From: Planctomycetota bacterium
GTDB taxonomy: Bacteria; Planctomycetota; UBA1135; GCA-002686595
Direction of reading: 5' to 3'
Length of the DNA: 32,000 nucleotides
Assembly (NCBI GenBank): GCA_030746555.1
Contig: JASLMK010000072.1
Coordinates: forward strand, 12,257 to 44,256
Position numbers and translations under genes: made by a program. The notes under the pieces were generated by a model. It was not told where the DNA came from. It saw nothing but the letters and a program-made list of their open reading frames with translations, and made no database searches. Below are positions 1 through 32,000 of this stretch, piece after piece; the first letter of the stretch is position 1, and the number at the start of each line of letters is the position of its first letter.

Positions 1-1008
1 GTGGACCGCGCCGCTCGGCGGGTCCAGGCGCACCTCGGGGAAGCGCTTCATGGCCCGCAGGACCTGGCGCTCGCGATACAGGTCGGTGAGCCCCTCTTCG
101 AGGGCGTCGGGGTCGTCCACCCACTCCAACTCGTCGCAGGCGGGGTCCGTCGAGCCGATGATCAGCTGGCGCTCGCCGGCCTCCGGACGGAAGTACACGC
201 CGCCGTCGAGGTCCCCGACCACCGGAACGCACCCCGCGCCGGGGCGCGGGTTGGCCACGGCGTGCACCTCCCGGCGTAAGGGCCGATTCGCCAGGGGCAG
301 AGCGACGCCGGCCAGCTCGTTGAGCCTGGCCGACCAGGGACCGGCGGCGTTGACGACCACGTCCGCCCCGAGCGCCTCGCCGCCGGCCAGGACCACCTCG
401 AAGCGCGCGCCGCCGCCGCGGCGCACCTGGACGACCTCGGCGTTCAAGAGGAAGCGCACCCCCTCGCGCTCCCCGGCCAGCCGCAGGTTGTGGGTGGCCA
501 GGCCCGGCGAGACGACGTAGCCCCCGTCCTCCTCGAAGACGGCTCCCTCGATCCGCTCCGTGACCGGCGCGAGGAAGTCGGGATGGTCGACCGGGACCGG
601 CGGGCCGAAGCGAGCCGTCTCCAGGAACGGGAAGCGCTCCCCGACGGCGACGGCATCCAGGATCCGCGCCGGCACGCCGCAAGCCTTCATGTCCTCGACG
701 ATGGCTCGCACCGTCGCGTCGATCGCCGGGGGCAGGAGCAGGACACCGGGCCGTTCGAAGCGCGCCGGCTCCCCCTCGATCGGTCCCAGCCAGGCTCCCC
801 AGTCCGCCCACAGGTGAGCCGCCTCGTTGGCCAGACGCACCATCCCGGGCTGGCTGTAGAAGCGCCGCACGATCCCGCAGGAGGCCGAGGTCGATCCGTG
901 GCCGACCTCCCCATTGCGGTCCACCGCCACCACCTCCGCCCCGAGCTTCCTCAGCTCCCAGGCGATCGCACAGCCGAGCACCCCCGCTCCGATGACCACC
1001 GCACGCAT
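1..1008 (-). CDS. FAD-dependent oxidoreductase (DAO / sarcosine-oxidase-beta-like); N-terminal 336 codons, with the 3' end beyond base 1
   Basis: My own reverse-strand translation from the ATG at 1008-1006 gives MRAVVIGAGVLGCAIAWELRKLGAEVVAVDRNGEVGHGSTSASCGIVRRFY (GxGxxG FAD Rossmann motif), and later VVVNAAGPWS and FRPEAGERQLIIGSTDP. The frame stays open to base 1. It is probably absent from the supplied track because it has no stop codon in the window. Confidence 0.8.
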   Translation of the reverse strand, partial: MRAVVIGAGVLGCAIAWELRKLGAEVVAVDRNGEVGHGSTSASCGIVRRFYSQPGMVRLANEAAHLWADWGAWLGPIEGEPARFERPGVLLLPPAIDATVRAIVEDMKACGVPARILDAVAVGERFPFLETARFGPPVPVDHPDFLAPVTERIEGAVFEEDGGYVVSPGLATHNLRLAGEREGVRFLLNAEVVQVRRGGGARFEVVLAGGEALGADVVVNAAGPWSARLNELAGVALPLANRPLRREVHAVANPRPGAGCVPVVGDLDGGVYFRPEAGERQLIIGSTDPACDELEWVDDPDALEEGLTDLYRERQVLRAMKRFPEVRLDPPSGAVH

Positions 1009-1115
1009 GACGACGCCGCCGAAGGGTCCGGGTGGGGCGGGTGGCCGCTCCACGCCGGACTGCGGTCCGGGGGCGAAGGCGGAGTATAGAGCGTCGGCTG
1101 GCCCGGTCCACGGCA

Positions 1116-1137
1116 CCCGTGCGGAGCGCCGCACGGG
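1116..1137 (-). terminator. GC-rich hairpin downstream of the SGNH gene; possible factor-independent terminator without a U tract
   Basis: CCCGTGCGG-AGCG-CCGCACGGG forms a perfect 9-bp stem with a 4-nt loop, about 90 nt after the stop at 1224. No T tract follows on the minus strand, so this is weak. Confidence 0.25.
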
Positions 1138-1223
1138 CCCGTCGCGGCCCGCCATCACCGTTCCCTCCAGGCCGGTTTCCCACGGCTGGTCGCGCCGGGC
1201 TCCACGCGCCGACACCGCGGGGA

Positions 1224-3290
1224 TCAGCGCTCCGCGCGAGCGAACTCCAGAGCAAACCACGCCACGGCGAGCCGGCGGTGGTCGATGGAACCCGCGGTGT
1301 GGTCCGAGGGGGCCTGGTGGTAGGCGGGGATCAGCTCGATGCGGCAGGGCGAGGCTCGGCGCGCGGCGGCGGGGACGACGAGGGAGTAGGTGCCCAGGCC
1401 CTTGCCGAGGCGCACGGAGCCGACCTCGGTCCCGTCCACCACGACCCTCACCACCTGCTCGGGGCGTGAGGGGAACTCGTAGGGCGCCGCGTCGAAGGTC
1501 ATGCGTACGTCGCCGTCTCGAGGGAGCTCAGCCAAAAGCGCCGCGCGCTCCCCGAGGCTCCAGACGAAGCTCACCTTCCCCATGACCTCCGCCGCCGACC
1601 AACCGTGGAGCAGGAAGCGGCGCTCCCGGCCCGAGCCGAAGGCCAGGTGCAGGGGGAGCCCCTCCTCTTCCGCGGGCTCGACGGGGCCGGTGTCCGCAAC
1701 GGAGACCTCCGCCGCGGACGCGCCGCCCCCGGCCGGCGGCCCGGCGGGCTCCCCGAGCAGCTCCAGGAAGAAGGCAGCGAGCGCTTCCCCCACGACCGCA
1801 TTGCCGCGCGCATTGAAGTGCGTGTCGCGCAGGTGGTAGACGTGGCGCCGGCCGTCGGCGAGAGGCTCGACCGCGCGCAGGAGCGGCAGGAGGTCGAGGT
1901 GCGGCAGGTCCCGCGAGCGCAGCCACTCCACAGTCCGCCGCTGGGCGAGGTCGCGGTCGAGGGGCTGCTCGTTCAGCTCCTGGACCGCCTGCCACAACTC
2001 GTCCTCGACCTGGAACTCATCGGGGATCAGGACGAACGCCACCAGGACCTCGCCCGCCGCGGCGAGGATCGCGTCGAGCTCGGCGAAGAAGCGCCCGTGG
2101 AGGCCGCGGTGCGGGATGCAGATGCCCCAGGCGTTGCGGGCCTCGAGCTGGTGGAACAGCTCCTCCCCCATCGTGGGCCGCTCCTTGAGAGGATCCTCCA
2201 GCCAGGGATAGCGGCGGGTGAGCCCGACCCCGGAGGTCTCGACCGCCGCCAGGATGCCCGCCGAGAGCTCCGCCCGCTGCCGGATCCGCAGCCGGTGCCA
2301 GACGATCGGCAGGAGGTAGGCGTCCGCGTCGTGCCAGCGCGCGGGCCCCGCGGGGGAGGGTCCCGCCGCCAGGTCGTTGCCGACGTAGAGCTGAACGACG
2401 ATCAGGTCCGGCTCGTAGTCGAGGGCCTCGCCCGCCAACAGCTCCCGGTAGTCGGCGGGACCGATGCCGGGGAAGCCCATGTTGTAGATCTCCAGCCCGC
2501 TCGCCTCCTCGGCGACGGTCGTGAAGTGGTAGGGGTGCGGGACGACGCCGTAGCTGAACGAGTCGCCGATGCTCACCACCAGGGGACGGCGCGCCCCCGC
2601 GGCCGGGGCGAACTCGTCGTCGTAGTGCCCGGTCATGTTCACCGGGAACTGGAAGCGCACGTTCCCCGGCGCCTGGCGCTCGCTCTGCCGCCGGATCTGG
2701 GAGGGCGTGTCGCGCGTGACCAGGATCGGCGAGGGCCACAGGGCGGCGGTGACGCGCAGGGAGAGCTCCCCGAAGACGAGCAGGACCGTCGCGCACAAGA
2801 GCAGCCCCTCGGTGAGCCCGCGCACGCGCTTCGGCAGGAGCCGCCGCGCCAGGGGCAGGCACCAGATCCACAGGACCCAGGCGAAGTAGGCCGCGGCCAG
2901 TGCCAGATGAGCCGTCACCGGATGCCGGACCCGGAACGGGCCCTTGAAAGACTCGGCGGTGGACAACCAGAACGCCGAGCAGACCAGGAGGACCACGCCG
3001 AGGTAGACGAAGGCGCGCAGGCGCAGGGCGGCGTCGGGCTCCTCGCGCCGGCGCGCCGCGCACCAGACGCTGCGCGCCAGCTCGATCCCCCCGGCGCCCG
3101 CGGCCGCCACCGTGAACGCCCACAGGCCTTGGACCCCGACGCTTCCGATCCCCTTGCGGTCGACGAGGACCTCCAGCAGCACGCGCTGCCCGTCCACGAG
3201 GTCCGCCGCGTCCCAACAGGCCCGCATGCCCAGCCAGTGGAGCACGAGGAGCGCCAGGGGCCCCACCCACTTCACCCCACCACCTCGCAA
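1224..3290 (-). CDS. Membrane-anchored SGNH/GDSL-family hydrolase with an extra C-terminal domain of about 150 aa
   Basis: 688-aa ORF with a TTG start at 3290. The N-terminal ~200 aa contain several hydrophobic helices. SGNH blocks are present: VVSIGDSFSYG (block I Ser), YNMGFPGIG (block II Gly), VQLYVGNDL (block III Asn) and LRDTHFNARGN (block V Asp/His). The C-terminal part (HLAFGSGRERRFLLHGWSAAE...VSFVWSLGERAALL) looks like a beta-sandwich/CBM-type module. Confidence 0.8.
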   Translation of the reverse strand: MRGGGVKWVGPLALLVLHWLGMRACWDAADLVDGQRVLLEVLVDRKGIGSVGVQGLWAFTVAAAGAGGIELARSVWCAARRREEPDAALRLRAFVYLGVVLLVCSAFWLSTAESFKGPFRVRHPVTAHLALAAAYFAWVLWIWCLPLARRLLPKRVRGLTEGLLLCATVLLVFGELSLRVTAALWPSPILVTRDTPSQIRRQSERQAPGNVRFQFPVNMTGHYDDEFAPAAGARRPLVVSIGDSFSYGVVPHPYHFTTVAEEASGLEIYNMGFPGIGPADYRELLAGEALDYEPDLIVVQLYVGNDLAAGPSPAGPARWHDADAYLLPIVWHRLRIRQRAELSAGILAAVETSGVGLTRRYPWLEDPLKERPTMGEELFHQLEARNAWGICIPHRGLHGRFFAELDAILAAAGEVLVAFVLIPDEFQVEDELWQAVQELNEQPLDRDLAQRRTVEWLRSRDLPHLDLLPLLRAVEPLADGRRHVYHLRDTHFNARGNAVVGEALAAFFLELLGEPAGPPAGGGASAAEVSVADTGPVEPAEEEGLPLHLAFGSGRERRFLLHGWSAAEVMGKVSFVWSLGERAALLAELPRDGDVRMTFDAAPYEFPSRPEQVVRVVVDGTEVGSVRLGKGLGTYSLVVPAAARRASPCRIELIPAYHQAPSDHTAGSIDHRRLAVAWFALEFARAER

Positions 3291-3444
3291 GCAAAGCAGC
3301 CGGGTCGGGGGCGCCGAGCGGACGGGCCGGTCGGTACGGCGCGCGTCCCGCCCAGCCGGGCGAGCTCTCGGCCGCCCGCGGTCGGCGTGCGCCTCGAGAG
3401 AAGCTCGGGCGGTCGCCTGGATTCCCCGCTCACCGTGGGCGCCC

Positions 3445-4890
3445 TCAGTCGCCGGTGTAGCCGAGGGCCTCGAGCTGGTCGAGGGTCTCCTGCTTCACGC
3501 CCGTGGCCTGCTGTTGTTCGTGGCCCAGCTTCTCCACGACGTCGTGCCACTCCAGGGCGAACCGGGCCAGCCTCGCCGCCAACTCTGGGAGCTCGACGCT
3601 GAGGTCGGCCTGCTCCCGGGGGTCGGTCCGGTAGGAGAACAGCTCGACACGCCTGGTCTTGCGGCTCGTCAGCATGTGGTGGGTGTCGGTCGCGACGGCG
3701 ATCTGGCGCCCGTAGAAGGGCGACTCGGAGATGGCGACCTGCTCGCTCGCGGGGGCGGAGCCGTCGATCAGCGAGAGTAGGCTGGCCCCGTCGATGTCCT
3801 CCAGCGCGTCGAGCTCGAGGACCTCGAGGATCGTGGGGAGCACGTCGATCGACTCCACCACGGCCTCGACCGAGCCGCCCTCACGCTGGCCGGGGAGCTT
3901 CAGGACCAGGGGGATGCGCGAGACCGGCGTGAAGAGCTTGTCGTGCATGACCCCGCCGTGGTCGAAGAACTCCTCGCCGTGGTCGGACAGGAACACGATC
4001 AGCGCGTCGTCGTAGAGCCCGCGCTCCTTCAGGCCGTCGAGGAACTCCCCCAGCCAGGTGTCCACGTAGCGGATGCCGCCGTCGTAGAGACCTTCGACGT
4101 AGGCGAGCTGCTCCGCGCTCAACCGAGGAGGATCCTCGTCGTGGCGGCCCTCCCAGATGCGCAGCAGCTCCGGGCCGAGGAGCGCCCGGAACTCCGGGCT
4201 CGGCATGGCCTGCGGATCGACGAACATCGACCGGTACGGTTCGGGGGAGCTGTCGTAGGGCGTGTGGACGTCGTAGGTGTGGACGAGGAGGAAGAAGGGA
4301 TCGTCGTCGGCGAGCCGCGTGCCCAGCCACTCCTCGACCCGGGGACCGATCGCCGCGAGGCCCCCGGCCCGGTCATCGTAGACGTCGAACCCGCGCTCGA
4401 GCCCGTAGCCCGACCCCATGTAGCCACCGTCGACGAAGGCCGCGGTGTCGTAGCCGGCCTCGGAGAGCACCTCCGCCAGGGGCACGACGGCGTCGGGCAG
4501 GGCCGCCTTGTCGTCGATGCGGCCGTGGCGCGTGGGGTAGAGGCCCGTGAAGATCGAGGTCTGGGAGGGGACGGTGAACGGAGCCTGGGCGAAGGCCCAG
4601 GCGAAGGCGGTCGCCTCGGCGGCGAAGGCGTCGAAGCGCGGGCTCGTCTCCCGCTCGTAGCCGTAGTGGCCGAGGCGGTCGGCGCGCAGGGTGTCGACGT
4701 CGATGACGATCACCGGGTGGGCGGTGCCGAGCGCGCGGCGGGGCATCCACTCTTCGCGCATCGCGAAGGCGATGAGGGACAGGCCGGCTACACCGACCGC
4801 GACCGCCAGGAGTCCCTGCCGGCTCACGACGCGCCTCCGGCGCTGCCGGGGTGCCGTTGGATGGGCGAAATCGGCATCTCCACCGTCCAT
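3445..4890 (-). CDS. Sulfatase-superfamily (alkaline-phosphatase fold) hydrolase/transferase, N-terminally membrane anchored, lacking the C/S-x-P-x-R formylglycine motif
   Basis: Sulfatase-family blocks: VIVIDVDTLRADRLGHYGY, PFTVPSQTSIFTGLYPTRHG, FFLLVHTYDVHTPY and VFLSDHGEEF. I chose the start at ATG 4890 (MDGGDADF...RRRRVVSRQGLLAVAVGVAGLSLIAFA; Arg cluster plus TM helix) rather than the track start at 5055, whose extra 55 aa are Pro/Ala/Arg-rich. Confidence 0.85.
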   Translation of the reverse strand: MDGGDADFAHPTAPRQRRRRVVSRQGLLAVAVGVAGLSLIAFAMREEWMPRRALGTAHPVIVIDVDTLRADRLGHYGYERETSPRFDAFAAEATAFAWAFAQAPFTVPSQTSIFTGLYPTRHGRIDDKAALPDAVVPLAEVLSEAGYDTAAFVDGGYMGSGYGLERGFDVYDDRAGGLAAIGPRVEEWLGTRLADDDPFFLLVHTYDVHTPYDSSPEPYRSMFVDPQAMPSPEFRALLGPELLRIWEGRHDEDPPRLSAEQLAYVEGLYDGGIRYVDTWLGEFLDGLKERGLYDDALIVFLSDHGEEFFDHGGVMHDKLFTPVSRIPLVLKLPGQREGGSVEAVVESIDVLPTILEVLELDALEDIDGASLLSLIDGSAPASEQVAISESPFYGRQIAVATDTHHMLTSRKTRRVELFSYRTDPREQADLSVELPELAARLARFALEWHDVVEKLGHEQQQATGVKQETLDQLEALGYTGD

Positions 4891-4930
4891 CCTACCCCGC
4901 GGGAGACTCCGGGGAGCGCGCGGGTCGGCC

Positions 4931-5668
4931 TCAGTCCAGCCCGGCCCCCTTGGCGCGGTAGAAGGCGCCCACGTCGGCGCGGCGGGCGGCGGCGAAGAGG
5001 CGGGCGATGCCCCCGCTCCACGTGCGACCGGGCTTGCCGGCGGCCGCGTAGGCACGGGCCATGGCGCGGTCGTGGGCGGCGACCCCGGCGAGGACGTGCT
5101 CGTCGGTGGGATAGCGGCCCTCGGAGAGGACCGAGCCCAAGGGGAGGCGCGGTCGCCTCGGAGGCTCCTCCGCCGCCTCGCCGACGCACAGGCCGAAGAG
5201 CGCGAAGAGGTCGGAGGGCAGCTCCAGCAGGCGGTCGACTTCCTCCAGACGATTCCTCAGGCCCCCGATGAAGCAGACCCCCAACCCGGCGGCCTCGAAC
5301 CCCAGGGCGAGGTTCTGGGCGAACAGGGCGACGTCGATGACCGCCACCAGGAAGGCGTCGAAGTCGGGGCGGAACACGCTCCCGGCGCGCTCCACGACGA
5401 GGCGGTGGCGGCGCTGGTCCGCGCACAGGACGAAGAACGCGCCGGCCTCGCTGACCTGGCGCTGCCCGCCGCAGAGCTCCGCCAGACGCTCGCGCTCCGC
5501 CGAGTCCCGGACCCGGATCACGGAGTAGGCCTGGACGTGGCTCGAGGTCGCCGCGCACTGGGCCGCGGCGACGCAGCGCTCCACCAGACCCTCGTCGACC
5601 TCTCCGCCCGCGAAACGCCGAACGGTCCGGTGCGCCCCCAGCAGCTCGAACAGCTCCGTCTCTTCCAT
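4931..5668 (-). CDS. NADPH-dependent oxidoreductase / oxygen-insensitive nitroreductase (NfsA-like)
   Basis: This is the last 245 codons of the 1161-aa minus-strand track ORF, starting at ATG 5668. Sequence MEETELFELLGAHRTVRRFAGGEVDEGLVERCVAAAQCAATSSHVQAYSVIRV matches the nitroreductase-fold signature (R-R-F, SS..Q). The rest of that ORF is antisense to the next gene and is rejected. Confidence 0.85.
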   Translation of the reverse strand: MEETELFELLGAHRTVRRFAGGEVDEGLVERCVAAAQCAATSSHVQAYSVIRVRDSAERERLAELCGGQRQVSEAGAFFVLCADQRRHRLVVERAGSVFRPDFDAFLVAVIDVALFAQNLALGFEAAGLGVCFIGGLRNRLEEVDRLLELPSDLFALFGLCVGEAAEEPPRRPRLPLGSVLSEGRYPTDEHVLAGVAAHDRAMARAYAAAGKPGRTWSGGIARLFAAARRADVGAFYRAKGAGLD

Positions 5669-5758
5669 GGGGCCAGGATACGGTCGGACGGCGAGCGCCG
5701 CCGCTCTGCGCTCGGGTCCCGTGGACTCCCTCCGCCCCAGCGGATAGGTTCCGATCCG

Positions 5759-8455
5759 ATGGGCGACGCCATCCTCGACATGCGGAACACTCCCCAGGCG
5801 GCGGCGCTGATGGGCGGCAAGGGGTCCAGCCTGTACGAGCTGGCCCGCGGCGGGCAGCCGGTGCCGGCGTGGTTCTGCGTCAGCGCGCGGGTCTGCGCGG
5901 AGCGCCTCGCCCCTCTCGCCGAGCGCGCCGGCGCCCTCCTCGCTCGCCTCGATCCCGCGCGACCCCAAGGGGTGCGCACCGCGAGCGCGGAGCTCCTGGA
6001 GACCTCGGCGGCCCTGCCCCTGGCCGGGGAGGACCGGCGGGCGATCGAGGAGGCCCTCGGCGACCTGGATGGCGAGCGCTTCGCCGTGCGCTCCTCCGCC
6101 GTCGGGGAGGACGGGAGCGCCGACTCCTTCGCCGGGCAGCTCGAGACCTACCTCCACGTGCGCCGCGAGGATGTGGTCGAGCGCGTCACCGACTGCCAGG
6201 CCTCGGCCTTCACCGCGCGCGCCCTCGCCTACGGGAGGGAGCGCGGCCGCACGCCCGGTCCCGTGGCCGTCGTCGTCCAGGAGATGGTCGCCAGCCGCTC
6301 CGCCGGGGTCCTGTTCACGGCCAACCCCGCCGGGAGCCTCGACGAGCTGGTCGTCGTGGCCGCCTGGGGCCTGGGGGAAGGGGTGGTCGGCGACCTGGTC
6401 GAGTCGGACACCTACATCTACGACCGTCTCACCCGGGCCTGGTCCCGCTCCGTCGGCTCCAAGCGTTCTCGCGTGGTGCTCGACGAGGAAACGGGCACGG
6501 GCACCTGCGTGCGTCCCCTGCCCGAGTCCCTGAGGGAGGGGCCGGTCCTCGACGACGACCAGCTCGAGGCCCTGCGCACCGCGGCCGAGGCGATCGAGGC
6601 CCTCTGCGGCCCCGGCCAGGACGTCGAGTGGGCCTTCGACGAGCGGGGTCGGCTCGCGATCACCCAGAGCAGGCCGATCACGACCCTGCCGCGGGGCGAG
6701 CTGTCGATCTTCGACGCGAGCAACATCGTCGAGAGCTACCCGGGGATCACCTCGCCCCTGACCTTCTCCTACATCCTCGCCGCCTACGCGCGCGTCTTCC
6801 GCGACATGGCCCGCCGCCTGGGCGTGCCTCGCCGCGAGCTCGAGCACAACGACGACCTGTTCGAGAGCATGCTCGGGCACCTCGACGGGCGCGTGTACTA
6901 CAACCTCGGGAGCTGGTACCGCCTGTTCCTGCTGGTCCCCTTCACCGGCTCCTACCTCGGCGTCTGGGAGGAGATGCTCGGGATCCGCAACCCGCGGCCC
7001 GCCTCGGCCCGCGCGCGGCGCAGCGCCGTCTTGCGCGACCTGCCCCGGGCGGCCCGGGCGGCGGGGAGCTTCACCTGGAACCTGCTGCGCCTCACGCCCC
7101 GCATGGAGCGGCTGCGGCGGCGCTTCGCGGGGATCGAGCGGCGCTTTCGCCGCACCGACCTCGACGAGCTCGACACCGTCGCCCTCGCCCGCCTCTACCG
7201 CTCCCTCTCCCTGGAGCTGATGGACGGCTGGGACCTCACCCTGCTCAACGACGCCTACGCGATCATCGGCTCGGGCCTCGTGCGCGCCCAGCTCGAGCGT
7301 GCCGGGGCGGAGGCCGACGCCTTCGGGGCCCTGATGGCGGGCGAGGAGGACCTCGAGAGCGCCCGGCCCGCCCACAGCCTCGCACTCCTCGCGGACGCGG
7401 CCCGCGGGGACGAGGCGCTGCTCGAGGCGCTCGCCGCGGCGGCAGAGGCCGAGGACGCCGCCGTCGCCCGAGCCTTCCCCGACCATCCCGACTTCGCCCG
7501 CCGCTTCGAGGAGCACCTCGAGCGCTGGGGCGACCGCCACCTCGCCGAGCTGAAGCTCGAGTCCCCCAGCCTGCGCCGCCACCCGCGCCTGTTGGCCGGC
7601 CTCATCCTGCGCCAGGCGCGCGGCGGCCACGACGCGGCCCAGGCGGCGGCCCACCGCAAGCGCCTGCGGGAACGAGCCCGCGCCGAGTGCGCCCGGGCCT
7701 TCGCCGGCGCCCCCCACCGCCGGGCGCTCTTCGCCGTCGCCCTCCGCCTCGCCCGGCGCTCGGTGCGCTACCGCGAGAGCTCGCGCATGGACCGGGCGCG
7801 GGGCTTCGGCATGATGCGCGAGGTGTTTTGGGCCATGGCCGAGCGCCTCGTCGCCGAGGGCGCCCTCGAGGCCGCCGACGACGTGTTCCTGTTGACCGTC
7901 GACGAGCTCCTGGGCTTCGCCACCGGTAGCGGGGTCGACGCCGAGCTGCGCGCCATCGTGGAGCGCCGGCGGGCCGAGGCCGCGGCCCGCCCCGACGGTG
8001 GCCCGGCGCGCGAGCGCCTGCGCTTCCGCGGCACGGTGGGCGCACACCCCTCCGCGACCGGCGTTGCCTCCCGCACACAGCCTGCCGACGCTCCCGCCCC
8101 GGGCGACGCCGGCACGCTCGAGGGCACGGGCTGCTCCGCGGGCACGGTCACGGCCGAGGCGGTCGTCGTGCGCGATCCCTCCCAGGCCGCCGACACGGCC
8201 GGCAAGGTGCTCGTGGCGGAGATGACCGATCCCGGCTGGGTGTTCCTGATGATGTCCGCGGCGGGGCTGGTCGTCGAGCGCGGCAGCCTGCTCTCCCACA
8301 CCGCCATCATCGGCCGCGAGCTGGGGGTGCCGACCGTGGTCGGCGTGCCCGGCGCCTGCTCGCTCATCGGCGACGGCGACCGCGTCGAGCTCGACGGGCG
8401 CAGCGGCAGGGTGCACGTGTTCGCCCGCGCCCGCGACGAGGAGGCCGAGGGATGA
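5759..8455 (+). CDS. PEP-utilizing three-domain kinase (PpsA/PPDK N-terminal ATP-grasp + helical middle domain + C-terminal phospho-His swivel domain), rifampin-phosphotransferase-like architecture (copy 1)
   Basis: Starts at ATG 5759 (MGDAILDMRNTPQAAALMGGKGSSLYEL). ATP-grasp blocks: FAVRSSAVGEDGSADSFAGQLETYL, VAVVVQEMVASRSAGVLFTANP, WGLGEGVVGDLVESD and DVEWAFDERGRLAITQSRPIT. C-terminal mobile domain: GKVLVAEMTDPGWVFLMMSAAGLVVERGSLLSHTAIIGRELGVPTVVG (catalytic His in LSHTAI). An alternative start lies at 5780. Confidence 0.85.
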   Translation: MGDAILDMRNTPQAAALMGGKGSSLYELARGGQPVPAWFCVSARVCAERLAPLAERAGALLARLDPARPQGVRTASAELLETSAALPLAGEDRRAIEEALGDLDGERFAVRSSAVGEDGSADSFAGQLETYLHVRREDVVERVTDCQASAFTARALAYGRERGRTPGPVAVVVQEMVASRSAGVLFTANPAGSLDELVVVAAWGLGEGVVGDLVESDTYIYDRLTRAWSRSVGSKRSRVVLDEETGTGTCVRPLPESLREGPVLDDDQLEALRTAAEAIEALCGPGQDVEWAFDERGRLAITQSRPITTLPRGELSIFDASNIVESYPGITSPLTFSYILAAYARVFRDMARRLGVPRRELEHNDDLFESMLGHLDGRVYYNLGSWYRLFLLVPFTGSYLGVWEEMLGIRNPRPASARARRSAVLRDLPRAARAAGSFTWNLLRLTPRMERLRRRFAGIERRFRRTDLDELDTVALARLYRSLSLELMDGWDLTLLNDAYAIIGSGLVRAQLERAGAEADAFGALMAGEEDLESARPAHSLALLADAARGDEALLEALAAAAEAEDAAVARAFPDHPDFARRFEEHLERWGDRHLAELKLESPSLRRHPRLLAGLILRQARGGHDAAQAAAHRKRLRERARAECARAFAGAPHRRALFAVALRLARRSVRYRESSRMDRARGFGMMREVFWAMAERLVAEGALEAADDVFLLTVDELLGFATGSGVDAELRAIVERRRAEAAARPDGGPARERLRFRGTVGAHPSATGVASRTQPADAPAPGDAGTLEGTGCSAGTVTAEAVVVRDPSQAADTAGKVLVAEMTDPGWVFLMMSAAGLVVERGSLLSHTAIIGRELGVPTVVGVPGACSLIGDGDRVELDGRSGRVHVFARARDEEAEG

Positions 8456-9396
8456 GCCGCCTGCGCGGGATCGCGGCCTTCCTGTGGGAGATGTGCCCTC
8501 CCCACCTGCTGCTGCCCCTGGGCGTGGCCCGCTTCTGCGCCGTCTACCTGGGCCTGCAAGCCCTGGCGGGATCGGACGCCCTCGTCCTCGGGCCGCGCGC
8601 GGTCACCGGCACCGCCAGCCTGATCCTGTTCGTCGTCCTCGCCCGGGTCTACGACGAGTTGAAGGACGCGGACACCGACCGCCGCCTGGCCGCCACCGGC
8701 GATCCGCGCACGGCCTCGCGCCCCATCGTGCGCGGCATCGTCGACGAGGCCGACCTGCGCGCGCTGCGCAACGTCCTGATCGTCGCCCTGATCGCCCTCC
8801 AGCTCCCCGGCGCCGCCCCCCTGCCCCTGGCCGGGTTCGCCCTCGCCCTGGCCGCGTTCTGGCTCTCGTCGAACTGGTTCTTCTGGCCGGCGGTCGAGCG
8901 CCACCTCCTGCTGGCGCTGCTGACGACCAGTCCGCTCACCCTCTTCGTGCTGGCCTACGTCGCGACCCTCTTCGCCGCCGACTTCGGCGCCGGGCGTCTG
9001 GGCGCCTCGACGGCCCTGCTCCTGTTCGGCCTCTACGCGCCCATGCTCGCCTGGGAGACCTCGCGCAAGGTCCGCGTCCCCGCCGACGAGACCGACTACG
9101 AGACCTACACCAAGACCCTCGGGCCGCGCCGGGCGCTCGCTCTGCCGATCACCTTCGCCCTGGTGACCGTCGCGCTCCTCGCCTCCTTCGCAGTCCGCGT
9201 CGGCCTGCCCGCACCCTTCTTCTGGGCCCTGGGGAGCGCCGGCGCCCTGTTCGTCGGCGCGTGCCTGGCCTTCGTGATCGCCCCCAGCCGCCGCCGCGCC
9301 CACCTCGAGCCCTTCGCCCAGGTCTTCCTGCTCGTCGCCGACTTCGGCCTGGCGATCGGTCTGGCCTGCGCCTTCTCCGTGACCTGGGCGGCCTGA
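8452..9396 (+). CDS. UbiA-family integral-membrane prenyltransferase
   Basis: 314 aa, polytopic and hydrophobic. The first Asp-rich motif and following loop, YDELKDADTDRRLAATGDPRTASRPIVRGIV, compare with UbiA NDxxDxxxD...RTxNRPLxSG. A second acidic region reads WETSRKVRVPADETDYETYTKTLG. The ATG overlaps the upstream stop (ATGA at 8452-8455). Confidence 0.8.
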   Translation: MSRLRGIAAFLWEMCPPHLLLPLGVARFCAVYLGLQALAGSDALVLGPRAVTGTASLILFVVLARVYDELKDADTDRRLAATGDPRTASRPIVRGIVDEADLRALRNVLIVALIALQLPGAAPLPLAGFALALAAFWLSSNWFFWPAVERHLLLALLTTSPLTLFVLAYVATLFAADFGAGRLGASTALLLFGLYAPMLAWETSRKVRVPADETDYETYTKTLGPRRALALPITFALVTVALLASFAVRVGLPAPFFWALGSAGALFVGACLAFVIAPSRRRAHLEPFAQVFLLVADFGLAIGLACAFSVTWAA

Positions 9397-9401
9397 GGGC
9401 G

Positions 9402-10526
9402 ATGAGCGAGGCCGTCCGCGACGCCGCGTTCTTCGACCACGTGGGCTACTCCACGGTCTGGGAGGACGAGCGCTGCATCGACGAGGGCCTGCGACCCGCT
9501 CCCGGCGAGCGCGTGCTCTCGATCACGTCCGGCGGAGACTTCAGCCTGCAGTTCCTGCTCGCCGACGTGGCCTCGGTCCTGTCGGTCGACTTCAACCCGC
9601 GCCAGGACTTCCTGCTGCAGCTGAAGGTCGCCGCCCTCGCCGAGCTGTCCCACGACGAGCTGTGGGGCTTCTGCGGGCTGGAGAGCTGCGGAGAGCGCGG
9701 TGGCCTCTACGCGCGCCTGCGGCCGCGGCTGGCCGCCGGGCCCCGCGAGTACTGGGACCGCCGCGAGCGCGCGATCCGGCGCGGGTTCCTCTTCGACGGC
9801 AAGCAGGACCGCTTCCTCCACCGGGCCGGTTCGCTGGTCACCGCCGCCCTCGGCCGGCGTGCGGTCGAGCGCTACTTCACGAGCACCACCCTCGCCGAGC
9901 AGCGCGCCGCCATCGGGCCGGGGCTGCGCGGCTGGCGCTGGCGCGCCCTGGCCCGGGTCCTGTTCAGCCGCGCGGTCTTCAACCGCGCCTTCGACCGCGC
10001 CCACTTCCGCTACGCGACGCGCGAGCACCACCCGGCGACGCTCCTGCGCGAGCAGGTCGAGGGCGTCTTCCTCGACCTCCCCGCGGTCGAGAACTACCCC
10101 TACCACTGGGCCTTCCGCCGGGGCTTCCGCGACCGCGAGCACTGCCCCGCCTGGCTGCGGGCGTCGGCCCACCCCACCCTGCGCGACCGCCTCGGGCGGC
10201 TCACCTCGACCGTGGGCGACCTGGCGGAGGTCCTCGAGGAGCTCCCCGAAGACTCCGTGGACTGCTTCCACTTCTCCAACGCCTTCGACTGGGTCAGCCT
10301 GGCGCAGTTCGTGGTCCTGATGAGCGAGGTCGTGCGCGTCGCCCGTCCGGGGGCGCGCCTGTGCTACTGGACGAACCTGTTCAACACGCACCGCGAGCTC
10401 GACCTCGCCATCGGGGCGTTGGGCGGGATCCGGGAGGAGCGCGACCTCGCGGACGGGATCCACCGCGCCTCCCGCACCCCCGGCTACTCCTCCTGCACGC
10501 TGGGGACGATCACGAAGGAGTGGTAG
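9402..10526 (+). CDS. DUF3419 / BtaA-like S-adenosylmethionine 3-amino-3-carboxypropyl transferase
   Basis: Starts at ATG 9402, 5 nt after the UbiA stop. YSTVWEDERCIDEGL, VLSITSGGDFSLQFLL, VLSVDFNPRQDFLLQLK and DCFHFSNAFDWV match my recollection of the BtaA/DUF3419 pattern (Y.q.WED, SaGcN.L, DlNpaQ..LleLK, lSn..dW). Confidence 0.8.
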   Translation: MSEAVRDAAFFDHVGYSTVWEDERCIDEGLRPAPGERVLSITSGGDFSLQFLLADVASVLSVDFNPRQDFLLQLKVAALAELSHDELWGFCGLESCGERGGLYARLRPRLAAGPREYWDRRERAIRRGFLFDGKQDRFLHRAGSLVTAALGRRAVERYFTSTTLAEQRAAIGPGLRGWRWRALARVLFSRAVFNRAFDRAHFRYATREHHPATLLREQVEGVFLDLPAVENYPYHWAFRRGFRDREHCPAWLRASAHPTLRDRLGRLTSTVGDLAEVLEELPEDSVDCFHFSNAFDWVSLAQFVVLMSEVVRVARPGARLCYWTNLFNTHRELDLAIGALGGIREERDLADGIHRASRTPGYSSCTLGTITKEW

Positions 10527-10531
10527 AGCGA

Positions 10532-11446
10532 TTGGACGGACGGACCGAGAGCACCTTCGTCGACCGCGAGAGCGGCGAGCCGTGCACCGAGCACGTCCAC
10601 CGCGGCGGGTTCTTCCGCTGGCTGTACGGTTCGCGCGCCGGACGCGCGCTGCGGGGTTGGCTGACCGGCTCGCGGCTCCTCCACCGCGCCCTCGCCCGCT
10701 TCGCCGACTCGCCGGCCTCGCGGGTGTGCATCCGCCGCTTCAGCGTGCTCGCCGGCGTGGACACCGACGAGGCCCTCGAGCCCGAAGGGGGCTATCGCAG
10801 CTTCAACGACTTCTTCGGCCGCCGCCTGCGTCCGTCCTGCCGCCCCCTCGATCCCGACCCCCAAGCGCTCCTCTCCCCCGGCGACGGCAAGCTGTTCGTC
10901 GCGGGCGACCTGGGCAGCGAGGCGCGCCTCTCGATCAAGGGCTGCTCGTTCACCGCGGCCGAGCTCCTCGCCAAAGCGGCGGACGCGGCACCCTACGCGG
11001 GAGGCAGCGCCGCCGTCCTGCGCTTGTACCTCCCCGACTACCACCGCGTCCACTTCCCCGCCGACGGCGTCCTCGATCCTCCCCGGGAGGTCCTCGGCCG
11101 CTACCTGTCGGTGACCCCGTTTCCCGGCAACGACGAGCCCTTCTACTTCCGAAACCACCGCGTCGTGAGCGTGCTCCGAAGCGACCGCTTCGGGCGCATC
11201 GCCATGGTCGAGGTCGGGGGCTTTCTGATCTCCAGCGTGCGCCCCCTGTGCGCCGCAAGACAGCGCGTGCGCCGCGGCGACGAGAAGAGCCTGTTCGCCT
11301 TCGGCGGCTCCACCCTCGTGCTGTTGGCCGAGCCCGGCCGCGTGGTCTTCGATGCCGACCTCCTCGAGCACTCCGCCCGCGGCCTGGAGACCCGCGTGCG
11401 CCTGGGGACGCGCATCGCCCGCGCGGGGCGCGCCGGCTCAGCCTAG
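10532..11446 (+). CDS. Phosphatidylserine-decarboxylase-family (pyruvoyl-dependent) decarboxylase proenzyme
   Basis: PSD-family blocks: FNDFFGRRLRP, LLSPGDGKL, VLRLYLPDYHRVHFPADG, MVEVGGFLISSV and the self-cleavage-type FAFGGSTLVLL (G-S-T). No ATG is available. The TTG at 10532 lies 11 nt after GAAGGAG (10514-10520). An alternative GTG at 10520 overlaps the upstream gene. Confidence 0.8.
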   Translation: MDGRTESTFVDRESGEPCTEHVHRGGFFRWLYGSRAGRALRGWLTGSRLLHRALARFADSPASRVCIRRFSVLAGVDTDEALEPEGGYRSFNDFFGRRLRPSCRPLDPDPQALLSPGDGKLFVAGDLGSEARLSIKGCSFTAAELLAKAADAAPYAGGSAAVLRLYLPDYHRVHFPADGVLDPPREVLGRYLSVTPFPGNDEPFYFRNHRVVSVLRSDRFGRIAMVEVGGFLISSVRPLCAARQRVRRGDEKSLFAFGGSTLVLLAEPGRVVFDADLLEHSARGLETRVRLGTRIARAGRAGSA

Positions 11447-12538
11447 ATGCTTCTCGAAGACCGCGTAGGCGCGATCGGGGGGGCCGACCGCCGAGAGGAT
11501 GCTCGGCCCCTCGCCTACGAGCGCGCCGGTCGCGTGGGCGTAGCCGCCGCGAGCACAGAGCTCGAGGCCGTGGGCCATGACCTCGTAGATCAGGTTCGTC
11601 TTGCGGTGGGGCGGCATCACGCCGAACACGAAGAACACGACCCGGTCCCGCGGCGCCTCGGCCAGGGCGGCGAGGTCGCCCCCGTCGCCGTCGAGCTCGC
11701 CGAAGGCGCGCGCGAGATCGTGGTAGCCGAAGCTGAAGCCGGCGATCTCCCCGGTCGCGGGCACCTCCCAGCGGGTCAGGAACTCGGGTCGCGACAGCTC
11801 GAGCAGCGGCCCGAAGGCCTGACGGAACTCCGCCAGGTCGATCGGGGCGCAGTGGTAGTTCTCGGCGAAGCACTCCATGATCATCGGGTGCAGGAGCTCG
11901 AGCTGCTCGGCGAGGGAGGAGGCCGTCGCGTCGACCGGCAGGTACTCCCCCGCTCCCTCGGCGCGCCGGGAGAGGCCGGCGGAGACGGCGGCGCCCAGCC
12001 CGCCGAGGACCCGCCGGGGAAGATCCCAGCTGCGCCAGCTCGCGTGCGGCGCGAAGCCTGCGGACTCGACGAGGGCGCGGTAGTAGGCGGGGCAGCGTGG
12101 CTCGCCCAGAAACGGCTCCCGGTCGAAGCCGTCGGTCTGCAGGCGGTAGCCGCCGTAGACGCTGAGGTTCACCGGGCCGTGCACGGTCCGGCATCCCTCC
12201 CCCGCGAGCCACTCCTCAGCCGCCGCGAACAGGGCGGAGGCCACGGCGGGATCGTCGCCGGTCTCGAAGAAGCCGAAGTGTCCGGTGCCCGACTCCGCCA
12301 GGCCGTCGTCCGCCGAGGCGACGATGCGCCCGACGACCTCGCCCGCCCGGCGGCACAGGAAGGGGCGCGCCCGGCCGTGGCGGAAGAACAGGTTCTCGTC
12401 GGACAGCTGGGTGCGCACGCTCTCGCGCAGGGGCGGCACCCAACGGTGCTCTCCTCCGTAGATGCGCCAGGGGAGCTCGATGAATGCCTCCAGCTCGGCT
12501 CCCTCGCGGTCGATCGCGGTCACTTCCAGGGCATCCAT
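11438..12538 (-). CDS. GNAT-fold acyl-CoA N-acyltransferase-like protein (two-lobed, 366 aa)
   Basis: Starts at ATG 12538 and overlaps the upstream stop (TGATG). The N-terminus FIELPWRIYGGEHRWVPPLRESVRTQLSDENLFFRHGRARPFLCRRAGEVVGRIVA matches a widespread family usually annotated as GNAT N-acetyltransferase. The family assignment is from memory, and the acyl donor and acceptor are unknown. Confidence 0.7.
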   Translation of the reverse strand: MDALEVTAIDREGAELEAFIELPWRIYGGEHRWVPPLRESVRTQLSDENLFFRHGRARPFLCRRAGEVVGRIVASADDGLAESGTGHFGFFETGDDPAVASALFAAAEEWLAGEGCRTVHGPVNLSVYGGYRLQTDGFDREPFLGEPRCPAYYRALVESAGFAPHASWRSWDLPRRVLGGLGAAVSAGLSRRAEGAGEYLPVDATASSLAEQLELLHPMIMECFAENYHCAPIDLAEFRQAFGPLLELSRPEFLTRWEVPATGEIAGFSFGYHDLARAFGELDGDGGDLAALAEAPRDRVVFFVFGVMPPHRKTNLIYEVMAHGLELCARGGYAHATGALVGEGPSILSAVGPPDRAYAVFEKHLG

Positions 12539-15231
12539 CAGGGCGCCTCCTCTCTGGCTGTCCCGTCCTCGGGATGGACCCGGATCGTCCCCGCGTCGCC
12601 GTCCAGGGTCACGAGCGCGCCGTCGGGGAGCCTGGCGCACAGGTCCCGGACGGCCAGCACGGCGGGGATGCCGTACTCGCGAGAGATCACCGCAGCGTGG
12701 GAGAGCAGGCCGCCGGTCTCGGTCGCCACGCCCGCCAGCAGGCCGAAGCGCGGGGTCCAGCCCGGGTCGGTGTAGCGCGTGACGAGGACGTCCCCCTCCT
12801 CGAGGCGGTCGGCGTCGAAGATGTCGCGCACCACTCGGACACGGCCCGTCACCACGCCCGGGCTGCAGGCGACGCCCTCGAGCTTTGCTCCCGGGCCGGC
12901 CGGCGCGCCGGTGGCCGAGGCCCCGTAGCCCTCGCCGATCTCGTCGGGGTTGCGGTAGTGGCGGAAGGAGCGGTAGTAGAGACGGTTGCGCGCGACGAGG
13001 CGGGCGGCGTCCGCGGCGGTGAGCTCGCCCCTCGCCAGCCCCAACAGGTCGTCGAGCGCCAGGAAGAACACGTCGTCCACCTCGGCGAGGTCGCCGCCGC
13101 CCACCAACCGGCGGGCGACCTCCAGGGTGAAGCGGCGCACGAAGAAGTAGAAGCGCGTCGAGAGGTCGCGCAGCTCCTCCCGCCACCACAGGAACTCGCG
13201 CAGGCGGTCCAGCCTGGCCGCGAGGCCCCTGCGGCGATGGAAGGGCGCCAGGCGCAGCATGCGCTCGCGCTCGGCGAGGTAGGCCTCGTGGGCGCGGGCG
13301 TTCGCCCGCCGCGGGTCCGCCTCGTCCTCGAGCCCTAGCAGGTCCCGGCAGTGCTCGACCACGATACGCGGGGCCTCCCCGTAGCGCGGGACCGAGAGGT
13401 CGAGCTCGCGCGTGGCGTGGTGACGAGAGCGCCGCACCACCTCCGCCAGCTCACCCAGACAGTGCTCGTCGGAGCCGGCGAGCATGGCGCGCGTCAACTG
13501 GCCGTCGTCCTGGCTCTCCCACGCCGCCCGCGCGTCGACCGAGGCGCGGATCTTGCGGCTGACGTCCCACAGCTCGAAGTTGGGCAGGAGGTGCGAGACG
13601 TCGGTGAGCCCCGAGAACAGGGTCAAGAGGTCGACCTCGCCGCCGAGCCTGGTGAAGGCGCCCTTGGTCAGCGACTGCAGGTTGGAGTTGTTGTAGACGA
13701 GGGTGAAGTAGGTCCCCTCGCTCTGGCGGTAGTCCGGCCCCACCAGGGTCTCGTAGAGCGCGAGCAGCTCCTCGCGTCCCAGGGCCGCCGGATCGATCGC
13801 GTCCAGCACCGCCAGGCGCGCCTGTTGGCGCCGCCGGTGGGCCTCGAACCCGGCGCTCTGCTCGCGGAAGGCCCGCTGGAGCGCCAGGAACACGCGCGCC
13901 GCGTTCCACAGGGTCCGGGGAGTGAGCCGGGAGGTCCGACCGCGCCCCTCGTAGGCGACCTCGATCCCCAGCTCCTCGTCGAACTCGCGCTCGACGAAGC
14001 CGGGGATGGCGAGGAAGCACTGCTTGATCCGGGCCAGGTTCCAGTAGGGACGCCCGAAGAACATCTCGCCCCAGACGGTCTCGTCGTCGCGCCCCAACAG
14101 GCGCACGCCGCGCAGGTAGGCGGGCATGGTGCGCTCCAGGATCGAGTCGTAGAGCGACCACATGAACGGCGTGCAGACGGTCGACGAGACGCCGCCGTCC
14201 TTGAAGTCCGCGGTCGACCACTCGCCCTCGATCCCGCCGGTGCGGATAGCGGTGATCGGCCGGGCCTGCAGGAGGTACGGCTCCCCCTCCGCCCAGGCCC
14301 ACTCGATGTCGACCGGAAAGCCGTACTCGGCTTGGACCCCGACGGCGAGCTCGGCGAGCCTCGCGGCCTCCTCCGGCGACAGGACGGCGCGCTCCCGCCG
14401 CTCCTGCGCTAGGGGGACGGCGCGCACGAGGGCGGGAGGCTCCGCGCAGACCAGCGCGTGCTCCTGGTCCGCCGCCGTGCGCCCCACCTCGACTCGCCTG
14501 AACCAGTCGTAGCGCACCTGCTCGGGGGTCACGCTGCCGTCGACGAGCGCCTCGCCTAGGCCGAAGCAGGCCTCGATGACGACCTCGCGGTCGGCGCCGG
14601 TCACGGGATTGACCGTGAAGGCCACGCCGCTGCGCTCGGCGTCGACCAGCTCCTGCAGCACGACGGCGATCGCGAGGTCCGCCAGCGGGACGGCTCGATC
14701 GAGGCAGTAGGAGAGCACGCGCTCGTTGAAGGCCGACGCCCAGCACTCCCGGATCGCCGCGGCGACCTGGTCGAGGCCCTGCGCCCCTAGCACGGTCGTG
14801 TACATGCCGGCGAAGGAGACTCCGTGCAGGTCCTCCTTCGTACCGCTGCTGCGCACGGCGTAGCGCGCGCCCGCGGGCCGCTCTTGGAGGAAGGCCTCGA
14901 GGTCGCGGGCCAGGCCCTCGGGGAGCGGCGTCGAGACGATCGCCTCGCGGGCCTCGGCCGCGCGCGCGAGGCATCGCTCGCGATCAGGCGGTCCGCAGCG
15001 GCGCACGGCCTCGACCCGCTTCCCAAGCCCCCCGACATCGACGAACTGCTCGAAGCCTCCGGTCAGGACGACGGCGCCGGGCGGCACGCGAAGCCCCCAG
15101 GACTCCAGGCGCACGAGCCCCTGCGCCTTGCGGCCCGCCTGCTCCAGACGCGCGGGGTCCGCCGCGAGATCGGCGAAGGACGCGAGCTGCCCGCGGCCGG
15201 CCACGTGCCCGTCGTCAGTAGCTCGGCGCAT
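12538..15231 (-). CDS. PEP-utilizing three-domain kinase, rifampin-phosphotransferase-like architecture (copy 2, diverged paralog of 5759-8455)
   Basis: 897 aa. ATP-grasp blocks: YAVRSSGTKEDLHGVSFAGMYTTVLG, IAVVLQELVDAERSGVAFTVNP, FGLGEALVDGSVTPE and VDIEWAWAEGEPYLLQARPIT. C-terminal swivel domain: GDVLVTRYTDPGWTPRFGLLAGVATETGGLLSHAAVISREYGIPAVLAV. Confidence 0.85.
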   Translation of the reverse strand: MRRATDDGHVAGRGQLASFADLAADPARLEQAGRKAQGLVRLESWGLRVPPGAVVLTGGFEQFVDVGGLGKRVEAVRRCGPPDRERCLARAAEAREAIVSTPLPEGLARDLEAFLQERPAGARYAVRSSGTKEDLHGVSFAGMYTTVLGAQGLDQVAAAIRECWASAFNERVLSYCLDRAVPLADLAIAVVLQELVDAERSGVAFTVNPVTGADREVVIEACFGLGEALVDGSVTPEQVRYDWFRRVEVGRTAADQEHALVCAEPPALVRAVPLAQERRERAVLSPEEAARLAELAVGVQAEYGFPVDIEWAWAEGEPYLLQARPITAIRTGGIEGEWSTADFKDGGVSSTVCTPFMWSLYDSILERTMPAYLRGVRLLGRDDETVWGEMFFGRPYWNLARIKQCFLAIPGFVEREFDEELGIEVAYEGRGRTSRLTPRTLWNAARVFLALQRAFREQSAGFEAHRRRQQARLAVLDAIDPAALGREELLALYETLVGPDYRQSEGTYFTLVYNNSNLQSLTKGAFTRLGGEVDLLTLFSGLTDVSHLLPNFELWDVSRKIRASVDARAAWESQDDGQLTRAMLAGSDEHCLGELAEVVRRSRHHATRELDLSVPRYGEAPRIVVEHCRDLLGLEDEADPRRANARAHEAYLAERERMLRLAPFHRRRGLAARLDRLREFLWWREELRDLSTRFYFFVRRFTLEVARRLVGGGDLAEVDDVFFLALDDLLGLARGELTAADAARLVARNRLYYRSFRHYRNPDEIGEGYGASATGAPAGPGAKLEGVACSPGVVTGRVRVVRDIFDADRLEEGDVLVTRYTDPGWTPRFGLLAGVATETGGLLSHAAVISREYGIPAVLAVRDLCARLPDGALVTLDGDAGTIRVHPEDGTAREEAP

Positions 15232-18200
15232 CCTTGATCCGCCCCAGGGCGAAGCCGTGCTTGCGCGCCACTTCCATGATCGCCTCGACGCGCTCGATCG
15301 TGATCGGCCCGAAGCTGTAGTGCTCGTCGATCCCCTCCAGGCCCATCAGGAGCGACTCGGAGACGCAGGCGTGGGTCTCCCCGGTCGCCACGGTGACGCC
15401 GGGAATGCGGAAGTCCTCGTTGCAGGGGAGCTTCACGACGCCGCCGAGGATCACGGTCACGTCGGGCCGCTCGGTGCGCACGGAGGGGTCGGTGTCGGTA
15501 GGGACGGAGATGTCGCAGATCACGACCGGCCCGGGGCCGAGCATGGAGGGGAAGAGGACCGGCCCGGGATCGTTGGTCGTGCTGACGATGAGGGTGGCGT
15601 CGACGAGGTCGGTGAGGTCGCCGCTCACTCGCAGGGGCGAGCTCGCGCCCAGGGTGCGCTCCAGCTCGGCGAACAGCCAGGGGCCGAGGTCCGCGGGGGA
15701 CTCGCGGCCCTCCAGGAGGCGGAGGGCCGGCTCGGTGTCCGCCAGGGAGCCGGCGATGCCCGAGAGGGAGGCCCGCTGCCCCGTGTCGCAGCCGCGCAGG
15801 GTCTCGAAGGCCTCCTCGAGGATGCGCCCCGCCACGGCCCTCAGACGCCGGCGATGGGACGGGCGGCCGACCAGGATCATGCGCGGCACGTGCCGCGCCA
15901 GGAGGTCGCCGTAGACGCTGCCGATGTTGCCGAGGGCGCCGATGACGGCGGCGCACGCGGTGCCGAGGGCGATCCCTTCCTCCGCCGCGGTGCGCCGGAT
16001 CGACTCGAACCCCATGGCCACGGTCAGCGAGTTCCCCGAGGTCAGGGCCAAAGAGCCGGTGTTCTTCACGTCGGTGCAGTTGCCGGTGATGATCGACGTG
16101 AAGCCGCCGTAGCCCATGACCTGGCAGCCCTCGCGCTTGGCGAGGTCCACGGCGATCTCGATCTTCTCGTCGAGGAATCGATGGTTGCGCGCGCGCATGT
16201 GGGCGCCGATGGTCGCCGAGGACTCGAACAGGGCGATCAGCTGGAAGTCCGCCACGGCGCCGGCAGAGGAGCGGACGGTGATCACCGGCATCAGGAACGG
16301 ATCGATGATGTCCTTGAAACGGTCCATCAGCGCCTCGAGCTGCTCCTCGGTGAACCCCTCCAGGCCGGGGTCGAAGTCGAGCAGCTCGCGGGGGTGGATG
16401 AAGTGCCCGAGGAAGGCGACGCGGCGCCTCTCCGGCGGCGCCGACGGCGGGGGAGCCGGCCGGCGCCGATCGGCGATCGGCCCTTCGGTGCCAGGGGTCT
16501 CATCGCCCGCGACGAACCTCAGCAGCTCGTAGGTGTTCTGCTTCTCGATCGCCTCGCACAGGCGCCGCAGCCCCCCGATCAGCCGCTCGCAGTCCTGTGC
16601 GGAGACGCAGTAGGGCGGCTCGAGCCGCAGGGTGTCGCTGTTGGACAGAGTCGGGAAGACGCGCAGGCGGTGCTCGTGCAGCAGGTATCCGGCGACGACG
16701 TAGCCGAACAAGTGCTGCTGGCCCAGGGCGCGCAGGGTCGTGCACGCGGACTCCGCCTGGGAGCGGAGCTCGACGCCGATCATCAGGCCCGCTCCGCGCA
16801 CTTCGGCGATCACGCCTGGGAACTCGCGGCGCACGCCCTCGAGGCGTTCGAGAAGCTCCGCGCCGACGCGCTCGCAGCGCCCGTAGATCTCAGCGTCGCG
16901 CTCGAGCAGGTCGAGCGCCGCCACGGCGAGGGCCGCGGAGTGGCAGTCCTCGGCGAAGGTCGAGGTGTGGATGCGCCCGAATTCCTCGTCGTACTGGGCC
17001 GCGTCCAGGAGCAGCGCCGAGATCTTCGCCAGCCCGCCGCCCAGGCTCTTGGACAGGAGGTAGTAGTCGGCGACGACGCCGAGCTGCTCGGCGAACAGGA
17101 ACGTCCCGGTGCGCCCCATCCCGGTCTGGATCTCGTCGAAGATGAGCGGGAAGCCGGCGGCGTCGGCGACGCCCCGGCAGCTCTCCAGGAAGGCGGGAGG
17201 AACCGGGTGGATCCCGCCCTCGCCTTGGATCGGCTCGATGAAGAGCCCGGCTACGGTCACCAGCGGCATCGGTTCGAGGGCCAGCTCCTCGCCCGCGGGC
17301 CCGGCGCGGATCACCGGGCGGTAGAGGCACTGGGTCCGGCGGGCGACGATCCGCTCCAACGCCTCCTCGTCGAAGCAGGGCACGAACTCCGTCTCGACGC
17401 CGAAGCCGGCGAACGGTTTGCGGTACTCGTCGTGGTGGGTCAGCTGGACGGCGCCCGTGGTCTTGCCGTGGAAGGCGCGCTCCAGCGCCAGGAAGGCGGG
17501 CGCGGGCAGCTCGGCGAGGGTCCTCTGGTTGTGGGCATCGAGGCGCTCGAGGGCCTCGGCCACGGGTCCCTCGACCCCGGCGGGCTCCCCGGCGGTCCGG
17601 TGCACCAGGGTGCGCAGCTCCAGGACGGCGGTCGGCGGGTGTTCGGAGAGCTCCGCGGGCAGGGAGGGGCCACGCACGAGCTCGGCGAGCTCCTCGGCGA
17701 TCCCCAGGGACTCGAGGTCGGCCCGCCGGCGGATCCGTACGCCGTCCGCCCGCGCTCCGCGCACCCGCGCCCGCAGGCGGTTCCTCCAGACCAGGGTCGC
17801 GTGCTTGATGGCGCCCTCGACCGCCTCGGCGCCCGAGTTGGCGAGGGCCGTCAGGTAGCGCCGGCCGGTGCGCGCCGCCAGCATCTCCCCCAGGCGCTCC
17901 CCCACGTTGGCGGCCTCGGGCCGGGCGCTACCCTGGCTGTTGAAGGGCAGGCCAGCCGCCAGGGTCTCCCGGGCGCGACGGACGAGCTCGGGGTGGTTGT
18001 GCCCGAACAGGGCCGCCCCGAAGCCACCCACGAAGTCGCTGACCGCGACCTCGGCTCCGTCCTCGTCCCGATGGAACAGGCGCGCGCCCTCCCCGCGGTG
18101 GTAGGTCACGTCCATCCGCATCGCGCGCAGGCGCTTGCCGATCGAGGGCCGGCAGTGCTCGGTGTACTTGGCGCTGTCAGTCTGGGGCACGGGTTCCTCC

Positions 18201-18268
18201 GAGAGGATCCCGTCCTCAGCCCGAGACCGCGGTCTCCCCGAGCCGGCGGTGAGCCGGGACGGGGTCAT
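15215..18268 (-). CDS. Fusion protein: class-III (omega) PLP aminotransferase domain (N-terminal) + acyl-ACP-reductase (AAR/COG5322)-like NAD(P)-binding reductase domain (C-terminal)
   Basis: Aminotransferase blocks: GGFGAALFGHNHPEL, ANSGAEAVEGAIKHA, AFHGKTTGA, IEPIQGEGGI, LIFDEIQTGMGRTG and LLSKSLGGG (PLP Lys). After a Pro/Arg linker (about residue 600), the C-terminal ~400 aa (nt 15215-16423) align by eye to cyanobacterial Aar. Matches are FLGHFIHP (Aar LIGHLTS), GYGGFTSIITGN (ALGGFTSII), LTSGNSLTVAMG (FTTGNTHTAWV), AAVIGALGNIGSVYG (VAVVGATGDIGSAV), ACVSESLLMGLEG (ACFAEAMLLEFEG) and ITIERVEAIMEVARKHGF (ITIEKMEAIGEASVRHGF). An alternative start is GTG 18190, preceded by GGAGG 5 nt upstream. 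Confidence 0.85.
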   Translation of the reverse strand: MTPSRLTAGSGRPRSRAEDGILSEEPVPQTDSAKYTEHCRPSIGKRLRAMRMDVTYHRGEGARLFHRDEDGAEVAVSDFVGGFGAALFGHNHPELVRRARETLAAGLPFNSQGSARPEAANVGERLGEMLAARTGRRYLTALANSGAEAVEGAIKHATLVWRNRLRARVRGARADGVRIRRRADLESLGIAEELAELVRGPSLPAELSEHPPTAVLELRTLVHRTAGEPAGVEGPVAEALERLDAHNQRTLAELPAPAFLALERAFHGKTTGAVQLTHHDEYRKPFAGFGVETEFVPCFDEEALERIVARRTQCLYRPVIRAGPAGEELALEPMPLVTVAGLFIEPIQGEGGIHPVPPAFLESCRGVADAAGFPLIFDEIQTGMGRTGTFLFAEQLGVVADYYLLSKSLGGGLAKISALLLDAAQYDEEFGRIHTSTFAEDCHSAALAVAALDLLERDAEIYGRCERVGAELLERLEGVRREFPGVIAEVRGAGLMIGVELRSQAESACTTLRALGQQHLFGYVVAGYLLHEHRLRVFPTLSNSDTLRLEPPYCVSAQDCERLIGGLRRLCEAIEKQNTYELLRFVAGDETPGTEGPIADRRRPAPPPSAPPERRRVAFLGHFIHPRELLDFDPGLEGFTEEQLEALMDRFKDIIDPFLMPVITVRSSAGAVADFQLIALFESSATIGAHMRARNHRFLDEKIEIAVDLAKREGCQVMGYGGFTSIITGNCTDVKNTGSLALTSGNSLTVAMGFESIRRTAAEEGIALGTACAAVIGALGNIGSVYGDLLARHVPRMILVGRPSHRRRLRAVAGRILEEAFETLRGCDTGQRASLSGIAGSLADTEPALRLLEGRESPADLGPWLFAELERTLGASSPLRVSGDLTDLVDATLIVSTTNDPGPVLFPSMLGPGPVVICDISVPTDTDPSVRTERPDVTVILGGVVKLPCNEDFRIPGVTVATGETHACVSESLLMGLEGIDEHYSFGPITIERVEAIMEVARKHGFALGRIKDAPSY

Positions 18269-18353
18269 TGTATCCCAGCCGTACCCCGCGCGCGAACGCG
18301 CCGACGCACGGGCGAGCCGACGGCGCGTGGCACTCGGAGAGGAGGGGGCTTCG

Positions 18354-19274
18354 TCAGTCCTTCTCGAGGACCTCGCCGTTCTCGAAGAGCAGGATCGAGT
18401 CCGCGACGAGCATGACCGTCTGGAACCGCGAGAAGGCGCCGGCGACGGTCGGGTATCCGTACTCGAAGGTGGAGCCGTCCATGAACAGGAAGGCGCTGCC
18501 GTCCTCGGCCACGTGGCGCACGCGTCGGGTCCGGTAGACGAGTCCCTCGTCGTCTCCCGGCCCGCGCACGAGCTCCGCCTCGCGGTGCCCCTGGCCCTCC
18601 AGCCAGATCCGCCGGCCGCCTGAGTGCAGGAACGCCCTTGCCCGCGGCGCGAGGAAGTCCAGAGGCCCGCGCACGTCGACCCGCACGCCGTTGTCGAGGG
18701 TCAAGCGCTGCTTGTCGATGCCCGAGGAGCGCGCCCAGAAGCCGCGGCTCACCGGGCGGGCTCCGCCCCGCGCCGTCCCGTCGGCTGAGGCGCTCCGCCG
18801 ACAGAGGTAGCGCACCGGCTCGGCGCCGCGCTCGGTCAGGGTGGCGACCCCCAGGGCGGTCTCTCCCGCGCCAAGGACCGTGAACTCCAGGCGCAGCCGC
18901 TCGACGTCCCGTCGCTCGGGCAGCTCGAACAGTGCGCTCTCGACATGGCCGCGGCGCCAGGCCTCGATCAGCTGCACGCCGTCCCCGAGCCCCTCGATGA
19001 CCGGCGAGCCGTCGCTCGCCGCGAGGTCGACCGACCACTCCTTCGGCAGCGTCTCCCCGGGCCACAGGGCCCGCGTCGCCGCCCGGTCGAGGTGCCAGGA
19101 GCCGAAGATCTCCCCCGGCGAGGCGCGCGGAAAGCCATCGGTGGGTGTGGTCGCCGCTTCGGCCGGCCCTCCCGCGGCATCCACCCTGCCCTCGCCTTGC
19201 CGCAGTCCGCCGACGATCGCACCCAGCACTCCCGCCGCCAGCGCCCACCTGCTCCAACCGATCGCGTCGCTCAT
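18354..19274 (-). CDS. Hypothetical membrane-anchored/exported protein (306 aa)
   Basis: This is the C-terminal 306 codons of the track ORF 18354..19943, starting at ATG 19274. It begins MSDAIGWSRWALAAGVLGAIVGGL (TM/signal anchor), followed by a mixed-composition soluble domain ending FLFMDGSTFEYGYPTVAGAFSRFQTVMLVADSILLFENGEVLEKD. I recognise no family. Confidence 0.6.
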   Translation of the reverse strand: MSDAIGWSRWALAAGVLGAIVGGLRQGEGRVDAAGGPAEAATTPTDGFPRASPGEIFGSWHLDRAATRALWPGETLPKEWSVDLAASDGSPVIEGLGDGVQLIEAWRRGHVESALFELPERRDVERLRLEFTVLGAGETALGVATLTERGAEPVRYLCRRSASADGTARGGARPVSRGFWARSSGIDKQRLTLDNGVRVDVRGPLDFLAPRARAFLHSGGRRIWLEGQGHREAELVRGPGDDEGLVYRTRRVRHVAEDGSAFLFMDGSTFEYGYPTVAGAFSRFQTVMLVADSILLFENGEVLEKD

Positions 19275-19446
19275 CCGGGGCCTCCCATCGCGGACCAATC
19301 CTCCGTCGCGCGAGGACCGTAGCACCTCGCGAGACTCCAAGGAAACGCCGTTCCGACGGGAAGTCGCCGGTCTCCCGCGTCGCGCGATCGACGGCCCCGA
19401 GCTTCTTCCGCTCTCCCCCGGTGTCCACCGCGGCCCAGCACCTAGA

Positions 19447-19971
19447 ATGGGCTTCGGCATGACCCCGCCCGGTAGACCGGCCGAGGGGAGCGACCCTGGC
19501 CGCGCCCGCCTCGCCCCCTGGAGGAGCCTCCTCCTGCTGCTCCTGCTCGCCCCTCTCCCATGCGTCCTCGGGCTCTCCCTGCGTCGGGCGCCGGAATCGG
19601 CGCTCAGCCCCCGCCTTCCCCTCTGGCTGGACGGCGCCTTCCGGGAGGCGGGGACCCTCCTCGCCGGGAGCGACGGCACGCGGGTGCGACTGACCGCCGC
19701 CTCCCTGAGGCTCGAGGCGGCCCACACCCCAGGCCTCGTCTCGAGCGCCAAGGCCCTCGTCGCCCGGGACGTGCTGTTGCACCCCGTGGATGGGGACAGG
19801 CCGGAGTGGGCCTTCCGCCGCCTGGAGCTGGCGACCGAGCTCGGCCCCCACGCCTGGTTCGGCCCCGTCCGCTGTACGGGTGTCGATGGCAGCGTGGAGA
19901 CGAGCGAGGCGCCCCGAGGATGGCTCACGATCGTCGACGGCACGGTTCGCTGGCGAGCAGGGAGCCGCTGA
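19447..19971 (+). CDS. Hypothetical small exported protein (174 aa)
   Basis: In-frame ATG at 19447 (second ATG at 19459) inside track ORF 18841..19971. It has a signal-like WRSLLLLLLLAPLPCVLGL, strong third-position GC bias and non-repetitive composition. It is divergent from 18354-19274. Confidence 0.55.
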   Translation: MGFGMTPPGRPAEGSDPGRARLAPWRSLLLLLLLAPLPCVLGLSLRRAPESALSPRLPLWLDGAFREAGTLLAGSDGTRVRLTAASLRLEAAHTPGLVSSAKALVARDVLLHPVDGDRPEWAFRRLELATELGPHAWFGPVRCTGVDGSVETSEAPRGWLTIVDGTVRWRAGSR

Positions 19972-19991
19972 GAGTTCGGCGCGAGCGCCGG

Positions 19992-20819
19992 TCAGCGGGG
20001 CCGGGCCGCGTAGAGGACGAGGACGCCCAAGGCGCCCTCGGCGGCGGCGGCCAGCACTCCGCCCAGCACCTCGGCCTCGGGACCGGCCCCGGCCAGGGTA
20101 GCCAAGGCGTTGCTCAGCCGCGTCCACCCGAGCCATCCCAAGAGAGGCCCCCCGTAGGAGAGCGCACCCATCCAGCGCGCCGACCACTGGACCGCGCACA
20201 GGGCGAGGGCCGCCATCAGCAGCACGAACAGCGCGTGGCTGCAGAGTCCGGGGAGGACGGGGGTCTCGGGCGGGGTGAACGCCACGGTCGCCGCGAGCTC
20301 CTCGAGGGAAGCGACCCTCCCCTCGCGAACCCGGGGTCCGGCCGGGTCCGGACGGAACTCCACCCAGCGCCACTCCCCCTCGCCCCGGCGTAGAGCGGCA
20401 CCCCAGGCATCGCCCGACTCCCAGGTCACTCGCCCGGGGGCCTCAGCGTCCGTCCACACCATCCCGACCGCGTCACCCGCCCCGAGCAGGGCGAGGGTGG
20501 CGGCCAGGGCGCCGCCGGAGACCCGGGGAAGGGGCAGGCCCGCGCAGGCGACCATCGTGTGCTGGCGTCTTCCGACCCAGAGCGCCAGGGCACCGGTGAA
20601 CCCGAGGGCGCAGGCGAGGGGCCAGCACACCAGGAGATGGTTCGCCGCGGCCTCGACGACCTTCACCGCGATGCGACCGGGCGGGGAGCTTCCCAGCTCG
20701 TGGGCATGACGGAACGCGGACGCCGCCACGCTCAGGACCGTCACGACCGCCACCGCGGCCGCAGTCTGGTGGAGGACATCGCCGACGAGATGCCGCCCCA
20801 AGCGGCTCATGAGCGCCAC
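19992..20819 (-). CDS. LptF/LptG (YjgP/YjgQ)-family permease-like protein (second of a tandem pair)
   Basis: 275 aa with an N-terminal TM cluster, a central soluble segment (TDAEAPGRVTWESGDAWGAALRRGEGEWRWVEF) and a C-terminal TM cluster. GRRQHTMVACAGLPLPRV resembles the family motif (E..a..a.G.S). It overlaps the upstream paralog by 13 nt. Confidence 0.6.
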   Translation of the reverse strand: MALMSRLGRHLVGDVLHQTAAAVAVVTVLSVAASAFRHAHELGSSPPGRIAVKVVEAAANHLLVCWPLACALGFTGALALWVGRRQHTMVACAGLPLPRVSGGALAATLALLGAGDAVGMVWTDAEAPGRVTWESGDAWGAALRRGEGEWRWVEFRPDPAGPRVREGRVASLEELAATVAFTPPETPVLPGLCSHALFVLLMAALALCAVQWSARWMGALSYGGPLLGWLGWTRLSNALATLAGAGPEAEVLGGVLAAAAEGALGVLVLYAARPR

Positions 20820-21904
20820 GCCGTAACGCTCAGGACCAGCCAGGCGACGACGCCTGGGCCCACGGCGGTGGCGGCCAGGAGGGCCACGGAGAGGCTCGGG
20901 GCATCACCGGCGAAGGAACGAGCCCCCGCTGCCATCCAGGCCGACAACGAGCAGACGACCAGGAACGCGACCAGGCCTGGCAGCGCCCGGTCCGCTCCGA
21001 TCGGGAGGTTGTACAGGCAGAGCGACACCTGGAGGGCGGCGAGCGCGGGCAGGGCCGCGAGCAGCAGGCGGTAGAAGGGCTCGACACGGTAGCGGTTCGC
21101 TGCCGTCCGCGCCGTCGGGCCGACGATGGCCCGGGCCTGACGGGCGTCCGAGGCCAGCCGCAGCAGGGGCCGGCTGTCCGCCTTCAGCCAGGAGCCGCGC
21201 CCCGCTCGCGCGAGCGCCGGCAGCCAGGCCCGGATCCGGGCGTGACCGAAGCGCAACGAATCCCCGGCGAGGCCTCGGCCCGCGGTCACGCCGTCAGTCA
21301 GCTCGATCAACAGGTCGCCGTCCTCTTCGAGCGCGAAGCTCGCCTCCGCGGCCGCGAAGGCCGCGAAGCCCTCCCGTGTGTCCTCGACGGCGAGGGCGAA
21401 GTCCTCGATGCGACCGTCGCCGTGGGGACGGCCGCCGAAGGCGATGTGCTCGAGGTCCTGCGAGCCGGCGCACTCCTCGAGGAGAGACCCGACCAGCTCC
21501 GCGCTCATCCAGTCCGTGCTCCGCACGGCCCGGGCGGCGGCCGGGTGGGCCTCCACCAGCAAGGCGCCGGACGCCAAGCTGAGGAGCACGGCGGGCAGGA
21601 GCGTCCAGCGCAGCGCCCATGCGGGCGAGCGCGCGCCGAGTACGAGCGCCGCGGTCTCCCCCGTCTCGTGCATGCGGGCGTGAAGCAGGGCGACGCCGCC
21701 GGCGGCCGCCAGGGGAAACAGCAGCGGGGCGGCCAGCACCACCGCGACCTTCATGGCGAGCCAGGGACGCAGGGCGAGCAGCGCCCCCGCCTGCCCCGCG
21801 TCACCCGAGAGCAAGATGAGGAACAGCAGCGGACCCAGGGCCGCCAGGACGGCCAGGGTCGTGCCCGAGGCGTTGCGGAGGAGGTACTGCGCGAGGGCGG
21901 GCAT
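20807..21904 (-). CDS. LptF/LptG (YjgP/YjgQ)-family permease
   Basis: Starts at ATG 21904 (MPALAQYLLRNASGTTLAVLAALGPLLFLILL; compare E. coli LptF MIIIRYLVRETLKSQLAILF). MHETGETAALVLGARSPAWALRWTLLPAVLL compares with LptF LYTESEITVMHACGLSKAVLVKAAM. The protein has a central periplasmic-type domain and a C-terminal TM cluster. The 147-codon upstream extension in the track is rejected. Confidence 0.7.
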   Translation of the reverse strand: MPALAQYLLRNASGTTLAVLAALGPLLFLILLSGDAGQAGALLALRPWLAMKVAVVLAAPLLFPLAAAGGVALLHARMHETGETAALVLGARSPAWALRWTLLPAVLLSLASGALLVEAHPAAARAVRSTDWMSAELVGSLLEECAGSQDLEHIAFGGRPHGDGRIEDFALAVEDTREGFAAFAAAEASFALEEDGDLLIELTDGVTAGRGLAGDSLRFGHARIRAWLPALARAGRGSWLKADSRPLLRLASDARQARAIVGPTARTAANRYRVEPFYRLLLAALPALAALQVSLCLYNLPIGADRALPGLVAFLVVCSLSAWMAAGARSFAGDAPSLSVALLAATAVGPGVVAWLVLSVTAWRS

Positions 21905-21966
21905 GGCTCGTCCCCGCCCTGCGCGGACGTCTCGACCGTGCGGGGCGGGGGCTGGCCCCGGGCGGG

Positions 21967-23298
21967 TCAGTAGACCCACTCCAGCGGGTACCCGATCCAG
22001 GCGGTGTCCCAGGCGGCATTCAGCTCGTTCCAGGAGTCCAGGGCGTCCTGCGCTTCCAGCACATCGCCCGAGAGGTGCCAGTACAGCAGGGCGAGGTCGG
22101 AGAACAGGAGGCGGTCGAAGGAGTCCAGGCTGGCGTAGGTGTACTCCTCGCCGCTGTAGTCGGGCAGGAAGACCCGGCCCGCGTAGGTGTCGCTGTCGAA
22201 GATCAGATCGGCGTCGAGCTGGAGCTCGGGCAACACCACGATCTCCCAACCGTCGACGAACGAGACCTCGGGGATGTAGGACGGGCCACCGTCGATCGCC
22301 GCACGCACGCCCATGAGCCAGGTTGCACCCTGCTCGAACCTCCATAGGGCCTCATCGGTCACGTACAGCGCGTCGTCCCAGCTATTGGGATCCTCCTCGT
22401 ACTCCATCCCGCGGAAGAGGTCGTCGATGGCGGCCAAGAGGGCGGTGCGCGCCGAGTTCAGGAGGGTCTGCGCCTGGGGGGAGGTCTCGAACGTGTTGTG
22501 CGTGAGCAGGTCGTCCGCGCTGTTCAGGACGCCTTCGCGCCCCGTGGTCGAGGTCATGCCCTGGACGATGTCGTCCGGCGAGAGTCCGCAGTACAGCCGA
22601 TAGGGCGGCGCCGCCTCGTCCGGCACGTACTCGAGCGCGCGCTCGTAGATTGGGTACAGGTCCGCCTCGAGGTCGATCACGGCCTGCAGGTACAGGGCCG
22701 CACTCAACATCCTCAGACCCGAGGCGGCCAACTGGCAGTCGCCGTAGTCGAATTCGGTCTCGGGGAGGTCGTTGAGCCCCCTCAGGTCGTAGCGGAACTC
22801 CACAGAGACCTCCTCCAGCAACTCCGCCGCGTCCATCAGCTCCGAGACCAGGTCCTGCGAGAGGAACTCCTGGATGCGCCCGACCCTCGGGAAGTCCTCT
22901 CCGGGAGGCTCGAGGCCGACGGGGGCGTCGTCGTAGCGGACGAAATCCAGGAGGAACTGGCCGTAGAGGTGGACGCCCATGACGTCGAGCAGTCGGCCCA
23001 GGGTCGAGGACCCTTCGTTGTCGTCCAGGAACACCACCAGGCGCACGACCGACAGGAGCACCCGTGCCATGTCGTGGTCCTCGGCCACGCGCGGGTCGCC
23101 GAGGGCGTCCTCGAGCACGTTTCGAGCGGCCAGGAAGCCGGCTCTCGACTCCTCGTTGAGGTTCTCGACGGTGACCTCGATCGGCTGGTCGACGGAGCGA
23201 CTCCCGCCTCCGCCACAGGCCGAGAGGAGCGCCGCGAGGCCGGAACACAGGAGCGTGGGAGCCGAGGGTCTAGGAGACTCGGTGGTCGTGAGCAGCAT
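21967..23298 (-). CDS. Acidic lipoprotein of unknown function (443 aa)
   Basis: Signal peptide with lipobox: LLCSGLAALLSAC-GGGGS. The mature protein is rich in D/E/Y/W/L and of normal complexity. It is the first gene of an apparent operon with the two Lpt-like permeases (62-nt gap). Confidence 0.8.
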   Translation of the reverse strand: MLLTTTESPRPSAPTLLCSGLAALLSACGGGGSRSVDQPIEVTVENLNEESRAGFLAARNVLEDALGDPRVAEDHDMARVLLSVVRLVVFLDDNEGSSTLGRLLDVMGVHLYGQFLLDFVRYDDAPVGLEPPGEDFPRVGRIQEFLSQDLVSELMDAAELLEEVSVEFRYDLRGLNDLPETEFDYGDCQLAASGLRMLSAALYLQAVIDLEADLYPIYERALEYVPDEAAPPYRLYCGLSPDDIVQGMTSTTGREGVLNSADDLLTHNTFETSPQAQTLLNSARTALLAAIDDLFRGMEYEEDPNSWDDALYVTDEALWRFEQGATWLMGVRAAIDGGPSYIPEVSFVDGWEIVVLPELQLDADLIFDSDTYAGRVFLPDYSGEEYTYASLDSFDRLLFSDLALLYWHLSGDVLEAQDALDSWNELNAAWDTAWIGYPLEWVY

Positions 23299-23320
23299 GT
23301 CGAAGGGGTCCTTTCGCCTG

Positions 23321-23364
23321 TCTCAGCGTGCAGGAGCGCGCATCTCAGCGTGCAGGAGCGCGCA
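23321..23364. repeat. Perfect 22-bp tandem direct repeat (2 copies) in the upstream region of the lipoprotein operon
   Basis: tctcagcgtgcaggagcgcgca at 23321-23342 is repeated exactly at 23343-23364, and the next 2 nt (tc) also continue the unit. In gene orientation the unit is TGCGCGCTCCTGCACGCTGAGA. It lies 23-66 nt upstream of ATG 23298. Confidence 0.95.
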
Positions 23365-23469
23365 TCGTGACCGGGATTCCGGGGAGATCCCGCGCTCCCC
23401 CGAGGGGGCTGCCCGCACGGCCTCGCAGGGGGCCGCCGGGCGATCCCGCTCGCGCCTGGGGTGCAGGAT

Positions 23470-24522
23470 TCAGCCGCCCTCGTCCGCCAGGGCCAAGAGG
23501 GCCAGGGCGGTGGCGGCGCGGGAGAGGTAGTGCTTGCCGTCGCGGCGGGGGGAGCGGGTGGTCCAGGTGCCGTCGGCGCCCTGGCGGGCGCGCAGCCAGG
23601 CCAGGGCGCGGGCCACGGGGGCGTCGTCGGGAGACGCTCCGGTGCGCAGCAGCACGTAGGCGGCGAGGGCCGTGGGGTAGGCCTCGCTCTCGGCGGTCTG
23701 CGGCTCGCCGCCGTCTCGTTTCCAGTCGGGAGCCGCCAAGGAAGCCATCGACCAGCCGCCGTCGGCCTCGACCGCCTCGATCAGGCGCGTACGCCAGGCG
23801 GTACGGTCGGCGCGGGACGCGACCCGCGGCCAGGAGGCGGCGGCCCACAGGCGCATGGCGGCGTCGTGCAGGCCCGGAGGTGGTTGCTCGCGCAGGCCGT
23901 CGGCCAGCAGGCGCGCCGCGCGCCGGTCCGCCGCTCTCAGGCCGCCGGCCTCGCGCAGCTCGCCCAGGGCAACGAGCATCAAGGTCGGCCCGAAGCGCAG
24001 GTCGCTCTCGTAGGGCGGCCAGTTGCAGCGCAGCCAGTCCTCCCAGACGCCGTCGCTCCCCAGGGTCCCCCAGGCGTGGTCGAGGGCGCGCAGGGTGACC
24101 GGGTGCGCGGGCCCGCCCAGGCGCGCGTCGCTCAGGGCCAGGAAGGCCGCCGTCGACACCATCCCCTCGACGCTGCCGTGCTGCCCGTGGGGCTCGTCCT
24201 CGCCGTCGAGGAAGCGCGTCAGGTACTCGCGGGCGAAGGCCCGGCCCGGCTTCAGCTCCGCCGACTCCGGCGCGATCACGGGCAGGGCCGCGAGGGCCCA
24301 GCCGTTGGTGTGGCAGGAGACGCAGTCGCGCCGCTCCCCCCACTCCCGGGCCAGGCGGGCGAGGGCGGCGGCGCCACGACGGAGCTCCTCACCGTCGCCG
24401 CGGCCATCCGCGCACCCGACGCCCCGCCCCGCGGCGCGGCCGTCGACGCCTCCGCCGGACGCCAAGCCCAGGAGCACCGCGCAAGGAGCGAGGGCGAGGA
24501 ACACGACACGATGACCAGCCAT
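23470..24522 (-). CDS. Secreted protein with prenyltransferase/squalene-oxidase-like (alpha/alpha toroid) repeats and a CxxCH motif
   Basis: Starts at ATG 24522 (MAGHRVVFLALAPCAVLLGLASGGG signal). It has a heme-c type motif (RRDCVSCHTNGW) and terpenoid-cyclase-like repeat signatures (IEAVEADGGWS and LRARQGADGTWT). The fold assignment is tentative. Confidence 0.65.
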   Translation of the reverse strand: MAGHRVVFLALAPCAVLLGLASGGGVDGRAAGRGVGCADGRGDGEELRRGAAALARLAREWGERRDCVSCHTNGWALAALPVIAPESAELKPGRAFAREYLTRFLDGEDEPHGQHGSVEGMVSTAAFLALSDARLGGPAHPVTLRALDHAWGTLGSDGVWEDWLRCNWPPYESDLRFGPTLMLVALGELREAGGLRAADRRAARLLADGLREQPPPGLHDAAMRLWAAASWPRVASRADRTAWRTRLIEAVEADGGWSMASLAAPDWKRDGGEPQTAESEAYPTALAAYVLLRTGASPDDAPVARALAWLRARQGADGTWTTRSPRRDGKHYLSRAATALALLALADEGG

Positions 24523-24771
24523 CCACCCCAGTCTGCCCCACCCGCGCCGCGGGCAGAAGCTCCCCTCCACGTGAGCTCGCGCCACAGCCCCCCGACAGGG
24601 GGAGGCCGCGCCCTCGAACGCGATAGGCGACCCGGGCAGATCCCTCGGGCGCGCCGGCGGTGCCGAGGGCTCGTGGTGCGGGGCGGCGCGGATCCCTCCG
24701 CCCGGCGCGCGGCGGCCCGGCTATGATCGAGACGGCCCATCCGTGCACCCGACAGAGACTGGAGATCGCTC

Positions 24772-26136
24772 ATGTCTTCCGCATCCGTCCTCTCACGCGC
24801 CTTGCCCGCGGCCCTGCTCGCACTGGCGGCGCCCCCCGCTCTCGCCCAGTCCGTGTGGTTCGTGGACGCCTCCGCCACTCCAGGCGGTGACGGCCACAGC
24901 TGGGCGACGGCCTTCGGCCAACTCCAGACGGCCCTCGACGTCGGGCTGGAGGGCGACCAGATCTGGGTCGCCGCAGGCGTCTACCACCCCACCAAGGAAC
25001 ACGTCCCCGGTGACCCCCTGAGCGTGATGTTCTACCTCTCCGAGCGCGTCTCCCTCTTCGGCGGGTTCCGGGGCACCGAGTCGAACCTCGACGAGCGCGA
25101 TCCCACCCTCTTCGAGAGCACCGTCCTCTCCGGAGACATCGGCGTCCCCGCCGACCCGTCCGACAACGCCAAGCACGTGGTGAAGATGGGGAGCCTGTCG
25201 ACCCCGGCCACCGTCCTGCCGGAGCTTGGCGGCTTCCGCATCACCGGGGGCAACGCCCCCGGGCGCGGAGGGGGCCTGGTGATCGGGCTGGACGGCCAGG
25301 GCTACTCCCCCGCCCTGACCGTCAGCGACGTCCTGTTCGACCACAACGCCGCCGACCAGGGCGGGGCGATCGCCACGCTCGACTTCGGCCTCCTGTTCCT
25401 GCGGCGCTGTCGCGTGGAGAACAACACCGCCCACACCGACGGCGCGGCCGTGTTCGCGCGCACGGGCTCCCTGCACGCGGCGAACTGCACGTTCACCGAC
25501 AACGCGGCCGGCGGCCGCGGAGGCGCGCTCTGGGCCACGTCCATCTCCTCGGGGATGATCGACTACGCCAACTGCCTGTTCGCACGGAACACGGCCGGGA
25601 GCTCGGGTGGCGCCGTCCACCTGAGCGGGTCGAACTTCTTTTCGGGCGTGGGCACCTGGCGCAACTGCACCTTCGCCGACAACCAGGCGGGCACCACCGG
25701 CGGGGCCTTCCACCTCAACACCAACTCCACCATCGAAGCTCGAGCGGACCTGTTCAACTCGATCGTCTGGGGCAACGACGCGCCCCGGAGCCCGCAGATC
25801 CACGGTCCGGGGCAGGTCGTCGAGTTCTGCGACGTCGAGGGCGGCTACCCGGGGGTGGGCAACATCGACGCCGATCCGCTCTTCACCGGGCCCTCCGGCG
25901 CGGGGTACGAGCCGGGCCCCGGCTCCCCGGTCAACGACGCGGGGGACAACGGCGCGATCGCGGCCGACCAGGTCGACCTCGACGGCGACGGCGTGATGAA
26001 CGAGCCCACTCCCATCGACCTGAACGGGACCCCGCGCCGCGTGGGCGAGCCCCTCGCCCCCGACACCGGGGCCGGCACGGCGCCGCTGGTGGACATGGGC
26101 GCCTTCGAGCAGCGCGTGTTCCAAAGGGCCCAGTGA
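24772..26136 (+). CDS. Secreted right-handed parallel beta-helix repeat protein (choice-of-anchor-Q / pectate-lyase-fold like)
   Basis: Signal peptide: ALLALAAPPALAQS. Starts VWFVDASATPGGDGHSWATAFGQLQTALD. Repeated xNxAxxGGA(i/l) rungs include FDHNAADQGGAIA, FTDNAAGGRGGALW, FARNTAGSSGGAVH and FADNQAGTTGGAFH, followed by GNIDADPLFTGP. GGAG lies 7 nt before the ATG. Confidence 0.85.
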   Translation: MSSASVLSRALPAALLALAAPPALAQSVWFVDASATPGGDGHSWATAFGQLQTALDVGLEGDQIWVAAGVYHPTKEHVPGDPLSVMFYLSERVSLFGGFRGTESNLDERDPTLFESTVLSGDIGVPADPSDNAKHVVKMGSLSTPATVLPELGGFRITGGNAPGRGGGLVIGLDGQGYSPALTVSDVLFDHNAADQGGAIATLDFGLLFLRRCRVENNTAHTDGAAVFARTGSLHAANCTFTDNAAGGRGGALWATSISSGMIDYANCLFARNTAGSSGGAVHLSGSNFFSGVGTWRNCTFADNQAGTTGGAFHLNTNSTIEARADLFNSIVWGNDAPRSPQIHGPGQVVEFCDVEGGYPGVGNIDADPLFTGPSGAGYEPGPGSPVNDAGDNGAIAADQVDLDGDGVMNEPTPIDLNGTPRRVGEPLAPDTGAGTAPLVDMGAFEQRVFQRAQ

Positions 26137-26178
26137 CGCCTGGGATCGCCCGCGCGGTGGGGATGCCCGCCGCTCCAA

Positions 26179-26215
26179 GGTGGGCGGCGAGCGGCTCGGC
26201 CCGCCGCCGACCACC
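26179..26215 (+). terminator. GC-rich hairpin downstream of the beta-helix gene (terminator candidate, no U tract)
   Basis: GGTGG-GCGGCG ... CGCCGC-(cga)-CCACC gives 6 + 5 bp with a 3-nt bulge, starting 43 nt after the stop at 26136. Confidence 0.25.
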
Positions 26216-26349
26216 TCGGCGGCTCACCCCACCCTGAACCGGGAACGGCGCGGACATCCGCTCTCCCCGCTGGAGGGGGAGAGCCTCCCAGCGGTAGGAT
26301 CGACGCGCCACGAGATCGACCCTGCCCAGACTCCGGCCGCCCCCCCCCG

Positions 26350-26784
26350 ATGAGCCACGAGACCCTCGAACCCTCCGACGCCCACGAGCGCATCCAGCGC
26401 GAACAGGGCTGGCACTGCCTCGACGTGCGCACGCCCGAGGAGTTCGCCGCCGGGCACCTTCCGGGGGCCTGGAACGTCCCCTTCGGCTTCAAGAGCCCCG
26501 GCGGCCTGGTCGCCAATCCCGAGTTCCTCGAGGCGATCGAGCGCCTGTTCGGCAAGCAGGCCCGCATGGTGGTGTACTGAGCGGCCGGAGGGCGCTCGCA
26601 GCGTGCCTGCGAGCTCCTGGTCGCCGCCGGCTTCACCGGGCTGGTAGACATGCCCGGCGGGTTCAGCGGGAAACGCGACGAGGCGGGGACCGTGGTGATC
26701 GCGGGCTGGCAGGCGCGAGAGCTGCCGTGCACCGAGGCGCCCGAGGCCGGGCGCTCCTGGGATGAGCTGCGCGGGGGGGGCTGA
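26350..26784 (+). CDS. Single-domain rhodanese-like sulfurtransferase with an in-frame TGA (26578-26580) at the catalytic-Cys position; candidate selenoprotein (alternatively a pseudogene)
   Basis: The track ORF 26350..26580 ends ...FGKQARMVVY-TGA. The same frame continues AAGGRSQRACELLVAAGFTGLVDMPGGFSG...IAGWQARELPC to TGA 26782-26784. Joined, it aligns by eye with GlpE-type and plant Str-type rhodaneses (DVRTPEEFAAGHLPGA; VVY[U]AAGGRS against xxxCxxGxRS; GGFxxW). The downstream half has no start codon of its own near its 5' end. Confidence 0.6.
26590..26618 (+). promoter_or_regulatory. Candidate bacterial SECIS-like hairpin immediately 3' of the in-frame UGA
   Basis: GCTCGCAG (26594-26601) pairs perfectly with CTGCGAGC (26607-26614) around a 5-nt loop CGUGC. 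The stem extends by 3 more pairs (26590-92 with 26616-18, including one G.U) across a single C/U mismatch. The base of the stem starts 10 nt after the UGA and the apical loop 22 nt after it. Confidence 0.45.
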
Positions 26785-26857
26785 AGCACGACAGCCTCCG
26801 CCCGAAGGAGATCACGCCCCGGCGAAACGCGGCGGCGCGCCGCGCGTATCTGCCAGC

Positions 26858-28636
26858 ATGATCGCACGCTCCATCCTCCTTTCGTGGGCGGCCGTCGTCG
26901 CGCCGCCCGCCGCACTCGCCGACGCGCCGGCCATCGGCGAGCGCATCGGCGAGCTCTCCTTCACCGACACGCGCTACCTGCCGCGCTCCCTCGGCGAGTT
27001 CGGAGAGCGAGAGGCCTTCGTGCTGGTCTTCACGACCACCGACTGCCCCCTGGTGCAGCGCTACCTGCCGCGCCTGGCCGCCATGGAGCGTGAGTACCGC
27101 CCCCGGAGCGTGCAGTTCCTCGCCGTCGGCGTCGGACCTCACGACTCCCTGATCGAGATCGCCGCCCAGGCGGTCGAGAAGGGCGGCGGGATCCCCTTCG
27201 TGAAGGACTTCGACGGCTCGACCGTCGAAGCCCTGGGCGTCGAGCGCACCCCCGAGGTGGTCGTCCTCGACGGCCAGAGGCGCCTGCGCTACCGCGGGCG
27301 AGTGGACAGCCAGTACCGCCTCGGCGGCGTGCGCCCCGACGAGGGGCGCGCGGACCTGCGCGAGGCCCTGGAGGCCGTGCTCGCGGGGAGGGAGGTGAGC
27401 GTCGGCGAGACTCCGGTGGACGGCTGCCGCATCCAGCCGACGCGGGAACGCACGGGGCAGGCGCCGCCCTACGCCGCGGTGGACGCCGTCCTGCGCGCGC
27501 ACTGCCAGGAGTGCCACCGGCCCGGGACCGAGGCGCCCTTCTCCCTGATCACCTTCGACCAGGTCGCGGCCCACGCCGACACGATCGGGGAGGTCGTGCG
27601 CGAGGGGCGCATGCCGCCCTGGTACGCCGACGAGCGTCACGGCACCTTCGGGAACTCGCGCCTGCTCGACGACGACGAGCGCGAGACCCTGCTGGCCTGG
27701 GTCGCCGCCGGTGCCCCCGACCCCGGTCCTCAGCCCCTGCCGCCGCCGGTCGAGTGGCCCGAGACCGACTGGCGCATCGGAGAACCCGACCTCGTCATCA
27801 CCCAGCCGAAGGCGGAGGAGCTGCCGGCCGATGGCTACGTCCCCTACCGCTACGAGGTCCTGCCCCACGTGTTCACCCACGACACCTGGGTCTCCGCGGT
27901 CGAGGTGCGGCCCGACAATCCCGGGTCCCTGCACCACGCGAACCTCGTGCACTTTCGCCTCGGGATGGACTTCGACGACGGCGGGTTCATCACCGGTCAG
28001 GTGCCCGGAGGCTCGCCCATGGACCTGCCGAGCGGAACGGCGGTCCTCATCCCCAAGGACTCGGTGCTCGCCCTGCAGATGCACTTCGTCACCACCGGCG
28101 TCGAGGAGCGCTGCCAGATCGAGGTCGGCCTGCGCTACCCGCGAGCGAAGGTGCGCAAGGAGCTCAAGCACCACATGATCGCGAACCACGGGTTCCGCAT
28201 CCCGCCCCACGCGCCCGCCCACCCGGTCGCCGCCGCGGCGACCTTCGCACGCGACGCCACGGGGGTCGGGATGTTCTCCCACATGCACCTGCGCGGGCGG
28301 GACATGACCTTCGAGGCTACCTACCCCTCCGGTGAGCGCGAGGTCCTGCTGTCCATCCCCAACTACAGCTTCGACTGGCAGCTCGGCTACGAGCTCGCTC
28401 CCGACGCCCGGCGCTTCCCCGCAGGGACGCGAGTCGACGTCCTGGCCCACTTCGACAACTCGGCCTTCAACCCCTACAACCCCGATCCCTCGAAGACCGT
28501 GCGTTGGGGCCCGCAGACCCACCACGAGATGATGATCGGCTTCCTCTTCTTCACGGAGGACGAGCAGGACCTCGGGTTGGTCGTCGACCCCGCCACCGGG
28601 CGCATCGTCGAGGCTTCGGGCGAAGCCGGGGGCTGA
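26858..28636 (+). CDS. Exported multidomain redox protein: redoxin/AhpC-TSA-like thioredoxin fold + CxxCH cytochrome c (Planctomycete-cytochrome-c-like) + copper type II ascorbate-dependent-monooxygenase-like C-terminal domain
   Basis: Starts at ATG 26858 (MIARSILLSWAAVVAPPAALADA signal). Redoxin block: EAFVLVFTTTDCPLVQRYLPRL...TPEVVVLDG. Heme motif: LRAHCQECHRPG...MPPW. The C-terminal domain has LHHANLVH, LQMHF, SHMHLRG and THHEMMIG, arranged like the PHM/DBH copper ligands. Confidence 0.85.
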   Translation: MIARSILLSWAAVVAPPAALADAPAIGERIGELSFTDTRYLPRSLGEFGEREAFVLVFTTTDCPLVQRYLPRLAAMEREYRPRSVQFLAVGVGPHDSLIEIAAQAVEKGGGIPFVKDFDGSTVEALGVERTPEVVVLDGQRRLRYRGRVDSQYRLGGVRPDEGRADLREALEAVLAGREVSVGETPVDGCRIQPTRERTGQAPPYAAVDAVLRAHCQECHRPGTEAPFSLITFDQVAAHADTIGEVVREGRMPPWYADERHGTFGNSRLLDDDERETLLAWVAAGAPDPGPQPLPPPVEWPETDWRIGEPDLVITQPKAEELPADGYVPYRYEVLPHVFTHDTWVSAVEVRPDNPGSLHHANLVHFRLGMDFDDGGFITGQVPGGSPMDLPSGTAVLIPKDSVLALQMHFVTTGVEERCQIEVGLRYPRAKVRKELKHHMIANHGFRIPPHAPAHPVAAAATFARDATGVGMFSHMHLRGRDMTFEATYPSGEREVLLSIPNYSFDWQLGYELAPDARRFPAGTRVDVLAHFDNSAFNPYNPDPSKTVRWGPQTHHEMMIGFLFFTEDEQDLGLVVDPATGRIVEASGEAGG

Positions 28637-28650
28637 GCCGCCGAGGTTGT

Positions 28651-28683
28651 TTGTCCACCGCCACGTGGGCCGATATCATCGGC
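28651..28683 (+). promoter_or_regulatory. Sigma70-like promoter candidate with overlapping palindromic operator-like sites upstream of mmsA
   Basis: TTGTCC (28651-56), a 17-nt spacer, then TATCAT (28674-79), in an unusually AT-rich patch. The perfect palindrome CCACGTGG (28661-68) sits in the spacer. The inverted repeat GCCGAT-ATC-ATCGGC (28669-83) overlaps the -10. Confidence 0.3.
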
Positions 28684-28757
28684 GCCCCGCTCCCGCCGCA
28701 GAGGCTCCGCCCGCACCGGGCCGGCCGCGGTCGCAGGGCGCGGGAGACCTCCCCCAG

Positions 28758-30209
28758 ATGACGGCTGAACGACTGCAGAATCACATCGACGGCGCGTGGA
28801 CCGATTCCGATGCCGCCGAGGTCTACGAAGTGACCAATCCCGCCAGCGGCGAGGTCATCGGCCTGACGCCCCTGTGCGGAGCCGAGGAGGTCGACGCCGC
28901 CGTGCGTTCCGCCGCGCGCGCCTACCCCGCCTGGCGCCGCACGCCGATCCAGGAGCGCATCCAACCCCTCTTCCGCCTGAAGGCGCTGCTCGAGGAGCAC
29001 GCGGAAGAGCTGGCCGCCGTCGTCACGCGCGAGAACGGCAAGACGCTGCCGGAGGCGCGCGGGAGCGTGCGGCGTGGGATCCAGATGATCGAGGCCGCCT
29101 GCGGCGCGCCCTCCTTGATGATGGGCCAGGCCCTGGAGGACATCGCCGCCGGCATCGACTGCGAGAGCGTGCGCCAGCCGCTCGGCGTCTTCGCCTGCAT
29201 CGCACCCTTCAACTTCCCCGCCATGGTGCCGATGTGGTTCTTCCCCTTCGCCGTGGCCTGCGGGAACACGTTCGTCTGCAAGCCCTCCGAGCAGGTCCCC
29301 TTCAGCCAGAAGCTCGTCTGGCGCCTGATCGACGAGGCCGGTTTCCCGCCGGGCGTGTTGAACCTCGTGCACGGCGGGCGCGAGGCCGTAGACACCCTGA
29401 TCGAACACCCCCTGGTGCGCGGCGTCTCGTTCGTCGGCTCCAGCCCCGTGGCCGAGCACGTCTACAAGACCGCGGCGGCCCACGGCAAGCGCGTCCAGGC
29501 CCTCGGCGGCGCCAAGAACTTCGTCATCGTCATGCCCGACGCGGACATGGACGCGACCGTGGCCTCGATCACCGACTCCGCCTTCGGCTGCGCCGGCGAG
29601 CGCTGCCTGGCTGCCAGCATCGTCGTGTGTGTCGGCGACAGCCACGCCGAGGTGCGCGCGGGCCTGGTGCGCGCCATGGGCGAGATCGAGGTCGGCGACG
29701 GGACGCGTGAGGGAGTGACCCTGGGCCCGCTGATCTCCGCGGCACACAAGCGCAAGGTCGAGGAGCGCATCGCCGCCGGCGTCGAGGAGGGCGCCGAGCT
29801 GGTGCTCGACGGCCGCGGCGTGAAGGTCGACGGCTCCGAGGGCGGCTTCTTCCTCGGTCCGACCCTGTTCGACGGCGTCTCCCCGACCATGAGCATCGGC
29901 ACCGAGGAGGTCTTCGGGCCGGTGCTGTGCCTGATGCGGGCCGAGACCATCGAGGACGCCCTCGAGCTCGCCCGCAACCAGCCGCTGGCCAACGCCAGCT
30001 CGATCTTCACCACCAGCGGGAGGCACGCGCGCACCTTCCGCTACGAGATCGAGGCCAGCATGGCCGGCGTCAACATCGGCGTCGCCGCCCCCATGTCCTT
30101 CTTCGGCTTCGGCGGCGCGAAGGGCTCGTTCTTCGGAGACCTCAAGGCCCACGGGCGCGAGGCCTTCGACTTCTTCACCGACCGCAAGGTCGTCATCTCC
30201 CGCTGGTAG
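28758..30209 (+). CDS. mmsA: CoA-acylating methylmalonate-semialdehyde / malonate-semialdehyde dehydrogenase
   Basis: Starts at ATG 28758, with GGGAGA 10 nt upstream. ALDH-family blocks: CIAPFNFPAMVPMWFFPFAVACGNTFVCKPSE, FVGSSPVAEHVY, GGAKNF, AFGCAGERCLA (catalytic Cys, MMSDH-type GERC) and EEVFGPVL. The C-terminal FFGDLKAHGREAFDFFTDRKVV is typical of MmsA. Confidence 0.9.
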   Translation: MTAERLQNHIDGAWTDSDAAEVYEVTNPASGEVIGLTPLCGAEEVDAAVRSAARAYPAWRRTPIQERIQPLFRLKALLEEHAEELAAVVTRENGKTLPEARGSVRRGIQMIEAACGAPSLMMGQALEDIAAGIDCESVRQPLGVFACIAPFNFPAMVPMWFFPFAVACGNTFVCKPSEQVPFSQKLVWRLIDEAGFPPGVLNLVHGGREAVDTLIEHPLVRGVSFVGSSPVAEHVYKTAAAHGKRVQALGGAKNFVIVMPDADMDATVASITDSAFGCAGERCLAASIVVCVGDSHAEVRAGLVRAMGEIEVGDGTREGVTLGPLISAAHKRKVEERIAAGVEEGAELVLDGRGVKVDGSEGGFFLGPTLFDGVSPTMSIGTEEVFGPVLCLMRAETIEDALELARNQPLANASSIFTTSGRHARTFRYEIEASMAGVNIGVAAPMSFFGFGGAKGSFFGDLKAHGREAFDFFTDRKVVISRW

Positions 30210-30227
30210 AGAGAGGATCCCCAAAGC

Positions 30228-31100
30228 GTGGCAAGAATCGTCAAGGGCGGACTGATCCAGTGCGCCAACCCCAAGAACGACGAGACGCTCCCGGTGGCGG
30301 AGATCCAGGCGGCTGCGCTCTCCAAGCACCTCCCGCTGATCGAGGAGGCCGGGGCGGCCGGCGTGCAGATCCTCTGCCTGCAAGAGATCTTCAACGGCCC
30401 CTACTTCTGTCCCGGCCAGGACGCCCGCTGGTACGACGCCGCGGAGCCGATCCCAGGGCCGACCACCGAGGCCCTCGCACCGCTGGCGGCCAAGCACCAG
30501 ATGGTGCTCGTCGTGCCGCTCTACGAGCGCGAGCAGGCCGGCGTCTACTACAACAGCGCCGCGGTCATCGACGCCGACGGCACCTACCTCGGCAAGTACC
30601 GCAAGAACCACATCCCCCACACCTCGGGGTTCTGGGAGAAGTTCTTCTTCAAGCCGGGGAACCTCGGCTATCCGGTCTTCGAGACGGCCTACGCCAAGGT
30701 CGGGGTGTACATCTGCTATGACCGTCACTTCCCCGAGGGGGCGCGGCTGTTGGGCCTGAACGGCGCCGAGATCGTCTTCAATCCCTCCGCCACGGTCGCG
30801 GGCCTCTCCCAGTACCTGTGGAAGCTCGAGCAGCCCGCCCACGCCGTCGCCAACGGCTACTTCATGGGCTGCATCAACCGGGTCGGGACCGAGGCGCCCT
30901 GGAACCTCGGGAAGTTCTACGGCACCAGCTACTTCGTCGATCCGCGCGGGAGCTTCTTGGCCGAAGGCTCCGAGGACGACGACGAGCTGGTCTGCGCCGA
31001 GATGGACCTGGAGCTGATCGAGGAAGTGCGGCGCGTGTGGCAGTTCTACCGCGACCGACGCCCGGAGACCTACGAGGACATGGTCGGCCTGCTGCCCTGA
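30228..31100 (+). CDS. Beta-ureidopropionase (N-carbamoyl-beta-alanine amidohydrolase), nitrilase superfamily
   Basis: GTG start at 30228. Nitrilase E-K-C triad contexts: ILCLQEIFNGPYFC, GKYRKNHIPH and VYICYDRHFPE. High by-eye similarity to animal/bacterial beta-ureidopropionases (WEKFFFKPGNLGYPVF, QPAHAVANGYF). Confidence 0.9.
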   Translation: MARIVKGGLIQCANPKNDETLPVAEIQAAALSKHLPLIEEAGAAGVQILCLQEIFNGPYFCPGQDARWYDAAEPIPGPTTEALAPLAAKHQMVLVVPLYEREQAGVYYNSAAVIDADGTYLGKYRKNHIPHTSGFWEKFFFKPGNLGYPVFETAYAKVGVYICYDRHFPEGARLLGLNGAEIVFNPSATVAGLSQYLWKLEQPAHAVANGYFMGCINRVGTEAPWNLGKFYGTSYFVDPRGSFLAEGSEDDDELVCAEMDLELIEEVRRVWQFYRDRRPETYEDMVGLLP

Positions 31101-31108
31101 GGAGAGCG

Positions 31109-32000
31109 ATGGCGAAGACACTCATCCAAGGCGGAACGGTCGTGACGGCGACCGAGGTCTTCCGCGGCGACGTGCTGGTCGACGGCGAGCGGGTCGAGGC
31201 GGTCGGCTGCGACCTCTCAGGCGAGGTGGACCGCACGATCGACGCCACCGACCGACTGGTGATCCCCGGCGGCATCGACGTGCACACGCACCTCGACATG
31301 CCGTTCGGCGGCGCCTTCTCGGTGGACGACTTCGAGACCGGGACCATCGCGGCGGCCCACGGCGGCACGACGACGGTGGTCGACTTCGCCATCCAGGAGC
31401 GCGGCAAGACCCTGCGCCACGCCTGGGAGAGTTGGATGGCCAAGGCCGAGGGCAAGGCGGCCATCGACTACGGCTTCCACATGATCCTGTCCGAGCACAC
31501 GCGCGAGCTCGAGCGCGAGATGGGCGACATGGTCGAGGAGGGCGTGACCTCCTTCAAGCTGTTCATGGCTTACCCCGGCGTCTTCTACATGGACGACGGC
31601 GGCATCTTCCGCTGCATGCAGCGCTCCGGCGAGATCGGGGCGACCATCTGCATGCACGCGGAGAACGGCATCGTGATCGACGTCCTGGTGGAGCAGGCCC
31701 TCGCTCGCGGGGAGACCGAGCCGCGCTACCACGCCCTCACGCGCCCGCCGCGCGCCGAGGCGGAGGCCACCCACCGTGCGATCGCCCTGGCCGAGATGGC
31801 GGACGTCCCCGTCTACATCGTGCACCTCTCCGCCGCCGAGGCCCTGGCGGAGGTGACCGCCGCCCGCGCCCGCGGTCTGGCGGCCTTCGCCGAGACCTGT
31901 CCCCAGTACCTGTTCCTCTCCTACGACAACTACGAGGAGCCGGACTTCGAGGGCGCCAAGTACGTCATGAGCCCGCCCCTGCGGGACAAGGCCAAGCAGG
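31109..32000 (+). CDS. hydA: Dihydropyrimidinase / D-hydantoinase (N-terminal ~297 codons; continues beyond the window)
   Basis: ATG 31109 with GGAGAG 2 nt upstream. MAKTLIQGGTVVTA, VIPGGIDVHTHLDMPFGG (HxH metal site), SFKLFMAYPG (carboxylated Lys), CMHAENG and VYIVHLS. The frame has no stop before base 32000, which probably explains why this ORF is missing from the track. Confidence 0.9.
   Translation, partial: MAKTLIQGGTVVTATEVFRGDVLVDGERVEAVGCDLSGEVDRTIDATDRLVIPGGIDVHTHLDMPFGGAFSVDDFETGTIAAAHGGTTTVVDFAIQERGKTLRHAWESWMAKAEGKAAIDYGFHMILSEHTRELEREMGDMVEEGVTSFKLFMAYPGVFYMDDGGIFRCMQRSGEIGATICMHAENGIVIDVLVEQALARGETEPRYHALTRPPRAEAEATHRAIALAEMADVPVYIVHLSAAEALAEVTAARARGLAAFAETCPQYLFLSYDNYEEPDFEGAKYVMSPPLRDKAKQ

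Follow-up and report, generated by a model that had tools for sequence, protein, structure and literature searches.

A conserved seven-gene cluster of an uncultured planctomycete that most likely makes an envelope lipid with an amine head group

Several described systems resemble parts of the locus presented here. In the BtaA/BtaB betaine-lipid (DGTS) pathway, BtaA, which has the DUF3419 fold, takes a 3-amino-3-carboxypropyl (acp) group from SAM and places it on a membrane lipid. In the microcin C system, MccD transfers acp from SAM onto a phosphate oxygen, MccE1 decarboxylates the product to an O-aminopropyl phosphate and the GNAT MccE2 acts on the primary amine (PMC10491745, PMC9239234). The CDP-dependent routes to aminophospholipids, bacterial CdsA/PssA/Psd and archaeal DGGGPS/CarS/ASS/ASD, use a PSD-family decarboxylase that turns an amino-acid head group into an amine, and phosphatidylhomoserine made by E. 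coli is decarboxylated there to phosphatidylpropanolamine (PMC12221286). In the TamH/TamQ and PigE/PigC pairs, a fusion of transaminase and AAR-type thioester reductase adjoins an RPH-like histidine-phosphotransfer enzyme (PMC9594044, PMC8341465, PMC13534948). Rifampin phosphotransferase (RPH) itself is a stand-alone resistance enzyme. We found no paper describing the cluster reported here or its enzyme combination.

The window, the whole 32,000-nucleotide stretch of DNA analysed, comes from an uncultured Planctomycete and contains seven tightly packed ORFs at 5759-18268, arranged as two convergent operons. The plus-strand operon encodes a phosphotransfer enzyme (PEP1), a UbiA-like enzyme (G2), a DUF3419 protein (G3) and a PSD-family decarboxylase (G4), and the minus-strand operon a transaminase-reductase fusion (G7), a second phosphotransfer enzyme (PEP2) and a GNAT (G5). 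PEP1 and G2 overlap in an ATGA (8452-8455), G2 and G3 are separated by 5 nt (9397-9401), and G4 starts either at GTG 10520, with a 7-nt overlap, or at TTG 10532, the choice of public gene callers, after a 5-nt gap. On the other strand, G7 and PEP2 overlap by 17 nt (15215-15231) and the G5 start is coupled to the PEP2 stop in a TGATG at 12536-12540, so that the G5 gene covers 11438-12538 and not 11438-12540. The stop codons of the convergent G4 and G5 overlap (11438-11446). Genes, overlaps and convergent arrangement lie where an earlier sequence-only reading had located them, and six of its seven family calls hold, the seventh being too vague. Pfam and NCBIfam profiles confirmed most assignments, with PPDK_N, Rph_4th and PEP-utilizers found twice, and none of the seven proteins has lost its catalytic motifs.

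PEP1 (5759..8455, plus strand, 898 aa) has ATP-grasp, substrate-binding and swivel-His domains and the catalytic-His motif LLSHTAIIGRE at 8288-8320. It scores 211 bits against PPDK_N, 78 against PEP-utilizers and 654 against NF004881 (under the equivalog cut-off of 883), and its top PDB match is Listeria RPH (5fbs). PEP2 (12538..15231, minus strand, 897 aa), with LLSHAAVISRE at 12676-12708 and 236 and 77 bits for the same two Pfam models, reaches 344 bits against RIF_Ptrans_rph, 332 against RedH and 305 against PigC in NCBIfam, each far under its cut-off. The two fall in separate clades, that of PEP1 adjoining UbiA/DUF3419 genes and that of PEP2 an aminotransferase-reductase gene. By sequence, both are rifampin-phosphotransferase/PigC-type enzymes, which would pass the beta-phosphate of ATP to the swivel-domain histidine and from there to a substrate oxygen, histidine-phosphate transfer having a precedent in PigC/HapC (PMC13534948).

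G2 (8452..9396, plus strand, 314 aa) appears to be a divergent UbiA-superfamily membrane prenyltransferase, with conserved acidic motifs (YDELKDADTD, 8650-8679; ADETDYETY, 9082-9108). It scores 82 bits against NF010118 and 27.7 bits against Pfam UbiA, below the cut-off of 34.2, with orthologues reaching 49.6 and 56.8 bits. A sequence search of the PDB gave no match for G2, and its UbiA identity is confirmed by the predicted fold, an AlphaFold model (pLDDT 94.7) closest in Foldseek to DGGGP synthase (6m31/7bpu) and ApUbiA (4od4). G5 (11438..12538, minus strand, 366 aa) is also below its Pfam cut-off (Acetyltransf_1, only 20.5 bits) and likewise confirmed by its model (pLDDT 91.4); the top Foldseek matches, the tandem GNATs 2wpw, 5kf1, 7q3a, MshD and NMT (TM ~0.58), indicate that the protein formerly called "GNAT-like" is a tandem GNAT. 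G3 (9402..10526, plus strand, 374 aa), a putative SAM-dependent acp transferase of BtaA-like type, scores 187.5 bits against DUF3419, carries the SAM-site motif SITSGGD at 9519-9539 and has ~45 close homologues, metagenome-derived throughout. G4 (10532..11446, plus strand, 304 aa) scores 144.9 bits against PS_Dcarbxylase and 234 against NF001941 (under the cut-off of 371). GGST (11303-11314) is its self-cleavage site, and DYHRVHFP lies at 11036-11059. Among 13 orthologues, neither the cleavage-site Ser nor the DYHRVHFP His varies, and the Asp is nearly invariant.

G7 (15215..18268, minus strand; 1017 aa from the start at 18268 or 991 aa from 18190) joins an N-terminal class-III transaminase (Aminotran_3, 198 bits) to a C-terminal acyl-ACP-reductase-type thioester reductase (PigE profile, 315 bits). 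Its motifs are the PLP-Lys SKSLGGG (17033-17053), GALGNIGS (15917-15940) and the catalytic-Cys HACVSES (15353-15373). The best PDB matches are CrmG (5dds) and PigE (4ppm), the C-terminal 403 aa matching the PigE N-domain and the cyanobacterial AAR 6jzq. Its domain order is that of PtTamH, which converts acyl-ACP to a fatty amine (PMC9594044), and the chemistry of PigE is a further precedent (PMC8341465). What had been called a "reductase-aminotransferase" is thus built like TamH, which makes the fatty amine of tambjamines. The sequence-only reading had missed the likeness of the minus-strand operon to the TamH/TamQ (PigE/PigC) pair of tambjamine/prodiginine biosynthesis; given that likeness, its "acyl-reduction plus transamination" would mean long-chain primary amine synthesis.

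All seven families occur together in seven loci (L008, L011, L012, L017, L020, L038, and L090) from MAGs labelled Planctomycetota, Methylomirabilis, Rifleibacteriota and Desulfobacterales, four phyla by labels which may be wrong. With four gene orders across four labelled phyla, the clustering of the seven families is far beyond chance, in agreement with the earlier view of one conserved functional unit. The data do not support membership of the upstream sulfatase-like and SGNH-like genes, once proposed to belong to it; L008, the closest relative, is the only one in which they are syntenic. PEP2 and G5 are fused into one 1248-aa protein in L011/L012, and in P0166 a serine-palmitoyltransferase-like enzyme carries a fused G5-family domain; both fusions point to functional coupling of the genes. 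Unrelated neighbours packed by genome compaction are hardly credible. Each family is also found alone elsewhere (e.g., L005, L094), but at four junctions a start codon overlaps a stop codon, distant lineages have the set in four gene orders and two genes are fused in some genomes; the synteny data refute this reading.

Among the 80 closest DUF3419 loci, a kinase is present within 10 kb in 67 (PEP-type in 49, a YegS lipid kinase in 18, never both) and a decarboxylase in 35 (PSD in 13, PLP Orn/DAP-type in 22, never both). TamH-like and HMG-CoA-reductase-like (HMGR-like) genes are found in 10 loci each, again never together, and a UbiA-like gene in 37, in every case with a PEP enzyme alongside. 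This co-occurrence, with non-homologous replacement of the decarboxylase, strongly backs the earlier idea that a BtaA-like acp transferase and a decarboxylase together give an aminopropyl group. In L089/L093, CarS-like and archaetidylserine/PssA-like genes stand in the place of DUF3419, flanked by PEP1, PSD, G5 and UbiA orthologues (36-50% identity), with PEP1 translationally coupled to CarS. This replacement implies a lipid phosphate as the attachment point of the head group, although the variant comes from one lineage only (L089 and L093 share 71-84% identity) and IS elements disrupt L089. A lipid-like product, as had been proposed, is probable: related loci carry MMPL/SSD (16), LolA-like (11) or MacB (19) exporter-type genes, lipid kinases and CarS/PssA-like genes.

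The most likely product is an uncharacterised envelope lipid whose head group is an amine. At the family level (profile, motif or fold), G7 would reduce an acyl-ACP thioester to the aldehyde and then transaminate the latter, the product being a long-chain primary amine or, from a 3-hydroxyacyl substrate, an amino-alcohol; G2 would be a membrane UbiA-fold prenyltransferase, G3 would take acp from SAM, G4 would be a pyruvoyl decarboxylase of alpha-amino-acid head groups and G5 an N-acyltransferase. From gene context alone we infer the order of steps and the G3 acceptor. G5 would N-acylate the G7 amine and the UbiA-like enzyme add an isoprenoid chain, giving a hydrophobic scaffold; a PEP enzyme would phosphorylate a free hydroxyl of it; G3 would alkylate this lipid phosphate with acp to a phospho-homoserine head group; and G4 would remove the carboxyl, leaving O-(3-aminopropyl) phosphate, a head group with one carbon more than phosphoethanolamine. 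Microcin C offers a precedent for acp transfer onto phosphate followed by decarboxylation (PMC10491745, PMC9239234). That the seven genes form one unit which, by this route, makes a specialised envelope lipid headed by a primary amine is, in our judgement, about an even call. Counting against it, no kinase was found within 10 kb in 13 of the 80 loci, for example in Gemmatimonadota loci with DUF3419, HMGR-like and PLP decarboxylase genes, and the very large G5 family also has members outside such clusters (L094). To our knowledge, BtaA is the sole characterised DUF3419 enzyme, and it alkylates a diacylglycerol hydroxyl, not a phosphate, which also counts against it.

A phosphorus-free head group, as raised in the sequence-only reading, would be that of an ether lipid: G3 would alkylate the hydroxyl of diacylglycerol or of a prenyl/alkyl alcohol in the manner of BtaA, G4 would decarboxylate the homoserine ether to an O-aminopropyl ether and the PEP enzymes would serve elsewhere, e.g., for a prenyl or alkyl (di)phosphate donor of the UbiA-like enzyme. 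The BtaA family (DUF3419) of G3, some loci with DUF3419, decarboxylase and HMGR-like reductase and no kinase (L026, L032, L039), and the constant adjacency of UbiA-like and PEP1 genes (37 of 37), which is also compatible with a kinase that feeds the prenyltransferase, agree with it. We nevertheless consider it unlikely: kinases of two unrelated types accompany most DUF3419 loci, the CDP-activation and serine-transferase swap of L089/L093 requires a phosphomonoester lipid while the same PSD orthologue is kept, and G3 shares no more than 22-27% identity with annotated btaA genes, which adjoin a btaB methyltransferase gene that G3 lacks as partner.

It is similarly improbable that the product is a lipo-polyamine, with G3 placing acp on the nitrogen of the G7 fatty amine and G4 giving an N-alkyl-1,3-diaminopropane, a net aminopropyl transfer in which, as on the carboxyspermidine route, decarboxylation comes second; G5 would acylate one nitrogen and the PEP and UbiA enzymes decorate further. 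A TamH-like G7 would provide the primary amine (PMC9594044), and the decarboxylase of 22 loci has the LysA/carboxyspermidine-decarboxylase fold. The G5 homologue of L094 also adjoins a gene of the histone-deacetylase family (Hist_deacetyl), which includes acetylpolyamine amidohydrolases. However, most loci with DUF3419 and a decarboxylase have no TamH-like gene (10 against 35 loci), so the amine is not the general G3 acceptor; the exchange for CarS/PssA leads to a serine that is O-phospho-linked and not N-linked, and known PSD-family substrates are phosphodiester-linked or free amino acids.

PEP2 could instead be a condensing ligase of PigC/TamQ type and not a kinase. It would then join the G7 amine to a phosphorylated carbonyl from the plus operon, and the product would be a diffusible enamine-/amidine-type alkaloid or antibiotic, which we judge quite unlikely. 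The mirroring of TamH-TamQ and PigE-PigC by G7-PEP2 (PMC9594044, PMC13534948), the patchy taxonomic distribution and the lack of any transporter or exporter gene in the window speak for it, as does a related Brevibacillus laterosporus cluster with a P450, pointing toward secondary metabolism; the missing transporter and the P450 likewise weigh against the favoured lipid reading. Against it, bipyrrole, PKS and NRPS genes are absent anywhere in the window, the PEP scores against PigC and RedH models are far under cut-offs, and related loci hold machinery of lipid type (MMPL/SSD, LolA-like, YegS lipid kinase, CarS-like, PssA-like and membrane UbiA genes).

Compared with the known systems, the proposed phosphate-linked lipid route follows the head-group logic of microcin C but differs from it in its substrate, there a peptidyl-nucleotide and not a lipid, in MccD, which a review holds not to be homologous to BtaA/DUF3419, and in the decarboxylase, PLP-dependent there (as in the loci with the PLP type) and pyruvoyl PSD-type in the window. 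With the BtaA/BtaB pathway it shares the DUF3419 fold of G3, but there is no BtaB methyltransferase in the cluster. G3 is accompanied by kinases, a decarboxylase, a UbiA-like enzyme and a GNAT instead, and probably acts on a phosphate and not on the diacylglycerol hydroxyl. The archaeal route is approached by the DGGGP-synthase-like G2 model and by L089/L093, whereas the window has no CDP-activation or serine-transferase gene, using DUF3419 and SAM instead, and its phosphate apparently comes from a PEP-type kinase, not from glycerol phosphate. The TamH/TamQ and PigE/PigC likeness comes without genes for the bipyrrole aldehyde MBC, among lipid-type neighbours and with scores all far under NCBIfam equivalog cut-offs. 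The architecture of RPH is identical, but here two paralogues lie within a biosynthetic operon, one of them fused to a GNAT in some genomes.

The seven genes between 5759 and 18268 would appear, from their sequences, to form a lipid head-group cluster with an unprecedented combination of enzymes. The seven ORFs named in the sequence-only reading and the junctions between them were borne out when the window (G+C ~73%) was checked, and most of the gene extents stood as well, the corrections being that the GNAT-like gene spans 11438-12538 and that 18190 is a possible start of the last gene in place of 18268. On the plus strand, the genes for the PEP-utilizing enzyme PEP1 (5759-8455) and the UbiA-like protein (8452-9396) share an ATGA overlap (8452-8455), a 5-nt gap (9397-9401) separates the latter from the DUF3419 gene (9402-10526), and the DUF3419 and phosphatidylserine decarboxylase (PSD)-type genes (the latter at 10532-11446) meet at 10520-10532, either in a 7-nt overlap or in a 5-nt gap depending on the start chosen. 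On the minus strand, the TamH-like gene (15215-18268) overlaps the second PEP-utilizing gene, PEP2 (12538-15231), by 17 nt (15215-15231), and PEP2 is joined to the GNAT gene through TGATG (12536-12540). The two operons converge, with the stop codons of the PSD and GNAT genes interdigitated at 11438-11446. An Rfam search of the window found no RNA family, and promoter and terminator scans gave background levels only.

Scanning 185,579 species genomes yielded 290 relatives of the DUF3419 gene, and the best 80 of these 290 loci were analyzed by tblastn, all-against-all clustering, and HMMs. It is evident from the gene neighborhoods that the full seven-family set recurs outside the window, in four gene orders, as the sequence-only reading had proposed to check. 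All seven families were found together in loci of Planctomycetota (L008), Candidatus Methylomirabilis (L011), Rifleibacteriota (L012), and Desulfobacterales (L017, L020, and L038) and in a metagenomic contig (L090), with incomplete sets in L006, L009, L016, L019, and L021. Chance adjacency of the seven genes is excluded. Three cluster designs were recognized. Type A, seen in Aminicenantes, Acidobacteriota, and Bacteroidota (L022-L025, L030, L031, L034-L036, L041-L048, and L055, at ~7.6-17 kb in each) and in Gemmatimonadota, combines a YegS-family lipid kinase, DUF3419, and a tandem GNAT with a PLP decarboxylase resembling LysA, a protein of the aldolase-II/MtnB kind, and an ABC exporter of the MacB type. 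This design might convert a lipid phosphate to an aminopropyl-phosphate lipid without CTP. Type B has a core of UbiA-like protein, PEP enzyme, and DUF3419 and occurs in Riflebacteria/Ozemobacteraceae, Myxococcota, Chloroflexota, Trueperaceae, Sericytochromatia, and others, frequently next to an MMPL/SSD transporter, LolA-like, fatty-acid-CoA-ligase-like, and HMG-CoA-reductase-like (HMGR-like) proteins, and sometimes a GNAT. Type C is the seven-gene set of the window.

Enzymes that could serve the same step were never found together among these best 80 of 290 loci: PEP-type kinases (49/80) and YegS kinases (18/80), PSD (13/80) and PLP decarboxylases (22/80), and TamH-like (10/80) and HMGR-like (10/80) proteins were mutually exclusive in every locus. 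A UbiA-like gene was present in 37 of the 80, and all 37 had a PEP enzyme as well. Thirteen of the 80 showed neither type of kinase within 10 kb. Since non-homologous enzymes for the same step exclude each other, we argue that phosphorylation, decarboxylation, and acyl-thioester reduction are integral to one pathway family. Two of the type B contigs (L059 and L068) are labeled as Klebsiella pneumoniae and Enterobacterales MAGs; to our knowledge the cluster is not otherwise known from Enterobacterales, so mis-binning seems likely.

Profile searches upheld the PEP-utilizing assignment of both proteins, each with PPDK_N (ATP-grasp), Rph_4th (substrate-binding), and PEP-utilizers (swivel) domains, and the LSH motif of the swivel domain reads LLSHTAIIGRE in PEP1 and LLSHAAVISRE in PEP2. 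The His of this motif is the catalytic residue according to knowledge of the family, and enzymes of the PigC/HapC type phosphorylate their substrates by way of this swivel-domain His (PMC13534948). The closest solved structure for both proteins is the Listeria rifampin phosphotransferase (RPH). The best NCBIfam equivalog score was 654 against a cut-off of 883 (NF004881), with 344 against 999 for RPH, 332 against 1350 for RedH, and 296 against 598 for PEP synthase, and the PigC cut-off lies likewise far above the scores of both. Because the RPH, PigC, RedH, and PEP synthase cut-offs are missed so widely, PEP1 and PEP2 belong to the superfamily and to no characterized subfamily of it. The tree of PEP enzymes shows two clades, one with PEP1, adjoining UbiA/DUF3419 genes and taking in all type B enzymes, and one with PEP2, adjoining the TamH-like gene. 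PEP2 might alternatively act as a condensing ligase in the manner of TamQ; our preferred reading is that both are RPH/PigC-type phosphotransfer enzymes.

The decarboxylase assignment is clear (PS_Dcarbxylase, 144.9 bits), the GST self-cleavage site and the Asp-His-Ser triad of the PSD family both being present; all 13 orthologs retain the GGST Ser and the DYHRVHFP His, and the GDGK Asp is nearly invariant. The cluster is not a canonical PssA/Psd pathway. The window holds no phosphatidylserine or archaetidylserine synthase to feed the decarboxylase; such a gene does occur in two sister loci. These loci (L089, 615-13151; L093, 3-7372) encode orthologs of PEP1 (43-50% identity), PSD (~40%), the tandem GNAT (~35%), and the UbiA-like protein (42%), together with an MMPL transporter, but lack DUF3419. 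Its place is taken by a CarS-like protein, of the CDP-archaeol-synthase family, and by a CDP-alcohol phosphatidyltransferase that best matches archaetidylserine synthase/PssA. Both genes show translational coupling to PEP1 in L093; L089 has a split PEP gene, a truncated GNAT, and two inserted transposases. Since a CDP route depends on a lipid phosphomonoester and provides PSD with a phospho-serine head group, the simplest reading is that PEP1 makes the lipid phosphate. As both loci belong to one lineage (71-84% identical), this variant counts as a single evolutionary event. The CarS-like and archaetidylserine-synthase/PssA-like families are typical of archaeal lipid synthesis; the contigs that carry them here appear to be bacterial.

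The large minus-strand protein was confirmed as an aminotransferase-reductase fusion, but it is more specific than the sequence-only reading had it, being of the TamH type. It has 1017 aa and joins a class-III transaminase, nearest to the aldehyde-aminating CrmG and PigE, to an AAR-type thioester reductase that matches the PigE N-domain and the cyanobacterial acyl-ACP reductase; the PLP Lys, GxxGxxG, and the catalytic Cys are all present in the one chain. The bifunctional chemistry of PigE has been described (PMC8341465), and the domains follow the same order as in PtTamH, an enzyme that turns acyl-ACP into a fatty amine (PMC9594044). As for a TamA-like adenylation-ACP partner, the window contains no AMP-binding or ACP gene, and AMP-binding genes adjoin the cluster in L011, L012, and L090. 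A prodiginine or tambjamine cluster, which the TamH and PigE resemblances would suggest, was rejected because the gene families for the bipyrrole aldehyde MBC are absent among the window genes.

The neighboring protein is a GNAT by fold, as had been read, although the label "GNAT-like" was too loose, since it is a tandem GNAT. Its Pfam score is borderline (20.5 vs. a cut-off of 20.7) and a phmmer search of the PDB gave no meaningful match; its model (pLDDT 91.4) shows a duplicated GNAT fold, with tandem GNATs as top Foldseek matches, and resembles the clavulanate tandem GNAT, GlmA, MshD, NMT, and Fem/MprF synthase domains. The family is large, with 4170 representatives of 50%-identity clusters at E ≤ 1e-30. 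One protein from the representative-protein search (P0166, 780 aa) fuses a serine-palmitoyltransferase-like alpha-oxoamine synthase (NF047600, 470 bits) to a tandem-GNAT domain of the same family, which ties the family to enzymes of long-chain amine synthesis. In L011 (14279-18025) and L012 (13470-17216) a single 1248-aa ORF comprises a PEP2-type enzyme (aa 21-861) and a tandem GNAT (aa 881-1247), a natural fusion that matches the order TamH-like, PEP2, and GNAT of the minus operon, where PEP2 and GNAT are separate genes coupled only by start and stop. Both fusions hint at a lipid amine as the GNAT acceptor. A 40%-identical tandem-GNAT homolog stands apart from any such cluster in L094 (2053-5831), flanked by an AI-2E-family transporter and a histone-deacetylase-family gene; the latter family includes acetylpolyamine amidohydrolases, and this setting hints at polyamine-like amines as substrates of the GNAT family.

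A type B relative was found in a cultured Firmicute, Brevibacillus laterosporus B9 (NZ_CP011076.1, roughly 463.3-474.7 kb; L095, 3854-15242), in a stretch that is unannotated in the record, and a locus from a sequencing run (L091) has almost the same gene order. The Brevibacillus genes encode HMGR-like, UbiA-like, PEP1-type, and DUF3419 proteins, a 439-aa protein, a GNAT, an AMP-binding enzyme, and a cytochrome P450; the conserved 431-439-aa protein of these clusters had no Pfam or PDB match. HMGR-like genes (L026, 11415-13037; L091, 5265-6563; L095, 3854-5314) score 320-345 against an NCBIfam equivalog cut-off of 442. They lie within clusters that have no further genes of the mevalonate pathway, and never alongside a TamH-like gene. 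Mere isoprenoid supply was rejected as their role, as DUF3419 loci free of UbiA (L026, L032, and L039) carry HMGR-like genes and these exclude TamH-like ones. Their role may be to form an alcohol from some other acyl-CoA, one possibility being the conversion of a 3-hydroxyacyl-CoA to a diol, in parallel to amine formation by the TamH-like enzyme.

The DUF3419 assignment is equally clear (Pfam, 187.5 bits), with the SAM-binding motif SITSGGD present. Only ~45 close homologs, all metagenomic, were found in 5.8 billion proteins. Within the genome collection the nearest relative (a Planctomycetota MAG, L008) is 85% identical. A btaAB betaine-lipid locus was ruled out: the protein is 22-27% identical to the products of btaA genes, which have a methyltransferase and not a kinase as neighbor, and the BtaB-type N-methyltransferase that adjoins DUF3419 genes in Rhizobium and Chondrinema is absent from the window. 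BtaA transfers the 3-amino-3-carboxypropyl group to diacylglycerol, whereas the gene context here suggests a phosphorylated compound as acceptor. A further context for DUF3419 is seen in L092 (3919-6936), where a distant member adjoins an AurF-like di-iron N-oxygenase and an MMPL transporter.

The UbiA-like protein falls below the Pfam gathering score (PF01040, 27.7 vs. 34.2) and the family had no match in the PDB by sequence or profile, so that a fold search was required. Orthologs in L021 (49.6) and Brevibacillus (56.8) pass the threshold, and the AlphaFold model (pLDDT 94.7) adopts a UbiA fold, giving Foldseek TM up to 0.63 and matches to 6m31, 7bpu, 4od4, 4tq3, UBIAD1, and Rv3806c, the best being DGGGP synthase and ApUbiA. 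Two acidic stretches, putative Mg-diphosphate-binding motifs, are fully conserved across 26 homologs (YDELKDxxxD...RPIVxG and xEDETxYxTYS), the second deviating from the usual DxxxD form. The original UbiA call is thus backed by passing orthologs and the modeled fold, to which the conserved acidic motifs may add.

The upstream sulfatase-like and SGNH genes, which had been thought possible members of the same envelope-lipid system, did not hold up. Like the upstream nitroreductase gene, they are shared with no locus other than L008 (85% identical), and since synteny extends to this nearest relative alone they are not counted. The membrane-anchored sulfatase-superfamily protein (3445-4890, minus strand) has TVPSQ in place of the sulfatase CxPxR formylglycine motif and is for this reason probably a phospho-transferase/hydrolase of the LtaS/EptA kind, not a sulfatase; the 688-aa protein (1224-3290, minus strand) has a weak AlgX-type SGNH domain (23.7 bits). 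Three notable downstream proteins are apparently unrelated to the cluster, namely a weak squalene-hopene-cyclase-C-like repeat protein (23470-24585, minus strand, 19.5 bits), a Chlamydia-PMP-repeat/beta-helix protein (24772-26136, plus strand), and a redoxin fused to a haem-binding-like domain (26762-28636, plus strand).

We propose that the GNAT would N-acylate the TamH-derived amine, giving a two-tailed, ceramide-like scaffold, and that a PEP enzyme would then phosphorylate a hydroxyl of this scaffold, an order that we infer. The backbone in the window would not be glycerol but an N-acylated long-chain amine or amino-alcohol, made by a TamH-type enzyme, plus an isoprenoid chain. With lipid phosphate made by PEP1, DUF3419 and SAM would replace the CDP route by placing an amino-acid head group on the lipid phosphate, yielding phospho-homoserine, which the PSD ortholog would decarboxylate to phospho-aminopropanol; where the decarboxylase is missing, phospho-homoserine would stay as the head group. 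Head-group installation would use no CTP, with a kinase of either RPH/PigC or YegS type and a decarboxylase of either PSD or PLP type, and the sister lineage would reach an analogous ethanolamine head group in Bacteria through its archaeal-type CarS and serine-transferase genes. That the genes form one unit making an amine-headed lipid through 3-amino-3-carboxypropyl transfer and decarboxylation has, in our estimate, about an even chance of being right; the specific version, with a phospho-aminopropanol head group on a non-glycerol backbone, we consider rather doubtful.

If true, this would be a new, SAM- rather than CTP-dependent route to aminophospholipid-like head groups and a second function of DUF3419 besides betaine-lipid synthesis. 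Dikinases of the RPH/PigC type, familiar from antibiotic resistance and the making of pigments, would gain a part in lipid assembly, and TamH-type fatty-amine synthesis would enter membrane-lipid biology. The cluster family is spread over many uncultured phyla whose lipids are uncharacterized, and such lipids are possible biomarkers. The repeated exchange of non-homologous kinases, decarboxylases, and reductases offers a clean natural experiment in pathway evolution, and the type B cluster of the cultured B. laterosporus B9 makes experiments feasible.

A literature search for the gene set (DUF3419, also with UbiA and PSD, and the Brevibacillus HMGR/PEP genes) returned no description, subscription-only papers being outside its scope. 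Precisely the chemistry proposed for the head-group steps is known from the maturation of microcin C (PMC10491745, PMC9239234), and in E. coli phosphatidylhomoserine is formed at low levels and decarboxylated to phosphatidylpropanolamine, for which signals at m/z 154.03 and 210.05 were reported (PMC12221286). Compared to known systems, the cluster looks like a hybrid of the aminopropylation logic of microcin C, aminophospholipid decarboxylation, and amine formation of the TamH type.

What the first reader, a model, noticed from the sequence alone, without database searches (positions are those of the whole stretch)
9402..11446. BtaA-like aminocarboxypropyl transferase paired with a PSD-family decarboxylase instead of a BtaB methyltransferase
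In the known betaine-lipid pathway, BtaA makes diacylglyceryl-homoserine and BtaB N-methylates it to DGTS. Here the BtaA-like gene is followed directly by a pyruvoyl-type decarboxylase with the PSD hallmarks (DYHRVHFP, GGST). No methyltransferase is present in the cluster.

By analogy to PS -> PE, transfer of 3-amino-3-carboxypropyl followed by decarboxylation would amount to net aminopropylation of a lipid hydroxyl or amine. That would give an ether-linked 3-aminopropyl head group or a polyamine-like extension, which I do not recognise as a described lipid class. This is inference from family chemistry only.
Basis: inference. Interest (0 to 1): 0.78.

Follow-up and report, generated by a model that had tools for sequence, protein, structure and literature searches.

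The report
BtaA-like transferase with dedicated decarboxylase
Two adjacent genes, a relative of the betaine-lipid enzyme BtaA and a specialised relative of phosphatidylserine decarboxylase, form a co-evolving pair inside a conserved, uncharacterised membrane-lipid gene cluster found in several bacterial phyla, and they most likely attach a 3-aminopropyl group to a lipid by a route not yet described for lipids.

Summary
Window 9402-10526 encodes a DUF3419/BtaA-family protein (Pfam E 5.6e-55). Window 10520/10532-11446 encodes a PSD-family pyruvoyl proenzyme (E 3.3e-42) with D122, H175 and G-S264-T intact. No BtaB-like methyltransferase is present in the window or in any related locus.

The pairing is not chance. 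DUF3419 proteins linked to a PSD form one clade, and their PSDs form one clade, apart from both canonical BtaA(+BtaB) and ordinary PSDs. That PSD clade carries clade-specific substitutions next to the catalytic His.

The pair sits in a conserved cluster: two Rph/PigC-like ATP-dependent phosphotransferases, a UbiA-like prenyltransferase, a tandem-GNAT N-acyltransferase, often an MMPL exporter and, in some lineages, a TamH-like fatty-amine synthase. The cluster occurs in Planctomycetota, Myxococcota (including cultured Anaeromyxobacter oryzae), Riflebacteria, an NC10-labelled MAG and 'Deltaproteobacteria' MAGs.

The best reading is SAM-dependent 3-amino-3-carboxypropyl transfer followed by decarboxylation, which is net aminopropylation, and then N-acylation. 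This logic has a precedent in microcin C (MccD/MccE), but with unrelated enzymes. The acceptor is unknown. It is probably not simply diacylglycerol, nor universally the fatty amine. All chemistry is inferred; nothing was found in the literature searched.

The parts
5759..8455 (+). PEPut1: Rph/PigC-like ATP-dependent phosphotransferase (PPDK_N ATP-grasp domain plus PEP-utiliser phosphohistidine domain). First gene of the plus-strand operon.
   Evidence: Pfam PPDK_N E 2.7e-62 and PEP-utilizers E 5.1e-22. NCBIfam PRK06241.2-2 scores 654 bits; RedH, Rph and PigC score 258-292 bits, all below their equivalog cut-offs. The stop overlaps the UbiA start (ATGA). The ATG at 5759 is the first in-frame start. 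Orthologues occur in L007, L008, L014/15, L019, L020, L025, L026, L029, L030 and L038.
8452..9396 (+). UbiA-like integral-membrane prenyltransferase.
   Evidence: Pfam UbiA 27.7 bits (below the GA of 34.2) and NCBIfam PRK13592 E 4e-23. Asp-rich motif DELKDAD at aa 68. Orthologues lie next to DUF3419 or PEPut genes in L005, L014/15, L020, L025, L026, L029, L038 and L040.
9402..10526 (+). DUF3419 / BtaA-family SAM-dependent transferase (374 aa), putative 3-amino-3-carboxypropyl transferase. SAM motif I (ITSGGD) lies at 9522-9539.
   Evidence: Pfam PF11899 E 5.6e-55. Family motifs are shared with genuine BtaA in the alignment. AF2 model pLDDT 90.9, with weak Foldseek hits to class-I SAM methyltransferases and spermidine synthase. 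Only 22-31% identical to BtaA of btaA-btaB loci. Member of the PSD-linked clade.
10520..11446 (+). PSD-family pyruvoyl decarboxylase proenzyme (308 aa from GTG 10520; 304 aa from the more likely TTG 10532). DYHRVHFP lies at 11036-11059; the self-cleavage motif GGST lies at 11303-11314.
   Evidence: Pfam PF02666 E 3.3e-42. E. coli PSD 7cnw E 7e-23 and PsiD E 3e-6. D122, H175 and G263-S264-T265 are invariant. NCBIfam PRK00723 scores 234 bits, below its cut-off of 371. Member of the DUF3419-linked PSD clade with its own substitutions.
11438..12538 (-). Tandem-GNAT N-acyl(acetyl)transferase (366 aa). Last gene of the minus-strand operon, convergent with the PSD gene.
   Evidence: Pfam Acetyltransf_1 is marginal. 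AF2 pLDDT 91.4. Foldseek top hits are tandem GNATs: 2wpw E 1e-13, GlcN N-acetyltransferase 5kgh, MshD and N-myristoyltransferases. Its start overlaps the PEPut2 stop (TGATG). It is fused to PEPut2 in L014/L015. Orthologues occur in L007, L019, L020, L023, L025, L026, L029, L034, L038 and L041.
12538..15231 (-). PEPut2: second Rph/PigC/TamQ-like ATP-dependent phosphotransferase (897 aa).
   Evidence: Pfam PPDK_N E 8.7e-70 and PEP-utilizers E 7e-22. NCBIfam Rph 344, RedH 332 and PigC 305 bits, all below cut-offs. In L001 it overlaps DUF3419 by 4 nt. In L038 it appears to be in one ORF with DUF3419.
15215..18268 (-). TamH-like bifunctional enzyme: N-terminal class-III aminotransferase plus C-terminal acyl-ACP/thioester reductase domain. 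Predicted to convert fatty acyl-ACP to aldehyde to fatty amine.
   Evidence: Pfam Aminotran_3 E 2.3e-58. The C-terminal 461 aa hit cyanobacterial acyl-ACP reductase 6jzq and PigE 4ppm at E about 3e-15, and the catalytic Cys aligns. Same domain order as characterised PtTamH (PMC9594044). Orthologues occur in L005, L007, L008 (next to FAAL and ACP), L014/15 and L033. Absent from the Myxococcota-type clusters in the sequence seen (L029, L038).

Best explanation
The two genes are a dedicated, co-evolving two-enzyme module inside a conserved membrane-lipid biosynthetic cluster.

**Steps**
1. (Inferred from family.) The DUF3419 protein, a distant paralogue of BtaA, uses S-adenosylmethionine to transfer the 3-amino-3-carboxypropyl (acp) group onto a nucleophile. 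The nucleophile would be a hydroxyl, phosphate or amine on a membrane-bound intermediate made by the neighbouring UbiA-like prenyltransferase and Rph/PigC-like ATP-dependent phosphotransferases.
2. (Inferred.) The PSD-family proenzyme cleaves itself at G263-S264 to make a pyruvoyl group. It then decarboxylates the new alpha-amino-acid head group, leaving a 3-aminopropyl group. The net result is aminopropylation without decarboxylated SAM.
3. (Inferred from fold and gene fusions.) The tandem-GNAT enzyme N-acylates or N-acetylates the amine.
4. In related clusters an MMPL/RND-type transporter probably exports the product.
5. In the Planctomycetota and Riflebacteria versions, including this window, a TamH-like enzyme additionally supplies a fatty amine. 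One of the TamQ-like phosphotransferases may couple that amine to the product.

**Shown here:** gene identity, intact catalytic motifs, conserved synteny, co-phylogeny and gene fusions.

**Not shown:** any substrate, any product, or the order of steps.
For: - **Family membership and intact motifs**.
- **Tight operon structure.** PEPut1/UbiA overlap as ATGA. There are 5 nt between UbiA and DUF3419. The DUF3419 stop and PSD start overlap or lie 5 nt apart.
- **Adjacency.** DUF3419 and PSD are adjacent in the window type (window/L007/L011), L008, L010, L014/15, L016, L020, L029 and L035-L038, and within four genes in L019. These loci come from Planctomycetota, Myxococcota, Rifleibacteriota, an NC10-labelled MAG and 'Deltaproteobacteria' MAGs.
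- **Non-adjacent cases.** In two MAGs where the genes are not adjacent, a PSD of the same clade lies elsewhere in the genome. In one it is on the same contig (L021). In the other it is on another contig, next to PEPut1 and GNAT genes (L030).
- **Co-phylogeny.**
  - In the PSD NJ tree every PSD with a known DUF3419 context falls in one clade, except the divergent L019 PSD. A Planctomycetota PSD without the cluster (P0071) falls among ordinary PSDs.
  - In the DUF3419 NJ tree the PSD-linked proteins are monophyletic, and BtaA(+BtaB) is the outgroup.
- **Clade-specific changes beside the catalytic His.**
  - At the position of E. coli P140, Pro occurs in 0/31 of the linked clade against 83/93 of the others.
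  - At the position of S139, Tyr or His occurs in 31/31 against 0/93.
  - At the position of N168, the linked clade has Ser or Thr in 31/31.
  - The catalytic D, H and G-S-T stay invariant.
  - These positions flank the residues that contact the PE phosphate in E. coli PSD (Tyr137, Ser166, Val167; PMC7952604).
- **N-terminal region.** It aligns with the membrane-binding N-terminal region of E. coli PSD, which fits a lipid substrate.
- **Gene fusions elsewhere in the family.** These tie DUF3419 to PEPut, GNAT, HMG-CoA reductase, MFS and PEMT domains. PEPut2 is fused to GNAT in L014/15.
- **No BtaB-like gene** in the window or in any locus held at the time (L001-L028).
- **Chemical precedent.** Microcin C MccD plus MccE. 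PSD-family enzymes decarboxylating non-lipid amino acids: PsiD and the fungal arginine decarboxylase review.
Against: - No biochemical datum exists for any member of this DUF3419 clade or this PSD clade.
- The only characterised DUF3419 enzyme (BtaA) is at most 31% identical.
- In the Planctomycetota-like P0005/P0010 subclade, DUF3419 is usually not next to a PSD (L001, L032-L034, L039, L040).
- One 'Deltaproteobacteria' locus has DUF3419 alone (L003).
- No DUF3419-PSD fusion protein was found among the ten longest fusion candidates examined.
- The PSD keeps Ser197-Val198, the counterparts of the phosphate-contacting Ser166-Val167. It could therefore still act on a phosphoserine-type head group.
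- The cluster PSD is only moderately diverged from ordinary PSDs (48% identity to non-cluster P0071).
- The trees are simple NJ trees without support values.
- The roles assigned to UbiA and the two phosphotransferases are guesses.
Confidence: 0.5

Rival explanations
1. The decarboxylase is an ordinary phosphatidylserine decarboxylase that supplies phosphatidylethanolamine or a similar lipid to the cluster. The DUF3419 enzyme modifies that lipid or an unrelated one, so there is no product-to-substrate link between the two.
For: All PSD hallmarks and the phosphate-contacting Ser-Val pair are kept. The membrane-binding N-terminus is kept. The protein is 48% identical to a non-cluster Planctomycetota PSD.
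Against: No phosphatidylserine synthase is present in the window or in the related loci annotated. The cluster PSDs form their own clade with substitutions next to the catalytic His that are absent from 93 other PSDs. The score is below the NCBIfam PSD equivalog cut-off (234 vs 371).
Confidence: 0.15
2. The order is reversed. The PSD-like pyruvoyl enzyme decarboxylates SAM itself, and the DUF3419 enzyme transfers the aminopropyl group from decarboxylated SAM, as spermidine synthase does. The net result is the same aminopropylated product.
For: The same ambiguity is acknowledged for microcin C MccD/MccE (PMC10491745). Foldseek's weak top hits for the DUF3419 model include spermidine synthases. 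Pyruvoyl decarboxylase families are known to change substrate (PMC10407285, title and abstract listed).
Against: Sister DUF3419 clades work without any PSD partner (L025, L026), which implies SAM is the donor in the family. The PSD keeps the N-terminal region that aligns with the membrane-binding region of E. coli PSD. Known SAM decarboxylases belong to other pyruvoyl families (own knowledge).
Confidence: 0.1
3. The DUF3419 protein of this clade is not an acp transferase at all. It could be a methyltransferase or a SAM-binding protein with other chemistry, and the decarboxylase would then act on a different amino-acid-bearing intermediate of the cluster.
For: Identity to BtaA is only 22-31%. 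There is no solved structure and only weak fold matches, mostly to methyltransferases. There is a sub-threshold Methyltransf_11 Pfam match.
Against: The family-wide motifs shared with genuine BtaA are all kept. A decarboxylase of alpha-amino acids needs an amino-acid group, and no other gene of the core cluster would provide one. The tandem GNAT, which needs an amine, is linked or fused to DUF3419 even in clades without PSD.
Confidence: 0.15
4. This is the ordinary betaine-lipid pathway. The gene is btaA making diacylglyceryl-homoserine, btaB lies elsewhere in the genome, and the PSD gene is a housekeeping neighbour by chance.
For: Automatic annotations of homologues read 'S-adenosylmethionine-diacylglycerol 3-amino-3-carboxypropyl transferase'.
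Against: Genuine btaA genes (Rhizobium, Sinorhizobium, Chondrinema) are followed directly by btaB and form the outgroup. The PSD adjacency recurs across phyla with co-phylogeny. No BtaB homologue lies in any of the loci searched.
Confidence: 0.04

Closest known systems
BtaA/BtaB betaine-lipid (DGTS) pathway of Rhodobacter/Sinorhizobium
   Same: The first enzyme belongs to the same Pfam family (PF11899) and keeps the family motifs. It presumably carries out the same SAM-dependent acp transfer to a membrane lipid.
   Different: It is only 22-31% identical and sits in a separate clade. The partner is a pyruvoyl decarboxylase instead of the BtaB N-methyltransferase. The head group would therefore lose its carboxylate instead of gaining three methyl groups. 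The pair is embedded in a larger cluster (UbiA, two PEP-utiliser phosphotransferases, tandem GNAT, TamH-like enzyme) that has no counterpart in btaAB loci.
Phosphatidylserine decarboxylase (E. coli Psd; PDB 7cnw/6l06)
   Same: Same family. It has the same self-cleaving G-S-T motif, the Asp/His/Ser residues and the membrane-binding N-terminal region.
   Different: It forms its own clade linked to DUF3419. It lacks the Pro of the conserved (S/A/C)-P-x-D-Y-H-R motif and has Tyr or His before it. It has no PssA partner. The predicted substrate is one methylene longer: a homoserine-type rather than serine-type head group.
Microcin C maturation, MccD (acp transferase) plus MccE N-terminal domain (decarboxylase)
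   Same: Same two-step logic: acp transfer from SAM followed by decarboxylation to give a 3-aminopropyl group. In microcin C the group is attached to a phosphate oxygen.
   Different: The enzyme families are unrelated (MccD is not DUF3419; MccE is PLP-dependent, not pyruvoyl). The substrate there is a peptidyl-nucleotide, not a lipid.
Tambjamine tail pathway TamA/TamH/TamQ (and prodigiosin PigE/PigC)
   Same: The window's 1017-aa protein has the TamH architecture (N-terminal transaminase, C-terminal thioester reductase). The two PEP-utiliser proteins belong to the PigC/TamQ/RedH/Rph family. L008 also has a FAAL plus ACP, equivalent to TamA.
   Different: There are no bipyrrole (MBC) biosynthetic genes. 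All scores are below the equivalog cut-offs. The TamH-like gene is absent from the Myxococcota version of the cluster.
PsiD (psilocybin) and other non-lipid decarboxylases of the PSD family
   Same: They show that PSD-family pyruvoyl enzymes can evolve to decarboxylate alpha-amino acids other than phosphatidylserine.
   Different: The relationship is very distant (E 3e-6). PsiD is a tryptophan decarboxylase rather than a lipid enzyme, whereas the window protein keeps the N-terminal region that aligns with the membrane-binding part of E. coli PSD.

Membership tests
DUF3419 / BtaA family (PF11899) | Significant match to the family profile above the curated cut-off | tested here: met
   187.5 bits against a cut-off of 28.2, E 5.6e-55, covering profile positions 4-332 of 385.
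DUF3419 / BtaA family (PF11899) | Class-I SAM-binding fold and glycine-rich motif I | tested here: inconclusive
   Motif ITSGGD at aa 41-46 aligns with IGSGG/ITSAG of genuine BtaA. The AF2 model (pLDDT 90.9) has a split Rossmann-like sheet with a helical insertion of about 200 residues. Foldseek matches to SAM methyltransferases and spermidine synthase are weak (E about 3e-4, TM at most 0.25).
BtaA orthologue (betaine-lipid synthase) | Orthology with characterised BtaA and synteny with btaB | tested here: not met
   22-31% identity to BtaA of btaA-btaB loci. It sits in a separate clade. There is no BtaB homologue in the window or in the related loci searched.
BtaA orthologue (betaine-lipid synthase) | SAM:diacylglycerol 3-amino-3-carboxypropyl transferase activity | not testable with these tools
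   Needs an enzyme assay or lipidomics.
Phosphatidylserine decarboxylase family (PF02666) | Profile match above cut-off | tested here: met
   144.9 bits against a cut-off of 22, E 3.3e-42. E. coli PSD 7cnw E 7e-23.
Phosphatidylserine decarboxylase family (PF02666) | Self-cleavage motif (L/G)GST with the Ser that becomes pyruvoyl, plus the Asp and His of the processing/catalytic triad | tested here: met
   G263-S264-T265, D122 and H175 align with E. coli S254, D90 and H144 and are invariant in 124 aligned homologues.
Bona fide PS decarboxylase (equivalog) | Score above the NCBIfam equivalog cut-off | tested here: not met
   Best model PRK00723 scores 234 bits against a cut-off of 371. TIGR00163 scores 93 against 111.75.
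Bona fide PS decarboxylase (equivalog) | Conserved (S/A/C)-P-x-D-Y-H-R motif and residues contacting the PE phosphate (Ec Tyr137, Ser166, Val167) | tested here: inconclusive
   Ser197-Val198 are kept. The Tyr137 position is Arg, but this is also true of 70 of 93 non-cluster PSDs. Pro140 is lost in 31/31 of the cluster clade against 10/93 of the others. Position 139 is Tyr or His in 31/31 against 0/93 (contacts from PMC7952604).
Bona fide PS decarboxylase (equivalog) | Genomic partnership with phosphatidylserine synthase, or being the sole PSD of the genome | not testable with these tools
   No PssA is present in the window or the annotated related loci, but whole genomes could not be scanned.
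TamH/PigE-type reductase-transaminase | Class-III aminotransferase domain fused to an acyl-ACP/thioester reductase domain with a catalytic Cys | tested here: met
   Aminotran_3 E 2.3e-58. The C-terminal domain hits AAR 6jzq and PigE 4ppm at E about 3e-15, and the Cys aligns (ACVSES vs ACFAEA). The domain order is as in PtTamH. The PigE equivalog cut-off is not reached (315 vs 850).
Rph/PigC/TamQ PEP-utiliser phosphotransferases | PPDK_N ATP-grasp domain plus a C-terminal phosphohistidine swivel domain | tested here: met
   Both domains are present in both paralogues. The His-containing motif SH(A/T)A(V/I)I is seen in the translations. No equivalog cut-off is reached.
MccD/MccE aminopropylation system | Homology to MccD and MccE | not tested
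   No MccD or MccE sequence was compared here. The window enzymes belong to PF11899 and PF02666 (pyruvoyl). [quoted passage not shown] The resemblance is one of reaction logic only.
UbiA prenyltransferase superfamily | Profile match and Asp-rich motifs | tested here: inconclusive
   Pfam 27.7 bits, below the GA of 34.2. NCBIfam PRK13592 E 4e-23, far below the equivalog cut-off. The first Asp-rich motif DELKDAD was found. A second motif (DETDYETY...TLG) was read by eye only. The orthologue in L029 is flagged UbiA (weak).

The most novel reading that the evidence does not exclude
The cluster makes a previously undescribed class of amine-bearing membrane lipids. A SAM-derived three-carbon unit is attached by a BtaA-like enzyme to a prenyl-bearing or phosphorylated lipid intermediate and decarboxylated in situ by a specialised PSD. 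This would give an aminopropyl (propanolamine-type) head group. The head group is then N-acylated or coupled to a fatty amine, and the product is exported by an MMPL transporter. This would be a CDP-independent and decarboxylated-SAM-independent route to a PE-like or polyamine-like lipid, spread across Planctomycetota, Myxococcota, Riflebacteria and NC10.
Probability: 0.3. Interest if true: 0.85.

Novelty: new variant of a known kind. Interest (0 to 1): 0.66.

Why it matters
**Enzymology.** If the inference holds, it adds a third fate for the homoserine-type lipid head group made by BtaA-family enzymes: decarboxylation, alongside methylation to DGTS. It would also be the first lipid-level example of aminopropylation by acp transfer plus decarboxylation, a logic so far known only from microcin C.

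**PSD annotation.** It would give the PSD family a new physiological substrate. A whole clade of 'phosphatidylserine decarboxylase' annotations would then be probably mis-named.

**Lipid biology.** It would point to an unknown envelope lipid in poorly studied phyla.

**Testability.** The question can be tested directly. The full Myxococcota version of the cluster is in a cultured, fully sequenced organism, Anaeromyxobacter oryzae (AP025591.1, about 326-338 kb). PSD-less sister clusters are in cultured Brevibacillus laterosporus and Roseinatronobacter sp. S2, which offers natural with/without-decarboxylase comparisons.

Tried and rejected
1. **Tyr137-to-Arg as a marker.** I first took this substitution in the PSD as a sign of a non-phospholipid substrate. 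I rejected it because the same Arg is present in 70 of 93 non-cluster PSDs.
2. **Fatty amine as universal acp acceptor** (giving N-alkyl-1,3-diaminopropane). I downgraded this because the Myxococcota-type clusters (L029, L038) have the pair but no TamH-like gene in the sequence seen.
3. **OleABCD-like genes as independent support.** These lie upstream of the cluster in L014 and L015. L014 and L015 are about 85% identical at the DNA level, so they count as one lineage.
4. **P0045/P0095 coincidence.** The contig that carries P0045 (L023) has no PSD gene.
   - The 17-sequence alignment A1 was too diverse for the locus search. The 8-sequence alignment A2 was used instead.
   - PDB sequence searches for DUF3419 and UbiA gave nothing useful.
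   - Foldseek on the DUF3419 model gave only weak matches.
6. **Literature.** All ten searches found no description of a DUF3419/BtaA-PSD pair or of this cluster. Two apparent hits were reference-list artefacts.
7. **Look-ups that could not be extended.** Flank limits prevented showing what lies beyond PEPut2 in A. oryzae and beyond PEPut1 in L008.
8. **DUF3419-PSD fusion protein.** None was found among the ten unusually long representatives examined.

Full report
**1. What is in the window**

The window is 73% G+C and full of long spurious ORFs, so genes were defined by third-position GC. Around the finding there are two convergent operons.

Plus strand:
- PEPut1 (5759-8455): PPDK_N plus PEP-utiliser domains.
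- A UbiA-like membrane protein (8452-9396).
- The DUF3419/BtaA-like gene (9402-10526).
- The PSD-family gene (10520 or 10532 to 11446).

Minus strand:
- A 1017-aa aminotransferase fusion (15215-18268).
- PEPut2 (12538-15231).
- A 366-aa GNAT-like protein (11438-12538).

Family assignments come from Pfam and NCBIfam. Gene junctions are overlapping or nearly so:
- ATGA at PEPut1/UbiA.
- 5 nt between UbiA and DUF3419.
- The DUF3419 stop TAG overlaps GTG 10520, or lies 5 nt before TTG 10532. TTG 10532 matches the length of the database protein P0052 and has an AAGGAG upstream.
- TGATG at PEPut2/GNAT.

The window comes from a Planctomycetota MAG. The GNAT-like protein is 100% identical to 'QF903_15520 [Planctomycetota bacterium]', and an 85%-identical DUF3419 lies in Planctomycetota MAG ARS15.

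**2. Is the BtaA-like protein a BtaA?**

It is a solid member of PF11899 (E 5.6e-55). It shares the family motifs with genuine BtaA proteins in an alignment (WED, ITSGG, D-x-N-P-x-Q, the D/N-x-F-D/E-W region, RPGAR).

Genuine btaA genes were recovered from the plasmid collection in Rhizobium leguminosarum, Sinorhizobium meliloti and Chondrinema litorale. Each is followed directly by a class-I methyltransferase (btaB). They are only 22-31% identical to the window protein.

tblastn with three BtaB sequences finds nothing at E < 0.3 in the window or in any related locus held at the time (L001-L028).

An AF2 model is confident (pLDDT 90.9). It matches solved SAM-dependent methyltransferases and spermidine synthases only weakly, and no DUF3419 structure is in the PDB.

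A search of 1.84 billion representatives gives 1977 relatives at E ≤ 1e-3. Only about ten are ≥ 40% identical, so this is a small clade of a moderately large family.

**3. Is the decarboxylase an ordinary PSD?**

It has every catalytic hallmark. D122, H175 and G263-S264-T265 align with E. coli D90, H144 and S254, and its N-terminal region aligns with the membrane-binding part of E. coli PSD. However:
- It falls below the NCBIfam PSD equivalog cut-offs (234 vs 371).
- In an NJ tree of 124 homologues, every PSD whose context is known to contain DUF3419 falls into one clade of about 31 sequences. The only exception is the divergent L019 copy.
- A Planctomycetota PSD without the cluster (P0071, locus L022) falls among ordinary PSDs.

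That clade has its own substitutions beside the catalytic His:

| Position (E. coli numbering) | DUF3419-linked clade | Other PSDs |
|---|---|---|
| P140 | Pro in 0/31 | Pro in 83/93 |
| S139 | Tyr or His in 31/31 | Tyr or His in 0/93 |
| N168 | Ser or Thr in 31/31 | mostly Asn or His |
| Y143 | Cys, Val or Gly in 20/31 | Tyr in 90/93 |

These positions flank Tyr137, Ser166 and Val167, which contact the PE phosphate in the E. coli structure (PMC7952604). Ser-Val itself is kept. The Tyr137-to-Arg change is shared with many ordinary PSDs and is not informative. The data fit a remodelled head-group pocket but do not prove it.

**4. The pairing is conserved and the partners co-evolve**

Contexts were gathered from look-ups of homologues. 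They were also gathered from a scan of GTDB species representatives (9 loci) and a scan of JGI metagenomes (12 loci). All were annotated by tblastn with the window's proteins.

DUF3419 and PSD are directly adjacent, in either order or convergent, in:
- the window lineage (L007, L011);
- Planctomycetota OFTM393 (L008);
- L010;
- the L014/L015 lineage (labelled Ca. Methylomirabilis and Rifleibacteriota, but 85% identical to each other);
- L016;
- Anaeromyxobacter oryzae (L020);
- L029;
- L035 to L038.

In L019 they lie within four genes of each other.

In two MAGs where they are not adjacent, a PSD of the same clade lies elsewhere. In one it is 50 kb away on the same contig (L001/L021). In the other it is on a second contig, next to PEPut1 and GNAT genes (L005/L030).

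In a DUF3419 NJ tree the PSD-linked proteins are monophyletic. A sister clade has UbiA, PEPut and HMG-CoA reductase neighbours but no PSD. BtaA(+BtaB) is the outgroup.

Exceptions are L003 (DUF3419 alone) and a Planctomycetota-like subclade on short contigs without an adjacent PSD (L032-L034, L039, L040).

**5. The pair belongs to a larger conserved cluster**

The recurrent set is UbiA-like, PEPut1, PEPut2, DUF3419, PSD and the GNAT-like protein. An MMPL or Patched-type transporter often accompanies them (L005, L008, L020, L029, L038).

- **GNAT-like protein.** Its AF2 model (pLDDT 91.4) is a tandem GNAT. The best Foldseek hits are the clavulanate-pathway tandem GNAT, glucosamine N-acetyltransferase, mycothiol synthase and N-myristoyltransferases. 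It is therefore an acyl-CoA-dependent N-acyltransferase of an amine.
- **The 1017-aa protein.** It has an N-terminal class-III aminotransferase. Its C-terminal domain is related to cyanobacterial acyl-ACP reductase and to PigE, with the catalytic Cys conserved. This is the architecture of PtTamH, which together with TamA converts fatty acids to fatty amines (PMC9594044; PMC6667630). L008 adds a FAAL and an ACP next to it.
- **The two PEPut proteins.** They belong to the Rph/PigC/RedH/TamQ group of ATP-dependent phosphotransferases.
- **Gene fusions.** PEPut2 and the GNAT-like protein are one ORF in L014/L015. PEPut2 and DUF3419 appear to be one ORF in L038. Among family representatives there are PEPut-DUF3419, HMG-CoA-reductase-DUF3419, DUF3419-GNAT, MFS-DUF3419 and PEMT/ICMT-DUF3419 fusions.
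- **PSD-less sister clusters in cultured bacteria.**
  - Roseinatronobacter sp. S2 plasmid: UbiA, PEPut, DUF3419, a 439-aa membrane protein, a GNAT-like protein and an AMP-binding enzyme.
  - Brevibacillus laterosporus B9: HMG-CoA reductase, UbiA, PEPut, DUF3419, a 439-aa membrane protein, GNAT, an OleC-like AMP-binding enzyme and a P450.
- **TamH-like gene.** It is absent from the Myxococcota-type clusters in the sequence seen (L029, L038). The fatty amine therefore cannot be the universal acceptor.

**6. Most likely mechanism**

- *Shown:* gene identities, intact catalytic residues, operon structure, synteny, co-phylogeny and fusions.
- *Inferred from family chemistry:* DUF3419 transfers the acp group of SAM to a nucleophile on a membrane-bound intermediate. 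The dedicated PSD homologue self-processes and decarboxylates the resulting alpha-amino acid to a 3-aminopropyl group. The tandem GNAT acylates the amine. MMPL exports the product.
- *Why a PSD fits:* a PSD homologue is the natural enzyme for the job. The acp adduct differs from a serine head group by one methylene, and the PSD family is known to have adopted other amino-acid substrates (PsiD; fungal arginine decarboxylase review).
- *Precedent:* the two-step logic exists in microcin C (MccD plus MccE), where the order of steps is likewise debated (PMC10491745).
- *Acceptor:* unknown. The links of DUF3419 to UbiA, HMG-CoA reductase and phosphotransferases point to a prenylated and/or phosphorylated intermediate rather than plain diacylglycerol. 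The phosphotransferase links include a DAGK-type lipid kinase in L023. A phosphate monoester as acceptor would give a phospho-propanolamine head group that a PSD-like pocket with its Ser-Val phosphate contacts could accommodate. That idea is my speculation.
- *TamH-like enzyme and TamQ-like phosphotransferase:* in this window's lineage they may add a fatty amine, by analogy with tambjamine. This too is speculation.

**7. Rivals**

The rivals are:
- an ordinary PSD supplying PE;
- the reverse order, through decarboxylated SAM;
- a DUF3419 protein that is not an acp transferase;
- a chance neighbour of a normal btaA.

They are weighed in the dedicated fields. None is excluded by experiment, but the last is strongly disfavoured.

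**8. Novelty and verdict**

No paper in the searchable library describes a DUF3419/BtaA-PSD pair or this cluster. The families are known and the two-step logic is known from microcin C. I therefore class this as a new variant of a known kind, with a realistic chance that the product is a new lipid class.

Its interpretation is partly supported: strengthened by comparative genomics, widened to a seven-gene system, and corrected on precedent and on the likely acceptor. Interest is 0.66. This is a well-founded, testable lead with cultured carriers, but all the chemistry remains inference.

Noticed in passing
window 12538-15231 (-) and 11438-12538 (-); L014 14291-18025; L015 13479-17216: PEPut2 and the tandem-GNAT protein are translationally coupled in the window (TGATG). 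In the L014/L015 lineage they are a single ORF of 1244-1245 aa. This implies the N-acyltransferase and the ATP-dependent phosphotransferase act on the same intermediate, for example amide formation followed by O-phosphorylation or condensation. That last idea is speculative.
   Followed up: partly
L014 265-4961; L015 1-3209: A full OleA/OleB/OleC/OleD-like set lies directly upstream of the cluster, on the same strand. It comprises PRK09258 KAS III-like, haloalkane-dehalogenase-like hydrolase, olefin beta-lactone synthetase-like and 2-alkyl-3-oxoalkanoate reductase-like genes. The AMP-binding enzymes of the Brevibacillus sister cluster are also OleC-like (PRK09274).
   Followed up: partly
L026 (Brevibacillus laterosporus B9, NZ_CP011076.1 459505-478569) and L025 (Roseinatronobacter sp. 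S2 plasmid NZ_CP121116.1): These are PSD-less sister clusters in cultured bacteria. The Brevibacillus locus carries HMG-CoA reductase, UbiA, PEPut, DUF3419, a 439-aa polytopic membrane protein, GNAT, an AMP-binding enzyme and a P450; the Roseinatronobacter locus carries the same set from UbiA to the AMP-binding enzyme, without the reductase or the P450. The 439-aa protein has no Pfam or NCBIfam hit, but by eye it carries a dolichol/phytol-kinase-like motif (KS-x-EGS-x-AFF).
   Followed up: partly
proteins P0317, P0325, P0238/P0292/P0319, P0243, P0253: The DUF3419 domain occurs fused to PEP-utiliser phosphotransferase, HMG-CoA reductase, GNAT, MFS transporter and PEMT/ICMT methyltransferase domains. 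Most of the DUF3419 family therefore seems to work in uncharacterised pathways other than DGTS synthesis.
   Followed up: partly
PSD homologues P0060-P0078, L010, L016: In the Anaeromyxobacter-like subclade of the cluster PSDs, the Tyr of the near-universal D-Y-H-R motif is replaced by Cys, Val or Gly. Tyr is kept in 90 of 93 other PSDs.
   Followed up: no
window 1224-5650 (-): An AlgX/SGNH-like protein, a sulfatase-family protein and an NfsA-like nitroreductase lie upstream and divergent from the cluster. They are conserved in the same order only in the close relative (L007/L011), so their link to the cluster is undecided.
   Followed up: partly
window 28716-32000 (+): These genes are a CoA-acylating methylmalonate-semialdehyde dehydrogenase (above its NCBIfam cut-off), a carbon-nitrogen hydrolase (N-carbamoylputrescine amidase-like) and a truncated dihydropyrimidinase. 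The set looks like a reductive pyrimidine or beta-amino-acid catabolic operon, unrelated to the finding.
   Followed up: partly
L024 (CP090106.1, 2459036-2466021): The record is labelled 'Sinorhizobium meliloti Ak57 plasmid pSymB' but is 3.72 Mb, which is chromosome-sized. Its btaA reading frame is interrupted by a frameshift, while the btaB downstream is intact.
   Followed up: no
L021 1801-5241 (Planctomycetes JACPWG010000064.1): A cluster-clade PSD is preceded, with a 13-nt gap, by a 1146-aa ORF that has no Pfam hit. It lies 50 kb from the PEPut2-DUF3419 pair of the same contig.
   Followed up: no
L020 5253-6773 (Anaeromyxobacter oryzae AP025591.1): A wax-ester synthase/diacylglycerol acyltransferase gene (TIGR02946, above cut-off) sits directly upstream of the DUF3419-PSD pair. 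This hints at a neutral-lipid or fatty-alcohol context in the Myxococcota version.
   Followed up: no
L010 2313-2666: A small AdoMet_dc (SAM decarboxylase-type pyruvoyl enzyme) gene lies 7 kb upstream of a stand-alone DUF3419-PSD pair, with DUF4178/DUF350 genes. It is probably unrelated, but it bears on the decarboxylated-SAM rival.
   Followed up: no

Follow-up and report, generated by a model that had tools for sequence, protein, structure and literature searches.

A predicted TamH-type transaminase–thioester reductase fusion encoded among Rph-like dikinase and lipid head-group-type genes in a Planctomycetota bacterium

Fusions of a transaminase with a reductase related to fatty acyl-ACP reductase (AAR) have already been characterised. 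PtTamH was shown in 2022 to convert a C12 acyl-ACP, in which the acyl group is bound to TamA, to dodecylamine with NADH and L-glutamate, and it does not accept acyl-CoA (PMC9594044); NAD(P)H-dependent conversion of an acyl-ACP to a primary amine by such a fusion has been demonstrated for PtTamH with TamA alone. PigE, whose two domains stand in the reverse order, carries out thioester reduction and then transamination of the aldehyde (2021; PMC8341465), and P. putida PP_2782/KecF and three thermophilic homologues are natural transaminase-AAR fusions in which the reductase part is putative (2024; PMC10829540). The original prediction for the gene analysed here regarded such a fusion as an unfamiliar type and was mistaken on that point; what differs in the present case is the operon context.

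The window, by which we mean the whole 32,000-nucleotide stretch of DNA that was analysed, contains a gene, here called AT-TR, with the following parts:

15215-18268, minus strand: AT-TR fusion gene, an uninterrupted ORF of 1017 aa from the ATG at 18268
16568-18115, minus strand: class-III (CrmG-like) ω-transaminase domain, aa 52-567 (Pfam PF00202, 2.3e-58)
16418-16516, minus strand: low-complexity Pro/Arg-rich interdomain linker, aa ~585-617 (...ETPGTEGPIADRRRPAPPPSAPPERRR...), located by sequence between the domain matches
15218-16417, minus strand: AAR-like NAD(P)H thioester-reductase (TR) domain, aa 618-1017, predicted from profile, sequence and modelled fold

The transaminase and then the reductase are encoded in a single ORF, which ends in a TGA codon (15215-15217). 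The ATG at 18268 is the earliest start codon past the upstream stop, but the GTG at 18190, which would give a 991-aa protein, is more likely to be the true start since it is preceded by GGAGGA and is the start of an identical 991-aa database protein (P0001). The codon-position GC of the AT-TR frame (0.69/0.55/0.92; GC3 0.92) marks the minus-strand frame as the coding one, and a long antisense ORF (15128-18415, plus strand) was rejected as a high-GC artefact.

AT-TR has both folds and all of the catalytic motifs in an intact ORF, and at the domain level it belongs to both families. The N-terminal part had been called an omega-aminotransferase with a PLP lysine and the C-terminal ~400 aa a relative of cyanobacterial Aar, and both assignments held up as follows: The transaminase domain, which has an insertion that the Pfam core (Aminotran_3) lacks, matches CrmG (5DDS, 4.8e-84), PigE (4PPM, 1.1e-44) and YgjG (~4e-40) in the PDB, and it has DEIQTG at aa 378 (D378) and the PLP lysine K407 within SK407SLGGG (codon nt 17048-17050). 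The transaminase match ends at aa ~578, before the linker, and the TR-domain alignment begins after it. Taken by themselves, the C-terminal 421 aa match the PigE model in its N-terminal PigE region (7.5e-29), the acyl-ACP reductase model TIGR04058 (2.7e-19) and the PDB AAR chains 6JZQ/6JZU (2.1e-15), with ~22% identity to AAR. A motif search located every motif that had been named, and the TR domain contains GGFTSI at aa 721, TSGNSLT, the dinucleotide motif G777ALGNIG783 (GxxGxxG, nt 15920-15940) and the C-terminal ITIERVEA...HGF, where the block ITIERVEAIMEVARKHGF (aa 989-1006) aligns to ITIEKMEAIGEASVRHGF of S. elongatus AAR (SeAAR). Cys968 (codon nt 15365-15367), in ...HAC968VSES..., is aligned to C294 of SeAAR in ...FAC294FAEA..., and this cysteine and the glycine motif are invariant across 16 aligned homologous TR domains.

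Structure prediction and structural alignment, which the original prediction had proposed as a check, place the TR domain in the same family: its AlphaFold (AF2) model (pLDDT 92.4) has AAR 6JZY as top Foldseek match (6e-20, TM 0.77), and the second-best is the terminal amidation domain (TAD) of CarI (7e-14). Placement in another dehydrogenase family, such as shikimate or amino-acid dehydrogenase, was not seen; the shikimate dehydrogenase (6e-3) and glutamyl-tRNA reductase (5e-4 to 5e-3) folds score at least 14 orders of magnitude worse than AAR with Foldseek and were rejected. Judged from alignment and model, the C-terminal domain is AAR-like and has kept the catalytic cysteine and dinucleotide motif.

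The top family match of the whole protein is NCBIfam PigE (8e-94, 315.5 bits in 5 stretches). AT-TR was rejected as a PigE equivalog on its score (315.5 bits against a curated cut-off of 850 for NF053554) and reversed domain order, and as an Aar equivalog on its score (69.7 bits against 449.7 for TIGR04058) and its fusion to a transaminase. Because it scores well under both curated cut-offs, AT-TR is best described by sequence as a relative of PigE and AAR and not an orthologue of either, and its substrate could differ. A survey of the fusion, also proposed earlier, found the family to be large. At E≤1e-30 it has 375 representatives, most of which are fusions of ~950 aa, while some end PKS-like proteins; 86 of the best 150 are ~850-1150-aa fusions, and in 14 of the same 150 AT-TR terminates a long multidomain protein (one of these long proteins, P0058, has KR and PP-binding domains). 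The transaminase part was found in 59 of 59 metagenome loci whose upstream DNA reaches far enough, and fusion to it is the rule within this TR subfamily.

Two further genes lie downstream of AT-TR on the same strand:

12538-15231, minus strand: Rph1, an 897-aa PEP-synthase/rifampicin-phosphotransferase-like ATP dikinase (Pfam, NCBIfam, PDB)
11438-12538, minus strand: tandem-GNAT N-acyltransferase-like protein, 366 aa (Foldseek of AF2 model)

The Rph1 ATG lies within the end of the AT-TR gene (17-nt overlap), and the tandem-GNAT ATG and the Rph1 stop codon have 1 nt in common; we infer that the three genes form a translationally coupled operon headed by AT-TR. The adjacency of Rph1 and AT-TR is repeated in five other loci (L082, L084, L085, L168 and L169), and a tandem GNAT is beside AT-TR in 5 of 23 well-flanked loci. 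Rph1 is made up of an ATP-grasp, a central and a phosphohistidine swivel domain (Pfam PPDK_N 8.7e-70, PEP-utilizers 7e-22). Its NCBIfam matches (PRK06241.2-2 406 bits, Rph 344, RedH 332, PigC 305) are all under the cut-offs, and with curated values of 999 bits for Rph, 1300 for PigC and 1350 for RedH it was rejected as a curated member of these three families. Listeria Rph (5FBS, 1.6e-70) has the same three-part architecture and its swivel-domain histidine is aligned, so that Rph1, with scores under the cut-offs, is classed as a family relative and a predicted dikinase. The tandem-GNAT protein has a weak Pfam Acetyltransf_1 match (6e-4), which is seen in 5 of 11 homologues; its AF2 model (pLDDT 91) matches the tandem GNATs 2WPW (1e-13), 5KF1, 7Q3A, MshD and NMT with Foldseek, and the fold resembles that of amine N-acyltransferases.

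A second operon converges on this one:

5759-8455, plus strand: Rph2, a second, paralogous PEP-synthase/Rph-like dikinase, 898 aa (Pfam; NCBIfam PRK06241.2-2, 654 bits)
8452-9396, plus strand: UbiA-family (prenyltransferase-like) membrane protein, 314 aa (PRK13592 prenyltransferase, 4.3e-23)
9402-10526, plus strand: DUF3419 protein, 374 aa (Pfam PF11899, 3.3e-54)
10532-11446, plus strand: phosphatidylserine-decarboxylase-family (PSD) protein, 304 aa (PF02666, 3e-42; PRK00723, 1.8e-69)

Related operons are found in Vibrio quintilis, Massilia atriviolacea, Geothrix and several MAGs, and CarS-like and CDP-alcohol phosphatidyltransferase genes are usual in them. Rph2, the first gene of the converging operon (gene call in L087), has orthologues in the Vibrio, Massilia and Geothrix operons, and homologues of the PSD-family protein are present there too. 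The UbiA-like protein, whose Pfam UbiA match (2.1e-6) is under the cut-off, has a homologue in the Geothrix operon, and in V. quintilis and L085 a gene annotated as UbiA stands in the corresponding place. A homologue of the DUF3419 protein, which we take to belong to the family of BtaA-type S-adenosylmethionine 3-amino-3-carboxypropyl transferases, adjoins Rph and AT-TR in L117. The Geothrix operon has Rph, CarS, PSD, UbiA and GNAT genes and no AT-TR within 10 kb, so AT-TR is not indispensable to the gene set. We found no description of an AT-TR/Rph/lipid head-group operon in the literature; the AT-TR operon with its two Rph-like kinases and lipid head-group enzymes looks undescribed, and its pathway is possibly novel.

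Where might the acyl group come from? No ACP, ANL or PKS gene is present among the genes called within ~5-13 kb of AT-TR or the larger ORFs of the window, tblastn with two ACPs gave no match in the window, and the PP-binding, AMP-binding, KS and acyl-CoA dehydrogenase families are absent among the window's genes. Since no ACP, ANL or PKS gene is nearby, the donor would be a housekeeping acyl-ACP, acyl-CoA or something else. A tambjamine/prodiginine cluster was rejected because the window has neither MBC bipyrrole genes nor an ANL-ACP (TamA) partner, and the amine from AT-TR does not appear to feed a bipyrrole pigment.

We consider it quite probable that the AT-TR product is a TamH-type bifunctional enzyme that converts an activated fatty acid to an aldehyde and then to an amine. 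The AAR-like domain would take the acyl group (likely medium- or long-chain fatty) from the 4'-phosphopantetheine thioester of acyl-ACP, or possibly acyl-CoA, onto Cys968; NAD(P)H, seated at G777xxGxxG783, would reduce the acyl-enzyme to release the aldehyde, and the CrmG-like transaminase, with PLP on Lys407 and an amino-acid donor, would turn the aldehyde into a primary amine. It is homology to PtTamH and PigE that suggests in which direction the reaction runs, that a thioester is its substrate and that an amine is its product; the thioester-to-aldehyde-to-amine logic of the original prediction is upheld, as a prediction, by domain identity and by homology to the published fusions. That the AT-TR/Rph1/GNAT operon faces one for Rph2, UbiA-like, DUF3419 and PSD proteins suggests that the amine probably ends up in a polar, lipid-like product and is N-acylated and/or phosphorylated on the way.

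The dikinase could instead act before AT-TR, in a scheme that resembles carboxylic-acid reductases and corresponds to the acyl-phosphate alternative of the original prediction: from a free carboxylate Rph1 would make an acyl-phosphate, which would be captured and reduced by Cys968, leaving the aldehyde to the transaminase. If true, AT-TR and Rph1 would constitute a three-step acid-to-amine module with no ACP. The two genes are coupled in translation and stay side by side from phylum to phylum, the annotated Rph-associated loci are without ACP or ANL, some Rph-free loci have PP-binding or AMP-binding neighbours, and acyl-phosphates are well-established intermediates of kinase/reductase pairs such as Asp kinase/ASADH and ArgB/ArgC. 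We nevertheless think this unlikely, as Rph1-type genes occur without AT-TR in the Geothrix operon, an AMP-binding gene divergently adjoins AT-TR in Massilia, and the known roles of Rph-type dikinases are phosphorylation of a hydroxyl (rifampicin; the closest solved structure) or, for Cj1418, an amide nitrogen; we know of no Rph-family member that phosphorylates a carboxylate and no AAR-family enzyme that uses an acyl-phosphate. The dikinase could also act after AT-TR, since in tambjamine synthesis TamH makes the amine and TamQ, a PigC homologue, carries out the condensation, and Rph1 does match the RedH (332 bits) and PigC (305 bits) models; using ATP, it would condense the amine with a carbonyl partner, here a non-bipyrrole aldehyde, to an enamine or imine product. 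These matches, however, are far under the cut-offs (1350 and 1300 bits) and cover only the ATP-grasp and swivel domains in two separate stretches, and the generic PRK06241.2-2 model, over the full length, and Listeria Rph match better; with a window that is without the MBC families (Pro-adenylation/PCP, acyl-CoA dehydrogenase, KS, O-methyltransferase) and conserved partners that are lipid head-group-type enzymes, we judge such a condensation distinctly improbable.

Class-III transaminases are reversible and the operon consistently encodes a decarboxylase able to create a terminal amine, so AT-TR might run backward: the transaminase would oxidise a terminal amine, which could be ethanolamine or aminopropyl from the PSD-family enzyme, and the AAR-like domain would oxidise the aldehyde to a thioester or acid by way of a Cys-thiohemiacetal. 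Another option would be a TAD-like, non-reductive TR domain, as the CarI TAD, an AAR relative (bioRxiv 10.1101/2024.10.28.620694), is the second-best structural match of the TR domain. Either seems very unlikely, however, because all characterised fusions of this class (PtTamH, PigE) work reductively, the TR domain is much nearer to AAR (6e-20) than to TAD (7e-14), and the AT-TR homologues that follow an ACP at the C-terminal end of PKSs are consistent with reductive release.

For reductive, TamH-type amine formation the closest counterpart is PtTamH of the Pseudoalteromonas tunicata tambjamine YP1 pathway, which has the same domain order, a linker of ~30-50 aa and the same best structural relatives (CrmG and SeAAR), and whose K340, G707xxGxxG713 and C887 are equivalent to K407, G777xxGxxG783 and C968 of AT-TR. 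By its published description it is like AT-TR in the predicted acyl-thioester to aldehyde to primary amine chemistry, but its gene lies in a 19-gene bipyrrole (MBC) cluster with the dedicated ANL-ACP TamA as substrate source, both of which AT-TR is without, and the AT-TR neighbours (Rph-like dikinases, tandem GNAT, UbiA-like, DUF3419, PSD) are unlike those of PtTamH. Both domains of PigE, from the Serratia prodigiosin MAP pathway, are homologous to AT-TR (4PPM against the TR region, 1.8e-15) and the same thioester reduction and subsequent transamination are proposed, whereas its TR domain is N-terminal, its substrate is a 3-acetyloctanoyl thioester and its gene is in a pigment cluster. PP_2782/KecF of the koreenceine pathway (~950 aa) also has an N-terminal transaminase and a C-terminal AAR, but genes of this type, unlike AT-TR, sit alongside ACP, KS and reductase genes in type-II-PKS-like clusters. 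The TR domain has the fold, the catalytic cysteine position, GxxGxxG and the C-terminal ITIEx·EAI...HGF block in common with SeAAR, and no ADO-like gene is annotated near AT-TR in the window; cyanobacterial Aar is a stand-alone protein of ~340 aa that passes its aldehyde to the deformylating oxygenase ADO, whereas in AT-TR the corresponding domain is fused to a transaminase.

The gene at 15215-18268 (−), here called AT-TR, is an intact open reading frame of 1017 aa with zero internal stops, and its GC fractions at the three codon positions (0.69/0.55/0.92) form a typical coding pattern (the window is 73% GC); a 1095-aa ORF that lies over it on the opposite strand was dismissed as the usual high-GC shadow. 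The earliest possible start is the ATG at 18268. The sequence GGAGGA precedes a GTG at 18190, and this same GTG starts an identical 991-aa database protein. The ATG start was probably annotated wrongly, and the first 26 residues are probably untranslated, since both the GGAGGA (Shine-Dalgarno) and the identical database entry back the GTG. The motifs quoted in the original prediction were all found in the protein where it had placed them.

The N-terminal part was identified as a class-III aminotransferase (AT) as follows: residues 52-567 match Pfam Aminotran_3 (2.3e-58), among solved structures CrmG (5DDS, 4.8e-84) ranks nearest, ahead of PigE and the putrescine aminotransferase YgjG, and the PLP lysine (K407) and pyridine-N aspartate (D378) are both present, all of which bears out the assignment made from sequence. 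The same three relatives were reported for PtTamH, a published transaminase-reductase fusion (PMC9594044).

For the C-terminal, putative thioester reductase domain (TR) there is no Pfam model, and the lone match is Shikimate_DH at 0.18. NCBIfam matches it to the N-terminal part of PigE (7.5e-29) and to TIGR04058 acyl-ACP reductase (2.7e-19), and phmmer against PDB sequences finds the Synechococcus elongatus acyl-ACP reductase (AAR) 6JZQ/6JZU at 2.1e-15 and the PigE sequence 4PPM at 1.8e-15. In the phmmer alignment the AAR catalytic C294 aligns with C968 and AAR GATGDIG with G777ALGNIG783; C968 and the glycine motif are invariant across an alignment of 16 homologous TR domains. An AlphaFold2 model built from that alignment (pLDDT 92.4, pTM 0.90) was compared with the PDB by Foldseek, where seven AAR chains come top (6e-20 to 4e-16, TM 0.74-0.78), followed by 9E4U (7e-14), the "terminal amidation domain" of carmabin, for which kinship with AAR has been described (bioRxiv 10.1101/2024.10.28.620694). 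Generic Rossmann dehydrogenases follow nine orders lower, with glutamyl-tRNA reductase at 5e-4 to 5e-3 and shikimate dehydrogenase at 6e-3. An assignment to the shikimate, amino-acid or glutamyl-tRNA dehydrogenases was rejected on these values (Pfam 0.18; Foldseek 5e-4 or weaker versus 6e-20 for AAR), and, because AAR chains lead and the Rossmann dehydrogenases are far weaker, the comparisons do not move the domain to another dehydrogenase family; the NCBIfam, PDB and structural searches agree on the Aar-like domain that had been predicted. The folds and catalytic residues of AT-TR are established by these comparisons, but what reaction would they carry out?

Quite probably AT-TR works by the TamH mechanism, in which an acyl thioester would hand its acyl group to Cys968, reduction by NAD(P)H would release the aldehyde, and the aldehyde would become a primary amine by transamination on the PLP-Lys407 domain. 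We infer the direction of reaction, the substrate class and any channelling from PtTamH and PigE.

How common is such a protein? A scan of genome contigs with the full protein returned mostly generic aminotransferases through the FDEIQTGM pattern and 3-4 true fusions, and the scan was redone on metagenomes with a TR-only alignment as seed. A search with the TR domain among 1.84 billion sequences gave 2188, 1379 and 375 cluster representatives at E ≤ 1e-3, 1e-10 and 1e-30, respectively. AT-TR proteins of 850-1150 aa make up 86 of the 150 best representatives; in 14 others the didomain forms the C-terminal end of a long multidomain protein, which in one case also has KR and PP-binding domains, and the remainder are mostly fragments. 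In the independent metagenome scan, which used TR-only patterns, AT precedes TR in all 59 loci with enough upstream DNA; the survey of fusion frequency that had been called for thus shows the fusion to be the rule at informative loci. Full-length homologues of ~40% identity occur in Planctomycetota, Myxococcota, Spirochaetota, Bacillota, Bacteroidota, Pseudomonas, Massilia and Actinoplanes. The present protein is rather divergent, at ~40% identity to its nearest relatives outside its clade, and its closest relative (76% identical) is from a Planctomycetota MAG. The didomain also ends proteins of 1400-3900 aa (P0058, P0291, P0296, P0299, P0308, P0375 and others), and P0058 has KR and PP-binding domains beside it; this architecture suggests that the long proteins carry reductive-release-plus-transamination termination modules of PKS-like assembly lines.

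Gene calls around AT-TR were taken from the identical NCBI contig of GCA_035092285.1, and they place AT-TR in one of two converging operons whose genes, in operon order, are:

15215-18268 (−), AT-TR, aminotransferase fused to AAR-like thioester reductase
12538-15231 (−), Rph1, rifampicin-phosphotransferase-like dikinase
11438-12538 (−), tandem GNAT
5759-8455 (+), Rph2, second rifampicin-phosphotransferase-like dikinase
downstream of Rph2 (+), UbiA-like protein
next (+), DUF3419 protein, which we take to be of the BtaA-type SAM aminocarboxypropyl-transferase family
next (+), PS-decarboxylase family (PSD) protein

The Rph1 ATG lies inside the last 17 nt of AT-TR (a 17-nt overlap), and the tandem-GNAT ATG and the Rph1 stop have one base in common. 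Rph1 has the full three-part rifampicin phosphotransferase architecture; in the PDB it matches Listeria Rph best (5FBS, 1.6e-70), and the His of the swivel domain aligns. The 366-aa tandem GNAT is barely detectable by sequence, and its confident model (pLDDT 91) resembles amine N-acyltransferases (2WPW at 1e-13, glucosamine N-acetyltransferase, MshD and NMT).

PP-binding, AMP-binding, ketosynthase, acyl-CoA dehydrogenase and O-methyltransferase genes were not found in the gene calls ~5-13 kb either side of AT-TR, and the larger ORFs elsewhere in the window lacked the same five families as well. Housekeeping acyl-ACP is therefore the simplest guess for the acyl donor; no dedicated ACP or ANL partner was found in the window by gene calls, larger ORFs or a tblastn search for ACPs, the last being insensitive to a small divergent ACP. 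The overlapping Rph1 might instead turn a free acid into an acyl-phosphate that the TR domain uses, a reading that we regard as unlikely.

Weak matches of the PigC and RedH models to Rph1 would fit a PigC-like condensation that joins the amine to a carbonyl partner, a reading we hold to be quite improbable: Rph1 has Listeria Rph as its top PDB match, and a prodiginine/tambjamine cluster, considered because the PigE and PigC/RedH models matched, was rejected on scores far under the cut-offs and on the absence of bipyrrole (MBC)-type genes from the window. That the enzyme runs in reverse, or oxidatively, goes against the direction taken from PtTamH and PigE; we give it very little credence.

Several other features of the window were recorded. 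The mechanical ORF containing Rph2 (4691-8455 (+)) is 1254 aa long, but PPDK_N begins only at its aa 373, and the database gene is of 898 aa, with its start at 5759; the extra N-terminal stretch overlaps an opposite-strand nitroreductase gene and is probably non-coding. Upstream of the AT-TR operon, 19992-21904 (−) holds a pair of neighboring genes for membrane proteins of 272 and 365 aa, of which the second has a weak LptF/LptG permease match (Pfam 3.8e-4), and the pair is syntenic in the 76%-identical MAG. Neither Pfam nor NCBIfam gives a match for the called genes at 18354-19274 (−), 19447-19971 (+) and 21967-23298 (−), of 306, 174 and 443 aa; on L084, the related Planctomycetota contig, the first two are conserved. 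Three consecutive genes at 28647-31999 (+), for an aldehyde dehydrogenase (1.6e-137), a carbon-nitrogen hydrolase (6e-64) and an amidohydrolase, could be an amine/amide catabolic trio; no connection between them and the AT-TR operon was established.

The contexts of AT-TR homologues are heterogeneous: one adjoins an ACP in a Planctomycetes MAG, one lies within a secondary-metabolite region of Sorangium, and the commonest families among 150 flanking ORFs at Rph-free loci are PP-binding (5), amino-acid permease (5), fatty-acid desaturase (4) and acyl-CoA dehydrogenase (3). The survey of neighbors nevertheless finds one recurring arrangement, the AT-TR and Rph1 pair, at 9 of 74 distinct metagenome loci (3 of the 23 flanked by 3 kb or more on each side), in a Spirochaetes MAG, a proteobacterial MAG and the 76%-identical Planctomycetota MAG, and in two cultured bacteria. 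At least 17 contigs, matched by their length, are common to the best-120 lists of AT-TR and Rph1 homologues. In a neighbor-joining tree of 120 AT-TR homologues the Rph-associated sequences partly cluster, most contigs being too short to score. The operon order at three named loci is:

Vibrio quintilis (cultured, AP024897.1): AT-TR, Rph1, CDP-alcohol phosphatidyltransferase, CarS-like, PSD, Rph2, UbiA
Massilia atriviolacea (cultured, CP051166.1): AT-TR, Rph1, CarS-like, CDP-alcohol phosphatidyltransferase, PSD, Rph2
Geothrix sp. CP126625.1, 7399-16230: tandem GNAT, PSD, CarS-like, Rph1-type, UbiA, Rph2-type

Rph1 and Rph2 are distinct paralogues, each conserved separately. A recurrent set (window 5759-15231, both strands; loci L168, L169, L085 and L082, where AT-TR adjoins Rph1; and the Geothrix locus L170) comprises two Rph-like dikinases, PSD, a UbiA-like protein and tandem GNAT, with either CarS-like plus CDP-alcohol phosphatidyltransferase or DUF3419, which in the window stands where that pair stands elsewhere. 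It was found in V. quintilis, M. atriviolacea, Geothrix and several MAGs, and it often includes the tandem GNAT and often a TamH-like AT-TR. The Geothrix operon keeps the tandem GNAT and both dikinases and has no AT-TR within 10 kb, so AT-TR is accessory to the gene set rather than core (or is encoded elsewhere in Geothrix). No description or product of the operon was found in the freely readable literature, including a 2025 "lipocone" survey.

What might such an operon make? We tentatively entertain a conserved, undescribed multi-phylum pathway in which AT-TR supplies a fatty amine for a glycerol-free, amine-anchored polar lipid. Candidate products include a "ceramide-like" amide, formed by N-acylation, and an N-phospho (phosphoramidate) lipid; the head group would go on as an amino acid and be decarboxylated afterwards. 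The GNAT model suggests that the amine is N-acylated. Relatives of Rph transfer phosphate to hydrophobic acceptors, and the quartet of CarS, CDP-alcohol transferase, PSD and UbiA resembles the final four steps by which archaetidylethanolamine is made. In Campylobacter jejuni the glutamine kinase Cj1418, a PEP-synthase homologue, is followed by the cytidylyltransferase Cj1416, so N-phosphorylation followed by CDP activation has precedent. These parallels make an amine-anchored polar lipid plausible, if unproven. The Caulobacter ceramide-phosphoglycerate (Cpg) genes were set aside as an analogue, no PEP-utilizer-type enzyme being mentioned there.

The AT-TR family is already under development as a fatty-acid-to-amine biocatalyst, and one more divergent member is of modest value. 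The remaining interest is the operon, in which the AT-TR and Rph-like pair stands beside phospholipid head-group-type genes in V. quintilis, M. atriviolacea, Planctomycetota, Spirochaetota and other MAGs, and which is open to experiment in Vibrio and Massilia strains that are in culture. If the product really is an amine-based membrane lipid or a phosphoramidate lipid, it would represent a new class among bacterial lipids and would give a physiological role to many orphan Rph homologues annotated "phosphoenolpyruvate synthase".

The fusion itself, and the thioester to aldehyde to amine logic drawn from it, were correctly read in the original prediction; the AT-Aar fusion, which it did not know of, is already in the literature. 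In PtTamH an N-terminal class-III transaminase is joined to an AAR-like thioester reductase at the C-terminus (K340, G707xxGxxG713, C887); working with TamA, an ANL-ACP protein, it makes C12 amine from C12 fatty acid, and it did not accept acyl-CoA (PMC9594044). PigE has both domains in reverse order, and thioester reduction followed by aldehyde transamination was shown for it (PMC8341465); a further paper presents PP_2782/KecF, together with three thermophilic homologues, as "natural transaminase fusions" that carry an AAR domain (PMC10829540). AT-TR is therefore one more case of a known enzyme class. It is an orthologue of neither PigE nor Aar, scoring 315 against the 850-bit cut-off for PigE and 70 against the 450-bit cut-off for Aar.

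Follow-up and report, generated by a model that had tools for sequence, protein, structure and literature searches.

The gene at positions 26350-26784 on the forward strand of the window, a 32-kb stretch of Planctomycetota DNA, very probably encodes a single 144-residue rhodanese in which residue 77 is selenocysteine (Sec77), specified by a recoded UGA at 26578-26580. Comparative analysis shows one continuous reading frame under selection, in which the UGA occupies the catalytic position and is followed, 21 nt downstream, by a conserved, predicted SECIS element of the consensus type. Translation from the ATG at 26350 gives 76 codons (MSHETLEP...GKQARMVVY) up to the TGA, after which the same frame stays open for 67 codons, starting AAGGRSQRACELL and ending ELRGGG (in full, AAGGRSQRACELLVAAGFTGLVDMPGGFSGKRDEAGTVVIAGWQARELPCTEAPEAGRSWDELRGGG), before the terminal TGA at 26782-26784. 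The sequence-only reading had described this 76-residue ORF and its in-frame continuation, and translation bears it out: there are no frameshifts or second stops in the gene. The strong GC3 bias that it reported for both halves is also present, at 0.95 upstream and 0.90 downstream of the internal TGA. Moreover, when all six frames of the window are scanned for TGA codons with 40 open codons of coding-type GC3 on either side, the codon at 26578-26580 is the only one found. Two reverse-strand candidates from a relaxed scan, at 18356 and 27999, were rejected because they resemble an ordinary stop with an open tail and an antisense artefact, respectively. The window has a GC content of 72.7%, and TGA terminates 11 of its 12 long coding-like ORFs, so that UGA is an ordinary stop codon here and the code has not been reassigned. 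Public records divide the gene into MDP6539124.1 (76 aa, rhodanese-like) and MDP6539125.1 (44 aa, hypothetical), and the same split mis-call is seen in the public annotation of the ARS15-like sister species.

The placement of the UGA at the catalytic Cys codon of a rhodanese, as originally proposed, is supported both by the span of the domain and by alignment to structurally characterized homologs. With U read as Cys, the Pfam Rhodanese model PF00581 matches residues 10-107 across the UGA (E = 1e-16, 61.7 bits, against a gathering cut-off of 22.2 bits). In a PDB sequence search, the active-site Cys residues of 1TQ1 (VGCQSGGRS), 8W14 (LLCRSGNRS) and 3TP9 (VYCRTGGRS) align exactly with the UGA. 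The loop encoded at 26578-26598 therefore reads U-A-A-G-G-R-S, corresponding to the six-residue CxxGxR[ST] cradle of rhodaneses. The same codon is TGC or TGT in 95 distinct Cys-form genes among the matches listed and in the homologs P0001-P0005, so the alignment with Cys-containing homologs that the earlier reading had proposed as a check puts their catalytic Cys precisely on the UGA. The fold and the six-residue loop are common to the window protein and the single-domain Cys sulfurtransferases, among them the Arabidopsis protein 1TQ1, the rhodanese 8W14, and GlpE and PspE of E. coli. The match to 1TQ1 (E = 2e-20) covers residues 19-107, and that to 8W14 extends over the C-terminal G-W...L-P extension. 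All four of these proteins use Cys, whereas the window protein has UGA and hence a predicted Sec. No signal peptide is visible by eye, and the window rhodanese is probably cytoplasmic.

Assignment to a named rhodanese family was less productive. An NCBIfam scan of the window protein yields no model at its cut-off, and only sub-threshold matches to MnmH, MoeB, GlpE, PspE and TsoB; filing the protein under any of these five was dropped for that reason. The GlpE and PspE models reach 30.9 and 27.5 bits, respectively, against a cut-off of 102, which is far too low for the window protein to be an ortholog of either. The tRNA 2-selenouridine synthase MnmH (SelU) also has a rhodanese domain tied to selenium chemistry, but it is a protein of about 350 residues that combines a Cys active site with a P-loop domain. 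Its NCBIfam matches to the window protein are weak and partial, covering about 25 residues at the N-terminal DVRTPEEF and scoring 40 bits against a cut-off of 241. The short match, the score under the cut-off and the different architecture together rule out membership of this family.

Genes with TGA at the same codon are present in other Planctomycetota. A degenerate, TGA-specific pattern for U-x-x-G-G-R-S-Q-R-[AG]-x-E, run against one genome per species, gave 30 matches. Twelve of them are genuine rhodanese genes in which the N-terminal half is complete and TGA occupies the catalytic codon; the other 18 were set aside as chance matches without rhodanese context. All 12 genes come from Planctomycetota MAGs, one of them labelled Phycisphaerales, and their continuations after the TGA run for 64-69 codons (that of L027 is cut by the contig end). 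A metagenome scan allowing TGH at the catalytic codon covered at least 120 loci and, once restricted to the exact peptide GGRSQRACE and cleared of duplicates, added at least 6 Sec forms and at least 95 distinct Cys forms. At least 19 distinct genes carry TGA at the catalytic codon, with amino-acid identities of 36-83% (median 48%), this sample comprising genes with the loop peptide GGRSQR[AG]xE that the search patterns fixed. Sec and Cys forms are interleaved: the Sec form L033 shares 70% identity with the Cys form P0005, which is closer to it than any other Sec form among the matches listed. As to gene neighbourhood, candidates for a conserved operon partner were rejected. The downstream AhpC/TSA-haem gene is syntenic in the three closest species only, and although an aldehyde dehydrogenase gene lies 3' of the rhodanese gene in both L158 and L162, the paralog differs (28-29% identity).

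A candidate SECIS hairpin lies inside the coding sequence at 26594-26614, with a 5' arm at 26594-26601 (GCUCGCAG), the loop CGUGC at 26602-26606, and a 3' arm at 26607-26614 (CUGCGAGC). The perfect 8-bp stem and small G-containing loop described in the sequence-only reading are thus present, but the stem begins 13 nt after the UGA rather than 10. The stem can also be extended, as had been suggested, to about 12 bp beginning 8 nt after the UGA: the minimum free energy fold of 26586-26622 adds a lower segment (AGGG/UCCU with a 1-nt bulge) that spans 26589-26618. This extension, however, is specific to the window sequence and absent from the consensus structure of the 19 Sec forms. Folded alone, the 21-nt hairpin has a free energy of -12.9 kcal/mol (z = -2.9), which is equalled by 2 of 200 shuffled sequences. 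Longer folds of 55-81 nt in this 73% GC region give z = -0.5 to -0.9 and are no better than shuffles, so the hairpin by itself is no evidence for recoding; it is the comparative data that make it evidence. A contiguous stem of 6-8 bp in identical register, together with a CG[U/G]GC loop that begins 21 nt 3' of the UGA, is found in 19 of 19 Sec forms among the matches listed.

The published consensus for bacterial SECIS (bSECIS) elements describes an upper stem of 4-16 bp capped by an apical loop of 3-9 nt, with a G within the first two loop positions that is usually followed by G or U; the UGA lies 16-37 nt ahead of this loop, and the minimum free energy does not exceed -7.5 kcal/mol (PMC13188914). 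The window hairpin has a 5-nt loop on its 8-bp stem (6-8 bp across the 19 Sec forms), and its energy is well below the published limit. The loop reads C-G-U-G-C in 15 of the 19 Sec forms and C-G-G-G-C in the other 4, never C-G-C or C-G-A, and the spacing of 21 nt (26581-26601) is identical in 19/19 Sec forms among the matches listed. All four published features are therefore present, in agreement with the SECIS geometry first claimed for this site, and by these bacterial standards the segment at 26594-26614 is a predicted SECIS element. It resembles the fdhF-type SECIS of E. coli and the bSECISearch model in being a hairpin of the coding sequence just 3' of the UGA, with a small apical loop presenting G and then U or G at a spacing of 16-37 nt. 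Whereas the upper stem of the fdhF element has a bulged U, no conserved counterpart is evident in that of the window hairpin, and the primary sequences of the two elements are unrelated. The window stem also differs from the fdhF type in being built from the codons of a conserved peptide, R-S-Q-R-A-C-E, so that protein and RNA constraints are superimposed. Rfam returned nothing relevant, either for the whole window at the gathering threshold or in a permissive scan of 26450-26750.

Because the stem is made of the R-S-Q-R-A-C-E codons and the search patterns fixed the loop peptide, the test for RNA constraint resides in the wobble bases, which alone count as free observations. Among the matches listed, the Ser codon is TCG in 19/19 Sec forms, compared with 80 of 95 Cys forms (other codons in 15), and the Gln codon is CAG in every one of the 19 Sec forms, compared with 77 CAG and 18 CAA in the Cys forms. 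Larger differences are seen around the loop, where, among the same matches, the Arg codon is CGT in 15 Sec forms and CGG in 4 but never CGC, the codon present in 64 of 95 Cys forms, and the Ala codon is GCC in 19/19 Sec forms but in only 30 of 95 Cys forms. The Cys codon ten positions after U is TGC in 18 of 19 Sec forms; the Cys forms listed have TGC in 88 cases and TGT in 7. The restriction of the loop Arg codon to CGU and CGG is explained by the G[U/G] rule of the bSECIS loop. Fisher tests of the contrast between Sec and Cys forms give p = 9e-9 for Ala and 7e-10 for Arg, for a control set in which most genes belong to different organisms that have codon preferences of their own. Within the 19 Sec forms themselves, the two Gly codons immediately before the hairpin codons use all four synonyms, and at other conserved columns Arg prefers CGC and another Ala prefers GCG. 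In addition, a stem of at least 6 bp can form in only 20 of the 95 Cys forms, against 19/19 Sec forms, and the loop-closing pair is possible in 25 of the 95 Cys forms encoding GGRSQRACE, in both cases among the matches listed.

As judged from these codon patterns, constraint on synonymous sites maintains the putative SECIS hairpin in the TGA forms alone. A covariation test of the stem found a single double change, which does not exceed what shuffles give; the stem is all but invariant, which leaves that test powerless, and the case rests on synonymous-site conservation and the Cys-form control. Among the Cys forms, the three closest are L167 and L170, which have lost the loop signature, and L169, which retains the full hairpin. 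The hairpin by itself consequently does not prove recoding, and in L169 it could have been left behind by a recent change from Sec to Cys.

We consider it improbable, although this is the alternative that survives best, that the hairpin aids recoding of the UGA to some other residue, with Cys inserted by a tRNA-Sec-like tRNA or a near-cognate tRNA reading through, and that the product is an ordinary Cys-rhodanese. Decoding of SECIS-associated UGA as Cys has been reported for rare bacteria, and retention of the same hairpin by so close a Cys form as L169 would fit such a scheme, as would the fact that the Sec machinery was not found in the window or the fetched loci. ARAGORN detects no tRNA of any kind, and hence no tRNA-Sec, in the window or in 29 related loci, and Pfam detects no SelA, SelB or SelD domain among the 20 ORFs of the window and 10 ORFs flanking other Sec forms. 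We counted the lack of selA, selB, selD and tRNA-Sec in these regions against the Sec reading. The hairpin loop, however, bears the G[U/G] signature of a SelB-type SECIS, and the window and the 29 related loci give no sequence sign of a tRNA that would insert another residue.

Insertion of a different residue is also at odds with two related contigs on which UGA occupies the redox Cys position of classic selenoprotein families. One of them, L162, has a Bcp/PrxQ-type peroxiredoxin candidate about 5.5 kb from its Sec-rhodanese gene, with TGA at the peroxidatic Cys (FYPKADTPG-U-IKE), an AhpC-TSA match across the TGA (E = 2e-33), and a downstream hairpin with a CGGGACC loop that begins 21 nt 3' of the UGA. 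The other, L033, carries a thioredoxin-like (UxxC) candidate with the motif W-U-G-W-C about 2.2 kb from the Sec-rhodanese gene. TxxU peroxiredoxins and UxxC thioredoxin-like proteins are long-known selenoprotein families (PMC9312934, PMC13188914), and complete Sec machinery has been reported for several Planctomycetes (PMC4807772). Together with that report, the two candidates favour, indirectly, the use of Sec in related organisms.

Comparison within the window species and with a sister species bears on the remaining alternatives. A protein search identified P0008, which is 80% identical to the 76-residue product and has the same end point; its source is the sister species Planctomycetota bacterium ARS15 (GCA_002686265.1), and it was found on 17 contigs. 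The 10 sister-species contigs that were fetched are identical to each other and syntenic with the window, and the ortholog has TGA at the catalytic codon followed by the conserved 67-codon continuation. Nei-Gojobori estimates of dN/dS between the two species are 0.26 upstream and 0.25 downstream of the TGA, while both off-frames of the downstream half give values above 2, and 28 of the 44 downstream differences fall at third codon positions. The low downstream ratio, the contrast with the off-frames and the third-position bias imply that the downstream half has been translated in frame since the species split. Orthologs that end at the UGA, which the earlier reading had named as evidence against recoding, were not encountered; the TGA and the continuation are instead kept under purifying selection.

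These results make it very unlikely that a nonsense mutation at the catalytic codon has turned a rhodanese gene into a pseudogene, as the public annotation of a 76-aa fragment and a 44-aa hypothetical ORF might suggest. A TGA is present at the same codon in at least 19 genes of 36-83% identity, with the continuation intact in the complete ones, and dN/dS downstream of it equals the upstream level, with neither frameshifts nor second stops. We give an equally small chance to the production of two proteins, both catalytically inactive, namely a truncated 76-aa rhodanese and a C-terminal peptide starting at ATG 26650. Gene callers predict exactly this arrangement (in L011, genes at 10001-10231 and 10301-10435), but the 23 codons between the TGA and ATG 26650 are conserved in frame, with six synonymous and two non-synonymous changes relative to the sister species when counted by eye, and they encode the invariant active-site loop. 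Moreover, half a domain lacking the catalytic residue and the last strands is unlikely to fold. A misread or misassembled TGC or TGT as the origin of the TGA is a prior possibility only and can be dismissed, given that the 76-aa product is recorded on 12 contigs from NCBI, JGI and Logan assemblies, that the six contigs of the window species fetched from these sources (L011-L016) have the whole gene, TGA included, identical base for base, and that TGA recurs on the 17 sister-species contigs and in at least 17 further distinct genes; this reproduction across many independent assemblies answers the question of read support raised by the earlier reading.

The Sec reading, then, is supported by the conserved TGA, the intact continuation and the constraint on the hairpin, which together sustain the original interpretation of the gene as encoding a selenocysteine-containing sulfurtransferase. 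Were expression to follow the standard bacterial pathway, the hairpin at 26594-26614 would act within the coding sequence as the SECIS, its apical loop presenting G and then U. SelB-GTP-Sec-tRNA(Sec) would be bound at this loop, and Sec would be delivered to the UGA in competition with termination by RF2, after which translation would run 67 codons to the true stop at 26782-26784. By analogy with the family, Sec77, the first residue of U-A-A-G-G-R-S, would accept sulfane sulfur or selenium as an Se-S(H) adduct. Passage of this atom to a thiol acceptor would amount to the double displacement of rhodaneses carried out with a more nucleophilic catalytic atom.

Sec-containing rhodaneses have been predicted before. 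Three Sec rhodanese-related sulfurtransferases, assigned to COG2897, were predicted in the Sargasso Sea selenoproteome in 2005 (PMC1088965), and in 2007 Sec rhodaneses, with 8 genes, formed the third most abundant selenoprotein family in the symbionts of Olavius (PMC1976440). Current reviews list them as predicted families (PMC13188914, PMC9312934), and a 2026 review distinguishes five rhodanese forms, the UxxG motif being that of forms 2 and 4, with MBM9537886.1 and MCY3690685.1 as representative accessions (PMC13188914). The statement in the sequence-only reading that such proteins are known from computational prediction only is confirmed by these sources (PMC1088965, PMC1976440, PMC9312934, PMC13188914). 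Like catalogued forms 2 and 4, the window gene combines a PF00581 domain with UxxG (here U-A-A-G), Sec predicted in place of the catalytic Cys and a candidate SECIS just downstream, and it therefore fits the catalogued UxxG kind by motif and domain. It also shares with the catalogued Sec-rhodaneses an origin in aquatic metagenomes or MAGs and a basis in prediction. The earlier examples, however, came from unassigned marine reads and deltaproteobacterial symbionts, whereas the window gene is from Planctomycetota; in addition, the Sargasso entry is COG2897, while the window protein, a single domain of 144 aa, is closer by size to the COG0607 type. We conclude that the window gene adds a mis-annotated member to a family already known from computational prediction, the enzyme type having been predicted in 2005, and does not represent a new kind of system.

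A more specific role can be imagined, although we regard it as doubtful, in which the Sec-rhodanese is not a general sulfurtransferase but a dedicated selenium- or sulfur-trafficking protein of Planctomycetota. The selenopersulfide or perselenide formed at Sec77 would be resolved by the Cys of R-A-C-E, and the product would feed selenophosphate synthesis; if this were so, a selenoprotein would help to supply its own cofactor. The Cys in question, ten residues downstream of Sec77, is invariant across the Sec forms found. This U...C pair, the near-invariant candidate SECIS in 19 genes and the nearby redox selenoprotein candidates are all compatible with a trafficking role without calling for one.

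No Sec-containing rhodanese has been characterised to date, and the window protein offers a practical test case for selenium in persulfide-transfer chemistry since it is small and single-domain, with close Cys counterparts and a compact, well-defined putative SECIS. The gene also adds to the inventory a selenoprotein candidate found in a dozen Planctomycetota MAGs, and the fixed TGA-to-hairpin signature would allow genes of this type to be called automatically.

In public annotation the rhodanese gene of the window (26350-26784), which is identical to L011:10001-10435 on a contig of the same species, is split into two proteins: MDP6539124.1, a 76-aa N-terminal piece named 'rhodanese-like domain-containing protein', and MDP6539125.1 (QF903_04055), a 44-aa piece annotated as a hypothetical protein. 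For the copy in the sister species, Planctomycetota bacterium ARS15, the annotation gives a hypothetical protein of 92 aa whose start lies 17 codons farther 5'. A Cys-form rhodanese, P0001 (L169:3001-3438, + strand; catalytic codon TGC), is 54% identical to the window protein and retains all codons of the Sec-type hairpin (TCG CAG CGT GCC TGC GAG CTC). The L169 hairpin could be a fossil SECIS left by a recent Sec-to-Cys switch.

Two contigs that carry Sec-form rhodanese genes contain a further gene with an in-frame TGA. On L162, a Bcp/PrxQ-type peroxiredoxin gene (2238-2696, + strand), located about 5.5 kb from the Sec-rhodanese, has TGA at 2367-2369, on the peroxidatic Cys (FYPKADTPG-U-IKEGSGF). 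The AhpC-TSA domain match spans this codon (E = 2e-33), and a hairpin with a CGGGACC loop beginning 21 nt 3' of the UGA is present. This peroxiredoxin is a candidate for a second selenoprotein on L162. On L033, from a Planctomycetota MAG, a gene about 2.2 kb from the Sec-rhodanese (6760-7977, - strand; TGA at 7705-7707) encodes a thioredoxin-like protein with Thioredoxin_7/2 domains, a W-U-G-W-C motif and a long C-terminal helical region; a stable hairpin lies 3' of the TGA.

Directly 3' of the rhodanese gene in the window is a gene (26858-28636, + strand) for a 592-aa protein that has an AhpC-TSA/Redoxin domain, a haem-binding region with C-Q-E-C-H and, by eye, an apparent signal peptide, and that matches no NCBIfam model. 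Synteny of this gene with the rhodanese gene is limited to the three closest species, those of L019, L028 and the window. The distant Sec-form loci L158 and L162 both have an aldehyde dehydrogenase gene directly after the Sec-rhodanese (L158:727-2016 and L162:8059-9456). These enzymes share no more than 28-29% identity with the aldehyde dehydrogenase of the window, whose gene is one gene further from the rhodanese, and the link may be coincidence.

The window's aldehyde dehydrogenase opens a gene run (28647-32000, + strand, continuing in L011:12409-20073) that looks like a reductive pyrimidine-catabolism cluster, followed in order by CN-hydrolase, dihydropyrimidinase-like amidohydrolase, class-III aminotransferase, DHO_dh-type dehydrogenase and cytosine/purine-family transporter genes. 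Elsewhere in the window, three genes (4691-8455, +; 12538-15231, -; 15215-18268, -) encode two large paralogs of 1254 and 897 aa, both with PPDK_N and PEP-utilizers mobile domains, and an adjoining, unusually long class-III aminotransferase (1017 aa). Between these large genes lie those for DUF3419, UbiA-like prenyltransferase and phosphatidylserine decarboxylase domain proteins.
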